Part shown: in pieces, positions 1-64,000 of the stretch
Layout of the letters: each line of letters begins with the position of its first letter
Numbering within the stretch: the first letter of the stretch is position 1
Assembly (NCBI GenBank): GCA_010909165.1
Contig: MU008158.1
Span: 3,001,478 to 3,065,477, forward strand
Length of the DNA: 64,000 nucleotides
Direction of reading: 5' to 3'
Source of the DNA: Anthoceros angustus
Lineage: Eukaryota; Plantae; Anthocerotophyta
Translations under genes and position numbers: made by a program
Notes under the pieces: generated by a model
The model's input: only the letters and a program-made list of their open reading frames with translations
Database searches by the model: none
What the model was told of the DNA's origin: nothing

Positions 1-3000
1 AAGATTCCCTCCGTCATTCCAAAGTAGCATTTCTCGGGTGTAGGCTCAATTGAGTCTCCGGCGCTCAAGCACCTTCTTAGATGTCCAAGGTGTTTGTCCT
101 GCTCCCCATGCACACAAAATCATCCGAGAATATCTCCATGAAGTCCCTCGAGTCACGGAAGGCGTTGGTCACCATGCATGAGCGACCACAGCTCGGTCAT
201 CCCAAAGGCACTTCTCTTGTAGGCAAGCGTACCCCAGTAGTGAAGGTCGTCTTGTCCCGGTCGCTCCCTTAGGTGCAATTGGTTATGTCCGGAGTAGCCA
301 TCCGAGGAAGGAGTAAGTAGTCGACCACCTTGTCCAAAATGTCGTCTCTGAATGGCATCGGAAGTGGTCCTTCTCGTTGCGTTGAGCTTCCTCAATCTTG
401 GCATACCAATTTGTCTTTCTTGGGAACCACCACAATCGTAGCGACCCACTCGGCGATGGGGAAAATGATGTCTGCCTCCGGTACTTATCAAGGACCTCCT
501 TCACCTTGATCGAATACTTGGGGTTGAGCTTGTATTGTCGGATTGATGGCACCGCTCGGCTTCAAATCGATCTTATGCTCTCCACTTCTTGAATGCCCTT
601 CATGTCGTGACCTTGGCGAACACACCTCATAAAACTCCCATGCTTTAGTCCTTCCTTGGTCCGAGGCATGCCTTTCTTAAACTTGAGAATTTGCTGGCGG
701 ACCTCCACTTCTTCCACGTCGTCCGGGTTCACGTCTCTCCGTTCCGTCTTTGCCTCATGCGTCCAAACCCTCGTCCTCTCTCGGGGATCGTCCTCTCGCA
801 TCCCCATTCTGAGCTCGTCGGAGGTGAATCGTGTTACTCCTTGAGCTTTTCCTTGGTCCGACTCTTGTTGTCTCCCTTGTCTTTGGTCCGACCTCCTCTT
901 CACTTCCTTCCTCCGGCCCGTTGTGGCGTTTACTCGAAAACAATCAATCCACTTCGCGCCAAAGGCATCCATGATAGTCCATCTCCTCCTCGGACCCGGC
1001 GGATCTTGGCGAAAAGTCGCCTCCTCGGAACTATCTTGTTCGTCTGGAGTCCTCCGAGGTATACCCGGTAGTGCTCACGGTTTCCCACAATAGGTGTCCT
1101 TGCTCCGGTGATAGCAACCCTCCCTTCTCGCACCTTAGGGTCCCACCACCGGCAAGTGAATCTCCTTCCTTCCAAAGTGTAGCTGCAGGCCAACCCGACC
1201 ATGGCCGCTGACAACACCTCATACCCTAATGGTCCGGCGGTTTGATCACAACAAAATCCGGTTTGTAGGGTGCACCTATGGTGGCCAAGACTCGGTTAAC
1301 TCCCGCGGATCTCTTCTTGACATATGCCATTCTCGAGTCTTCGTTGAGGTTGAAGGATGTGAAGCCCAATTTTCGTGCGTGGCTTCGGTGATGAGGTTGA
1401 CTCGGACCCGTGTCCAGCGGTACATCCTTGATGATACATCCAATCTCCACTTGTACCACTGCGCCCAGGTCGTATGGGACACCACCCTCACTTCCTGCTA
1501 CCCTTCCTTTGGTGCTCATGGCCGCTGGGTTTCCCTAACGACGGACGGACCTCTTGTATTTGGGTTATCCCTCGGTTGTCGAAAGGACACAGGGTCTTGA
1601 TTCATCATCGGTCGCCACATTAAAGGCGGGCTTCTACCCCAATCGAGGATCCTGCTGCTGCGTCCTCATCCTCTCCCGGTCACTTGTTACGGTATTCTCC
1701 GGATGCTTGCGCATTTCCTGCAACATCTCGGTCACCTCCGGACTACGTCCGGTGGAAGCTAACGTCGCCGTCGGGAGGCACCGTTCCTTCTCCACATCTC
1801 TGCGGAGAACTTCCTTGGGTAATCCCTCGGCGGCTGCCGTCCAGCCCTCCTTCATCGGTCGGATCCTCTGCTGGTATTTTGGTTTGATTGCCTTCCTCGG
1901 CGTCGTGGCGCTTCCTCCGATCTTGTTCTTCTTGGCGCCTTTCTCGTCGCTCCTTCCTTCTACAGTAGACACCTCAAGATTTCCTCCCAACTCCTTCCTT
2001 TCGACACCCCACCGTACCTTCTTGTTCTTTTCCATCTCGCGTACCAGGAATCTCTTCCCACTCCGCCTGAGCATCTTGACTTGCCGTCAGTAGTCTTAGG
2101 AGGTGGCGTTGGTGGTCGGGGTTCTCCGCTTGGTGTGGCATATCGTACCGTCCCTTGTGAGGTTGGGACATAGCGTCTTGCACATGCCGCGCTTGATCGC
2201 CACACCGCTCGAAGTCCCCATTACCACCTCGTTGAGTGCGGACGCGCGTTGGAGTAATGGCGATTCCGTTCCAGCAGACCCGCGGCCGTCGGAGGATACG
2301 AAGGGCTCCCATGCGGTCTTTGCATCGGTGGGGCTCGTTGTATTAGCGGACCTCGGTTGGCGGATACATGGTTTTGGGATATCGCGGCCCGGAGGGCTTC
2401 ACATGCGATAGGCCTCTTCCCATTGCTCCTCGGCCTCCTCCTCGTATTCGTAGTCCACTTGATGCACCGGCCTTGAGGCGGTTGGACTTCGAATGGCGTG
2501 TATTCTTGGCACACGGCACACGAAGATCGTTCGCCGTCGGTGTTTTCCGCTCTCGGTCCTTAACACAGTTTATCGCGGTCCTCTACTCTCTTTATCACTT
2601 TTCCGGTCCTCCCGCGGACAGCTACCTCCTTTGAGGAGTCGGGTCCGGTGGAGCTTCTCGGACGGTCTTGGTGTCACCACCTCCTTCTTACCACCTTCTT
2701 TTAGCGGGGCTTTCTTGCTCTTCTTCTTGCGGGATACTCTTCCTCGCTAGAGACCTCCGTCTCTTCTTGGACGGCTGCTCCTCCTCGAAGACACCTCCGA
2801 TTGGTCTTCCTCCTCCTCAAGACTCTTCCTCCTCAGTCGAACCCGTTTCTTCTTCTTCTTCTTGCCTCCTTGGGATTTCTTTATCCTCGATGTAGCGATT
2901 CCTCGTAGTTTTCGGCCGCCTTGCCCACGTCCTTCTCGGCCAGCGGCGGGTGCACGTATGGGTTTGGCTAGACCCGGCCGAACCACCGTCTCGCTTGCAT

Positions 3001-3600
3001 CGTGGTATGGGTTGGATGCCGATCCCTCAGGGCATAGAACCGCTCGATGTACGAGCCCAGCTTCTCCTTCTTCCCTCGCTTCAGATTTTCCAACTTTGAT
3101 AATACATACCCCTCCTGGTCGATCCCTCGAAACCGTTCTAAGAAGGCATTTTTCAAAGCTTCAAACGAGGCGGGTGGGGCATTCTCCGGTGGTCGGTACT
3201 TTCTCCGATACCATTGAGCAGCTGTCCCTCGGAGAACCCCTTGGAAAAGCTGGATGAGCTGCGCGTCTCCTCTCTCGTTGAAGTTGGCTTTGGACACGAA
3301 GTCCTCCACAAAGGTCTCGCATCCGCTCCTTCTTCCCTCCGAATATGGAGATGCGCTTGTTTGGTCGGTAGGGGCCATGGCTGCCATCGATGGGTTAGGC
3401 GTGGTGTCCTACCTTCTTCCGTTGGCGTCCCTTGTACCCGTACTCGTCTTGGTCCGACAATTCGACCACGTTCTCCCTCCTCGATCGGCGGTGCTCTCTC
3501 GTTGGGTTTGGCGTCTCTCCTCTCACGGCTCGGAGCACGCGAGGTGACCACGTCCGATCCTCCCGGCGGTTCACTCTTGACCGTCGCTCGACCCACGCAT
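1..3600 (-). pseudogene. Frameshifted gag-pol (gag, protease, N-terminal part of RT)
   Basis: Fragments in ORFs 2968-3387, 1226-1519, 283-552 and 153-491 carry recognisable gag, protease and RT motifs in shifting frames. Confidence 0.85.
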
Positions 3601-3648
3601 TCACTTACCTTCTCTTCCTAAGGGCGCACTGCGGCGGACGATTTCATT

Positions 3649-3664
3649 CCCGGCAGCGGCGCCA
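3649..3664 (-). promoter_or_regulatory. Primer-binding site of the Gypsy element
   Basis: Minus strand reads ...CA-TTT-TGGCGCCGCTGCCGGG, matching the Athila-type PBS TGGCGCCGTTGCCGGG, just after a CA LTR end at 3668. Confidence 0.8.
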
Positions 3665-3667
3665 AAA

Positions 3668-6600
3668 TGTGGCGGACTTTTCTTGATGGCCGCGGTAGCA
3701 CAATCCGTGTCGTTGTAGGAAGAAGTCCGTTCCCAAAGGGAATGATAGGCCCGTTCTGCGTTTGGTGATTCTTACCGTCCTTAGCGCTCGTTCGGTCTCA
3801 ACACACACATACTACTCTGGCGTTCACGTCGGGGTGTGGCCAAGCGTTTAGACCCGTTCGTCCGTATCGTTCACATCCTCACGCATCGGTCCTTTCCTCT
3901 CTCCTCTCACGCTACACTCTTGAGAAAAAGCGCGCGGTTCTGTGATCCGGACCTCCTCGTCGTTCGCGGGCCTCTCCGTCCGGGCTCTACACACCCTCCG
4001 GAGTTCCTCCGGCTCACGTTCGATCCGTTCGGTGTCGGACGCGGCTCGGGCGAACACGGTCACCGATCACCCTTCCACACACCACAGCGTTAAGTCCGTC
4101 ACGGGACCTTGATCAATCTCCCGGGCGCCGTGCACCTTTCGGTGACTCGGGACTCACGTTAGCAAGAAGACTCACAAAGGTGCGCAGCGGCATCAACACC
4201 AAGAAAGATGCTTTACTAGGCGACCTCGGCCCCTCTTATCTGCGCCCAAGGTGGCGTCTTTATTACACCCCTATTACGGTGATAGCCAGCTCGGTATACC
4301 CTAAATCGCCTACCATTATCCCCTATCTCCTTCGCTTGTGGTGGGAAGGTCACAGGCCCGCCGGAATGGGTGGTCCAATCCCCGTCACAGCGGTTGTGGT
4401 GCACCCAATCGGATGATCCGTGAGGCCCCTCCTCTCCGGAATCACAGGTTGGGCTCTGGCGGATCGGCGACACGCGTCATCCTCCCACAGCCTCCACAGG
4501 TCCTTGGCCGGTGGGGCCACCCGGCTATCGGCTCCCCTAAGCGTAAGTCGAAGGGGCTCCTCCTTCTTGCCGGCCGGTCCTCGAGGTCTGTCTCGACTCC
4601 CAGTCGGCACTTCACAGGTCGGCGGCTAGGTCCGACCTTGTCTCGGGGTCCGGACCTCGGTCGGTTATTACGGTCCGGACTTGGTCCGGACTTATTAGGT
4701 CCGGACTTGAGTCCGGACTTATTGGTCGGACTTGGTCCGGCCTCCCTGGTCCGGACAAAGTCGGACTCACGCCCAGGTTTCCTCCCTCACGGGACTCCTC
4801 GTGGCTCTCCCTCGAAGTCCTCCATTCCCGATCGCCCGAGTGGCTCGCCGTTGGCCCCTCCTTCCATGGTGAGGTGCGGGGTGCTTACCTCGATCGCATC
4901 CGCGCTCCCTCGTTCTGCTCCTCGGTTGCTCCTCTCCGCGCTCCGTCATCTCCAAGCAGGGCCACTAGGGTCCTGTCTTTGTCCCGTGGCCTTCATCTCC
5001 TTGAGCCTTCCAGGGTCCGTCCGTCTGCGGCGTCGAGGCTTCTCGCCTTGGGGCTCGGCGTGGTAATAGGCAAAGTCACAGATCGACTTGTTGAATTGCC
5101 TCTTCCACGTGTGCGGGGCACCGATACTCCCTCCGCCATAAGTGTTCGGGCGTCTGCTCGGCTTGTTGGGCCACCTCTCCACCGGTTGTGGTGGGCGGCA
5201 TATCACGCGAGGCTACAAGGCGGCCTCGGTCACCTCCTGCACTGCTGTTGCTCCACTGCTCCGGCTCCCGTCGTTTCCTTCCATTGCGGCTTACCCGCCA
5301 TAGCGCGGCGTTCCCTTCCGCCTTTCTCGGTGGACGGCGGCTTCTTTTACTTCCGTGCTCGCGCTCCCGTTCATTACGGCCTTTAGCTCATGACTCCCTC
5401 TCAGGCGGTGGATACCTCCGTCCAGGCTCGGACTTCCTCCGGCTCCCAGCAGCGTCCAACTCCTTGGATAGTCGCGATTTTCCTCCGTCTTGAGGAGACG
5501 GAGGCACTCTATTTCGTGCTCGAGTCGTGGATTCTCTCGTTGAGAATCACTGCCTCGACGCATCTTGGGTTGTAGCTCCAGCGTGTCCTTCTTCCTCCAT
5601 CTGCCGCCTCCTTCTACTCTGCTGTGTACTCGGAGATCCTCTATCTCCCGAGTCTTGGCCCTGCTCCATAGCCTTTGTCGGCCTTGAGTTAGCCTCATGC
5701 TGCGACTCTCTCCACGGTTCCGATCACGTCATGGTGATCCGGTCGCTCTTCACCGGACAGGCTCCTTCGCCGCCTTTTACAGGCCTCGCCCTTGGCGCTG
5801 CTCTGGCGGGCCGCCTCCGCCGATCCCGAGCTCTCTGCTTGTGCCGGGCCTCTTCCGCCTCTGCTGCGCTTCCCTCTTCGCTGCAAGGTCCTCCGCCCGC
5901 TTGGGCCTCTGAGCTTGCTTGGTGACGCCTGGTGAAGAACCTTAAGATCTGTGAACCGGGCCTCGCTCCGCCACCCGGCGTTCCCTTCCTCGATCCGGCG
6001 AGGGACTCCGCCTTTCCTTTGCCCTCGGCCGCCTTCACTTGCTCTTGGGTTCCACCATCCTCCTCGGGTGGCCTCCACTTCACAGGTCTTCTCCTGTACG
6101 AGACCCCAAAGCATTCCGTCCATGACGGTAGCGAGACTCGCCGTGTTTCTTCCACGGCCAGCAGTGAGGCCCCACAAAGTCCGTAGTGGGAGCCGGCATT
6201 TCTCGATCCGAGGACCTCCATACCGGATCCGAGTAAGTCGGTTGGGTTCTCGACCTAATCGGGACCCTCGGGTCACAGTGGTGTCAGTCTCACCCTCTTG
6301 GCCCTCTTGGCCTCTAACTCCTTTGTGCCCTCTTTCTCCAGGCTCGGAGGAGGTGAGGGGAGTCGGGAGCAAGCTCTTTTGCCCCTTGGGGCAGGCCGGC
6401 TCGGTGGGGCTGCTGCCGGTGACCTCCACTCCTTGGGCCACGTCCCTTCGCCCTCCTTACGCCTCTTGACCTCTTGCCACTCCGTGGCGGCGGGGTAAGT
6501 CCGGCACCTTGTCTTTGCGTTGGTAAGCGGCACCGTCTTCCGCCTCTTGGCTCCCCGGGTTCGTCGGGGCTCGGCCGTCGTGGTTGTTGGGCTGTCTCGG

Positions 6601-8187
6601 TCGGGCCGCCAGCGCCCTCCGGCATCGGCTCCCTCACTGCCTTGCTCGGAGGGCACCAAAAGGAGGAAGGGGAATCGCCTCCCAAACTTCCCAGGTGGTG
6701 AGGGGTTCGCTCAGGCGTATGGAGTCGGAATCCTCGATCGTCCTCCTCCCGAGTCCGCTTGGTCTTGAAGGGCGACCCCCACCTCAGGCGCCCTTGCACG
6801 CTCTACGGGGCCTCCGGCCTTGGGCGCCCGCTCAAGCTCTCCCTCCTTGAGCTCGAAATGTCCCCATACATGAATCGGTATGGGGTCGCGATGGCGAGGC
6901 TTCTCGCTTGCGTGCCTCTGGCCCGGGCAGGCGAAGATAATCCTTCCCCGGTCGCTCTCTTCCCCGGAGGCGTGCGAATACCAAGTTATCACCAAGGTGA
7001 TCCACCTTGGTGGCGAGTTCAATGGACAATGATCCGGGCTACCGCCCTTACTCGTATCCGGCGGATCGGATATCAACCATCCGTTGGTTGTCTGCGTTCG
7101 AGCCTCGGCCGCGCGTGGGCGGCCCTATCTTCCGCCTTAAGGGGCTCGGCACCACGCCCCTTCTTCCTCCTTGAGCGGTTGTAGGCCATCCTCGGGACCT
7201 CAAGGTCCATCGCCTCGGGTCCTCCGGAGGTTCTTGGATCGGACCTCCTTGTTGATCGCCGCCGGCATCTTCGGGCAAACTCCGGACTAGAGTGGCGTTG
7301 TCAAAGGTCGGACCATTTGGAACACGTCCGGATGCCACTCCCGCACCAATTCCCACTTCCTCCGGCCCGGGGCGAAGTCCGGATAGCGCCGGGTCACAAT
7401 GTTGCGCTCCACGGTCCATGGCTCCCAGACTCCGTCGGCTTTTGGGTGCCATTGCTTTCTCCTCCTCTTGTTCTGCTGGCGTCGGCGCACGATGTTCCTC
7501 CCCGCGCGTTTTGCTCCAACCTTGTGATGCGCCTGGCGGCGCCCAAAAGGCCGAGCGGATTGCGGGCGCAGATGAGGCTGCTGCGCATGACCTCCTCCTT
7601 GGCGCGCTTGTGGAAATGGCTGGGCGGAAGGCGCCTCTTCGTTGTCCGTAGCGCGAGTGCATGGCTTACTCGACCCTACGCTTCCCTTACTGCGGCCTTC
7701 GCGCCGCGCGGCCGCGGGCGTGAATACTATAACGGCCTCGGCAGGTTACGGTCTGGCCTCTGCATGCCCGACCTCCACTCGGGGCCGTCCGCGTGGCGCC
7801 GCCTGTGCATCCTCACGCCTCACTCCTGGTTACTTTCCACGGCGTACTTATCCTATTTTGACACGGGTGGGTTCCGGACTTATCCGTTACTCCGTAGTCC
7901 GGAGCTTGCCATAGTGAATGCGGGGTCCGTTGTTCACTCAGTCCGGAGTATACTCGAGCCTCGTCCGGCGCTACCCCAATTTATTCCTCCTTTTCGCCTT
8001 ATTTATCCTTCAATCTAAAACCCTACTTATTTCCCTAACTCCCGGTGCATAGCCCACACTTTACATATTGGGCAATGTTTTCCTGGAATATATCTGTAAT
8101 ATGTTTCATGGTACATGGTATGGTTACCAAACGCCCATAACATATTTCTTAGCCTGAACCTTTTCGGTCCAACTTGAGGTTGTCACA
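3668..8187 (-). repeat. Putative very long (~4.5 kb) 5' LTR containing a decayed sense ORF
   Basis: 3' end fixed by CA plus PBS. 5' end inferred from TGTGACAACCTC at 8187. TCCGGA-core repeats occur near both ends (4650-4770, 7870-7950). The partner LTR lies outside the window. Confidence 0.5.
4628..4768. repeat. Short tandem repeats of GGTCCGGACT(T) with a palindromic TCCGGA core
   Basis: About 10 imperfect copies visible directly. Confidence 0.8.
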
Positions 8188-10999
8188 CTCGTCGGTCGAT
8201 CATGCAAAGGAGAGGCAACACGCCCTCCTCAATCCTTCCCTTCGATATTACACGGCCAAATAATTTGCCCATGCCTCGTCCACTCTCCTTATCTGCGCAT
8301 CGGTGTAATATGGGATCGGTTTCAAATTCTCCACTTCACTAATCTGTTTCTGAACCACCTTCTTGGAGTAAGGTGAGTCAATTCGTGTCAAAGTGCATCT
8401 CGATAGCATCCTCCAGCCTTTCCTCGTGCATACGAACATGAGCAGTGGCAATGTTTTCCGGATGGTCCCCTTTCCTCCATCTCTCTTGACTTCTTCTTCC
8501 CACTACACTACATCGCCTTTCGTCCGTCCGCGTGAGACATCCGTAGGTGCTCTCTTCGTTTCCCACCTCGCTCCACCACATCACCCTGGCTCCTCTTCCG
8601 CCCTCACAGGCGCGGCCGGCGGCGCCCGATCCTCCTCCTTCTTCGGAGTGCAGGCCACCGCCGGGCGCGGCGTCCATCTCCCACAGGCGGACAAACCGGT
8701 TTGGGTTTGGGGTCATCAGTCTTCCCCATCCGCCCAGTCGGCGGCCGTGGCACGGTGTCATCCGCATGTCGCGACGGTAGGAAAATGCAAAGTTCATGAT
8801 GTCTCTGCATCCCTATCCTCGTCTTGGTCGCTGACCCTTCTCCATCGAATGACCCGGCACATCGGATCGGGCCATCATCCTCGTCGGATGGTCCCGATTC
8901 ACTATCTGCATCTTGCACGCAGGCTATCTGCATCATCCTCATTCTGTGCTCTCTCGCTCTCCTCATAGACAATACGGCACTGTGCTGTGATGTCAAACAC
9001 CTTTCCACACAACGATCGATAAGAGCTCTTCCTACAGGGTGGCAAGCAGCAAACATGATGCGTCGGAGGAAAGCACATCGGGATGACACAAACAACAAAA
9101 CAAAATTCACAGTCCATGGCATATACGTGCTTACACTCGGTTGCGCATTGCTTCTCGAAATACCTCGACAAGCTCGGGAGGACCACATTTCTTAGCAAGA
9201 AGGAGCTCATGCCCTATACATTTGAGGGTCTTGAATCAACTGCGTCAAACTCCACGAGGCCTTGTTGTGCAAAACAACGTGAACACGGTTCTTCTCGTCC
9301 ATGTCGCCCATACTACCCATCCCCTCGCTCTTTGGTTAGGCAATGCTCCTAACCCATGATCCACAATTTCAATAGTGGAGTCCGAGCGTTCTCATCCTCG
9401 CTCGCATCACTGTGTCACCATCCAATCTTTCTCAAGCAGTTAGCGGGATCCATCCGAGCATTCGGGCCGAATGATCACAGTCTCCTCGTAGGTGAAGGCG
9501 AAGGAATCGGCGGCCAGGCTTTGTGACTTCTCCACTCCAGCTCCCCTCTTTCCACCGTTGCCGGCCTTGCACGTCGAGGCTAGCGGATTCGCTTGCCCGC
9601 CCGATGCATGCCCACCCTTGGCTCACCACCTCGATCGCATCACGCGATGGGTTTGTCCCTAAGTCCCCTCGCACTAGCCGCCTTGCTTCTCCACCTTACT
9701 GGATTTCTTACATTTGGGGAGGAGGTCACCGGTGGGCCGCATCCGCCAAATCCTTCTTGCTCCGTCGTCCGCTTGCCATCGCTGCAGGCCGCCCGGTGAG
9801 CTACGAAACAAAGTTGCATCACTCACAAATTGGGCTTGAATGGAAATTGTGGAGTTCTCGCCTACGAGGATGCCTTGTGCACCGGTTGACACGGAACACG
9901 CTCTTTGCAAAGGCGCGCGTAGGTCCCTCCTTCACACGCCGCCACCACGGTGATGGAGGCCTCTCTGTGGAGCGTTACTTCCGAGTGCGCTTGAACAGGT
10001 TGAAAGTGGAACACCGTTACCATAAGGGACTCTTAACCCCTGGACCAGATTAGGGTTACCGCTCACCACGTTAACCAAAGTTAGAAACCCTGATGTCGTG
10101 TGAAAGGCTGGTAGTTAAGTGGACCTTATTCTCCTATGCATGTATTTATGACACTGTGACTTATCCATCAGTTGCGGCGGCGGCTGTTATTCTTATCCCG
10201 CGTGGCGGACCGCGATATCCGCTGCCTCATTGGATTTCCTCGCCGTTATGTGCAATGAAGTCGCGTGCCGTAGGCGTGGGTACTAAGTCGGCGCTCGACG
10301 CAAACCACACTTACCAACCATTTCTGTTTGCAAGGAGTCTACCAGCGGGACTTGTCGGCGACTTCTACAATGTTGCGACACACGACGATATGGAGGACGT
10401 GAGTGGAAAGTGCACCGTGTCATGTCCGATTCATTTGTGCTATCACCATGCGTTAACCCGGCAAATGCACATTTGCACGCAGTGCATCGGCTTATGTAGA
10501 AGAACCCTCCCGATACTTGAGGCCTGCGGACTCCCGGAAAAGGAGGAGGCTTGATCTTTTGAACCCTCCGCCACCTCGCCTCGCCATCCTCCAAGGTTAG
10601 TGTGTTAAGGGGCTTGGTGAAGAGTCCGTTATAGCACATTGTGGGAATTCGTAGTGGATGTCACTTGCGGGGAAAGACGCCCGGCGTCGAATTGTCTTCG
10701 CCAAGTATGCCGCATGGTGTTCCGATGCGCCAAGAAATCGAACTTGTATGCAGCCATAGACGGCCCTCCTGAGGAGAGTTGGGGTTGAAGGGCGCTGATG
10801 TTCGCATGATTGCCGCCGTGGCTTGTTCATGGCGATGGGTATGGGTAGGCAAAATACCGGTCCCGAGGAGCTACGGTCGTCCGATAGAGGTCCCATCGAG
10901 CGAAGACTTCCAATCACCTCCCGAGGATGATGTGCAAAGATCGTTTCACCAAACCTTTGAGCGAGACATTGCGCGTCAAAGGACTCGTGCGTTATGTCG

Positions 11000-13770
11000 A
11001 GCGGGCAACCGGCTGTCGTTGAGGAAGAGTGAAGTGGACATTGTGTCGTGACTACCGGAAACCTTGTTGCAATCGGATGTGCTTGCGTGTGAAAGATTTC
11101 AGAGCGGTATAGATTCATAAGAATGTGCGAGACAAGAGGAGACATTCCTTGATCTCTAGTCCATCGCGACAGGGACCAATGATAAAGGAAAAGTTGTCAC
11201 TCATGTTATGGGAGTGTTCATACGATGTTGTCGAAGGCTTTAAGGGTTTATTGTGTGGGACACATCCGTATGAGGAGTTGAAGGCTAGAGTTCTTCAGAA
11301 CTCACCGTGGGATGGTTTCAGAACAAACCCCATACAGCAGTCTCCGCATGCGCTAGGGGCCATAGCTTGGATGGACAGTACTTTTATGTACATGGCTGAG
11401 AGGCTCCCAAATGTGGAGGTTTTCAATCTTCCCGACACGTCACAAAATTAGAAATATGGTTGCTATACAAACGAGAGTGCGAAAGGTCGGGGCTCGGATA
11501 TGTCACCTCGTGGTTCTTAAAGCTATGGAAATGCAACTACAGAGGTGAAGATCCCAAAGTCAAACCGGTTCTCGACATGCTCGCCTGTGATTGAAGACAA
11601 CTATCGGAACTCAACACGGAAGGTCGATCAAGGTCTTGGGCACTCTTGTTCCTCTGCATCGTCCTTTCTAACCTTTTTGTGTGAACTACTGCGGTTTGTC
11701 GTGGCCGTCTTGGTCCTAGGTGTCGGTCGTCGCTTGGAGGTTTGGCGCCTTCTTGGATGGAGGTTTGGTTAAGCGGCAGTCGGCGGCGCCCCTTATATCA
11801 CAAGAGAGTGGCGGCGGCGGCCCCTCTCTTCATTTCCGATGAGGCGTCCGACTGCCGGGATGGTTGGTTGTCGGGTACTACTCCCTCCCCTCCCCCCTCC
11901 TCCTCCTCCTCCATTGGGTCCGGCCCCCCCACCCAATCATGTTTACTAGTGGCGCCCCGCACCACCCTTGTTAATAGCAGGGGGTGCCGGCGGCGCCTAT
12001 GTCCCGTTGGCCACGGAAACCCTTGGGTGGAACTCCATAATCGACCTTGGCTCCCACCTACACCAAAATCCGCCCTCATGTGAAGTATATGTGTAATGAT
12101 AAATGAGAGGGCATGACTAGAGTGTTTCAAAGAATGGATTTTGAAACCGACTCCGTGAAGTTCTTGTTTTGTAACAGATGAAATATCAGTCGGGCCCATC
12201 GTGTCTTTTGCGAAACAGAGATGGCCAAACAGAGCAAAAGTTACGAGATCCGCATAAGTACATATTATCTATAGATGGATGGACGAGGCGAGGTACCACA
12301 CTTTTGAGGTGGTCAAGAACACGGATGAGGAGTCCATCTCTCACGTAGTTGGGTGTATGATTCACAACTACACGTATAAAGCGAGGGCCTTCTTGCATTA
12401 CGCAAATTTGAAATGACGCCAATTTGACTATCAACATTATGATGTGATACACAACTACGAGTATTAGAAGGTTTTATACTTGCAATTGGACAACACTTGT
12501 CGGAGAACAAGAATCAACTTCTTTTGCATATCCGAACATGTTAGTGGATATGGGAACTTTTGAGAAAGTAAAGGTGGGGTTTCTTCTCGTTGGACATACT
12601 CATGATCAAATTGACCAAATGTTTTCATGTTTTTCAAAGAGCTTGAAACACAGGAAGCTCATACTCTCCCGCATTGGCGGCAATTTTGAAAAGGCGTACA
12701 CTCCAACACCGGAGGTGAAGGTATTAACGGAGGTTCAGACTTCCGCTCCTATGTTTGGCCGTTCGACAAGGGGATGGGCGCCAAGCATCACTGGTGCGAT
12801 TGAACAACTGTCATTCGGCAGTTCAAAATTACAAGAAGAAAAAACTGGCCGTGGCCTTGTCGGTCATTAGAAGCAAACAATATTCGACATCGCCACAATG
12901 GGAAAGCGGAAGCCGGTTTGGAGTTTTGAAGTTTGTCCCATCCGGCGGCGTAACGCGGTGACATCCCTTCGCCGTGCCGTGATAAGAAAGGCACATCGTC
13001 GGGGTTATCCCCAACCGAGGTGTGGCTCACTTGAAGGAGGGCCTCTCGCGCTTAGACCATATGTCACGCAGAGGAATATAAATGGTGGGAAGAATTTTGG
13101 GTGGACCAAGAGGAGATCGTTGTGTGTGGAGAATAATATAGGGCTCGCACTCCAAGACGCATGGAAGTGGTTTTGGATGAAGTTGAAGAAACAGCCGAGG
13201 TTCTTCACGTGCACGATGAGGCGTTGCTAGAGGAGGCTTTACTCGGGGACCTTCCCCACGGATATGTACCTTGGTGCATATCAAACCGTTGTTAGACAAG
13301 AACAAGCTGCGGTTGAATGGTGACATTTGAAATAAGGAAAGACATGTTCATTGCGTCCCTGCACCACCGCTGAGCAGCCGTTTTGGATTGGCGGTCATTG
13401 ATGTTCACTTAGATGCACCGGATCCTCACTTTGTCGTTCATTGGTACATGGTGAGCACACGAGATGCGTATGAAGGAAGGTATGTTGAAGAATTTATAAT
13501 CCGACATGAAGGGACCCGGTGACGAAATCGGGGAAAAAGGAGGAAAGCTAATTTGCACAAAAGCATACAAAAGGTTTTGTGAACAAAACGTGATCATATA
13601 TTATGGTTTCAACTTGAATGCTCGCAAACATTTATATCTGTGGACAAGAAGGCGATCGACTAAAATTAAATGAATTGCGCTTCATGACTAGCCAAAGTGG
13701 CCCGATAGATAGTGAAGATAGTGGTGGTGATGCGAGCCTTGCGATGATGATGTAATTGAGGCGGAGTTCA
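11000..13770 (+). mobile_element. Degenerate DDE transposase gene, DUF7869/Sola-like DNA transposon
   Basis: Motifs across frames: AIAWM...MAERLPN (11350-11420), VKIPKSNRFS (11545), SIDG(M)D (~12268), KVLYLQLDNTC-ENKNQ (~12468-12520), VKVGFLLVGHTHDQIDQMFS (12568-12630). Element termini not found. Superfamily assignment is tentative. Confidence 0.75.
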
Positions 13771-16700
13771 TGAACATCTGTGCCAAGATGTTTTGTCTTA
13801 TGTGGACACGTTTTTCTTCCTTCCTCTCAATAAGTTTCAATAGATTCTCCAAATTACTATTGTCCGTGGAAGGCTATTTTTCCCAGCCCGCACTTAACGA
13901 AAAACCGTTGTCTTCCGCCAAGTTAGTCATTATTATGCGATTACAAAGACCAGCGTGGAAACCAGCCTTCCTAAGCATAGCGACAAATCCATACGACGAG
14001 ACATCGGCGGAAGATGGTGTTGCTGTACGACGCATTTGACGGCGTTAACCAAACCGAGCGTTGTTTGTATGTCCATAGGCCATCCTCGACTGTCTCGATG
14101 ACTTCTTTGCATATTACGGTTCACCCCAGCAAGTGGGGAACACTATTTCTCTTCGCGTGTACAATGGGGGCCACAATTACACACGGTCAAAGGGTGTCCA
14201 TGGACGAGGAGGAAGAGGCGCCGGTCGGCGCCCGCTCAACAACATTAGAATTGTGTTTTCCGAGGCCCGACATTGACCCTCGACCATTGTACTAACGGCG
14301 AGAGTTGTACTTAATGGAAAAGGACCGCGCACCATGTTTTTGTGTTGCGGTTTTGCTCATCGGTCTTCATCATCACTGCACAACGGTCGTCCCATCCGGG
14401 TCCGAAATGGAGCCAAATGGATGTATGAGGGTTATCAAAACCCTTTGCCTCCTACATCGATACACGAAATTTGTGTGCAGCAGATGAACACCCTATTTTC
14501 AGGCATTTTGGACCACACGATTCAAAACCCTAAATGGAGACCCATTGGAAACCCTCATTGCCGAATAAAAGGCAGAAAACCCCCATGGTGCATATTAACC
14601 TCCTTACAGAATTACCATGTTCTGCCCTTTTCCGATGGGATTCTGCCAATTGTGAGGCCATGTCTCATGCGGCATGCGAAATGGTGAATTAGTTGATCAG
14701 CATGACCTATGTCACGAAGTTATCACTACTAGAAACATGGTGCCCATGTTACGTTTTGACCACGATTCTCTGACCCTCTAGAGCATTCATTGTTACGTGC
14801 CGGCGGGCTTTGCATACAAGCCTGCATTTATTACACAGCCAGTATGTAACACTATTCCCTTCCGGTAGTGCATTGTGTTCCTATTACCCGCCCTCCCGTC
14901 TTGTGCCCCTTATAATACAATATTGAGGTTCGTCTCGGTTTAAAAGTGCGCTGAAGCCTTGAGCTCCACGATGCACTTGATGTCGAGGAACGGAGTTAGC
15001 TCCCGCTTATGCGCATTTTAAGTGCGTGGCTCACATCGATGGCGTCAGTCGTCAGCTCTGGCATCGTAAATGCGTATAGGCGTGATTACATGGTGTGCCA
15101 TGGAGAAATGGGCGCGATGGCCATAAAGGCGCCCTGTTGTCTGGACGGCCGTCCACGGCCCGACATGTAAGTCGGTATGTCTTTGAATGCCCATGCTAAG
15201 GTGAGTTGTGTACTTGCAACGATGGGCAAGCGATTTGTGCCGGTGTGCGAAGGCGTGGACGCGTGACTCAATGCAGCGACTACGGACGCCCTTGGCCAGC
15301 GTCGATCGACCGGCGTCTTGGGATGCCGGTTTTGGTATCGACAAAGCAAGCGATCGCGATTGGTTGCTAGCAGCTGGTGGGGCCTTTCCGGGGCGATTGT
15401 GCCTCCTTACCACCGGCGGTACATGCACATTACGATGGCACATGGAACATGACGTTTCCTAGCCTACGGTGCATGTACATCACACACCAAGTTTCGGCAT
15501 GGGCGGCGTACACGAAACTGGGTCTTCAAAAACCTCACGTTCGGATCGGAGGGAAAGACGCATCATCACGTCGACCGTGATGAGCCCATAAAGTGCTCCT
15601 CCGGTAAGGTGCGCACGCCTCGACTAGCGATTACGCTGCCTCGAAATTTGGAAATGCCGCCGTCATTGCATAATGCATAATGACAGAGCCGCTCCACCAC
15701 GGTATGAGGTGACGTAGTGGCATGAGAGTTTGCCATCCACTGTTGCTTCATAAAGTGCTATACCGCTCTTTCTTCGAAGGGGATGTGAGCATGGACCGCA
15801 AGGCGTACTTTGGCCACATCGGAGGCAGTCCCAGGCAGCTCTGTCCATTGGGGGCCTCTCCCGCATAGATATCTTGTTGTCCACTTGTGATATTGAGCCT
15901 CTTCTTGCAAGGATGTCATGAGTTCCATAAAAATGGTAGGCAGTTGCAAAAGTGGCGCGTTCAAGGAGATTAATAGGGGAGGATGTCAATGAACCGCACA
16001 TCCATACTAGGACATTATGCATGGAAGCGATGAGAAGGTCAAGTAGATCTGCCTGGTGAGTGAATTTGAAGGAGAAGGCACTCAGCGCCCGCAGCGGCGC
16101 ACAGCGGACAACCACACGCCATCCGAAAAAGATGAGATGCCACACAACCACGGAGGTACCTTACGCCCCAAGTTTTGTCTGTGATTCGATTCTTTTGCGT
16201 AATGTAAAAATATATGGGCGGAGTGATTGACGCCATTGGGGAATCTTATTAAATTGCCTCGATTGGGCGGGGAGCTCCTGCATGCGCATCTCACATGCTT
16301 CAGAATAGAGAACCACGGTACTTAACGGTAACCAGCCCTCTCATCTAAAGCAAGCATAGGAAATGCTGGAGAGTAGAATCCATCAAACTTTCTTAGATGG
16401 AAAGGGCAGCCGCGGATTCGCCGCGGTTCGCGTAAGGTTTTGGCGATTGCCTTGTGAGCGATGAACACGATAATTTTTGAAGGGGGATATCACTTGCCGT
16501 GAACACCCCTTGTCACGAAGAACACCTTTCCTAGAAACGACATATGTGCCCTACTTTGATAATGCACACACCCTTTACGAGGTCATACCTTTGATAAAGA
16601 TGCACTTTCAAGTCTACACCGAGGCTGGAGCACAATAGGGTGTGGGCCCGTCTGCGTTTGTAGAATGCATAGAGGGCTGCCATTTTCATATGTTTATTAC

Positions 16701-17295
16701 AAGAAAACTTTTACTTTCAAGTGGTGGAACACAATGAAAACAATCTTGTACTAGCGGGAGTCTTATTTCAATGGTCGTGAGAACATTGCAACAAACAAGC
16801 GCTAAAGGAAGAAGTGGTCATCGGCATCGACAATAGTCATTCAAGAGTGCGGCGACTCATCCATGCCTTGCGCGGAGTCAAGTACCACCGCCATATTCGG
16901 AGGCGGTCCATATCCTCCGCCTCGAAGTTGTCGTTCTCCTCCATTGCTTGCTCGTCTTCAATAGTACCATTCTTGGGCCCGGTCCGGCGGTGTCGGCCAC
17001 CGACATCTAGCATCTGCGACCCTCATCCAAAAGGTCGCGATCGTGGTCTTCAACCTTCGGCACTCAATGCAACCACTTGGGCTTTAAGGCAATGCTAGCG
17101 TCCTTAAAATGAACAAAGTTAGTTGCCCATGCGCCCATGCAAGCATCCTTAAAATCAACAAAATTGAGTTGTTAGGAAGATACGGGTTTGAACACGCAAC
17201 CTATTCATTACTACACTTATTTCCCAAACACTTGACCAACAATCCCAAGTTGCAACTCTTGAGGCGCTAAATATATATTTTCTTGAAGACAGCCT

Positions 17296-17625
17296 ATGAG
17301 GCCATGGGGGCGCCGGCCCGGCGCGCCATGGGCGGGCGTGTGGGCGGCCGGCCGGCAGTGTGCTGGGAGGCGCCGGCGGCGGTGCCCATGGGCGGTGTGC
17401 TAGGGGCGGCCGGCGTGGCGCCCATGGGCGGTGTGCTAGGGGAGGGGCGGCAGCGCCCATGGGCGGTGTGCTAGGGGCGCCGGCCGGCGCCATGGGGGCG
17501 GCGTGTTGAGGCGCGGCGCCGGCCCAGGGTTGCTAGGCGGGGCGCCCGGCGCCATGGCAGTGTGCTAGGGGAGGCGCGGCCGGCGCCATGGCGAGGCATC
17601 TTGGGGAGGCCGGTCGGCGCGCCCT
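17296..17625. repeat. Very GC-rich minisatellite, core GCGCCCATGGGCGGTGTGCTAGGGG
   Basis: Three near-exact cores at ~17382-17476 plus degenerate flanking copies. Confidence 0.85.
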
Positions 17626-17649
17626 CCTTATACGGTGCATCTGCGGTGA

Positions 17650-18430
17650 AGCTAGGGGGACAAGAAGGAGCAGCGGGTATCCTATCACCGATGGAAGGTG
17701 TGGCCCATTTGCGGGAAGGGTTAAAGATTTGCGTCCATAAGTATTGAAGAGTACAAGTGGTGGGAAGCCTTTTGGGTGGACGGAAGGAGATTGCTATCAT
17801 TGTGGAGAATAACATTGGGCTAGTGCTACACGTCCTTGGAAGTGGTTTTCACGTGTAGAAGTGGATCATACTGACGACCACTTCAAGTGCGGATGAAGCT
17901 TTGCTAGATGAGGCATTATTGAGGACCTCCACAGTGATATGTACTTGGGGGCATATCAAAATGCGGGAAGGCAAGCTGGAAATGGCGGATGAATGGGGAC
18001 ATAAAATCAGGAGGGATGTTTACGGCGTGCCGTGCAATACGGACACGCATACTAGGCCATTACGGATTGGGAGGTCATTGACGTGCTAAGCGCACCCGAC
18101 CTCACTTTCTTATCCACGGTATCGGACCGAGCACATAGATGCGTATGAAGGAGATATGCGAGAATACATAGTCCGGTGGTAACCCATCGGTCCAATCTTA
18201 GGAAAAAGGGAATAAGGTCCATTACCTCATACAGGAGGTATTTGTAGAATGAAGCAGTCATCTGTATTATGGGTTTGTGTTGAGCATGCGGAAACATCTG
18301 TCACGGTGGACAAAAGCGATAAGGGATAAGCTCTGCGAGTTGCGTGGCTTCATACAACTGCGAGTCAAAGTGCGCGAAGATAGTGATGACAATGCGGAGA
18401 ATTTGGACCAAGTGATGACGATGGATTGAA
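17650..18430 (+). mobile_element. Second, diverged copy of the 3' part of the transposase gene
   Basis: Collinear similarity to ~12975-13760, e.g. gatgaggcgttgctagaggaggcttta...gatatgtaccttggtgcatatcaaa (13215) vs gatgaagctttgctagatgaggcatta...gatatgtacttgggggcatatcaaa (17892). Confidence 0.75.
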
Positions 18431-21400
18431 CTACGGGGATGAGTGGGAAATCTCGTTTTCCGGGGTCCCGAGTTAATGTTGTAAGTCCGTTCTTGATGTT
18501 TACGTGTTGAAATACCATCCGTGGCTTTTGTGGTGTCATAACAAAACCACATTTCCATCCCAAAGCGAGTTCTGATCGTCCACCTTGAGAACGGCCTTCC
18601 TCACCGTTCCTACTTTGCATCATTCCCTAGGTTCGAGTTTGCGACCACCATTCACAAACATTCTTTGGATGGAAGTAGTAACTTTCTTGGGTGACACCCT
18701 TTTTTTGAGCTTTTCCGTGCCTTCAAAAGCATTTTAGGGCCCATCAAAACCCCTTGAGATTATTTGCGGAAAACCCCTTGAGATTATTAACCCCTTCAAA
18801 ATTATCGTGTTTGAGATTCATGTATGAAACTTGCCTTGACGCACGTTACAAAGCGGTTATGTGAAGAGGAGTAAAGGAAGCGTGTAACACTTGTCACCCT
18901 ATCGTCACCATGCAATTGGAATGAGAGCGGGTGGCATGGCGATAACAAGAATGGAAAAGCGGTAGTCGATGTGATCGATCGATGTGGCGAGTCCATCGGT
19001 TTTCGCTCTGCATGTAAGGATGTGCGGCAATAAATTGCCATGTCAAAAACTATTGACAATTCCATCAATTGAAAACATTGGCGGTAGAGAGGCGGAGGAG
19101 GGTCTGGCGGTTTGGCACCGCCATGTCGAGATGGAGTCGAAGGAACAAGTTTCCCTTTTGCTGGTGATTTCGGTCACATGGCGGGCGAGTCAGTCTGACG
19201 GGTGGTCTTTTGTCCGGAGACGCAGTGCGGAGGGGCGAGGCAGCGGTTTGAAAGAGGCTACAATCTGCGCCATTCCGCGGTTTGCCATCGTTCTGTTCCC
19301 ATCTTGCGCTTTATCCTAACCAGTACGAATGCCTTGCACATCGCCAGGACCCGTGTGAGTCCGGCAATTCTCGCCGGTTCGAGAACTCCGGCTTGGAAGA
19401 CATGGTTTGAAGTGCCTATACCTTTAGGACACGGTTAGTTTGAACATGTTCATGATGTGATACTAAAAGTTTGGCGCGCTCACATACCTTGGTGGTGTGT
19501 AATTGCTGTTGAAGGAAGCATCGGCGTCTTCGCAAAGGCTGATGTCGTGGTTGACGTGAAATTTCGAAGGGTGGACATTGGGAGCACATGGAAATGCCAT
19601 ATAGGATCCAGGATCACGGATGGAGGACATGGATGTTGGGAGGACCTCGCACGGAGGAAAATGTCCGGACGAGGTTCCGGATTCACGACAAGATGCCGAG
19701 TAATGGCGGTAGTGCCGCGTATTTCGCTTGGCGGACCCTCCACGAAGTGTGGGCGGGGAATTTTCGGTGCGCGGTCATGGCGGAGGCACCATGTTGCTGC
19801 AAACATGGGGCCAGTTGTGGACGACATGGACAACAAGGAGCTTGTCGGAGCAATACTACGGAAAAGGGGATTGCGGTGGGTCCAGGACCAACTGTTGGAG
19901 CTAACAAGTGGCGGGCAAGAGGAAGGGAATGTGGCGACGCCGGGCTTCGCCACCATTGACATTTGGTGGCCTCAATGTGCCACGGCACAAGAAGTTCATG
20001 GAAGTCATCCGCAAAGCGCAAGCGAGATTCCGGGCAAATGGAGCGACTTGTCGCAGTGGAAGGAAGGAACTGCGGTGAAGTGGCTTCCGGTTCAGATCTC
20101 TGGTGAAGTCCATGATTAGGTCGGAGTTTAGTCGGTACACGACGCGGAACAATGGAAGCGGCAAAGGCATACGCCTTAGCGGAGAAGAGTAGGGAAAAAA
20201 GCTGCAGCTTTGAAACCTCCAGGCGGATGAAAAGGTGTGGAGGATATTGTCACATGGGCACGAGTTGAACTCGGACAACACGGGAACTTTTGCCGTCAAG
20301 CATCGCTTGCGGCAAAAGAGATTGAGAAATCCAATGGACAAGGGCCAAACCCATGGGGCGGTGTGGAGCGTCTGGGAGTTCAAGTTCCAAGAAAAGTATG
20401 GGAGAGCCCCTACGAAGAATGCGAATTTGGTGCACTCCGGCCACTAGCGAAAATGCATGAACTGGGATGTGATGAAGCGGGGAGAACCACATGGCGGTTT
20501 GAAAGATCTGCGGGTCATAATAAGGGCTCAACGCGATGCCAAACCCAGGCCAAACGCAATTAATTGTTAATTTAATTGGATTTGGATGTTGGTGCTTGAG
20601 ATGAGGATGAAGACGGTGGGGAAGAGCCGGATGGGGATGACTACGAGGACACAAATTCCGAGGGCAGTGCTGGAGGGCGAGGACGGAGAAGAGTATGCGA
20701 GAGGGGAAGGGCGAGTGCGAATGGGGATGAAGACAGCAGGCGGAATGGAAAAAGCGGCATGTCACACATGCATGAGTCACTAGGTGGAGGGGCATCGGCG
20801 TCGGACGATTTCGAGAAGTGTATACTCGTTCTCGGAGCGACAAAGCGGCGATGGGTGGCCACGTCACAGCGGTAGAAGGCGAGATAGCGAGGCGGCGGTG
20901 AAGACAAAGGCCTCGGCGTCGAAGGGGAAGGAGGCGCGAAAGTCCGGTGAGACGTCTTGATGGACTCATGAGGTTTGGGCTGCACTGTTACGCACTAATG
21001 TTTCTTCTCATGCGAGCTGGCCGGTCATGGGCGTCGCAATGTGGAGGGGCACGCAACCATCCGAAGAGAACCACAATGGAAAGGCACAAAGCGGAAAGGG
21101 ACGGCATGTCGGGCGAAAAGAGCCAAAGGCAAAGTGTCATAGTGATGCAGCGGTGAATCGCCCGCGAGTATAATTAGATGTCGAGGCCGAAACTACAAAA
21201 CCATGAAATGATGACATGGTGCTTAGCGATTGGTGTAACCCACGTGTATTGTGATTTTGACGAAATAACGACTTCACATAGCATCGACTTTTTATGCACC
21301 GTACGTATGAAATGGCGGACATGAAGGCATCGTCGACAGGATCGGACGTATGTCGGCGAGTTCGAGAGGCATTACATGGGGCCGTGGGATGTACATGCCA

Positions 21401-22335
21401 CATGTCCGGGCGGTGATGGCTGTCGGGACATGAGCCGTTGCACCCCGAAAGGCAGGCGTCTGTGCGGGAATGATTCGAGGCGGATGGGGATGTCGGTAGC
21501 GTGTTAAGTTTGAAAAAAAACCCGATGGGTAATTAATGCGTGGACCGGAAGGCCACAAACTCGACAAAAGGAACCGAACTGACTCCAGCCCCCAAAGTAA
21601 AGTGTAACAAATTTTGTTGTCACGACCTTCATATTCGGTTTTGTAGGGATCCGACGGGACACGGCCTAATGCATGTTACAAAACCGCCATAAACGTTACA
21701 AACCCCGAATCCCGTTATAAAACACCATAACATGGACACCATGTTTCTAGTAGTGATTATCTTATTAAGTGTCATCGCCTTGGTTGCATACAAAACAGCA
21801 AAATGAATAATGTAATGTGGACAAACATATAAGGCAACACTCTCAAAGGCTAAGTGCATAATGGCCAGCTGCCTTAGCCTCATCCTGGCTTCGTAAAACC
21901 CATTCTCCGCATCTTTTTCCTCAGCATGAGTTCTCTAGCTCTAGCGTCACGCCAAGCTGCACTCCTAATAAGGGTGTGACCTCGATGGGATTGTTGGACT
22001 ATCTTGAAAAAAGCCAGGTGCACAGCAACCTAGTGCCTTGGACTCCATTCATGACAAAGGTGGGAATACCAATTCCATCTGTTTGTTGCTGATTGACCAT
22101 CACCGGTCCACCACTCTTGGCGACTCCGGTACGAAAGTGGCTCGAACATTCACATTCCCCTCCACAAAGCGGCCCACACTTGCAGTTTGTTTTCCCTGTG
22201 ATTGCGTCGGCATGCGCTCCGCATTCTCTCATCCATCGGGTTCCCAAAGCATCTCTCCGGTGCTCGCTCCCACATCCAGGTTTCCCACCATCTACGTTGC
22301 CTCCAGCATCACTTGACGGTGACGCCCGCCTGTTT

Positions 22336-22594
22336 TAAGGATATACAATGTTGATATCATAGTTAGGGTTTAGGGGTTTAAGTTATCCATATATTACCAA
22401 GATATGATAAGCTAGGGTTTACTAGATATGGTGTCGTTTCATTAGGGTTACGTCTCTAAGTGAATAGATACAACGTTTCATTAAATTTAGTTTTAGTTGT
22501 CTTTTCATGCATAAGCAACTTACTTCTTTCTTGATCCAACAATGTAATTATTCTATAATGTTTAATTGATCTACATTAGTCCATAAAATCTTCA
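22336..22594 (+). repeat. Copia 5' LTR (259 bp, TA...CA)
   Basis: Matches 30705-30962 with about 5 substitutions and 1 indel by eye. Confidence 0.93.
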
Positions 22595-22606
22595 TGGTAT
22601 CAGAGC
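22595..22606 (+). promoter_or_regulatory. Copia PBS (tRNA-Met initiator)
   Basis: TGGTATCAGAGC directly after the LTR. Confidence 0.93.
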
Positions 22607-23724
22607 TAACCTAGTGTAGGTTGCATTCAAATGAATGCACATTGAAATTGTGCATTAGGAAATATGCACAATGCTTTTTTTGATTGTTTTCTTAATTTAT
22701 AAATAAGTTAAAATCAAGAAACATAAGATAGAATAAGAATGGATGTATTCTTGTTTTTTTATTTCTATTTTTATTTTGATAAATTCATATAAATTACGCA
22801 AGATGCAGATAGTCTAGCGCACTCCAGTTGAGTTGCTACTTGAGCAATTCAATGGAGGCACACTAGAGCACTGGTGGGGATATGTAAAAATCATATAAAA
22901 ACAGAAAATGCAGTGCATTGTATATACAATCGTGGCACATAGCCATGGAAAATTACATCTACCAAAATCCCGGTGAATCCTAGGAGGAACAATCAAAATC
23001 CAAGGCGGGATCGGCAAATGCCGAGAGACAAAACAGCACATCAATTACATGGGCGCATCCTACAGTGGAGCAACTTGCCCAAATCAAGCACAAGGAGACA
23101 CATTGCGAGGCCTTCAACACACTTCTCAATTGCTATTCCCAACGAGCTTGACTTGACATTCACAATTGACTAGCGGTGCAACACGACCACTTCGAGAACA
23201 TACACCACGCGGCTTCCTCACAGCAGGCGTTGTACATACATAGGTGTAAACACAATTGTTCAGCGTCTTGAGGCTAACAATAGGAATGTTGAAAGCAGAT
23301 GTCGTGATTTCGGTCATGTCATTGATCTGCAGGATTTGAAAGAGCGACTAACACACTTAGATTACAAGCTTGTAATGTTCGAAACCAGAGTTGTTGGCCA
23401 ACCCATTCGAGGCATGCAAGCACGTAAGTAAAACTAAGCATGAAAGGAAGTTTGATACACCTAACTCTTGCCCTTCATGCTCCACTTACGCATTCAATAA
23501 GTTTGAGATGAGAAACTCTAAGATAGTCTGCACGCTTTGGGAACAAACCATAGCCGCAGAGCACTCGGGAGCAACCACAAAACCAACACGCATTGTAAGT
23601 AGAATGTATGGATGGTGAGAATAGTAGCAGTGCCCATGATAGTGTTCATGCTAGTGACCGAAGAAGACACATTAGAAAGCTTCTTCAATCAGAGGACAAA
23701 CTCTTAGGAGTTCAACAACCCAAA

Positions 23725-26700
23725 ATGGGTGACACATCCTCTACACATAATTTTGGAAGTGAGTCCTTCAAGGAGAAGGACGGGTTCATGAAATGACTTT
23801 GACATCGCTTATAAGAATGGAGGCGTTCTCGAAATGAGAGGCCTCCTCAAACATGCTCTTGGAAAAGTAGTGAAACCGACGAGGATCTTGGAGAGGAAGA
23901 ATGGTTAGCTAAGGACAGAGCCAAATACCTCTGTGCGGTGGCAAGCCCGAGATGTTGAGGCGAGCAGGGTGAATACTTGGAAATCATGAATCGTCTAAGG
24001 AACTCTCGAGGCGGAACATGGTAAGCGCAATGGCACTCTAAGGAATTTTGAACCTAAGGATGAAGGACGGTGACTCGGTGGAGAAACACGTGAGTACCTT
24101 GGGACCCTAGCCTCACGGCAGGGTGCCTCCAAAGTTGCCATTGGAGATGATGAGATGGTGATGAGGCTCCTTCTTTCGCTTCAGTCATGGTCACATTTCG
24201 TGACTTCTCATCTGTTGCTCAAACACAAGCTACGTTGTTAGCTAAAAGCAAGGCATAGAGATGCTCGAAATGAGCTTCTCACACTCGTGAGTTCCATCTT
24301 TGCAAGAAGAAGCCAGCCGGGACCAACCATAAGAAAGGCAGGGCCCAGCACCTCACAACAAGGACGAGGAGGAAGAAGCCCTTCTCCAAAGGAGGTGGTG
24401 GAAACTCTTCGGGAGGTAGCTCATCGGATCCTCACCCGGAAGAAAACAAAGAAGCCGGGAACACACAGCTGGTGCAAGCCTGGCCATTGGGAAAAGAGTG
24501 CATAAAAGCGGTGGAGTTCCTCGCAAGGAGGGAACCAGTCAATCAAATGTTGTGGTAAAAGGTTAATACCCCATCGCCTCTTACAGTTGGGACTAGGGGT
24601 TTGCTAGTCCATTGCTTCCCACTTGTCTTTCCTCCAAAGTGAATCAAAACCAAGAATGGTTCTTAGAATCTTGCTCACATATCGCTTTGATAGGAATGAA
24701 TTTAAAACATACTGGATCGGGTTTAGATCAATATGTTTACCTTAGACGATAGGTCTCTAGTCTCACCTGGTCGTGGCAGTTGAGTTAATAGTTCCTCGGA
24801 AACACACTCAAGTTAGAAGATGTCTACCATGTGCCCGAGATGACTAGAAACCGATCTCATTAGAAGATTGAATCGACAATAATGTCATGTCGTGTTCACA
24901 AGAACATGCGTAATCATAGATGCATTTGACCCTAGAAAGGTACTTGCGCATGGGTCTTGGACCATGATCTGTTCCGTCTCCATTTGCACAGTGGAGTAGC
25001 GAGTCCCACACAAGACGCCGTCTCCTTGCACAACAAAGCGGCAAAGGCTCGGTTGTATGCACGCCTAGGTCATCCTCACATGGCAAAGCTACAAAATTGG
25101 CATGGTGACACAATCAAGATGGACCTATTGGCCCCTTGACTCCTATACCCTTATGTGAGGCTTGTGTTTTGTCGAAGAAAACACCAAGCTGCCTTCAAGA
25201 ACAAAGCACCTCACCGTGCTTGATGTACTTGAGCTTGTACATCGATTTGTGTGGACCCTTATCTCAAGCGTCCATTGGTGGTGGGCGTTATTTCTTAACG
25301 TTCTGAGATGACAAAAGTAGATTTGTCACCACCTACATCCTGAAGAACAAGAGCGAATGTTTCTCCTATTTCAAGGAATACATCAAGTTCGCTGAACGTT
25401 GGACAGGAAAGCAGCTCAAGACACTAAGATCAGACAATGGCGGGGAATTCACCTCTAATGAATTCCAGCAGTTCTGTAAAGATTAAGGCATTGGACGTCA
25501 ACTCACAGTGGTATACACTCCCCAGCAGAATGGAGTGGCAGAGCGTTTGAATCTCACTCTGCAGGAGATGGTCTCCTCATTGCTGCATGATGCTCAACTG
25601 CCCTTACCTTACTGGGCAGAGGCTTTGATGACCTCAACCTTTCTTCGGAACAGGTTACCCACCACAGCAGTCGAAGGCAAAACTCGTTATGAAGCTTTCG
25701 AGTAAATCATCCATCCAGGGGCGTTTGGGCGCCTTGCATATGCCTTCATACAGACGAAGCACCAAGCTTTAGCTAGGCCGCGGGCTCATGTTGGGATACG
25801 GAGGGATAAAAGCATATAAACTATATGATGTTCCTTCTAACAAGGTCATTTATGCTCGTGTTACCTTCGATGAAACAAAGACTTGGGCTTGGTGGGAGCA
25901 CATGTTCATGCTCCCGGATGAGGATAGTCTTGAGCTTTCTCATTATGATCGGCGGATCATGGTACTCGAGCTCTGATGAAAATGTTCCTGCGGGAGGGAA
26001 AATCAGGTGTTTGAAGAAGAACACGAAATTCCTTTGCCGGATATGCGGATCACATTCCTCAACGGATCAAGCACTTGCGATGCAACGGTGAAGTGAAGGC
26101 GGTCAGAATGCAAGCGAGGAAGAAGATTATGTTTGAACGAACTTGAACAAGAGCGAATGTTTCTCCTATTTCAAGGAATACATCAAGTTGAGCGTTGGAC
26201 AGAAAGCTCAAGACACTAAGATCGACAATGGCGGGAATTCACCTCTAATGAATTCCAGCATTACTGTAAAGATGAAGGCATTGGGCGTCAACTCACGTGG
26301 TATACACTCCCAGAATGGAGTGGCGGGCGTTTGAATCTCACACTGCAGAGATGGTCTCCTCATTGCATGATGCTCAAGCGCCCTTACCTTCGGGCGGGGC
26401 TTTGATGACCTCAACCTTTCTTGAACGGGTTACCCACCACACTGAAGGCAAAACTCCTTATGAAGCTTTCACAGTGACCATCCATCCAAAGACTTGAGGC
26501 GTTTGGGCGCCTTGCATATGCCTTCATACACGAGCGAACCAAGCTTTCAGCTAAGGCAGCTGCTCATGTTGGGATACGGAAGGATAAAAGCATATAAACT
26601 ATATGATGTTCCTTCTAACAAGGTCATTTATGCTCGGTTACCTTGATGAAACAAAGACTTGGGCTTGGTGGGAGCACATGTTCATGCTCTGATGGCGAGG

Positions 26701-29620
26701 ATAGTCTTGAGCTTTCTCATTATGATCGGCGGATCATGGTACTCGAGCTCTGATGAAAATGTTCTGCGGAGGGAAAATCGGCGGTGTTTGAAGAAGAACA
26801 CGAAATTCCAACTTTGCCGGATGTACGGATCACATTCCTCAACGGATCAAGCACTGCAGCGATGGATGGTGATCGAGAATGCCGGAGGAAGAAGATTATG
26901 TTTGAACGAACTTGAACAAGAACACAGGCGAGCTTGCTCGGCGTTACCCTACTCGAGCGTCGACCTCCGATTATTATCGTGCCCACGATTATCGTATTTC
27001 CTCTTCACATGTGAAAGCATATCGCTACTAACCTCGACCTGTAGAACCACGGTCTTATGCGAGGCTTTGAGCGGACGATCACAAGGAGTGGGAGAAAGCT
27101 ATAAAATCGAATATGACTCATTGATTGAGAACGGCACATGGGAGTTGTCAAAATTACCTCTGGCGGAAAAATGGTGTCTTGTAAGTGGGTCTTCAAATTG
27201 AAAGTCAAGGCTGATGGTACCTTGATAGGTACAAGGCAAGACTAGTGGCTCGTGGATTTTCACAAGTTCGTGGACTATTTGGAGACATTCGCTCCGGTTG
27301 TGGCCGCCATACTGAGCATTATGTGCAATATCGACCTAGGACTATGAAGCGCAAATGTTTGATGTCAGCACATTCTTGAATGGCAAGCTTGACATGAAAT
27401 ATATATCGACCTCCAGTTATGTAGTCAAAGGAAAGGAGGATTATGTATGTAAACTTATCAAGACTTTATGCGGGTTGAAGCGATGCAATGGCTTGGAACG
27501 CAGAACTTGATGCTGAGCTTTTAGTATTAGGTTTCACCAAAAGCCCGAGCGGATGGTAGCACACATCTACAAGAAAGGTGACATCGTCATTACCTAGCAG
27601 TCTATGTAGATGACTGATCTTGTCAATGTGATCACGGTTTTATCAAAAGATTCTTGACACCTTGCAACTAAGTTTAAGATGTCCTTGGTGATCTTGAGTT
27701 GTCTTGGTATACATGTTCACGAGGAAGCAGGTTATCACACTCTCACAACCAAGATACATACTGAAAGTGCGGCTAGGTTTGAAGGATGCAAAGCCACTAC
27801 ACCCCTACCAAGTGGAATCAAGCTAAGTTCAAATGTCCCCACAAACAGAGAAGGAAAGGATGTTAGCCGTACCTTATAGGCAGGGAAAGCTCATATATGC
27901 AAACACTACTCGTATGGAAGTTGCCTTTGCTACTAGCGCTCTCTCAGTTCTGGAGAACCCAGGCCAAGAGCACTGGACAAGCATTAAAGAGTCTTTAGAT
28001 ACTTGAAGGGACACCACATCGAGGATAAAATATTGCCACACACACTGCTTGAACTTGAGGTCTTCACCGATTACTATCTTTGGAAACGTGGACAACGGAG
28101 ATCTGTTTTGGTTACGTTGTGAGCATAGCGGTGGACCGATTCTTTGGATGAGCAAAAAGCATTCCAGTTGCTCTCTCGGCGGGTGAATATAGAGTCCTTA
28201 CAGCTTGCAAAGAGATCATTTGGTGCAAACTACTCCTTAGCGAAATGGGTATACCATTACCTACATGTACGCTCATAAGGAATAAGACCAGGGCTCCATG
28301 TCACTTGCTCGAACCCGGGCATTTCATGCAAGGACAAGCATATCGAGGTTGAGTATCATTTTATCGAGACCTAATCAAGGCGGTAAAATCAACCTCGAGT
28401 ATGTGGCAACGCAAGACAATCCAGACATATTGACTAAGGCTCTAGGAAAAGAGCTTCACGAGAAACATGTTAAAAGTCTTGGCCTTGAGACTCCTCGGAG
28501 TTCCTTGGCAGTCGACGACAAAAATCCATGCGTAGAACTCTAACTAGACCGAAGGAAGAGTGTTCATCATCGTAGTCATTAAAAGAGTCTCATCACGAGA
28601 CACGAGAGTATGAGTCCCCACAGGACTCACCTCACCAGGCAGCTTTGACTCTCATCTTCCTCCTCTTGAAGGATCGGGCTGCAAGGCGGTGGGTCTTCTC
28701 CGCCTTCTTGCCTTGCACGATTACGTCTTGATTTGGAGGTCGACTCTTCTTGATCGTATGTTAGATCCTGCACAAGCAGTGGGAGCTAGGTTAGCTCACA
28801 CACACACACACAAGCAGAAAATCTTTGAGAATGGAATTTGGGACTTACTATACGTGCTAACAACATGGTGAGGATCGCCCAGCAATCTTCAACTTTGATC
28901 GCATCACGGTTTAATCGCCTTCATGAACCCTATACCACATAGGGGTGCGAGGGTGCTTCATGGTCGTAGGAGACAATTTGGGTTTCCTTGAGCAGCAGTG
29001 CAGGGCTTGGAAAGCTCATATATGCAAACACTACTCGTATGGAAGTTGCCTTTGCTACTAGCGCTCTCTCACAGTTCACGGAGAACCCAGGCCAAACCTT
29101 GGACAAGCATTAAAGAGTCTTTAGATACTTGAAGGGACACCACATCGAGGATAAAATATTGCCACACACACAACTTGAACTTGAGGTCTTCACCGATTAC
29201 TATCTTTGGAAACGTGGACAACGGAGATCTGTTTAGTTACGTTGTGAGCATAGCGGTGGACCGATTCTTTGGATGAGCAAGCACAGTTGCTCTCGGCGAG
29301 GTGAATATAGAGTCCTTACAGCTTGCAAAGAGATCATTTGGTGCAAACTACTCCTTAGCGAAATGGGTATACCATTACCTACATGTACGCTCATAAGGAC
29401 CGACGACCGGGGCTCCATGTCACTTGCTCGAACCCGTATTTCATGCAAGGACAAGCATATCGAGGTTGAGTATCATTTTATCGGAGACCTAATCAAGGCG
29501 GTAAAATCAACCTCGAGTATGTGGCAACGCAAGACAATCCAGACATATTGACTAAGGCTCTAGGAAAAGAGCTTCACGAGAAACATGTTAAAAGTCTTGG
29601 CCTTGGAGACTCCTCGGAGT
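23725..29620 (+). pseudogene. Copia gag-pol, heavily frameshifted, with duplicated integrase and RNase H segments
   Basis: Probable ATG at 23725 (MGDTSSTHNF). Domain order gag-PR-INT-RT-RH. Confidence 0.85.
25345..26921 (+). repeat. Tandem duplication of the integrase core (25345-26144 / 26145-26913)
   Basis: Direct repeat of ~0.8 kb with GAACAAGA at start, junction and end. Confidence 0.9.
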
Positions 29621-30121
29621 TCCTTGGCAGCACAAAGTAAAATCCATGCGAACTCTAACTACGACCCAAGGAAGAGTGTTCATCATCTGTAGTCATTAAA
29701 GAGTCTCATCACGAGACACGAGAGTATGAGTCCCCACAGACTCAGACTCACCGGGCAGGCTTTGACTCTCATCTTCCTCCTCTTGAGGAAGGATCGGGCT
29801 TCAAGGCGGTGGGTCTTCTCCGCCTTCTTGCCTTGAGATTGTCTTGGAGGTCGACTCTTCTTGATCGTATGTTAGATCCTGCACAAGCAGTGGGAGCTAG
29901 GTTAGCTCACACACACACACAGAAAACATCTTTCAGAATGGAATTTGGGACTTACTATACGTGCTAACAACATGGTGAGGATCGCCCGGCAATCTTCAAC
30001 TTTGATCGCATCACGGTTTTAGTCGCCCCATGAACCCTATACCACATAGGGGTGCGAGGGTGCTTCATGGTCGTAGGAGACAATTTGGGTTTCCTTGAGC
30101 AGTCAGAGGCTTGGGAAAGCT
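27884..30121 (+). repeat. Tandem duplication of RT end, RNase H and 3' region (27884-29008 / 29009-30113)
   Basis: Direct repeat of ~1.1 kb with GGAAAGCT at start, junction and end. Confidence 0.9.
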
Positions 30122-30704
30122 TAGGTCCTCACAAGGGTTAGCTTCGTTCTCGAAAAGCCAAAATCGGTGAACATGTGCAGGATTTGCTTTTACTCTTGCC
30201 GCTCTTGGCCCGGAAGGAGTGACACCAAGAAGGGCCGCCCATGTTTCTTGTTTAGCTGAGCCTCTGCGTCGCTGCGAAACTCCTTGGTGGTTCCTTTGGG
30301 CGCCACGTCTCTCTTCACGCCCCTTTAAGCTGCGGGAAGTTGAGTCTCCTCTTGTCATGACATTTGCTCTAACCGGCCTAGCATTTACGGGCTGCTGCGG
30401 TTTCTTGGGCAAAGTACCCTCGGACTACGAAGACAAGTGACGCCATCTCGATATGGCTCGGGTGAAAACCTTCTCTCAAGGCGATCGATGCATATGAGGC
30501 AAAGGCGTAAGGAGAATTATAAAGGGAGCCAACTTTGTACTCGGTGGCTTCTGCTTTTACAGACATTCCATAGTGTCCGTAAAGACATGAAGATGGGCGT
30601 AAAGCTCTACCACCACATATGGCAAAACCGTAAGATTGAAAACCCGAGCTCAACTCCGCTCTCACTTCACGAAGGGGTACCTAACTATTTACAACAAGTG
30701 GGAG

Positions 30705-30962
30705 TAATGATATACAATGTTGATATCATAGTTAGGGTTTAGGGTTTAAGTTATCCATATATTACCAAGATATGATAAGCTAGGGTTTACTAGATATGGT
30801 GTCGTTTCATTAGGGTTACGTCTCTAAGTGAATAGATACAACGTTTCATTAAGTTTAGTTTTAGTTGTCTTTTCATGCATAAGCAACTTACTTCTTTCTT
30901 GATCCAACAATGTAATTATTTTATAATGTTTAATTAATCTACATTAGTCCCTAAAATCTTCA
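30705..30962 (+). repeat. Copia 3' LTR (258 bp), preceded by PPT AAGTGGGAG
   Basis: Near-identical to the 5' LTR and followed by the TSD TGTTT. Confidence 0.93.
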
Positions 30963-33695
30963 TGTTTGCCACCTTTCCTCCATCTTCCTTCTCTCGACTA
31001 GTATCTATGCCTTCCTTCCTGACGTGGCCTTCACCTTCCACTTTCCTTCCCTTCTTCCCTGCGATCATGCACATCACTTAGAGCTCACGTCCTACATATC
31101 ACTCGTTGCACCAACCACCAACTCCTCATTCTCCACCCAACCTCCATCGCATGGCTCACGACCATGTGCTACACTCCACCACGCCCATGCACAACCGCTG
31201 CAATACCGCAATGACGTCGTCTAGTAGTTTACCGGCCAACCGCTCCATCAATTCTCCAATTTCAGGTAGTGGCAATGTAGTCGGTATGTCCGTCTCCACC
31301 TTATCATCCGCCATCTCCACATCTGCCTCCTCGCTCGCGCTTTCCTCATCATTGCTGCCAATGGTGTCCTTCTCCTCACCGTCCTCCTGACCATCATATG
31401 CACGCGTTCCTTGGCCCGCCTCCGCAACCGCCTCCTCCAGTAGAACAATCTCCACTCCCAGGGCAGCAGCTTCCTCCCCTCCACAGGCATCCTCCTCCCA
31501 CGTTGTTGGGGGTTGTCCATCGCCACCGACAAGGTCCACAAGACCAATGGCCTCTCTCTCGCACCACACAGTCGGCCTCTTGGGCAACACCACCATGCTC
31601 CTCCCGATCACCACAGTCCTCTTTCTCCGGACTCACGCCAAATTCCTCCTCCCCTCCTGATGTCACGGCCCTGGCAGATTCCTCCTCTGAAAGTTTTGGA
31701 TTCTTTCCTGCAGCATGCCTCCTCTTGCATGGCCTAGGCATGCTGCACTTTCTGCTAAGTCTCCTAGCTCCTAGCTGCTTGCTTCAGGCTAGAGATTCAA
31801 CATGTGGTCGCTGCGAGTCCTGAGCTTTACCCTGACATCCATCTCTTATCGACAATGATAGTGTTTTGACTATGTTTAGTTGTAGACATTTTTTATCACA
31901 AACGGATTCCATTGTTTGAAGGGAACTCTGCATAATTCCCTGTTTTCTGTGTGGACTCAAGGAAGACTTGCATGCAAAGAGAAGTTCAAAACTCTCGGTA
32001 TTTAAAATACTTAGATTTTCAAGACTGACATTTTCAACCGCTCAGACATCCATCCCTTTCTTCGCAAGATCAGGAGCCTAAAACAACCAATAATCCACCG
32101 ACTATTCTTCAATTACTATAATGTAAATGAAAGTTCATAGGAAAGATTGAAAAAAGATTGAAAAATCTAGATTTTTAGCCGTACTTGTTTGAATAGCCGT
32201 GCTTGTTTGAATAGCCCGGAGCTTTCTTAGCTGTATTTCCGTAGGCGTGTAATAAGCCAAAGAGCTCTCTAGCAAAAGCCGGGGGCTTAGGAGGGAAACT
32301 CTCTGCTTCGTCTTTATCTTCGTTCTTAAGCAAGGCAGCTAAGAAAGAAGTCTCGGTGGTAGACGTGGTGGTTGTTGAACCTACACACAACTCCACCTCT
32401 GAAGAAATCATTACCTGCCCAGGTTGGGGGGCTGTTGGAGCGGTGGCAACCAAGGTCACGAAGTATGAGAGATGCAATTGTAGGGCAACTCTTCATCCCG
32501 CTTGCCTAGGAAAACATATGGGGCGTTGGCTAAAGACTTTGATAAATTTATCAAGTTTTGCGCCAAGACTTATCATGCGCGCAAACACGAAGTATGACTA
32601 ACCCTCTCTCACTTGAGAGCATTCTTTTGACAGCGAGTGTCCACGGCTCTCTAAAGGACATTTGCAAGGCAATTTGTGGGAGGATGTCTGTCGTATGTAT
32701 GTAGGCCATTCATGTCTTGTATTAAGCCATTCAATCTACTTAATTATGATATTATATAAGAACTATAAGTGATGTTAAATATGAAACTTAGTTATTACTT
32801 GTTATTGAGACCGTCGATGTCATTTCGTACATGGGCTCACCCCCTCCTCTTAGCAATGTCTCAAGGCGTGTGCGGTCTAACCTGACACTAGTCATTCCTC
32901 AAAACCCGTGACCCTAAACTGTCCGTCCGGTCCCCGAATAGAGGTACGCGCTCGAATAGAAGACGAAGAAGAAGAAGAAAAGTCTATCTATACCTCCTCG
33001 GACACGTTTGAGGCCCCATATTACATGACCAATCTGGCATACCCACCTTCCAAACTATCATAAATTCTGGGTTGTTCACGCGAACAAAATTTGACAAAGC
33101 CGGCGGCCCCACATTAGGTCACGAAGATGTTGGGACCCACCTTCTATTTTGTAAGAACTCCACTCTCTCTGCTCGATGCTGGACGGAGAACTGAGCATGA
33201 GAGCCCCCTGTTGGCATGTCTTTGTGTGCTTCAGCAGTGTGAAGGCTGTGATGTAGTTGTTGCAAGAAGGTCTATGGTGTGCTGTGGCGCCTTTGAAAGG
33301 CTTCTGCAGCGTCCCAGGCTTCCCTTTGTTTTAGTGTTCTAAGAAGCAAACGGGCAACAGTGGTACCTCGTGTTGGCGGAGCTCCTTGTCTCGCAGGTGG
33401 CGCGCGGTGCGTAGCTTTGCCCCCTCTATGTAGTGCATACTGTGGGCAGATTCCCCTTCTCTCTAGATTTTCAGCAATATCCCCTGGACGGAGCTAATGG
33501 TTGCCAAACGCCGACGTTGTAAGGGAAGTCTGGATCATTGGTGTCAAGAGTGGCTCAGGTCTTCTCAACTGCGTTAACTGGTATAGATGGTGTTGTTTCT
33601 CGGTCACACAAGTGGAGCAATTAGCTAGGTCAGGCAATTATCTTGGGCGTCACAGGGGTGCGGCAACGCCGCCTCCTTCCTATGGGAAACCGAGA

Positions 33696-36600
33696 ATGAA
33701 ATTCTTCGGCATACTGAAATTGTTGAGCTGTATCGGTATCGGCCGTACTCGTTTGGATAGGGAGGAAATGGCGATGGACAGGGGCTCATCCCACCAGCCT
33801 TTGATTTCAAGGACTGCTTCTTCTAAAAGAAAACTTGAAGAATTAGATATGGGGGCCGCAGAGTCTGCCGTCAGGTCGCAGGTACGAGCTCGACGGGAGC
33901 CTCCTGATGAGGCCCCCGATCGGAGTATCGCTGAATCCAGTGTCAGAGTGCCAGGTGAAGCCCAGTCTTTGGATGCGGAAAGCTGCATGCGAGAGGAAGC
34001 TGGGCAGTCAGCGATAGATGCAGATACATTGTGGACAGGGACGCCAGAGTGGGATCTTGTTGAAGGCACTAGCAAGAGGCTTGTTAACAGAGAGGGTGGT
34101 GACTTGCGTGGGGAAGAAGCAACCGCGCATGCTCCAGAGCTTTCAAGCAGTGTCGTCACTTCACGAGCAACTTTGTCAGCAGACACGGGAGTATCTAATC
34201 GAGTATCTGCAGGAGCCTTTTCTGGAAACAGTCTCTGCCCGGCGGGTGGAACCCTTTTCAGGGAAGCTACCGAGGTAGCATCGTCTGTCAGCACGCTGAG
34301 CCGTCCAATTGGTGATGGTAGCCTGTATACCAGAGGCCATGGGGAGGTCTGCAGTAGAGAGCAAGAATTGGAAGGGGAAGATACGGAACTCGCAGATGTT
34401 GGCGAGTGGAGTGATGTAAGCTCAGGGGAGGAAGATCAACTTAGCGGCAGACATCTTGTAAGCGAACACAGCAACGACGAATCCAGTGAAGAGAATAGTG
34501 GTAGTCCCGATTGTGGGATTGCGAGCGTTTCTCCTGATGTTTTTAAACATGTACCATCAGAACGTCCTGAGAGCGATTCTGATGTCCTTTCAGATGGCAG
34601 TGTCAACTCAACAGATTGTGCCATCTGCGCGACTGAGGAAGGTATTGCAAGCACTGTCTCTGCTGCCAGGCAGTTTATTTTGGAGATGAATGAAGCCACC
34701 TCTGTGGACCTCACCCCTCCTGCAAGGCTGCAGTTCTTTGTGAAGACCTTCCTGGATAGCCGTACCATTCTTTTGACAGCACATGCAGCTGATCTGATTG
34801 ATTCAGTCCATCAGCAGATATTGTTAAAGACAGGCCTACCCATTGCAGACCAGCGTCTTATTTTTTGCGGGCGGCAGCTGCAACATGGGCACACCCTTGA
34901 AATGTGTGGTGTCACAAATGACGCCACTCTACATCTAGTAGCACGCATGAGAAGTACAACTCTTCCACATTCCTGGCAACTAATCAATGACCTAGTTGAC
35001 ACATTGCGGAATGTGCGTGTACTTGAGCAGAGTGATGGCTGGAATGTGAGATTGCAGCTCCAAGATCGTGTGAGAGGAGCAGTGAAGGAGTTTCTGAAGA
35101 TGGCATCAAAATCTCTTCCAATCTACGAGCATATGCAGGTGCTGTTGCTGAGAATTGTAAAGTTTTTTCTGAACATGATTGCATAGTAGAGACCAATGGT
35201 ATGGAATTGTGCACAATGCCTGTATGGCGTTTAGGTTCTAAGACCCCTTCAGTTCATCCACTAGAATTGCAATAAATGTGAGGGTTGGGCTCATCTTGTT
35301 TTTTAGCGGTGCCATGTTTCACAGTCGTTATCCTGACAGCATTATATCAATCTAATGAATGTGAACTATTGGTGCAAACAGATATTCCAACTTGCTGGAG
35401 CAACGACTGCCTTAGTTATGCTGCTTCTCTCCCAACATGCAAGCAACAAAGGCTGTGCAGAGAAATGCATAACACTTTTCCTTTCTGCGAATGATGACTA
35501 TCTGCCTCCACATGTCCATTATCACTGTGCTCCTATATTGCTTGATTTCTGCAAATTGCTAGGGAAGAGTGCTCCAAATCACAACCTGTACAATCTCTGT
35601 CGAGCTGCTTTGGCACGCCTCCTTGACACTGTTGGTGTTGTGAGTCCTTATTTCAATGAGGCTAAGCCTGAAACTATAGTTCATGATTTCTCTCCATTTG
35701 TCCAAGAGCTCGCTTTGAAGGTAGTCTCCAGCCTTGAGTCAACTGCTTTGGCATTTCCTGTTAAGGACAGTTGTATCAGTTTTGGCTACGTTCAACATGC
35801 GAAGGAGTTTACAGCTTTTGTAGTCCCTCTGTGCAAGGCAATGAAATTATGCAAAGGTATTGAGTTTGTTCGCACGACGGGGAACCGAGAAGATGCTGTT
35901 GTAGTAGTCAGTTCAGGGTACCGGCCAAACATGCAGCACTATCGTCCAAACAGCCTGGGAGTTGCAGAAATCAAGAAACCAGGGGATGATGAGCTGTGCA
36001 AAGCTTTGTTAAGTTCAGAGGTCGGATCTCATCAGTGGCTGCTTGTGGTGTTCCAAGTATTGTTACGCAAAGTGGGTAACTGCTTGAAGGGCATTACACA
36101 GGGAGTCACGGCCCAGGAGAAAGGTGTTACTAGCGGACCAACAGATGTTTGCCCATATGGGTGGGCACCTTTTCTCTTTATTCTAAAAGGTCTCCATGCT
36201 ATTGCGATGCTTGATCAAGTTGCCATGGATGACCTGCTGTACTTCCTGTGTTCACATCGAATTGCGATGAATGTGCTCATCTACCAGTCTCGCTGGCATG
36301 ATGATAATTTTTGGCTGCTGGATTATAAGTTTTTGCTAGATGTCAAATCAAGGAAACGGCTTGCAATGGCCATGCTCCCTGAACCACAAGATGACCATGA
36401 TGAGCGGCAGGAGATTTTGGTCAATCGCGGTGAACTTCTGGCAGAATCTTTTGAGCTTCTGGCGTATGTGGAACCAGAGGTCTTGCATGGAGGCATTTCC
36501 GTTGAGTTTGCAGTAGAGGAGGCGACAGGGCCTGGTGTGTTGAGAGAATGGTTCTGTATGCTGTGTAGAGAGATTTTTAATCCAGGGAATGCACTTTTTG

Positions 36601-37778
36601 TGGCATGTCCGAATGACCGAAGAAGGTTTCATCCAAATCCTGGTAAGTCACAAGATAGCGTAGTGACACACTGGATTCAATGATAATTCAGTTGCTGATG
36701 AGTTGTTCGTTGTGCAGCATCTGGTGTAAATCCGGGACACCTTACGTACTTCAGGTTCTGTGGGCGAGTTCTAGCGTTAGCACTTATGCACAAAGTCCAA
36801 GTGGATGTGGTTCTCGCATTATCGTTCTTCAAGCAGCTTTCTGGTCTACCTGTGGTGTGGGAAGATGCAAAGGATGCAGATCCCTGCCTGTATGATAGCT
36901 GCAAGAAAATCTTGGAAATGGATCCTGCTGTTGTTGATTCAGATGTTCTGGGCCTTACATTTGTTAGTGAAAAAGAAGAACTGGGTTGTCGGGAGACACT
37001 GGAACTTTGTGAAGGTGGCAAGGACATGGTCGTAACCAGTAGAAATCGTGTGAGGTTTGTTGAGCTTTTGGTGCAGCGTCGTTTGGTAGCTTCGGTGGCT
37101 GACCAAGTAAAGTCATTTTCTGAGGGTTTTCAAGACGTGCTCGTGAATGCAACTCCTTGTCAATTCTTCCAAGTATTAGACCCTGAAGATCTAGACCAGA
37201 TGCTATATGGTAACGACCGGAACATATGTCTGAGTGACTGGAGAACTCATACAGAATACCATGGTTACAGCAGTTCGGATCTTCAGATAGTGTGGTTCTG
37301 GCAGGTGCATATTCTTGAACCTTTGATCTTTTAAACAATTTGCCAGAGATGCGTTTATAGCATGTGCAGCAACTACAAAGGAGTGGCATGTCTTGTATGT
37401 CCTTGTTTTGCAAGCTTGAAACCTCAAATCTGTAGCATGGGTTATGTCTGTGCATTTTTCTTTCCACATGAATTATATTTCCCTCTTGATTTACGCTAGT
37501 TCCGGGCTGTGCAGGTAGCAGAGGCTATGACCGCAGAGCAGCGAAGAAAGCTTCTTTTCTTCTCAACATCCGTCTCGCACTTGCCGGCGCAAGGTTTTGC
37601 AGGCCTTTCTTCAAAATTTCATATACATCGTGCTCATACTGATATAAGCTGGTTACCGACGGCACATACTTGCTTTTTTCAACTCATTCTGCCACCGTAT
37701 CCCTCCTACGATATGATGCGCGCGCGCCTTCAGTCAATTACAGAGGGGCATATTGCAGAAGGTTTCGGTTTCGCTTGA
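33696..37778 (+). CDS. UPL5: HECT E3 ubiquitin ligase with ubiquitin-like domain (UPL5-like); exons 33696-35138, 35382-36642, 36718-37304, 37515-37778
   Basis: UBL domain (LQFFVKT...DQRLIFCGRQL...DATLHLVAR). HECT motifs (EEATGPGVLREWF; LPTAHTCF with catalytic Cys). GT-AG introns keep the frame. Alternative start at 33768. Confidence 0.92.
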
Positions 37779-38253
37779 CGCTCTTCGCCTTTGTAATTCG
37801 CACTTGCAATCCATGGGAAGGCAGTTGGTTAACTGGCTCGAAATAACTTTTGAGGACCCAAGTTTTATTTTATGGCACCCACCAGTTGAGCCAGCTGCTG
37901 TTGGACATCCAAGTGAGTGATCGTCGTATTGTTGTGATGTTCACAACGATAACAACAGTTACTGTCTTGGAAGCTAGATTACCCATACACGTTACATAAC
38001 TTGTGGTTTTCATTGATACCTTTGCGAATTGAAGAGTAATCTTCCATCACTCAATCATGTAGAGGGTGTCTCTATTACCTGCGGTGTGGCCCGAAAATTC
38101 TCTGGAAACACACGCAACACCCTATAATTCTCTAAAAAACACACTCGCATCGCTGTGGATCGAAAGACTCAACATTAGTCGATTCGTCGTTTACGGGGAC
38201 TGACTGTCCATTACAGGTAACTGTTTTCCGGATTGAATCAGGGTGGCGTCAAA

Positions 38254-40756
38254 TCAAATTACATGGTTCTCGGTCTTGTTGAGCCGTTTCAGAAAGTCAT
38301 CCTTGAGCACCCTTCGCAACGTTTTGCCTGACAAGGACTTGGGTATGGATGACACGAACTCGACATGCCTTACTTTCTTGTAGCTCGCCACCTGACAAGC
38401 GTGGTAAGAGCGGTCAAGACTCTTGCCAGTGAAAGTTTCTCATGCGTTCGGGTGCAAATATATTAGCTCTGTTACCTTTGCTGCCACGTAGCGTATAACA
38501 TCTTCTTCGTTGAGATAGCTGTTAGGTGCTAGAACAACGCAGGCTGCTGGCACCTCTCCTGCCTCGTCATCTGGAATTCTGCTAATCTCCAGGTTGAACA
38601 TGTAAGAGCTGTGCAAATCTGATCAAATATTTACAATGGCCTACTAGTGTCCTTATGCATATACTCACGGTATGACTGCAGCGTCAGCGATAAGTGGGTG
38701 GGCCACCAGGATGGCTTCCAGCTCTGCCGGAGGGACCTGTAAGAAGCCAAGGATGTGCCGTTTTAGAAGCATGGATTCAATCGAATCGGAACCTGTGGAA
38801 GCATCCCCTGGCGCAAGCTTACAAGTTGCTTCCAGTACCTGGAACCCTTTGTACTTGATGAGCTCTTTCGCTCTCTCGACTATGAAAACATCTCCGTCGT
38901 CGTCGATGTAGCCTACGTCTCCTGTGTGAAGCCAGCCCTGCTTATCGATAGTGGCTGCGGTAGCTGCTTCGTTTTTGAAGTAACCTGCAGGTGAACTCTT
39001 GGATATTAATGTAGGCACTGAAGAGAATGGATCACCAAACGCCGTGTGAGACGTGGAAGTTGCATTCATGGGAGAAGCAATCGGAATGATTCGGACAAGT
39101 GTGCCTCCCCGAGATTCGAGATACCGTGCATATTGGACTCGCCGCGTACGCAAATTTCTCCTGCACGATTTGCAGGCAGGGACTCTCCCGTGTCCGGATC
39201 CAGAATTTTCATCTCCGTTCCTGGAGGTGAAGGAGGCGAGAACAACGTTCAAATGACTCATCAAGCTGACCAACTGTGCATAACCTTGTCATACTCTGAC
39301 AGAAGACTCTAATCTCATGTACCTGGAACGAGGAAGCCGACGGAGCCTTTCTTGGCATTCCCTCTGGGATGGCCTGGAGGTGCGTGGCTGAGCGTGATGC
39401 AGCTGACTTCTGTCAGTCCATATGCCTGCATCCACCACAGACTCTTACGGTGAGCATATGAAGGGGTGAATTTATGACCATTGCAATGTTGAGCAAATGC
39501 CTTTGAGAACTGGCCTGCCGTAATTCAACTCCAGGGAACCTGGCTTCAAATGCCTTTTGGATGTCAGGCGGGAGTGGTGCGGCTGCTGTCATCACTCCCT
39601 CCAGCTTCAGCTTGCTCAGGTCGAACTCGTTCACGATCGGGCTCTTCACCATTTGAAGGATGATGGGAGGCACGAGAGGGGTGAAAGTTACCTCGTACTT
39701 TATCAGGGCTGCCAACATGAGTCGTAAATCGTATCTGGGCAGCACCACCAGGGTGCCCTGATACCTCATGGTGGAGCAGCATATTCCCGTTGTGCCGTAA
39801 ATGTGGAAGAAGGGCAGCAGGCCCAACACCACATACCTTTTCACACTAGGAGTAGGAGCCACTGCAGGTATTGGGCAAGTGCGGATTGTGTTAGCAAGCA
39901 GATTTCGATGGGTGAGCTTCACTCCCTTGGACAGTCCTGTTGTGCCCGAAGAGTAAGGCAAAGCACACAGATCGTCCTGCTCCAATTCACAAGCAACTTG
40001 AGCTGGTCAGGGCTCAGCTTGAAGTAGCCCCACGAATCACATACGGCAGTCTACATGCGTGGTCACCTGTGAAAGGGGCTCAGGCGGGACGTATTCTGAT
40101 CCGTCGTACTCGAACAAGCGCTGCACTGATGTGGAGCCTTCGGGATTTGGTGTGACTGACTTGTCCGAAGAAGCTGCTGAGCTAAGGGGCAGGAGAAGAA
40201 TGGGCAGCTGATGCGCGAATTGCTTCACCTTGTCGAAGCACGCTGAGTCGGTCACCACGACCTTTGCATCGGAGTCTTGAATCTTCATTGGCACGATTTT
40301 GTAACCAACAGTTAAGTTGCTGATTGATCAATGCAAGTCCATGTACCACTACACATGCATGTGCTTTTGCTTTGAGCTGCAGAAACGTCTTACCTGTTTC
40401 TCAATCTCTCCGGGGTGGGAGTAAGGGTTCCCTCCAGAGAACACGCCGCCGGCCCACATGATACCGAGCACCAGAATAAAATACTCCGCAGTGTTGGGCA
40501 GAAGAACGAACACCACGTCTCCCTTTCGGATGCCCAGGAGGTTTCGAAGCCCGGCGGCCACGTTTTTCACCAAGATTCGAGCTTGGCCGTAGGTGTACTG
40601 CCGGTCGTCCAATGCATCCACCACAGCCACTCTGTGCTCATCTTCAGGCCGGATTGCATTCAGCAGAATGAATTCTGGAATGGTGACATTGGGTGGGATG
40701 GCTGCCGCAGCCAGGCTGTTCCGGAATATGTGTTCCGGCTCGGAGAGAGAGGCCAT
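38254..40756 (-). CDS. ACOS5: 4CL-like acyl-CoA synthetase, ACOS5 clade; 9 exons (40756-40394, 40282-40067, 39976-39515, 39425-39323, 39220-39125, 38984-38839, 38736-38669, 38578-38476, 38391-38254)
   Basis: AMP-binding [40 protein letters not shown]5-like signatures [11 protein letters not shown], FFHIYGxxGICC, [19 protein letters not shown]. No C-terminal PTS1 (ends NHVI). Confidence 0.88.
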
Positions 40757-43256
40757 TTCACGCTCTGACGGCCTCGACGGGTGAGGAAAGGAAACAAGTG
40801 AGGCTGGTACTGGGGCTGCCTGTTGCGCCAAACGCAACGGCTCTTATATGTTTCTTCAGTGGCGAGCCGACAGTGGGTAGCGAAAGCGCGAAGCTTGCAT
40901 GGACAATTCCAAGAAATCGGTCGTTGGTTGTTGGGCTACTGAATCCGACAGCGCCTGGTTTCCTGCGCTCCATAACCGGGCGCCCTGGCACTGGTAGGTA
41001 GAGCTTGCTTACTTTGCGACGCTGCTCCGTCATTTTCATGTCTCGACATACGCAAATCTGAAATATCATTACCTAGGTGCTATTTTATCTATCCATTGTA
41101 TGTGAGTATCAACGACTTTGGAGGCTCTTCCCTTCCCTTACCTTGCGGTGAGTGGAGGCAACGCGGCCGGGAGCTTCCTACATGTAGTCGGACTAAATAG
41201 TTGCAGCTGGCGTGCGGTATGCTTTCGGCGTTTTCGGCATGTCACACACCCGTTCATTCTGAAGTAATTTGCACCTAAAAGGTCAAGGCATTGGAGCCTT
41301 GTCAAAAGAGAAAAGATGGTGTCTACAGACCCTAGCCGGCAATTAGTGGCTGCAGCTTGTGCACTGCCACTCCCAGCCGTTGCCACGCAGCTGCTTCTCA
41401 ACATTCGCAACCTGTGCACAAGAATCCAAGTCAATACAGCTGAAACATAGTACAGTCTGTGGGATACAGGAGTTGACAATGAGCCGTGACGTGGAGGATA
41501 CCTCCATATTGAAATCCGCTCCCTAGGGTCGCCAGGCTCAAACCCCGGATCAATCCAATGCCCTGGAAGCACACAGATGATGTCACGCCACCCGAAGTCC
41601 TTAGAAGCTTTGAGGTACTTGGTGACTGCATGAGACTCATCTCTTTTGGCCTGCCACAGATGCCCGCAATGCAGCAACAAATGAGAGGGCATTCACCGAT
41701 TGTGCTGTCTTCAGAAGATAGGAAGGGACACAAAGAGAGTTTGTATTACCCGAGAACCGATAGTATGTGAAACCTTCATATAATCCACTTTAACTTTTAC
41801 AGGGATGCTGCTGATGATATGCCTGGAGATTCCATCAAGCATTAGTTGAGAAGGGACTTCCACAAGGTCTGCAGCCACCATTCACAGAGACCGTGTCATT
41901 AATCCTTGCATAGAAACGCTTTCTTCGCAGTCAGCGATGGGACAGTTAGGACGTCCAGCATCGGCCCAAGGTCTGCACAGCCGACCACGCTCCCTTCAGA
42001 TGAACCCAGTACACGCACTGCTCCTTGCACTGTCGACACTTCTGAGAGGTGTGCAAGAGTAACTCCCCAGGCCCACCCTGTAGCCTATATCCACATTCTC
42101 ACATACTCCCACCTCTCGCCCACCCAGGACTGCGAAGGTGAAGCACCTCTACCATGAACATCATCAAACAGTCCAGGAAGAATGCAGACAAAACTAAGCT
42201 CAATGTCAAGCAGCAGAAGCAACAGAACCTGGAGCAGCCAATGGCTCACGCAGCTTTCCAAACACCGGTGTAAGAACTCTGAGCCGGGCATAAGCAAAGC
42301 CTGCAGACTGCTGCCATGTGCTCCCGGCTTGCAGTCATCATGCTCTCTGGCAGAGAGCTTATATTCTGTGCAGCATCCACCGTCAAGCCCACGTTCAAGC
42401 CCATGGGAACCCATTGCCACCGCCATCTCCCATTATCACCTGCATCAGTCTACCGTCATTGATACAGAGGATACGGAGACCAAGCTCACTCTACCACCCA
42501 ACATGCTGATGACCAACCTAGTCCTAGGCCATTGGGCAGAGCCATTGCCCGCTGGAACTTGAGCTGCAATCCTTGCCCAGTCGTCAGCTTGGCACCCACC
42601 TCATATCGGTATTCCTGCGAACGCCGGATTTTAATCAGGCCAACAACGGCAACGACGGGAATGCCAAATCCCCAGCCCCCACCATAGCACCAAAACCAGC
42701 TCTTCGATGAGAGACCAAGAAGAAGAACACAGACCCGCCCCGGAAACCTGCGATAGCACCGCAGAGGCACGTATCGAGAGTAGGGCTGGGTGAGGCAAAG
42801 ACGGAGAAGAAATCCTCATCATCCTCCACCGTCTTCCCCGTCTCCATGGTCACTCCCGCCTTCAGGCCGTGCTCTGCTCTACCTACGCATTGCTCCTGGA
42901 CCCACAGCCTCCCCCAAATATCAGCAATGAAGGCTCGAGGTTATCAGCTGCTGAGCTCCAACAAGCTCGGCATTGGAGCCATCGGCAACCCAGGCCAAGG
43001 CCTTCCTCGTCAGCTGGATAAGATAACAAATGTTTACAACGGGAGTTTACAACGAACCTGTAGAGGCTAAGACAGCTGTATCGAGACACCAAATCTTTAC
43101 AACGAACCAGATTGAGTAGGTGATATGCTGCCCTAATTCGCTCGCATTCGCTCTCCTGCTTTTCCTACGGGCTTGGAGGCCTGAGCGGCCGGGCTACCGT
43201 GGTCTCGCAACTCATCCACTGTTGGCCGAGGGGCTTAGGGTTTTGCGGCAGCAAAC

Positions 43257-44543
43257 ATGGAGCCTGAAGATGTCGGCGATGAGTACACGGAGGATTTCAG
43301 GAGTGAAGACACTGATAGCGAGGTGGAGTACACAGAGTATGATCCCGATTTTCATGTGATGCTTTACCTGCTAGGGGAAGATGTTGGTAATGAGGGCTCT
43401 ACCAGCGCAGCCGGCCCTGTGCCGCATGCTGTGGTGTGTCCGACGTTGCCGGAGGAAGTGGTGGAAGCAGTGCTGGTGTGGTTACCGGCGGCAGCGCAGG
43501 CCCGCTTCCGAGCTGTGTGCAAGGCGTGGCTTGCCTTGCTCACCAATCCGGAGTTTCTCCGGCGGAGCTTTCTCCGGTCCATTTCAAGGACGACGCTTCC
43601 CGTGTGTACTGTGAGGTATCTGCCGGAAGAGTATGATTATAAGCCGGATTTTCCATGGGACCAGCTACGACGAATTTCGCCCCCATATAAGAGCTTGAAA
43701 GTGGATCTGTCTTTTTTGCCGGAGGTGTTCCATTCTCATCTGTCGAAACTTTACTATGCTTCACCGGGTGGTTTCATGTGCGCCAGCCGTCTCCTTCCCG
43801 ACGGAATGCACTTGTGTGTGTTCAATCCAATGAACCAGAGCTTCAAAGCTTTGCCCATCCTTGAGAAACTTTGGGGTTCAGAAGTGTTCCCGTTGATGGG
43901 AACAGTCATTGCAACAGAAAGCATTCCCAGCTTCAAGGTGTATGTTCCTCGTATTCAACCAGTTGACAGCGACGATCTCGAGTTTGATGACGTTGCCATC
44001 TACAGTAGCATCAGTGGTGAGTGGAAGGGCTTCGTAGGTTGCTCTGACGGGAATTTAAGTGACCCGCCGCCTGTGGCCTGCAATGGAGAATTGTACACGA
44101 CGGTGGACAGCACCCCCTCACGCCTGGTGCGGCTTAGCACGGAGACGGGTACAGGGTACTGGCATGTGGCCCTGCCCGACTTTGAGGAGCTCCGAGGCGA
44201 GCATTGGAAGAGGGAGTTTTATGTGGTAGGGCACCGTGGAAGGCTGTTGTGCTGCTGCGGTGGTATTTGGATGTTGGACGATGGCAGGCAGGTGTGGGTC
44301 GAGGTTGCGGGGAGGTGCCCGCCTGACCTACTGCCCGGCAATCCAGAGACGGAGACTTTGAGGTTGAAGAATGTTTACGTTGCTGGGGACCTCGTGGTTT
44401 TCTTTTATTTTACTCGTGGTGATCCAAGAAACTCACATTGTCCTGTCGCTTACGACATGGTTCGAGGTTTCTGGCGAAAGGTTCCCTCGATTATCGGTCA
44501 ACTTGGGGACGTTTTTCAACCTATGCCCAGTTTGAGGCTTTGA
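43257..44543 (+). CDS. Intronless F-box protein (F-box plus probable beta-propeller/FBA-type region)
   Basis: 428-aa ORF with LPEEVVEAVLVWLP...RFRAVCKAWLALL F-box, CVFNP and AYDM motifs, and an acidic N-terminus. Confidence 0.88.
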   Translation: MEPEDVGDEYTEDFRSEDTDSEVEYTEYDPDFHVMLYLLGEDVGNEGSTSAAGPVPHAVVCPTLPEEVVEAVLVWLPAAAQARFRAVCKAWLALLTNPEFLRRSFLRSISRTTLPVCTVRYLPEEYDYKPDFPWDQLRRISPPYKSLKVDLSFLPEVFHSHLSKLYYASPGGFMCASRLLPDGMHLCVFNPMNQSFKALPILEKLWGSEVFPLMGTVIATESIPSFKVYVPRIQPVDSDDLEFDDVAIYSSISGEWKGFVGCSDGNLSDPPPVACNGELYTTVDSTPSRLVRLSTETGTGYWHVALPDFEELRGEHWKREFYVVGHRGRLLCCCGGIWMLDDGRQVWVEVAGRCPPDLLPGNPETETLRLKNVYVAGDLVVFFYFTRGDPRNSHCPVAYDMVRGFWRKVPSIIGQLGDVFQPMPSLRL

Positions 44544-45254
44544 GTTTCAGTCTCTGTGACATGCTCCCTCAGCAAGCTGCGTGTGAGCGGTTGGCTCACA
44601 GTTTTTGTTCTGTTGTGGAGAGAAATAAGGACTGGAAGTTGTTGGAAGTGCCCTGTGATAGTTTTTCGACTTGTAGGAAATTTTGCTTGATATGTAGGAA
44701 CATTTGTTGTCGGAAGTGTTCTGTGGTGAATTTTCAGCTTGATATGTCAGAAATTTTTTGGTCTGTAGTGTTCCGAGATGATTTTTGAGCTTGACATGTA
44801 GGAAATTTTGGCAACAATGGACTTGTAGGACAGAAGGACAACTAAGACCACTGGAGCAAGAAACTGGATTCCTTAGAGGCAACTATGACAAGCATTTGAC
44901 AGACTGGCCTGTTGCCAGCTATGGAATAACAGAAATTTACAGATAAAAATACTTATAAATGTAAAATCAATGAAATATTAATACAATATGTAAATTATAA
45001 TTTATAATTTAAGAATATATTTAAATAATATGAAGTTAAATAAATTTATATAAAATTTTAATAAAATAAATATAAAAACTTTTTGTTTACTTTTTCTGTA
45101 AAGAGATACAAGCGAATGATAATAAAATAAATTTAAATAAAATTATAAAATGAATAAAATATTTAATTATATTTATAATAAATGAATTCAAAGAGATTGA
45201 ATTCACTTCCGCCTCGCTCCTACAACTGCTCCTTCTCGCCATGGCTTCCTCTTA

Positions 45255-46115
45255 CATCCTTCGCTCCCTCTCTCTAGCTCTTCTTCTACATCTTTTGCTC
45301 CTTCTCGCTAGCTCTTCTTCTACATCCTTCGCTCCCTCTCTCTAGCTCTTCTTCTACATCCTTCGCTCCCTCTCGCTAGCTCTTCTTCTATATCCTTCGC
45401 TCCTTCTTGCCCGCACTTCTTCTACATCGCTACTCGCCAACGCTTCTTCTACATCGCTACTCGCCAACGCTTCTTCTACATCCTTCGCTCCAAATGGCTT
45501 AGGCTAAATGGACACACATTTATAAGAACGTAGTGATTAAGCATCTTGAGTTTAGATCTGTACTTAGATTGGGTGCTTGAAGGGAGTGGATGCCCTTGAT
45601 GCAAGTAGCTTAGGCACACCGTGGTATAAGTCGTTAAGTACTAAGTCGCATGACGAAAATCCGTCCTTAGTGGACTTAAATAAAATTCTTCTTCTTCTTC
45701 TCACTAGCGATTCTTTTGCATCTTTGCTCCCTCTCACCAGAGCTTCTTCCATATCCTTCGTTCCCTCTTCTACATCTTCGCTCCCTCTCACCAGAGCTTT
45801 TTCCATATCCTTCGTTCCCTCTCACCAGAGCTTTTTCCATATCCTTCGTTCCCTCTCGCCAGCGCTTTGCTCCCTCTCACCATAGCTTCTTCCATATCCT
45901 TCATTCCCTCTCACCAGCGCTTCGCTCCCTCTCACCATAGCTTCTTCCATATCCTTGATTCCCTCTCGCTAGCACTTCTACACGTCGCTCCCTCTCACCA
46001 GAGCTTCTTCCATATCCTTCATTCCCTCTCGCCAGCACTTCTACACGCCAACGGTTCTACATCCTTCGATCCCTCTCGCTAGCGCTTCTACATCCTTTGA
46101 TCCCTCTCTACATCG
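45255..46115. repeat. Pyrimidine-rich 33-34 bp minisatellite (CATCCTTCGCTCCCTCTC.C.AG.(T)CTTCTTC.A) in two arrays split by a ~200 bp spacer
   Basis: Arrays at ~45255-45490 and ~45700-46115, preceded by an extremely AT-rich tract at 44940-45200. Confidence 0.85.
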
Positions 46116-46234
46116 CTATTGGGATGGAGTACGTCCCATCCATGATTACCTCGAGCCTTTGGAACTCAGCGATGCCTCCCACCCATGATTGCTTTAACCT
46201 TGGTGTTTACTCCTACATCACTACTAAGTGATCT

Positions 46235-46313
46235 CACCAAGTTAAAGCAATCAAAGCAATCTTGAGATGGGGTACCTCCCACCCGAGATTGCTTTGATTG
46301 CTTTAACTTGGTG
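46235..46313. repeat. Perfect 28-bp inverted repeat (hairpin) with 23-nt spacer
   Basis: CACCAAGTTAAAGCAATCAAAGCAATCT (46235-46262) and its exact reverse complement (46286-46313). Confidence 0.9.
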
Positions 46314-46478
46314 TTTCCTCCTAGATCACTACTGAGATGGGGTACCCAACTATTACTCTAGCCCTCGGTGCCCAGGGGCGCGACGCCGCCGCGCCTCCAC
46401 CCATCATACCTATTCTTGTCAAGGTCAAAAAAAGAAAAAACATACCACCAAATCTGTAAGGGTGCTGGCATGAAGAGT

Positions 46479-49301
46479 TTAACCCTTTATTTGGCCATTT
46501 GGCTGAAGCAAGGATGTCCCCAACTGAACCATTAGGGGATACACTGGCGGAAACTCTTTATCCCCTCTTGCCCTGACTTTAGCAGAGAAGTTATTGAGGG
46601 TGACCTTAATAATGTTTCTCCATGCCGCCTCCTCTCCATTAGAATCCAACCATCTGGAGTACTCAGCGGGAGGTAACTTCGCCTGCTTCATTGGTGACTC
46701 TAACTCTTCTGGAGCCCGAGAGTACAGGTGATGAAGAACAGCACTTGGAGGAAGCTCTTGGAGCAGAGGACTATTTTCGATCTGATTTGTCTCAAGAAAG
46801 ATGAAGGGTTTGAAGGCACGCAAAGCCCGATATGGTGACCCCAGCTGCTCCACGGGGAATAAGTTTTGGCCAACAACTAGCTCCAGCTCTGCCATGTCCC
46901 GTGCCAACTTCAGCTTCCCTGCCTCTGACAACGGCCTTATCAAGGCAGCATGGCGCACAAAGAACAGTAATACACGTGATGCCATCTTCCGTGCAAGGCT
47001 TGCACAGATTGTGTCTCCAGACGCTGTGGAATAGCCTGTCGACAGTGATCCAGGTAGGAGTTTCGCAAGGAACTCAGACCGAAACAAGATCACAGTTTTC
47101 TGGAATTCCTCCATATAGCTGGAACTGTTCCCTCCCGGATCCTTCTCCACCGATGTGGAGCCAAAATTCAGGTCATGTACCTGCAGAATGATGCTTTCCA
47201 GTCTTTCCGCCATGGCTTTGAAGAGAGGGCCAATGGAGTCGGATGCTACCCGATAAAGGTCTTGTAAAGAAGAGGAGAGAACTTCTGTGGCTGAACTCGG
47301 CAGCAGAGATGTTAGCCGTGAGTGCACTTCCTGTAATTGGAGACATAATGTGAAGTTCTTTAATTGCAAAGAATTCGCAGGTCCAGTGACCTGCCTGGAG
47401 TCCGATCCTGTGGAGAACTGATGCAGCCAGATGCAGAACATTAGTAGGACAGCATGTGACAGACCGCATAAGATAGTTTGAAGAGCACAATTGAAATCAG
47501 CATTATCCCCAGCGATCCCAGAGTTACCTGATAATCTGCTTTCTCTGCAAACAGATGCAGGACTTTGGCAACTTCCCGTAGAACTAAAACAGTAAGTCTT
47601 TCCTCTGTTTTTACGGCTTCCACTTCCTCCTGGATCCGTGAGACAAGTCGCAAGATTTGCTCTTGCGTAGGGATGCTCCCTCTCACAGCAAGAACAAACA
47701 TTCCATATACCAGGTCACTTAGACTTTTCTGACAGCGAGCCAAATACTCTGTCTGGTAAGGCTCCAACGCTTCAATTAGAAGGTCCTTGTCTTCAGGCTT
47801 GATAGCCGCTGAAACACCTTTCACATCTGGAACGTGTAGAAGTCTTTCCAGCAGATTGTCTACCATACTAAGGAGTTTGGGATATCCGACCACAAAAGTT
47901 TCTTTGACAAAGCTCGAAGCAGTAAATGCAGACTTCATTTGACTTGAGAAAGACTTCGCAACCCCTTCCCACACCCTCTCTGTAAGCATTGGATCACCGG
48001 CCTGTATAAAACAATTCAGCAGACAGCGGAAGCGTAAAACTTTGAAAGATGACAGAGATTGGATGCCAAGAAACGGAACGGCAAAGCCCACAAGGCAGTA
48101 CTTCTTAGTCTGAGTTCGAGAAATAAGCAGATTACTTTACCTGGACAACTTCCTCTAGAAAAATCAGATGTGAGATTGGATCTCGCTTCTTAGACAGGAC
48201 ACGCTGCAGATGCCACACAGCAATAAGAATTGAATGAAGCTGGTCCATGCATGTTACCATCCGCTGCCATAGCCCATCCCGTGCTCTTCCCGTCCCTCCA
48301 AGCTGAGGTGTGCCAGATCTCTGAATGCCCCCAGGGCCCCCAAGAGACCCAACACTAGCTGAGATGGCTTTCATGTCCAGAGCTACACCAACACTTTTAA
48401 TTGCCTGAAATTTATACTTGGTGATGAGGTTTTCCACAGTTGTCTTAAGCTCTCCCATATTGTAGTAGACTTGTAGGAAACTTCCGACCTCTGGTTGATT
48501 TAGAGACTCCATGCCACTTTCAAGTCCCTTCATGGCTTCACTTCGAATCCGATTCCCCACCCCTGAAAGCCAGGAGGCCTGTTCATCTATGACATCAATG
48601 CCAGAAAGATCAGCCTCTCTCCTGACGGTCTCCACCTCATAGAAGAGCTGAGCCGCTTTGGACAAATCAATCTTAGCGCCTTCAGGAACTTCCACAATTT
48701 CCCTCAACTTCTTCAGATGCTTCAGCACGCGGGTAACTGACCTCAAAAGCTCCACAGTTTCATGCAAACATGAAAGTTGCCTGGATTTGGCCTTCATCGA
48801 CTTGTACGGGTCCGCAATCTCGGATCTGACTCTGCCAACAGATGCCTGCAAACTATCGACTCCCGACCTCACCACAGCCAGCACACTTTCCGCCTCTTTC
48901 AGGCTGGAAATCGGCTTGAGCAGCTCATCGTGTCTAAGAAACACTTCACTTCTCAGCTGCTTCTCGAGGAGCTGGATGCCTTCCTCCAGCTTCTCAGAAG
49001 AGGCTGCAGCAGATCCGCTGCTCAAAGCATCACTAGCAAATTGCGTGGCATTGAAGTCCTCTGACAGAAACTTGGAAAAAACTGAATCTTTCTCGAATTC
49101 CTCGATTGCAGTCCTGGCAGACGCTTCAGCGGACTCCGCCGCACCAACGTCCAATCCACTCAAGGAGCTAGATCCATTCTTCTCGTGGTGAAAGGCATGC
49201 CCTGATCTGAAACTGTGTAGATGCTGAAGCCGCGGTGATTGGCCCGGAGAACCTCGGTGAAGCGCGCTTCCAGTTCTCTGCAGGGACATGGTCGCTGCCA
49301 T
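46479..49301 (-). CDS. COG5: Conserved oligomeric Golgi complex subunit 5; exons 49301-48141, 48001-47528, 47417-46479
   Basis: FLSEDFNATQFAS, AVWHLQRVLSKKRDP, FFVRHAALIRPLSEAGKLKLARDMAELEL, RGDKEF.PVYPLM. GT-AG introns in phase 0. Confidence 0.93.
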
Positions 49302-50736
49302 GACTTCGAAGTCGGACTGGGTGTGCCGAGGGCTCGCCTTCACAACTTACTACACTCCCCCTACCACAAAACGCCCCTAGGGCTTGAATGCTTGAATAGG
49401 GCCCTGCTCGTTTAACCCCTAAAGGACGAAAAGCCTGTTTTGATGACCCTAATGTCACTCCCACAATTACTATCATGCAGAGTTGCATCCGCTCATCCCT
49501 TTCCAAAAAAGAAGATGGTGTCCGGTTTTTGCTCTAAAAATCCACATAGTCCTCAATGCCATACACATGTGATCAAATGTGCGAGATGGAAGAAACGATG
49601 TAGGAAAAATCCCACACCCCCAAAACGCAGCTACAACCACTCAATTTGAGCAGATTCGTCGTTTTAAGGGGTTATTGAAGTTCCAAAGAAACTGCTTCAA
49701 TGGTGCAACACTTCATTGTTCCTCCTCCTTGTTGTGGAAGAAGAATTGTTGTACTCTACTAGCCACACCCCATCTCGCAAGAAAGGGCCTTACGGCTTGA
49801 GCTTGAGCGTCAACGCGAGGAGCAATGACGTGCTTCAGGAAGTTTTACCTGTTTCTGAAAGGTTCTTCATACAGTTCCTTCTTCCTCCTCCTTGTTGTTG
49901 AGGAAAGAATTATTGCCTGATCGGATCTCATTTGTGCTATTCTAATAGCCGAGCTCCTTGCTCGCTAGCTCTCTGCTCTTTCCTTGTGTAGGGTTCCAGG
50001 AAGCCACGCAGAAGGAGGTTGCGATTTAGTGTGCGGCTCTCCGTCCGTGGTATGACAATGGAAAGGCACTGCATCTTCGCTCGACAGCACGCAGCTGCCG
50101 TGGTGAGCGGGCGAGCACCGAATGTTGCAGATGTGGCCGAATTTAGGAGGATGGCGATTAGCCGCCTTCCGGCAGCGGGCAGGGATGGCGTTTGGTTGCG
50201 GATTGGCAGGCACCTCTGCAAGAGTTTGCAGAAGCAGAGTGTAGTGAAGAGGAATGCGAAAAGGCGCGACGGGGACAGTGTGAAAGGACACCTGTGGGAC
50301 TGGTTTTGGTTCTGGATTTCGGCAGGATATAAAAAAGCCACGAGCGAGGTGTCGACGACGCCAAGGCGTAATGAAAAGGGACGGTGCAACTGAGCTCTGG
50401 GCACGCCTCCACCGTGTCGCAACGGCCTGGTTCCGCTCTGGGAGCCTGATCTGCTTTTCATTGTCCTGAAGCGAGGCAGGGGCTATTGCTCCGCTGCCGC
50501 AGCAAAAGAGCGCTGTTTGCCTTGCGTGAGCTACTGTGTGAAAGCCATGCAATCCAAGTAGCTGCCAGTGTGCTACAAGGTGGTAAGGCGGCCGGATGGC
50601 CGGACTCGCCAATTCACGGTAGATCTGGCCTGCATCTCCAGGGATTTCGGATTTGTATTGCCTGTGGGAGTCCCCTGGATGTGAGCAAATTGCAGGACGG
50701 TGATGCTGCCAACGAGTGGTGAGCTCTGGGAAACAG

Positions 50737-52488
50737 ATGGCCTCGATTTTGGCGCTGGACGTTGGGAGCAAGGCAGCGGAGTTCAGACATGCTTTGAATG
50801 CCAAGCTGTCGGAGTTTGAGCCGCTGGTGGTAGTGGCAGCGTCGGTGGCAGCATGGCTGTTCATTTCGTCCTTGCGCTCTGCTTTGAGTGCTGCGTACTT
50901 AGATCTTCAGCACAAGGGGTTTAGACAGTTCTTCTTCACCATTTTGTTCAGCATTCTCAGGCGAGTTCCAGGCGTGAGGCAATACATGCAAGCGGAGCAG
51001 GAGAAGGTGATTGACAAGCTGCGGGAGAGTTTGAAGTCTGACCGGAGTGCCTGGCTTTCGGAACTCCCCCATGCTGGCGCAGCCGCTGAAACTGTGCTCG
51101 ACAGAGTGAGATTTCACCAACGTGGAGACAGCGCTTGGCAGGGGAGAGTTTCGGGAGCAGTGTACATAGGAGGGAGCAATGGTGAAGGGCACTTCTCCTT
51201 GCTCAATGAGGCATACTCCCTCTTCTCTCACACCAATCCGTTGCATCCGGATTTGTTTCCCAGCGTTGCTCGGTTCGAGGCAGAAGTGGTTGCTATGACT
51301 GCCGCCACTCTCGGAAGCAAGTCTAAGCTCTCTGGAGGTGAGGTGTGTGGCAACATGACCTCCGGCGGCACCGAAAGCATACTCATGGCCATGAAAACAG
51401 CTCGAGACTACATGAAGACTGTGAGGGGTATTGTCAAACCCGAGATGATTATACCTGACTCTGCCCACTCTGCATACGACAAAGGTGCGGACTACTTTGG
51501 TATCAAACTCTGGCGAGTACCAGTACTGAGAGAGTCCCTGCAGGCAGACGTGAAACAGATGGCTCGGCTGATCAACAAGAACACAATCCTCATAGTAGGT
51601 TCTGCTCCAGGTTTTCCCCATGGCGTAATAGATCCCATAGAGGAGCTTGGAGCGTTGGCTTCCAGTAGAGGAATCTGTTTTCATGTGGACCTTTGCCTTG
51701 GAGGCTTCGTCGTCCCTTTTGCTCGAAAGCTTGGCTACCCCATTCCTCCCTTTGACTTCACTGTGGAAGGCGTCACATCCATATCTGTGGATATTCACAA
51801 ATATGGTCTCGGGCCCAAGGGCTCCAGTGTTGTGCTCTACCGGAACCATGATCTCAGAAGGCATCAATTTGTGGCGGTGACAGAGTGGTCTGGCGGCCTG
51901 TATATCTCACCTTCCATAGCTGGGAGCAGGGTGGGCGGCATTATCGCTGCATCTTGGGCAGCAATGATCGCTCTTGGGGAGGATGGATATTTGGAGACAG
52001 TGAGGAAGGTGATGGAGGCGACCCAACAAGTTCGAAAGGGTATCGAAGCTGTTCCAGGTCTCCACATCTTGGGAAAGCCAAGCACCACTGTCATAGCATT
52101 TGGAGCTAAAGATTTTGACATTTACAAGGTAAGGTCCCTCATGAGCTTAGTATGTATTTGCCTCTTATGGTTCAGATTTGCATGAACTGATGTTTGTATT
52201 CCACATGTTGTGTAAACCCTCGGACAGGTGAACGATGTAATGTCGAAGAAGGGGTGGAGCTTGAATGCACTCCAAAAACCTAGTGCGATACATGTGTGTG
52301 TTACGCTGCAAATTGCAAGTACGGTGGATATGTTCATCAGCGACCTCGCGGATGCTGTGAGCTACGTGAAAGCTAATCCACAAGGTGTGGAAGATGGCAT
52401 GGCACCCATATACGGGGCTGCAGCAAAGATGCCAGACCGGGGAACGATCAGGGATATTCTGGTAGCATACATGGATTCTAGATGTTGA
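50737..52488 (+). CDS. DPL1: Sphingosine-1-phosphate (LCB-phosphate) lyase; exons 50737-52128, 52228-52488
   Basis: HTNPLHPD, GNMTSGGTESI, HVDLCLGG, PLP-lysine motif SVDIHKYG, N-terminal TM anchor. Confidence 0.95.
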
Positions 52489-52879
52489 TCTGCCCTCGTA
52501 TCACCCCCTCCAGCCCGTAGACTGAAGACCTATAAAATTTATTGCCGATTTGACGTATATAAGCTTACAACTTTACTTTGACAGAGTCATGTTACCAGTA
52601 CCACATGCACAACAGACACAGCATCTCCATGCCCTCCCGCACCTGTATTCTACATGGGTAACCAGCGTTACCTCCGTGGTGGACACGTTAAACTCACCAG
52701 CCTCAAAAATGTGAGAAATGGCGGGGACGGACACGCTGGGACACCTGGCGCTGCAAGAACTGGAACAGCCATTTAGTGAGTGGCATGGCAGGAAAAAAAT
52801 GGAAGTCTTGTGCACTGCACGATGAACAGACTGCTCACCTACACTTTGACGCCAATGCCGACCGAGCTCCTTCCCTTCA

Positions 52880-53257
52880 TCACCATCGGTACTTGGTGAA
52901 TTTCAATGATTCAGGCGTCATTGGCGTGAGTTTCCTAAACACGCCGACCATTTGATACATGTCCTCGTCCATCTCTCCAGGTTCATCTCCGAACGCAACT
53001 CCTCCTGCCTCCTCCTCGGGCACTTCACTCTTTGCGCTGCGCGCCTTCTTCTGGTTAACCGAGTCCTCGGGTGACGACGGGACTATACCGCCAAGTCGCT
53101 TCCCCCGTGTCCCACAGCCGGGCCCGGCACCAAGTCCTTCCATCACCGGGACCCGGACAGCTGTGTGTCCCATTTCAGGAAAGTGTTCAGCCTCCCACCG
53201 GACGTTCTCGTGCGCGGTGTCCATGGGCTCTACATCTCCTCCGAGTTGTCCTGACAT
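52880..53257 (-). CDS. Possible small acidic protein of unknown function (125 aa)
   Basis: ATG-initiated ORF after a candidate splice acceptor, with protein-like composition; no domain recognised. Confidence 0.35.
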   Translation of the reverse strand: MSGQLGGDVEPMDTAHENVRWEAEHFPEMGHTAVRVPVMEGLGAGPGCGTRGKRLGGIVPSSPEDSVNQKKARSAKSEVPEEEAGGVAFGDEPGEMDEDMYQMVGVFRKLTPMTPESLKFTKYRW

Positions 53258-54189
53258 GTCTTCACGAGTCTTGACGTCGAGCTTGGTGAAGAGTCTGATG
53301 CTTCAGGTGTCTAGCTGCAACGAGCGCCTCATCAGGAACTCTTGTTTAACGCAGTGCAGTCCCAGAATGCCAGCAGACGACAAATTGAGAAACTTCCGCA
53401 AGAGCCGGGCTGCGTACGCGGCGGAAGGGAAGCTTGAGCAAACGGTGAGGTTGGCGGTCCACCCTCAACATTTGAGCTCCATTATGAAAGCTGGAGCTGC
53501 CAGCTGAGCCAAGACCAGTCGCATCGCCTGCAAAGCCTGCAAATCCACGGCGATGTCGGCAATAAATTCGACCCTGCTGTGCACATCGCAGGTCAGAGCA
53601 TAATGGCGGCAGCCAGTACTTCCGCCTCAAGAGACACCAGATCGTGGAGTCCAGGACCGAATCTCGGAATCCTGTCGTGAACTTGCCGATTCGAACCATT
53701 CATGTTCACCAAGTACCAAATCCAAAGGACAAAATTCCTTCAAGGCTGCTGCCACGCACCATTTGCTGGACACCTCTCGGTCTATGGTTTTCCCAGTCAA
53801 ATCGGACTTGTTCAACACCCCTGACATAGGTGTCTCTGAATCAGCGAGTACAGTGCGCAGAGGATGTGCGACTGTGACAATTCACAAACGCCTGGAACTC
53901 CTGGGCCTTTCGCGTACTCTACAAGTCATAACAATTGCTGGTGAGAACATATAACACGCGTAACTCCGCAACATTCCATTCTCCTCAACGTAACCTTGGG
54001 ATTTGTTTCCAAATAAATTAACCACAACAACACTGTACAATTTTGACCTCCTGTACAAATAAATCATCCGCGGCTGCAATTTTTTGCCGCAGCCTCATGA
54101 CGCGGTGGAATCGGAAGCCACCTACATGAGTTGGAGACGACTTAGATCTCCAGCGATTCTGCATCTGCAATGGCACCGCAGTGAAGCGG

Positions 54190-55485
54190 CTACTGACTCT
54201 GACGCCTTCGTAAGTAGAAGTGTCCAATTCCCAACAACACGCCGGTGGCAACACCCAAACCAACCAGACTCCAAGCTCTCCTTTGGGCCAAGAGTAGAGA
54301 GTTTTGCCTATCCAACTGGCACCTCACCAGATTGAACTGGTCCTCCAGCTTCTGCATTTGTGAGTTGAGTTTTTCCACATGACTTTTCGCTGCTTTGGTA
54401 GTTATTTGTATCCCGTTCAGCTCCCTCATAACTGCATTCACAAACCATACCTCTAGCTGTTGCTCACCGACCCTTCCGATGGGCTCACCATAAACAGCGG
54501 TTCCCTGTGATGACTCAACATGGTTGGACGAGACATCATCAGACGGCATATCCTCGGGATCATAGAACTCTGGCTCCTCATCTTCAACGCTTTGCACGGA
54601 CTTGGTGGCATACTCCAGTTCCTCGTGACAGAAATCCATCGCCATCTTTATCCAACCCCTGAAGGACTTTTTTGCCTGCCCCTCCATAAAATTCTCCATG
54701 GTCCCTGAGAGCAGCATCCTCACAGCGTGTCAGGTGTGGACTAAATTGTGCAAACACAAAACCTATTCCTTGCAAGACAGGAAGGAGAAATCACCTTGTA
54801 CACCCCAAACCGCCGCCTTGAACTCCAAAACAAGGTTGATTGTGACAAAGGTGCCATCTTCATCCCTGCCTGGCTCCAAAATAATCTCACCAACGGTAGA
54901 GAACCGTTCCCCCCCAGGAATTTCAATGACCGGATCAGAGGTAATTCTGAAGCAATTTCCGGCCCGAGAGTACTCCTGACACTCTGTAACTCTCAGAGTC
55001 TCAGCACCTGAAACAAGAGAGGAATTCAGTCAGCGCATGCATGTCTAAGCCAAGCCTCTTCTTGTTTCCACCAAGCACAATGCGGGAGTTAGGGTATACA
55101 ACAAAACCTAGGCTCAAAGGCAAAGCCGATCCCCGCCACATAAAAGCGGCTAGGTAGGGCAAGACTTGCTCACCGACGAGCTTCCTGACTACGGCCGGCG
55201 CGTTGAGCGGAGCAGTGAATTTGACATAACGTCTGCCATCCGCTGACCAACTGGAAACCTCCGCATTCGGGTCCTCATTCACTTCCAGGTGATACCTCTT
55301 GATAAACCTATCATCGCCGAACAGGAAGGAGAAAGCGGCCTGCGCAAAAACGCCATCCTCAACATCCCCGCGCATGACAGTCGAGCGCACCCCAACCACT
55401 GTGGCAAGGCGGAGAAGCCCACTGACAAACTCACCTGAGGTTGCACAGACTCTATGTGCGAGTGCAGCGTCACTTTCTTCACCAT
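54190..55485 (-). CDS. Stand-alone VASt/StART-like lipid-transfer domain protein with coiled coil and C-terminal TM; exons 55485-55435, 55339-55174, 55007-54795, 54704-54190
   Basis: Spliced product MVKKVTLHSHIESVQPQ-AAFSFLFGDDRF..VSSW..RYVKF..VTECQEY..IPGGERFS..VWGVQGTMENFM resembles a VASt fold. Ends AWSLVGLGVATGVLLGIGHFYLRRR. All introns are GT-AG and phase-consistent. Confidence 0.75.
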
Positions 55486-55805
55486 GGCCTGCAACCAGTT
55501 GCTTCCGCGAACCAGCCCGACCTGGCTAAATCCCCAGACTCGGAGACCGAGGCATCGAAGAGGATTGACATGTGCGTCCCACCATAAACCCTCCACTCCC
55601 CTGGACGCACCGTTGTGCGCATGCGCGGCCCGCGTTGATGCGACGCACGAACAACGGAGAAGCAAGCGGCCAGGCTAACAGGCCAAGCGGCGGCTAGAGA
55701 GGCCCGCCACACGGCGGCCCGAAATGCCGTCAAAGCGACTCTGGGTCGTGACTCGTGACTCGTGTCGAGGTGAGGAAGAAAGTGGTGAGTTCCGTAATAT
55801 GGAGT

Positions 55806-55874
55806 GGCTCAGTCTTGACTCAGTGGTTATAGCTATCGGCTGAGAGTAAACGCCGTGAGTTCGAACCCGGAGCC
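55806..55874 (+). other. tRNA-like relic with Pol III A and B boxes
   Basis: A-box-like TGACTCAGTGG (55816-55826), B-box AGTTCGAACCC (55858-55868), terminal GGCTC/GAGCC pairing; no full cloverleaf. Confidence 0.4.
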
Positions 55875-56283
55875 GAACATGCCTCTCTAAGCATCGAATC
55901 AGGACCAAAGATGCTACAAAAACATTCCGTAACGGTATCGGGATGATCTCCATTCCGTCAGCCCGTGGAGCTCGGGCCTGCCTGGCAGGTCCCGTCATTT
56001 CCTTTCCATGGCCGGGCCCCAGCTCGATCGGCCCGTCTTCATCCGCTTGAAGCGGGAAGGAGCTTCCGTGTGCAAACAATTCTGCGTCCTGTTTGGGGCG
56101 GAGGGGGCGGAGCATGGATCCGTTGCAACTGTTTGAAACCGAAATTAGCATGATTGTCACGAGCTGAGATGCCTCCACCTCGGCGGGATAGTTTGAAACA
56201 GAAGTATCGAGCATGTTCCCGATGAGGGCGAGGGAGGGGGTTTAGGCATCAGGAAGGGGGTGAGGGAACACGATTCTGGCTTC

Positions 56284-57651
56284 ATGTGGAATCGTGCTCC
56301 CGAAAGCGAGGCCAAGGTCCGACTCTTCTCACATTGGCTGACAGTTTGGGGATCGGCAGGGAGAGGGCCACCTGCATGGATGCGCTGGCGGAGATGGCAT
56401 CTTCTCATGGGCTTTGCTGCTTTGGCTCTAGGTGGATATGCTTCTTACCGCATTTACATCTCGCCCTTAGTGGTGGCCAGCCGACGACTATTTGCTGCCT
56501 CTGTCGATGTTGCGGATGCTGTGCGCGATGCCAGCGCTTGCGTGGCCCTGTTGTGCAACGACCTCAGTTCTTTCTTGGTGACGGAGAAAGATGAAGTTCC
56601 CCGCAGTTTCAGACAGTTGATGAAGCTGGGGAGGTCTGAGGACTTCCGGGAGACTGTCATGGCGGTGACTGGATGTATGATTCAGGGAGCTTTGGATCCG
56701 CTTCAGCCTGCCGCCAGGGATGAGCGGTCCCAAGGCCAGCCAATCCCGTCAGAGAACGGCGAGGAGAGCGAACGGCAAGAGGAGGGATTGTCGGACAAGG
56801 TTTTCAAGCATCTTGCCAATCCAGGTTTTGCCTCTGCAGTAGTCGGGGCTGCTGCGAGGAATGTTGTTATCGGGGTGTTAGAAGGGATGGAGTCCAGTAG
56901 AAGGTACCAGTCGCGTCAACAGAATTGCAGATTCGACAGCTCTCCGGGCAGAATCGATCCGATGTCAGAGGATTCCGAAGAGCAAACGCGGAGTGGGTTG
57001 ATGTGGGGATGCACTGCAGAAAGCATCTTGGACATACTCAGCAGCAGCAAAGGGCAAGCGCTCATTTCGGAATGCATTTTAATCTTTGTAGGAACGGCTG
57101 TCGCGGTTTACCTCAAGGAAACGAGTCATGTGAACGTGTTTGAGGACATTGCTGCAGCTGTGACTAAACCTGACCACCGTGAGCCCTTGGAGGAAATGTT
57201 GAAATCAGTCAGCGGCGGTACAGTGCGGACTCTGGTAACGACATTACATGATGTGTATGTGTGCCAGCCATCGTCAAGCTTTCATCCCGGAAGTGAGACC
57301 TCTAGGATAAGGGGTGAGACCCCTAGCTTTCGTGAAGACAGCAACACAAACCAAGCTTCAGCCGCGGTGCCTAGGGATGAAGATCTGCCCTCTTGGTGTA
57401 GTGGACTGTCTCAAACTCTTGCTGTGCCCAGCAATAGGCAAATTGTATCGGATGTTGTGGATATCCTGTGGAATGTTGCGGCTACTCAGACTTCTGAAGT
57501 CGTTCGGTCTTTTGGGTTGCACCTGCAGACGCGTCTACTGGCAGTGGTCAAGATGCGAGTGATCTTCACCGTCGTGTTGGCAGTTTGTCTTCATACCGTG
57601 ACCCTGCTGCCGCTTGGATTGGCAAGTGCAGCGGCTCAAAGAAGGATGTAA
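56284..57651 (+). CDS. PHLOEM PROTEIN 2-LIKE A10-family protein, intronless
   Basis: GGYASYRIY, DLSSFL..DEVPRSFRQL.K, GFASAVVG..ARN, VGTAVAVYL.ET..VNVFEDI, TLAVPSNR motifs resemble the PP2-A10-like family. N- and C-terminal hydrophobic segments. Confidence 0.8.
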   Translation: MWNRAPESEAKVRLFSHWLTVWGSAGRGPPAWMRWRRWHLLMGFAALALGGYASYRIYISPLVVASRRLFAASVDVADAVRDASACVALLCNDLSSFLVTEKDEVPRSFRQLMKLGRSEDFRETVMAVTGCMIQGALDPLQPAARDERSQGQPIPSENGEESERQEEGLSDKVFKHLANPGFASAVVGAAARNVVIGVLEGMESSRRYQSRQQNCRFDSSPGRIDPMSEDSEEQTRSGLMWGCTAESILDILSSSKGQALISECILIFVGTAVAVYLKETSHVNVFEDIAAAVTKPDHREPLEEMLKSVSGGTVRTLVTTLHDVYVCQPSSSFHPGSETSRIRGETPSFREDSNTNQASAAVPRDEDLPSWCSGLSQTLAVPSNRQIVSDVVDILWNVAATQTSEVVRSFGLHLQTRLLAVVKMRVIFTVVLAVCLHTVTLLPLGLASAAAQRRM

Positions 57652-57904
57652 AAACCACGCCTTTTGCACACAAACATATCTTATTTTCAAGTTTTCAGTT
57701 TCTTCCAATCCGCCAGTTGCTTTGGACAGTTTGTAGTCGACAAGGTTTGCATTCGACAAAGGTTTTGGTACCCAATAGATGACAGTGTGCCCTCTCATTC
57801 ATCAGGGTGTTTTGGTCATCATGTGAAGCTTCTACAAGGGCATCCTTCCAAAGTCTGTTGTTAGACTCAGCTTTCGACAGCGGTTCCTGTACGATGGCCA
57901 CAGT

Positions 57905-58525
57905 ATGGCAACCGGACCCGTTGTGGAACCATCAAATTGGTGTGTGCACAGGGATTCTACCAGGAGCTCCTGCTCACCTCATCTTAGAGAGTCAACTCCT
58001 GCAAACAAAGCCTCTATGTGCAGCAGTGTAAGGAGCCTAGCACTTCCACTTCCGAGAAAATGTGTGGGCGTGGACTTGTTTTCCAGCGATGCTCGTTGCC
58101 AGGAGCAGGAGCACTTGTGGCAACAATCATTTTTGGACCCTACCTTGCGGTGGGTTAGCAGACGAGATAAGAAGAGCTCCCGTTCGCCAGACATCCGGGG
58201 TAAGGGGTCCGGCGAGGTGCTGTGGTTAGACAAGTTCAAGCCAGCTTGGGTTCACGAGCAGCTCGTTTCCTTGGATATGCAGATGGGTCATGGTGCCTCT
58301 CCTTCCAAGTCGAGCTCTCCGGAAAATTCTGAAGCTGGGAGGCCTGCAGCATGGGAAATGGGCTCCCGCTGTAGCAGTGTAAGGAGCCCAGCACAACCAC
58401 TTGTGAGAAAATGTGTGGGTTGGGACGGCTTTTCCAACGATGGTCGTGGCCAGGAGCAGGAGCACTTGTGGCAACAATTGTTTCTGGACCCGACCATGTG
58501 GTGGGATAACAGACGAGATGAGAAA
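57905..58525 (+). pseudogene. ORF segment with OSB-type PDF motifs (one full but degenerate, one truncated)
   Basis: LWQQSFLDPTLRWVSRRDKKSSRSPDIRGKGSGEVLWLDKFKPAWVHEQL (58115-58264) and LWQQLFLDPTMWWDNRRDEK (58466-58525). Both arise from a direct repeat, ~58020-58170 vs ~58372-58520. Confidence 0.7.
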
Positions 58526-58529
58526 CTAC

Positions 58530-60315
58530 ACATGCTAAACTTGGGAAACCTGGGAAACCTGATGAGGCCATACAACTGCACCATGGGATGCGTAGGTCAG
58601 GAGTGAAGGCGAATGGTCACGTCTTTGTAGCTGCCCTTCAAGCTTGTGCATTTGCCACCGACTTGGAATCTGGTAGAAAAGTGCTCTGTGATGTGTTGCA
58701 CAGTGGCATTCCTACCAACTTGTTCGCGTGGTGGACATGTATGCAAAGTGTGGTGAACTGAAAGATGCCCGCCAGGTTTTTGACAGCATGGCCACAAAGA
58801 ATGTGGTGACATGGAATACCCTGATATGTGGGTTTGCACAGCAAGGACTCGGCCAGGAGGCGCTTGTTCTGTATGGACAAATGGAGCAAGAGGGCCTCAT
58901 TTTGGCTGACCATGTTACTTTTGCTTGCCTTCTGAAGGCCTGTGGAAGCACTGGTGCCTTACAGAAGGGCAAGCAGCTGCACTCACAGATTGTCAAAGAG
59001 GACTGCTGGATGACATACTGGTGGGCACCTGCCTGGTGGACATGTATGCAAAATGTGGTGAACTGAAAGATGCACGCCGGGTTTTTGACAGCATGGCCTC
59101 AAAGAATGTGGTAACATGGACGGCACTGATTGCTGGGTATGCACAGCAAGGGCTCGGCCACGAGGCGCTTGTTGTGTATGGACAAATGGAGGACGAGGGC
59201 CTGATTGTAGCTAACCATGTTACTTTTGCTTGCCTTCTGAAGGCCTGTGGAAGCACTGGTGCCTTACAGAAGGGCAGGCAGCTGCACTCACAGATTGTGG
59301 AAAGAGGACTGCTGGATAACGTAGTGTTGGGCAACTGCCTGGTGGACATGTATGCAAAATGTGGTGAACTGGAAGATGCACGCCAGGTTTTTGACAGCTT
59401 GGCCACAAAGGATGTGGTGACATGGAATGCCCTGATATCTGGGTATGGTACTTGTGATGATGGTCACAGAGCACTAGCTTGTTTTGAGGAGATGTTAGTT
59501 GCCAGTATTCAGCCTGATGGTGCTACTTTTACTTGCCTTCTAGTAGCATGCAGTCATGAGGACTGGTCCACGAGGGTCGCAAGCACTTTGATTCCATGGC
59601 TGAACAGCATGGCATCAAACCTACTATTGAGCATTACACCTGCATGATTGATCTTCTCGGGCGTGCAGGCCATTTAGATGAGGCTGAGAACATGCTCTTA
59701 TCATGCGAGGGCCAAAGTGTTGTTGTGGGATTGACGGCTTTGTTGAATGCCTGCAAAAGTCACGGGGATGTAGAGAGGGCGATCTGGTGTTTTGAAAGCA
59801 TTGTTTGGCTGGACCCTCAGCGGGCATCTGCGTATGTGCCCATGGCCAATGCCTACGCAGATGCAGGTAGGTGGACCGATGTAGACAGGATTGAAACACA
59901 GAGAAGGGTAGCAGGAGCTAACAAGAAAACCTGCAGCGGCGACTATTGAGGTGACTAAGCAGGTTCATAGATTTTTGGCGGGAGAAAGGAGAGAGGATAT
60001 TGCGCTGAAGGTCGACAGCACGAATGCACGTCTGAAGCAGGAAGGAGGGCATGTACCGCACACAAATTTGGTGTTGAAGCCACTGTGTGAGAATCAAAAG
60101 GAAGATGTGCTTCGTGGGCATGCTGAGAAGCTAGGTCTGGCATTAGGTCTCTTGAACACTCCGGGTGGGACACCTCTGGTGGTAACGAAGAATCTACGTA
60201 TGTGCAGTGATTGCCACAGCTCCACGGAGATCATGTGAGTGAAGGCTTGAACAGAGAAACTTACCGTGTGCATCGATTCTGAAATGGTTGTTGCAGCTGC
60301 AAGGCTCGACCCTGA
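58530..60315 (+). pseudogene. PLS-class PPR-E-DYW gene of KP subtype, disrupted
   Basis: P-L-S repeats (LVDMYAKCG, VVTWNALI, VTFACLLKAC), E motifs (HYTCMIDLLGRAG, AYVPMANAYA), KKPAAATIEV, HAEKL, KNLRMCSDCH, terminal YRVHRF*NGCCSCKARP*. At least 4 frameshifts and 2 stops. Confidence 0.9.
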
Positions 60316-60591
60316 GAAATACGACCCTGAGGAAAAGGACACGGTCCATCCCTGGGCAAACTGAGACAGGACATGGATTGGCTATCACTGAGCCACCTGG
60401 CACCACAAGAGGATCAGAATCCAATCATCTCTCTCTTGCTTCTCTCCCCCGGGTTTGTTTTGATTTATTTTGTTTTCAAAAATCTATCTTTTATTATGAA
60501 ATAAAACAATCTTATACTATACCTCGTTGATTTGGTATTAATTAATTAAAATTAATAAAAGTTGAAAATTCATAAATTATTATACTAAAAA

Positions 60592-61061
60592 TGCGAGACT
60601 TGCACGATTCTCACCTAGACCTCGTCAATTCACTCCACAAGAGACTTGCACGATTCTCAGCGCTCTCAACCTCACAACACAGCACTAGGCTCCAAGTAGC
60701 CCGCCGTCCACTGACGACTCGCATGCCACAACAATTATTGCAAGAATACAACAATGGAATATTGCAAGAACACAACAATGGAATATGGCTATCTCAATTG
60801 GGTACTACCCTTGATTTTATGACAAGCTCACTAGCTAGCTCTCCACAGCTCTCTCAACACAAGGCTTGCAGCGCACACTTGCCTGCTCTCTCAAAGAATG
60901 AATCCCACTTGTTCCTCAAAGCCCTTGCTCTAGCCCTTATATATCCCGCAGCCTGACCTCAACTAGGTAGTTGTTAAATCTAGGGATTCTTACAGACCAC
61001 TGATCACTAAGAGTCCTCTCTAGGCAGCTCTTCATTTGTGGTTGTAGCAATTCCTCTAACA
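60592..61061 (-). mobile_element. Possible solo LTR
   Basis: Minus strand runs TGTTAGAG...CGCA with an internal TATATAAG; higher GC than its AT-rich flanks; no clean TSD (AAAAA vs AGAGA). Confidence 0.4.
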
Positions 61062-61865
61062 AGAGATTGCATGAAGCATGCAACACATGCATTTCTTAAT
61101 AGGGCAGCTACTAACTTAGCTTTTTATCTCTTTAAACTTTTCACCTTTCTACCTTATTTCACCAGTGCTGTTACTCAATGTGTAAAAATTTACAAGTTTA
61201 AGATGCCGAGAATAAGGAAACTAGGGTTTGTGTGGAAAAATTAGAGCCTGTTTAGAAGAGGTCTATATATATCTATTAATTCTACATAAATACCTATGTA
61301 TTCTGATGAATATTAAAATTTGATAAAACTATTTTTCATAAATATTAAAATTTTAAAAAATACAAATATTTATGTTGAACTGTATTTTTTTCAAAAAAAA
61401 ATATTATTTCTGCATTACCCTGTTGAAACACCCCGCGGGATACGGTACTACATCTTTGGAGCTGCACTACCTATAATATCTACCTATTATAATTTAAAAT
61501 TTATAGGTTGAATTTTGTTATTGTTATTTTTAATTTTTTTAGAGGTTGAATTACTTGAAATCATAGTCCTCTATAGGTATTTAAGATGAGGGAAACACCT
61601 TGTTTGACATTCATCTTAATTTATTTAGTCTCATGTAATACTATAATTTACTCAAGTAGGCTTAGTTATTACATAGACACTAACCAATTTTCGTATTTTA
61701 GTGAGAAGAATTGACAAGAATTTATATCGGACTGAAATGAATCTTCCTCTCATGTTAGAACATGGATGAATTATATTTTGTAAACAAAAAGTTGATGGAT
61801 AAAGCTTGGTGTGTGAGTGAAATGAGATTGTATTAATTTTTTTTGCAACCAGACAGCCTTGCAAA

Positions 61866-63917
61866 ATGGACACGTTAGAGAATGAACAGGCACAAAACTA
61901 TGTATCTAATACTAAAATTGAGTCTACCTCAAACTTAAAACAAGAACATCTTGTTGATATGGGAGCAATGGAAGCTAATAAGGAAGATGTTGAGTCTTAT
62001 GGTAATAGATTGAGCTTAACTTTTATATTTCTTTGAATTGATAATCTAGATATTAGAGTTTTAGTTAAACATGCAGGTGCATCAATCCCAACAATAATAG
62101 TTGAAAACGAGGAGAAAGTTGTGATTCAACCAAATTCAGTGATGAACAAAAAGAAGACCATGTTCAAAGAAACGAAATCAAGTTCTTCAAAAGTTGGTCT
62201 TCCCAAGAAAAGAAATGAAAAATCAAGATCAAATTCAAAAATTTCTCAATCTCCTCCTAGTAGACTTTCAGCTGAAAAGACAAATATGATGCCCAAAATG
62301 TCTACAATTTCTTCAAGATTTTCAGCCCTGGTTAATGTTTACCCAAAGAGTAGGAAAAAATCATTGTTTGACACTATGCAAGGATTCACTAAACATATTG
62401 TAGAAACATCAGGATTAGCTCATAGGAGATCTCGAATGAGTTTGGACTCAACGCAACAACTAAAGTTTTCATTGGTTCCATTTAAGTCAGATGCATTAGA
62501 TCCTGCAAACCGCAAGATTTTGCTTCTTGCAGCACATGTAAAACCAAGAAAGATTGCAGGAGATCCATACTCAACACGTGAGATTGTCGCAGATCTACTT
62601 GGGGCATTCGGTGCTATGTTCACCTGGTCGATTTCTTTTACAATAGCTATGAGTATCATTATTTTCACCAAAACAACAAAAGACGTAAATAGATGTGAAT
62701 ATGTGAACATAGATAACAATGCCACGTGGATGAAATCCAAAGCTTTTCGAGATTGTCTGTTGTATATTGATCACCAAACAATGTCTAACATAGACAATTA
62801 TAAATATTTGGGTTATTATAGTGGAAGATCCGTGATGGAAGTACCAATTTATTTTATAATTTTACTTTTTATGTATGGTAGAAATGCCTTGAGTCGTAGG
62901 GAATGGTTAGTTCTCCCTAGTATTATCATCTTGCAACTCACTTTTATTGTTCTCATAAATGTTATTGGTAAGAGACCCACTTCATCAATTGGAGGGATCC
63001 TAGCTGTGCAGCTACCTTTGCAATTTATTGCTATGTTCTCTATATTGAAGATGTGTCAAATAAGTCATGTAAATCATCTATATTATCCATTTTGGTTACT
63101 TTGGATACAAAGTATACTACAAGTCCTTATGATCCCTCTCTATGAAGCTTTACTTCCGCTAAGTTTCACCCATGCTAGCACCAACCTTCAAAAGGCCGTA
63201 ATTCGTCTATTTATCCATCCATTCATATGGGCCATTCATGAAACAGGAGTCCGCATAGCTGTTCAGGCATTATTTCATCAACACTCATTTTCAGTTCATA
63301 GTGCCATCTTAATGATGCGCCCACGATTTTTTAATGCTTTCATTGGTAGATTTCTTTTGTCATCTCTTTCAAGCATAGGAGACATTATAGTCATTAACAT
63401 CATGTTAATGCTATTGGATATTGGAGCTCGATTGACAACAAAGGACAAAGATGATTGGTTGTATCACTTATTCACTAGTAAACACCATACGAAAAGAATT
63501 CAAGATAGTCAAATAAGTCGAGACTTACGTGCTACTTTTCAATTTGTCGACATGTTTACAGAGGTGGTAGGTGTAGTAACCGTATCGATGATTTATATCT
63601 CTGGGAATATTTCATATACATCTGGAGTTGGTGCTGATCTTTGGACAGTTGCAACAAATATGATGGTTCAGTTAAGCACTTTACTGTTAGGAGAGTTGAT
63701 TGGCATGGGATTTGAAAATAAATTTTCTTGTATTCAACATCGTAGAGTTTGGATAAGCCAACATCCTTTATTTTTACTTTTGATATTTTATATTGTGTAC
63801 ACCGAGCTCGAAAGACTCTCGACAGTTATTCTAGGTTTATTTTGCCTTGAAAGTTTTGACAATATCACTACCTTACAATATTGTGATGAAGCACATATTC
63901 CAACATATGCATTTTAG
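61866..63917 (+). CDS. Uncharacterised multi-pass membrane protein (658 aa as spliced); exons 61866-62001, 62077-63917
   Basis: Long intact ORF in AT-rich DNA. Phase-1 GT-AG intron 62002-62076 joins an upstream ATG exon. K/S-rich N-terminus and roughly 8-10 hydrophobic segments. Confidence 0.8.
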
Positions 63918-64000
63918 TGCATCTAGATATGCAATGAATCTTTAAGTTCACATACAAGCAAACTCTGATATTTTATTTAGAGGTGGTTTGGAACCAAAAA

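Follow-up and report, generated by a model that had tools for sequence, protein, structure and literature searches.

The locus at positions 57905–60315 of the window (by which we mean the whole 64,000-nucleotide stretch of Anthoceros angustus DNA that was analysed) is probably a decayed, non-functional member of a very large family of hornwort-type PLS-PPR proteins of the DYW:KP (GRP) kind that carry PDF modules, and we hold this explanation as a whole with good confidence. Members of the family would begin with an organelle-targeting leader and continue through one or more PDF modules of about 60 residues, a PLS-PPR array, an E motif and a DYW:KP domain. Descriptions of PPR editing factors list a targeting peptide, a PPR array and E/DYW domains; the subject here is a conserved N-terminal module, with ssDNA-binding relatives, found on PPR proteins of ferns, lycophytes and the hornwort type, with or without DYW.

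The closest intact relative among the matches listed is the Logan protein P0060, which has 753 aa in the order leader–PDF–PLS–E–DYW:KP, a C-terminal end reading GGRP, and a DYW domain with the K-P box, H-A-E, N-L-R-M-C and a G-R-P end. A single ORF on a genomic contig of 9 kb encodes it, and all pieces of the locus can be aligned to it (Table 1). On the same contig (L001), positions 1–1104 of the minus strand hold a second PPR-like gene, whose DNA matches window 58735–58873 in reverse.

Table 1 Features of the decayed PDF–PPR–DYW:KP locus in window coordinates
Feature	Position	Strand	Remarks
Repeated family unit: leader, PDF, PPR, E and DYW together	57887–60322	+	from contig depth
ATG and Ser/Arg-rich leader (aa 1–62)	57905–58090	+	similar leader composition in P0060
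Tandem duplication unit 1 (family D3)	58019–58173	+	85% identity to 58370–58524
PDF motif copy 1, full length, degenerate	58091–58294	+	positions 11–78 of the OSB-only profile
Tandem duplication unit 2	58370–58524	+	contains the N-terminal half of PDF copy 2
PDF copy 2, N-terminal half only	58442–58524	+	positions 11–38 of the 83-position model
Deletion junction, PDF frame 2 abutting PPR frame 1	58524–58525	+	P0060 residues 100–262 without counterpart
PPR piece, frame 1	58525–58731	+	58% identity to P0060 residues 263–322
9-nt tandem duplication, GGGAAACCT twice, giving G-K-P-G-K-P	58543–58560	+	within the first PPR motif that survives
Three tandem copies of a 305-nt PLS triplet	58690–59447	+	about 90% identical; families D1, D2 and D4
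PPR piece, frame 0	58728–58994	+	Pfam and tblastn of P0060
PPR pieces, frame 2	about 58997–59560	+	Pfam and tblastn of P0060
P2/L2/S2 and E motif region, frame 1	59560–59928	+	E motif about 59761–59928
DYW:KP domain, N-terminal two thirds, frame 2	59924–60235	+	64% identity to P0060 residues 620–723
DYW C-terminal end, frame 1	60241–60315	+	in-frame TGA, few residues missing, A-R-P then stop

An OSB-type PDF motif at the head of the locus

The forward-strand ORF 57905–58606 encodes 233 aa and holds a W-rich motif twice, once complete and once as a half. The original prediction had placed two copies after a Ser/Arg-rich N-terminal stretch, and both were found there, the second at half length; the leader is presumed to be an organelle-targeting peptide. 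For scoring, we used an OSB-only profile, seeded with the Populus OSB1 motif and iterated on non-PPR proteins, whose final set comprised 182 PDF segments, all from OB-fold proteins without PPR. The ORF scored 81.5 bits against it (E 1.4e-21 for a nominal one million sequences), a value that excludes chance for the motif match. A phmmer search with the ORF against 1.84 billion representative proteins returned 165 matches at E 1e-3 or better, of which the best was OSB3 of Chenopodium quinoa (9.5e-31); OSB1 of Populus was also matched. Judged by these sequence comparisons, the W-rich motif is the PDF motif of OSB proteins, as had been proposed.

The two copies are worn to different degrees. Copy 1 scored 55.7 bits with the OSB-only profile on the ORF and 47.8 bits in a six-frame scan, and copy 2 scored 27.7 and 20.3 bits, respectively. 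Copy 1 reads R-W-V-S-R for W-W-D-N-R and P-D-I for P-D-F, and it keeps 10 of the 12 near-invariant columns of a 48-row alignment, with D26 and F39 lost. At position 58193 nearly all family contigs have a T, giving Phe, against Ile in the window copy, and the loss of near-invariant PDF residues is private to that copy. In copy 2, W-W-D-N-R is intact and the P-D-F half is absent. The two tandem units lie 351 nt (117 codons) apart, a spacing with which the duplication keeps the frame; between them we calculated a dS of 0.23 and a dN/dS of 0.72, from 24 differences, too few to interpret.

The resemblance to OSB proteins extends beyond the match scores. Both groups share a motif of about 60 residues with W, P, W-W-D-N-R, K, P-D-F-K-H-K, L-W-L and P-x-W-V, a predicted small fold of helix, short strands and helix, and a PDF copy number that varies through tandem duplication. 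They differ in arrangement: in OSB proteins the motif is C-terminal and follows an N-terminal OB fold, whereas in the PPR-linked family the PDF is N-terminal, lacks an OB fold and has PPR repeats next to it. Several of the phmmer matches have a Pfam SSB domain (OB fold) ahead of their motif copies, and an OB-fold probe matched 92 of 167 retrieved proteins, with no PPR protein among those 92. Pfam gave no SSB/OB-fold match in ORF 57905–58606, and none was found upstream of it. On sequence grounds the ORF is thus not an OSB protein, the N-terminal OB fold being absent. Pfam assigned the PDF ORF to no family, even at E 1.

An AlphaFold2 model of copy 1 (58079–58303, pLDDT 79) has a helix at either end and three short strands between them. 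ESM Atlas clusters that resembled it were an OSB1 cluster (TM 0.85), three Streptophyta PPR/DYW clusters (57, 127 and 63 members; TM 0.75–0.82) and two clusters of hypothetical tailed-phage (Uroviricota) proteins (TM 0.63–0.64 over 58–65 residues). BFVD held nothing comparable to the copy 1 model. Among solved structures, Foldseek against the PDB gave nothing below E 4 for it, and the best VIA-align score against 48,161 chains was Z 4.4, which is noise level. The absence of a solved structural relative for the modelled copy 1 does not show that the fold is new.

An editing factor in pieces downstream of the junction

The second PDF copy had been reported to break off at about 58525 and to be followed on the same strand by PPR sequence, and this is what we found: the break lies at 58524/58525, and the sequence from 58525 onward codes for the middle of a PPR motif in a frame that differs from the PDF frame by one base. 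Just after the junction lies the perfect 9-nt duplication (GGGAAACCT twice), which may be a trace left by repair or slippage when the junction formed.

Pfam searches downstream of the junction recovered PPR (1.3e-32), E_motif (3.1e-09) and DYW_deaminase (2.6e-17), all well above the cut-offs, so that a PPR array, an E motif and a DYW deaminase domain are all present in the domain order of a PLS-class editing factor. The window copy has one PLS triplet more than P0060, and dN/dS among the triplet copies was 0.51, again from 24 differences, too few to interpret. The region 59924–60235 carries the K-P box, H-A-E, N-L-R-M-C and C-x-x-C-H, features of the GRP subtype of DYW:KP (as listed in PMC9478123), and after the broken stretch that follows, the C-terminal triplet reads A-R-P (G-R-P in P0060). 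The Pfam scores and the readable KP features together bear out the PLS array, E motif and KP-type DYW domain that had been described from the sequence. A six-frame scan with stops replaced by X detected no second PDF or PPR locus within the window.

These parts place the locus beside the hornwort DYW:KP proteins of the GRP subtype on which the designer proteins KP2 and KP3 are based (PMC9478123). The likeness comprises the PLS array, the E motif, K-P replacing P-G, H-A-E and N-L-R-M-C, and the C-terminal A-R-P of the window copy may be of the G-R-P kind; the differences are that the window copy is broken and that an N-terminal PDF module goes unmentioned in the published descriptions covered. 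DYW:KP proteins are confined to hornworts, lycophytes and ferns, and the hornwort variants are DRH and GRP (PMC9478123).

Intact PDF–PPR proteins in other plants

An N-terminal motif followed by PPR repeats was present in 8 of the 150 phmmer representatives listed. In Adiantum capillus-veneris, KAI5076972.1 (801 aa) has a PDF and then PPR, and KAI5061374.1 (512 aa) has two PDFs and then PPR. PDF before PPR is also the order in Selaginella (XP_024517303.1, 910 aa), Diphasiastrum (KAJ7231026.1, 503 aa) and two transcriptome ORFs of Pteridium aquilinum, and the Logan protein P0002 (1371 aa, on a transcript-sized contig) has three PDFs. The Adiantum, Selaginella, Diphasiastrum and Pteridium proteins, which are unannotated, resemble the family of the window copy in their N-terminal PDF and in-frame PPR repeats; they differ in being intact, in lacking DYW and in having one to three PDF units, and the window motif is just 31–42% identical to theirs.

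The gene for the 801-aa A. capillus-veneris protein has an A. nelumboides orthologue of 820 aa. The two genes span 2406 and 2463 nt, respectively; the spans equal the coding lengths, and the genes are therefore single exons and not mergers of gene models. By protein identity between these two orthologues, our gauge of conservation, the PDF core (83%) is kept as well as the PPR part (80%). A word-indexed protein search gave one Adiantum orthologue for P0104, no match for ORF 57905–58606 and only the query itself for the P0060 PDF, a yield that reflects the word index and length filter rather than absence.

Among the listed matches, one of the eight PDF+PPR clusters (P0060) has a DYW domain, and Selaginella is among those without. 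The PDF module is consequently not specific to U-to-C editors. The proposal of a parent family that joins PDF modules to an editing factor therefore holds in part: P0060 is an in-frame relative of just this design, but the module is not tied to KP enzymes.

The family to which the window copy belongs is large. In public reads, from four organisms in all, each run contributed 7,725 to 61,688 short contigs that cover 57887–60322 at 90–99% likeness, and the summed contig depth drops off abruptly in the bins on either side of this span. Leader, PDF, PPR and DYW thus form one repeated unit of a very large family. These results bear on a more trivial reading of the locus, in which a piece of an OSB gene has come to lie by chance beside an unrelated PPR pseudogene. 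The junction is indeed out of frame, and the PDF part has an ATG and an ORF of its own, as such an accident would leave. Against it, the OB fold is absent both from the ORF and upstream, PDF and PPR belong to a single repeated unit, at least five other plant species, named or unnamed, have intact fusions in one frame, and PPR-linked PDFs are the nearest relatives of the window motif in a tree of 47 PDF segments. We rejected chance juxtaposition as contradicted by the repeated unit and the intact in-frame fusions, and we consider it extremely improbable. What would have favoured it, the lack of any intact relative joining PDF and PPR in one frame, is not the case; such ORFs are present in Adiantum, Pteridium, Selaginella, Diphasiastrum and P0060.

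In the 47-segment tree, which is itself unresolved, PPR-linked PDFs need 4 changes compared with a mean of 11.4 after shuffling, and a single clade for them is compatible with the data (AU p 0.28). On these sequences, one origin of PPR-linked PDFs is neither shown nor excluded.

Probable decay of the window copy

Searching the window with P0060 by tblastn, each broken piece separately, gave the frame order 2 (PDF), 1 (58552–58731), 0 (58728–58994), 2 (59009–59560), 1 (59560–59928), 2 (59924–60235), 1 (60241–60312) along the locus. There are six frame changes, namely the junction and five more, and one in-frame TGA (60280–60282, within the last DYW piece). At the junction about 163 codons are missing (the end of the PDF, the linker and the initial PPR motifs), and one paralogue contig runs past 58524 with the rest of the motif, including P-D-F. 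The caveat that the junction is out of frame and looks like a deletion was correct, P0060 residues 100–262 being absent.

The further breaks can be read against the paralogues. Frame 0 is entered by a deletion of about 10–11 nt near 58724–58728, where paralogue contigs have 11 extra letters after 58724. Frame 2 is entered at 58994 by a 1-nt loss in an A run and frame 1 at 59559 by a 1-nt loss in a G run, with paralogues showing the extra A and the extra G, respectively, and the DYW frame 2 is entered at 59926 by a 1-nt gain in an A run. The coding sequence is otherwise well preserved, with a single in-frame stop in 1.8 kb.

We considered whether the gene might be intact in the organism, with the frame breaks introduced when a highly repeated family was assembled or polished. 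Three of the breaks (58994, 59559 and 59926) are one-base length changes in short A or G runs and could be assembly errors of this kind, and short-read polishing would be unreliable among thousands of nearly identical paralogue fragments. The public-read contigs at the locus were short paralogue contigs, none of them spanning the locus or separable from its paralogues. Homopolymer errors cannot, however, give a 163-codon gap with an out-of-frame junction or the multi-base deletion at 58724–58728; the TGA, the truncation of the DYW C-terminal end and the replacement of Phe by Ile in the PDF signature are likewise left unexplained, and neighbouring single-copy genes retain open frames of 403–598 aa. 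We therefore regard an intact gene as very unlikely.

Since the lesions outside homopolymers are inexplicable as assembly errors, we take the locus, which bears at least seven of them in all kinds, to be a pseudogene and think this very likely. The proposed history has three steps. An in-frame tandem duplication of 351 nt would have given two PDF units; a deletion would then have taken the second half of unit 2, the linker and roughly the first two and a half PPR motifs; and further frameshifts and the stop codon would have followed the deletion.

One part of the locus might have outlived the rest: the 233-aa ORF could persist as a small PDF protein in its own right, still driven by the original promoter once the PPR part had gone. 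It is open, begins with ATG, and retains the leader and one full motif. Copy 1, though, is without two near-invariant residues and differs from the family consensus at many places, the dN/dS between the units is no clear sign of constraint, and none of the listed runs holding the stretch is recorded as RNA. Survival of this kind seems to us very unlikely.

Positions 33501–52185 of the window hold long uninterrupted ORFs for a ubiquitin-domain protein, an F-box protein, COG5 and a PLP-dependent decarboxylase; from the length and continuity of the neighbouring ORFs it follows that indels are not widespread in the assembly. A 463-aa ORF (56260–57651, plus strand) lies immediately before the locus, where the DNA is GC-rich; Pfam gave no match for it even at E 1, and it looks like a gene of its own. 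Just downstream, in AT-rich DNA (GC 0.30–0.36), lies a 598-aa ORF with a GTG start (62121–63917, plus strand), with no Pfam match at 1e-3.

Possible role of the PDF module

As a pseudogene with at least seven lesions, the locus is by itself silent on function; its own contribution is only as an example of how a family member decays. What can be proposed concerns the intact parent. In such an editing factor the target base lies downstream of the RNA stretch read by the PLS array, and its conversion from U to C is the work of the DYW:KP domain. As the N-terminal end of a PPR array faces the 5′ side of the bound RNA, a PDF module at that end would be expected immediately upstream of the PPR footprint. 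In the alignment, its conserved aromatic and basic residues are W14, W24, R28, K31, F39, K42, W49 and W57, a set that would suit contact with a single strand regardless of sequence. The PDF would accordingly be pictured as a small, separately folded domain, with conserved Trp/Phe and Arg/Lys, at the 5′ end of the bound RNA.

In AtOSB1 the PDF motif alone suffices for ssDNA binding (reviewed in PMC6963530). The module on an intact parent may add sequence-independent binding of single-stranded nucleic acid beside the PPR footprint, to which we give about even odds. It is possible, but less likely, that the module would instead dock the editor to OSB-coated ssDNA or to another partner. A broader version is that the PDF of seedless plants could be a second substrate contact, with ssDNA or OSB-coated nucleoid DNA, that would station editors at the template or nascent RNA or give DYW:KP access to R-loops; we think this improbable. 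The original prediction had likewise suggested tethering to nucleoids or nascent transcripts, or action on ssDNA and R-loops, which is pure speculation.

Literature context and significance

We found no paper in the full-text literature covered, which was without Gutmann 2020 and Gerke 2020, that links OSB or the PDF motif to pentatricopeptide, PPR or DYW proteins. Neither a 2026 survey of editing factors across the kingdom nor the genome paper of Anthoceros angustus mentions a PDF module on PPR proteins. Provisionally, then, the PDF–PPR architecture is undescribed, and the literature searched likewise held no functional description of it, in agreement with the original prediction. Surveys of extra domains use Pfam, which has no PDF model, and would miss the module.

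The presence of a PDF module on PPR proteins raises a testable question about how editors engage their substrate. Designer GRP-type proteins convert U to C, with a low efficiency (22–50%), and GRP genes are under-represented in transcriptomes (PMC9478123); the PDF module may serve as an add-on or variable for designer U-to-C editors.

PDF motifs in other settings

PDF motifs were also seen beyond land plants, with seven PDF stretches in the P0045 cluster of the dinoflagellate Effrenium voratum and five in P0004 of the snow alga Sanguina aurantia. In a Coptis gene model (P0058), PDF motifs are joined to a kinesin motor, and P0020 of Kingdonia has twelve PDF stretches.
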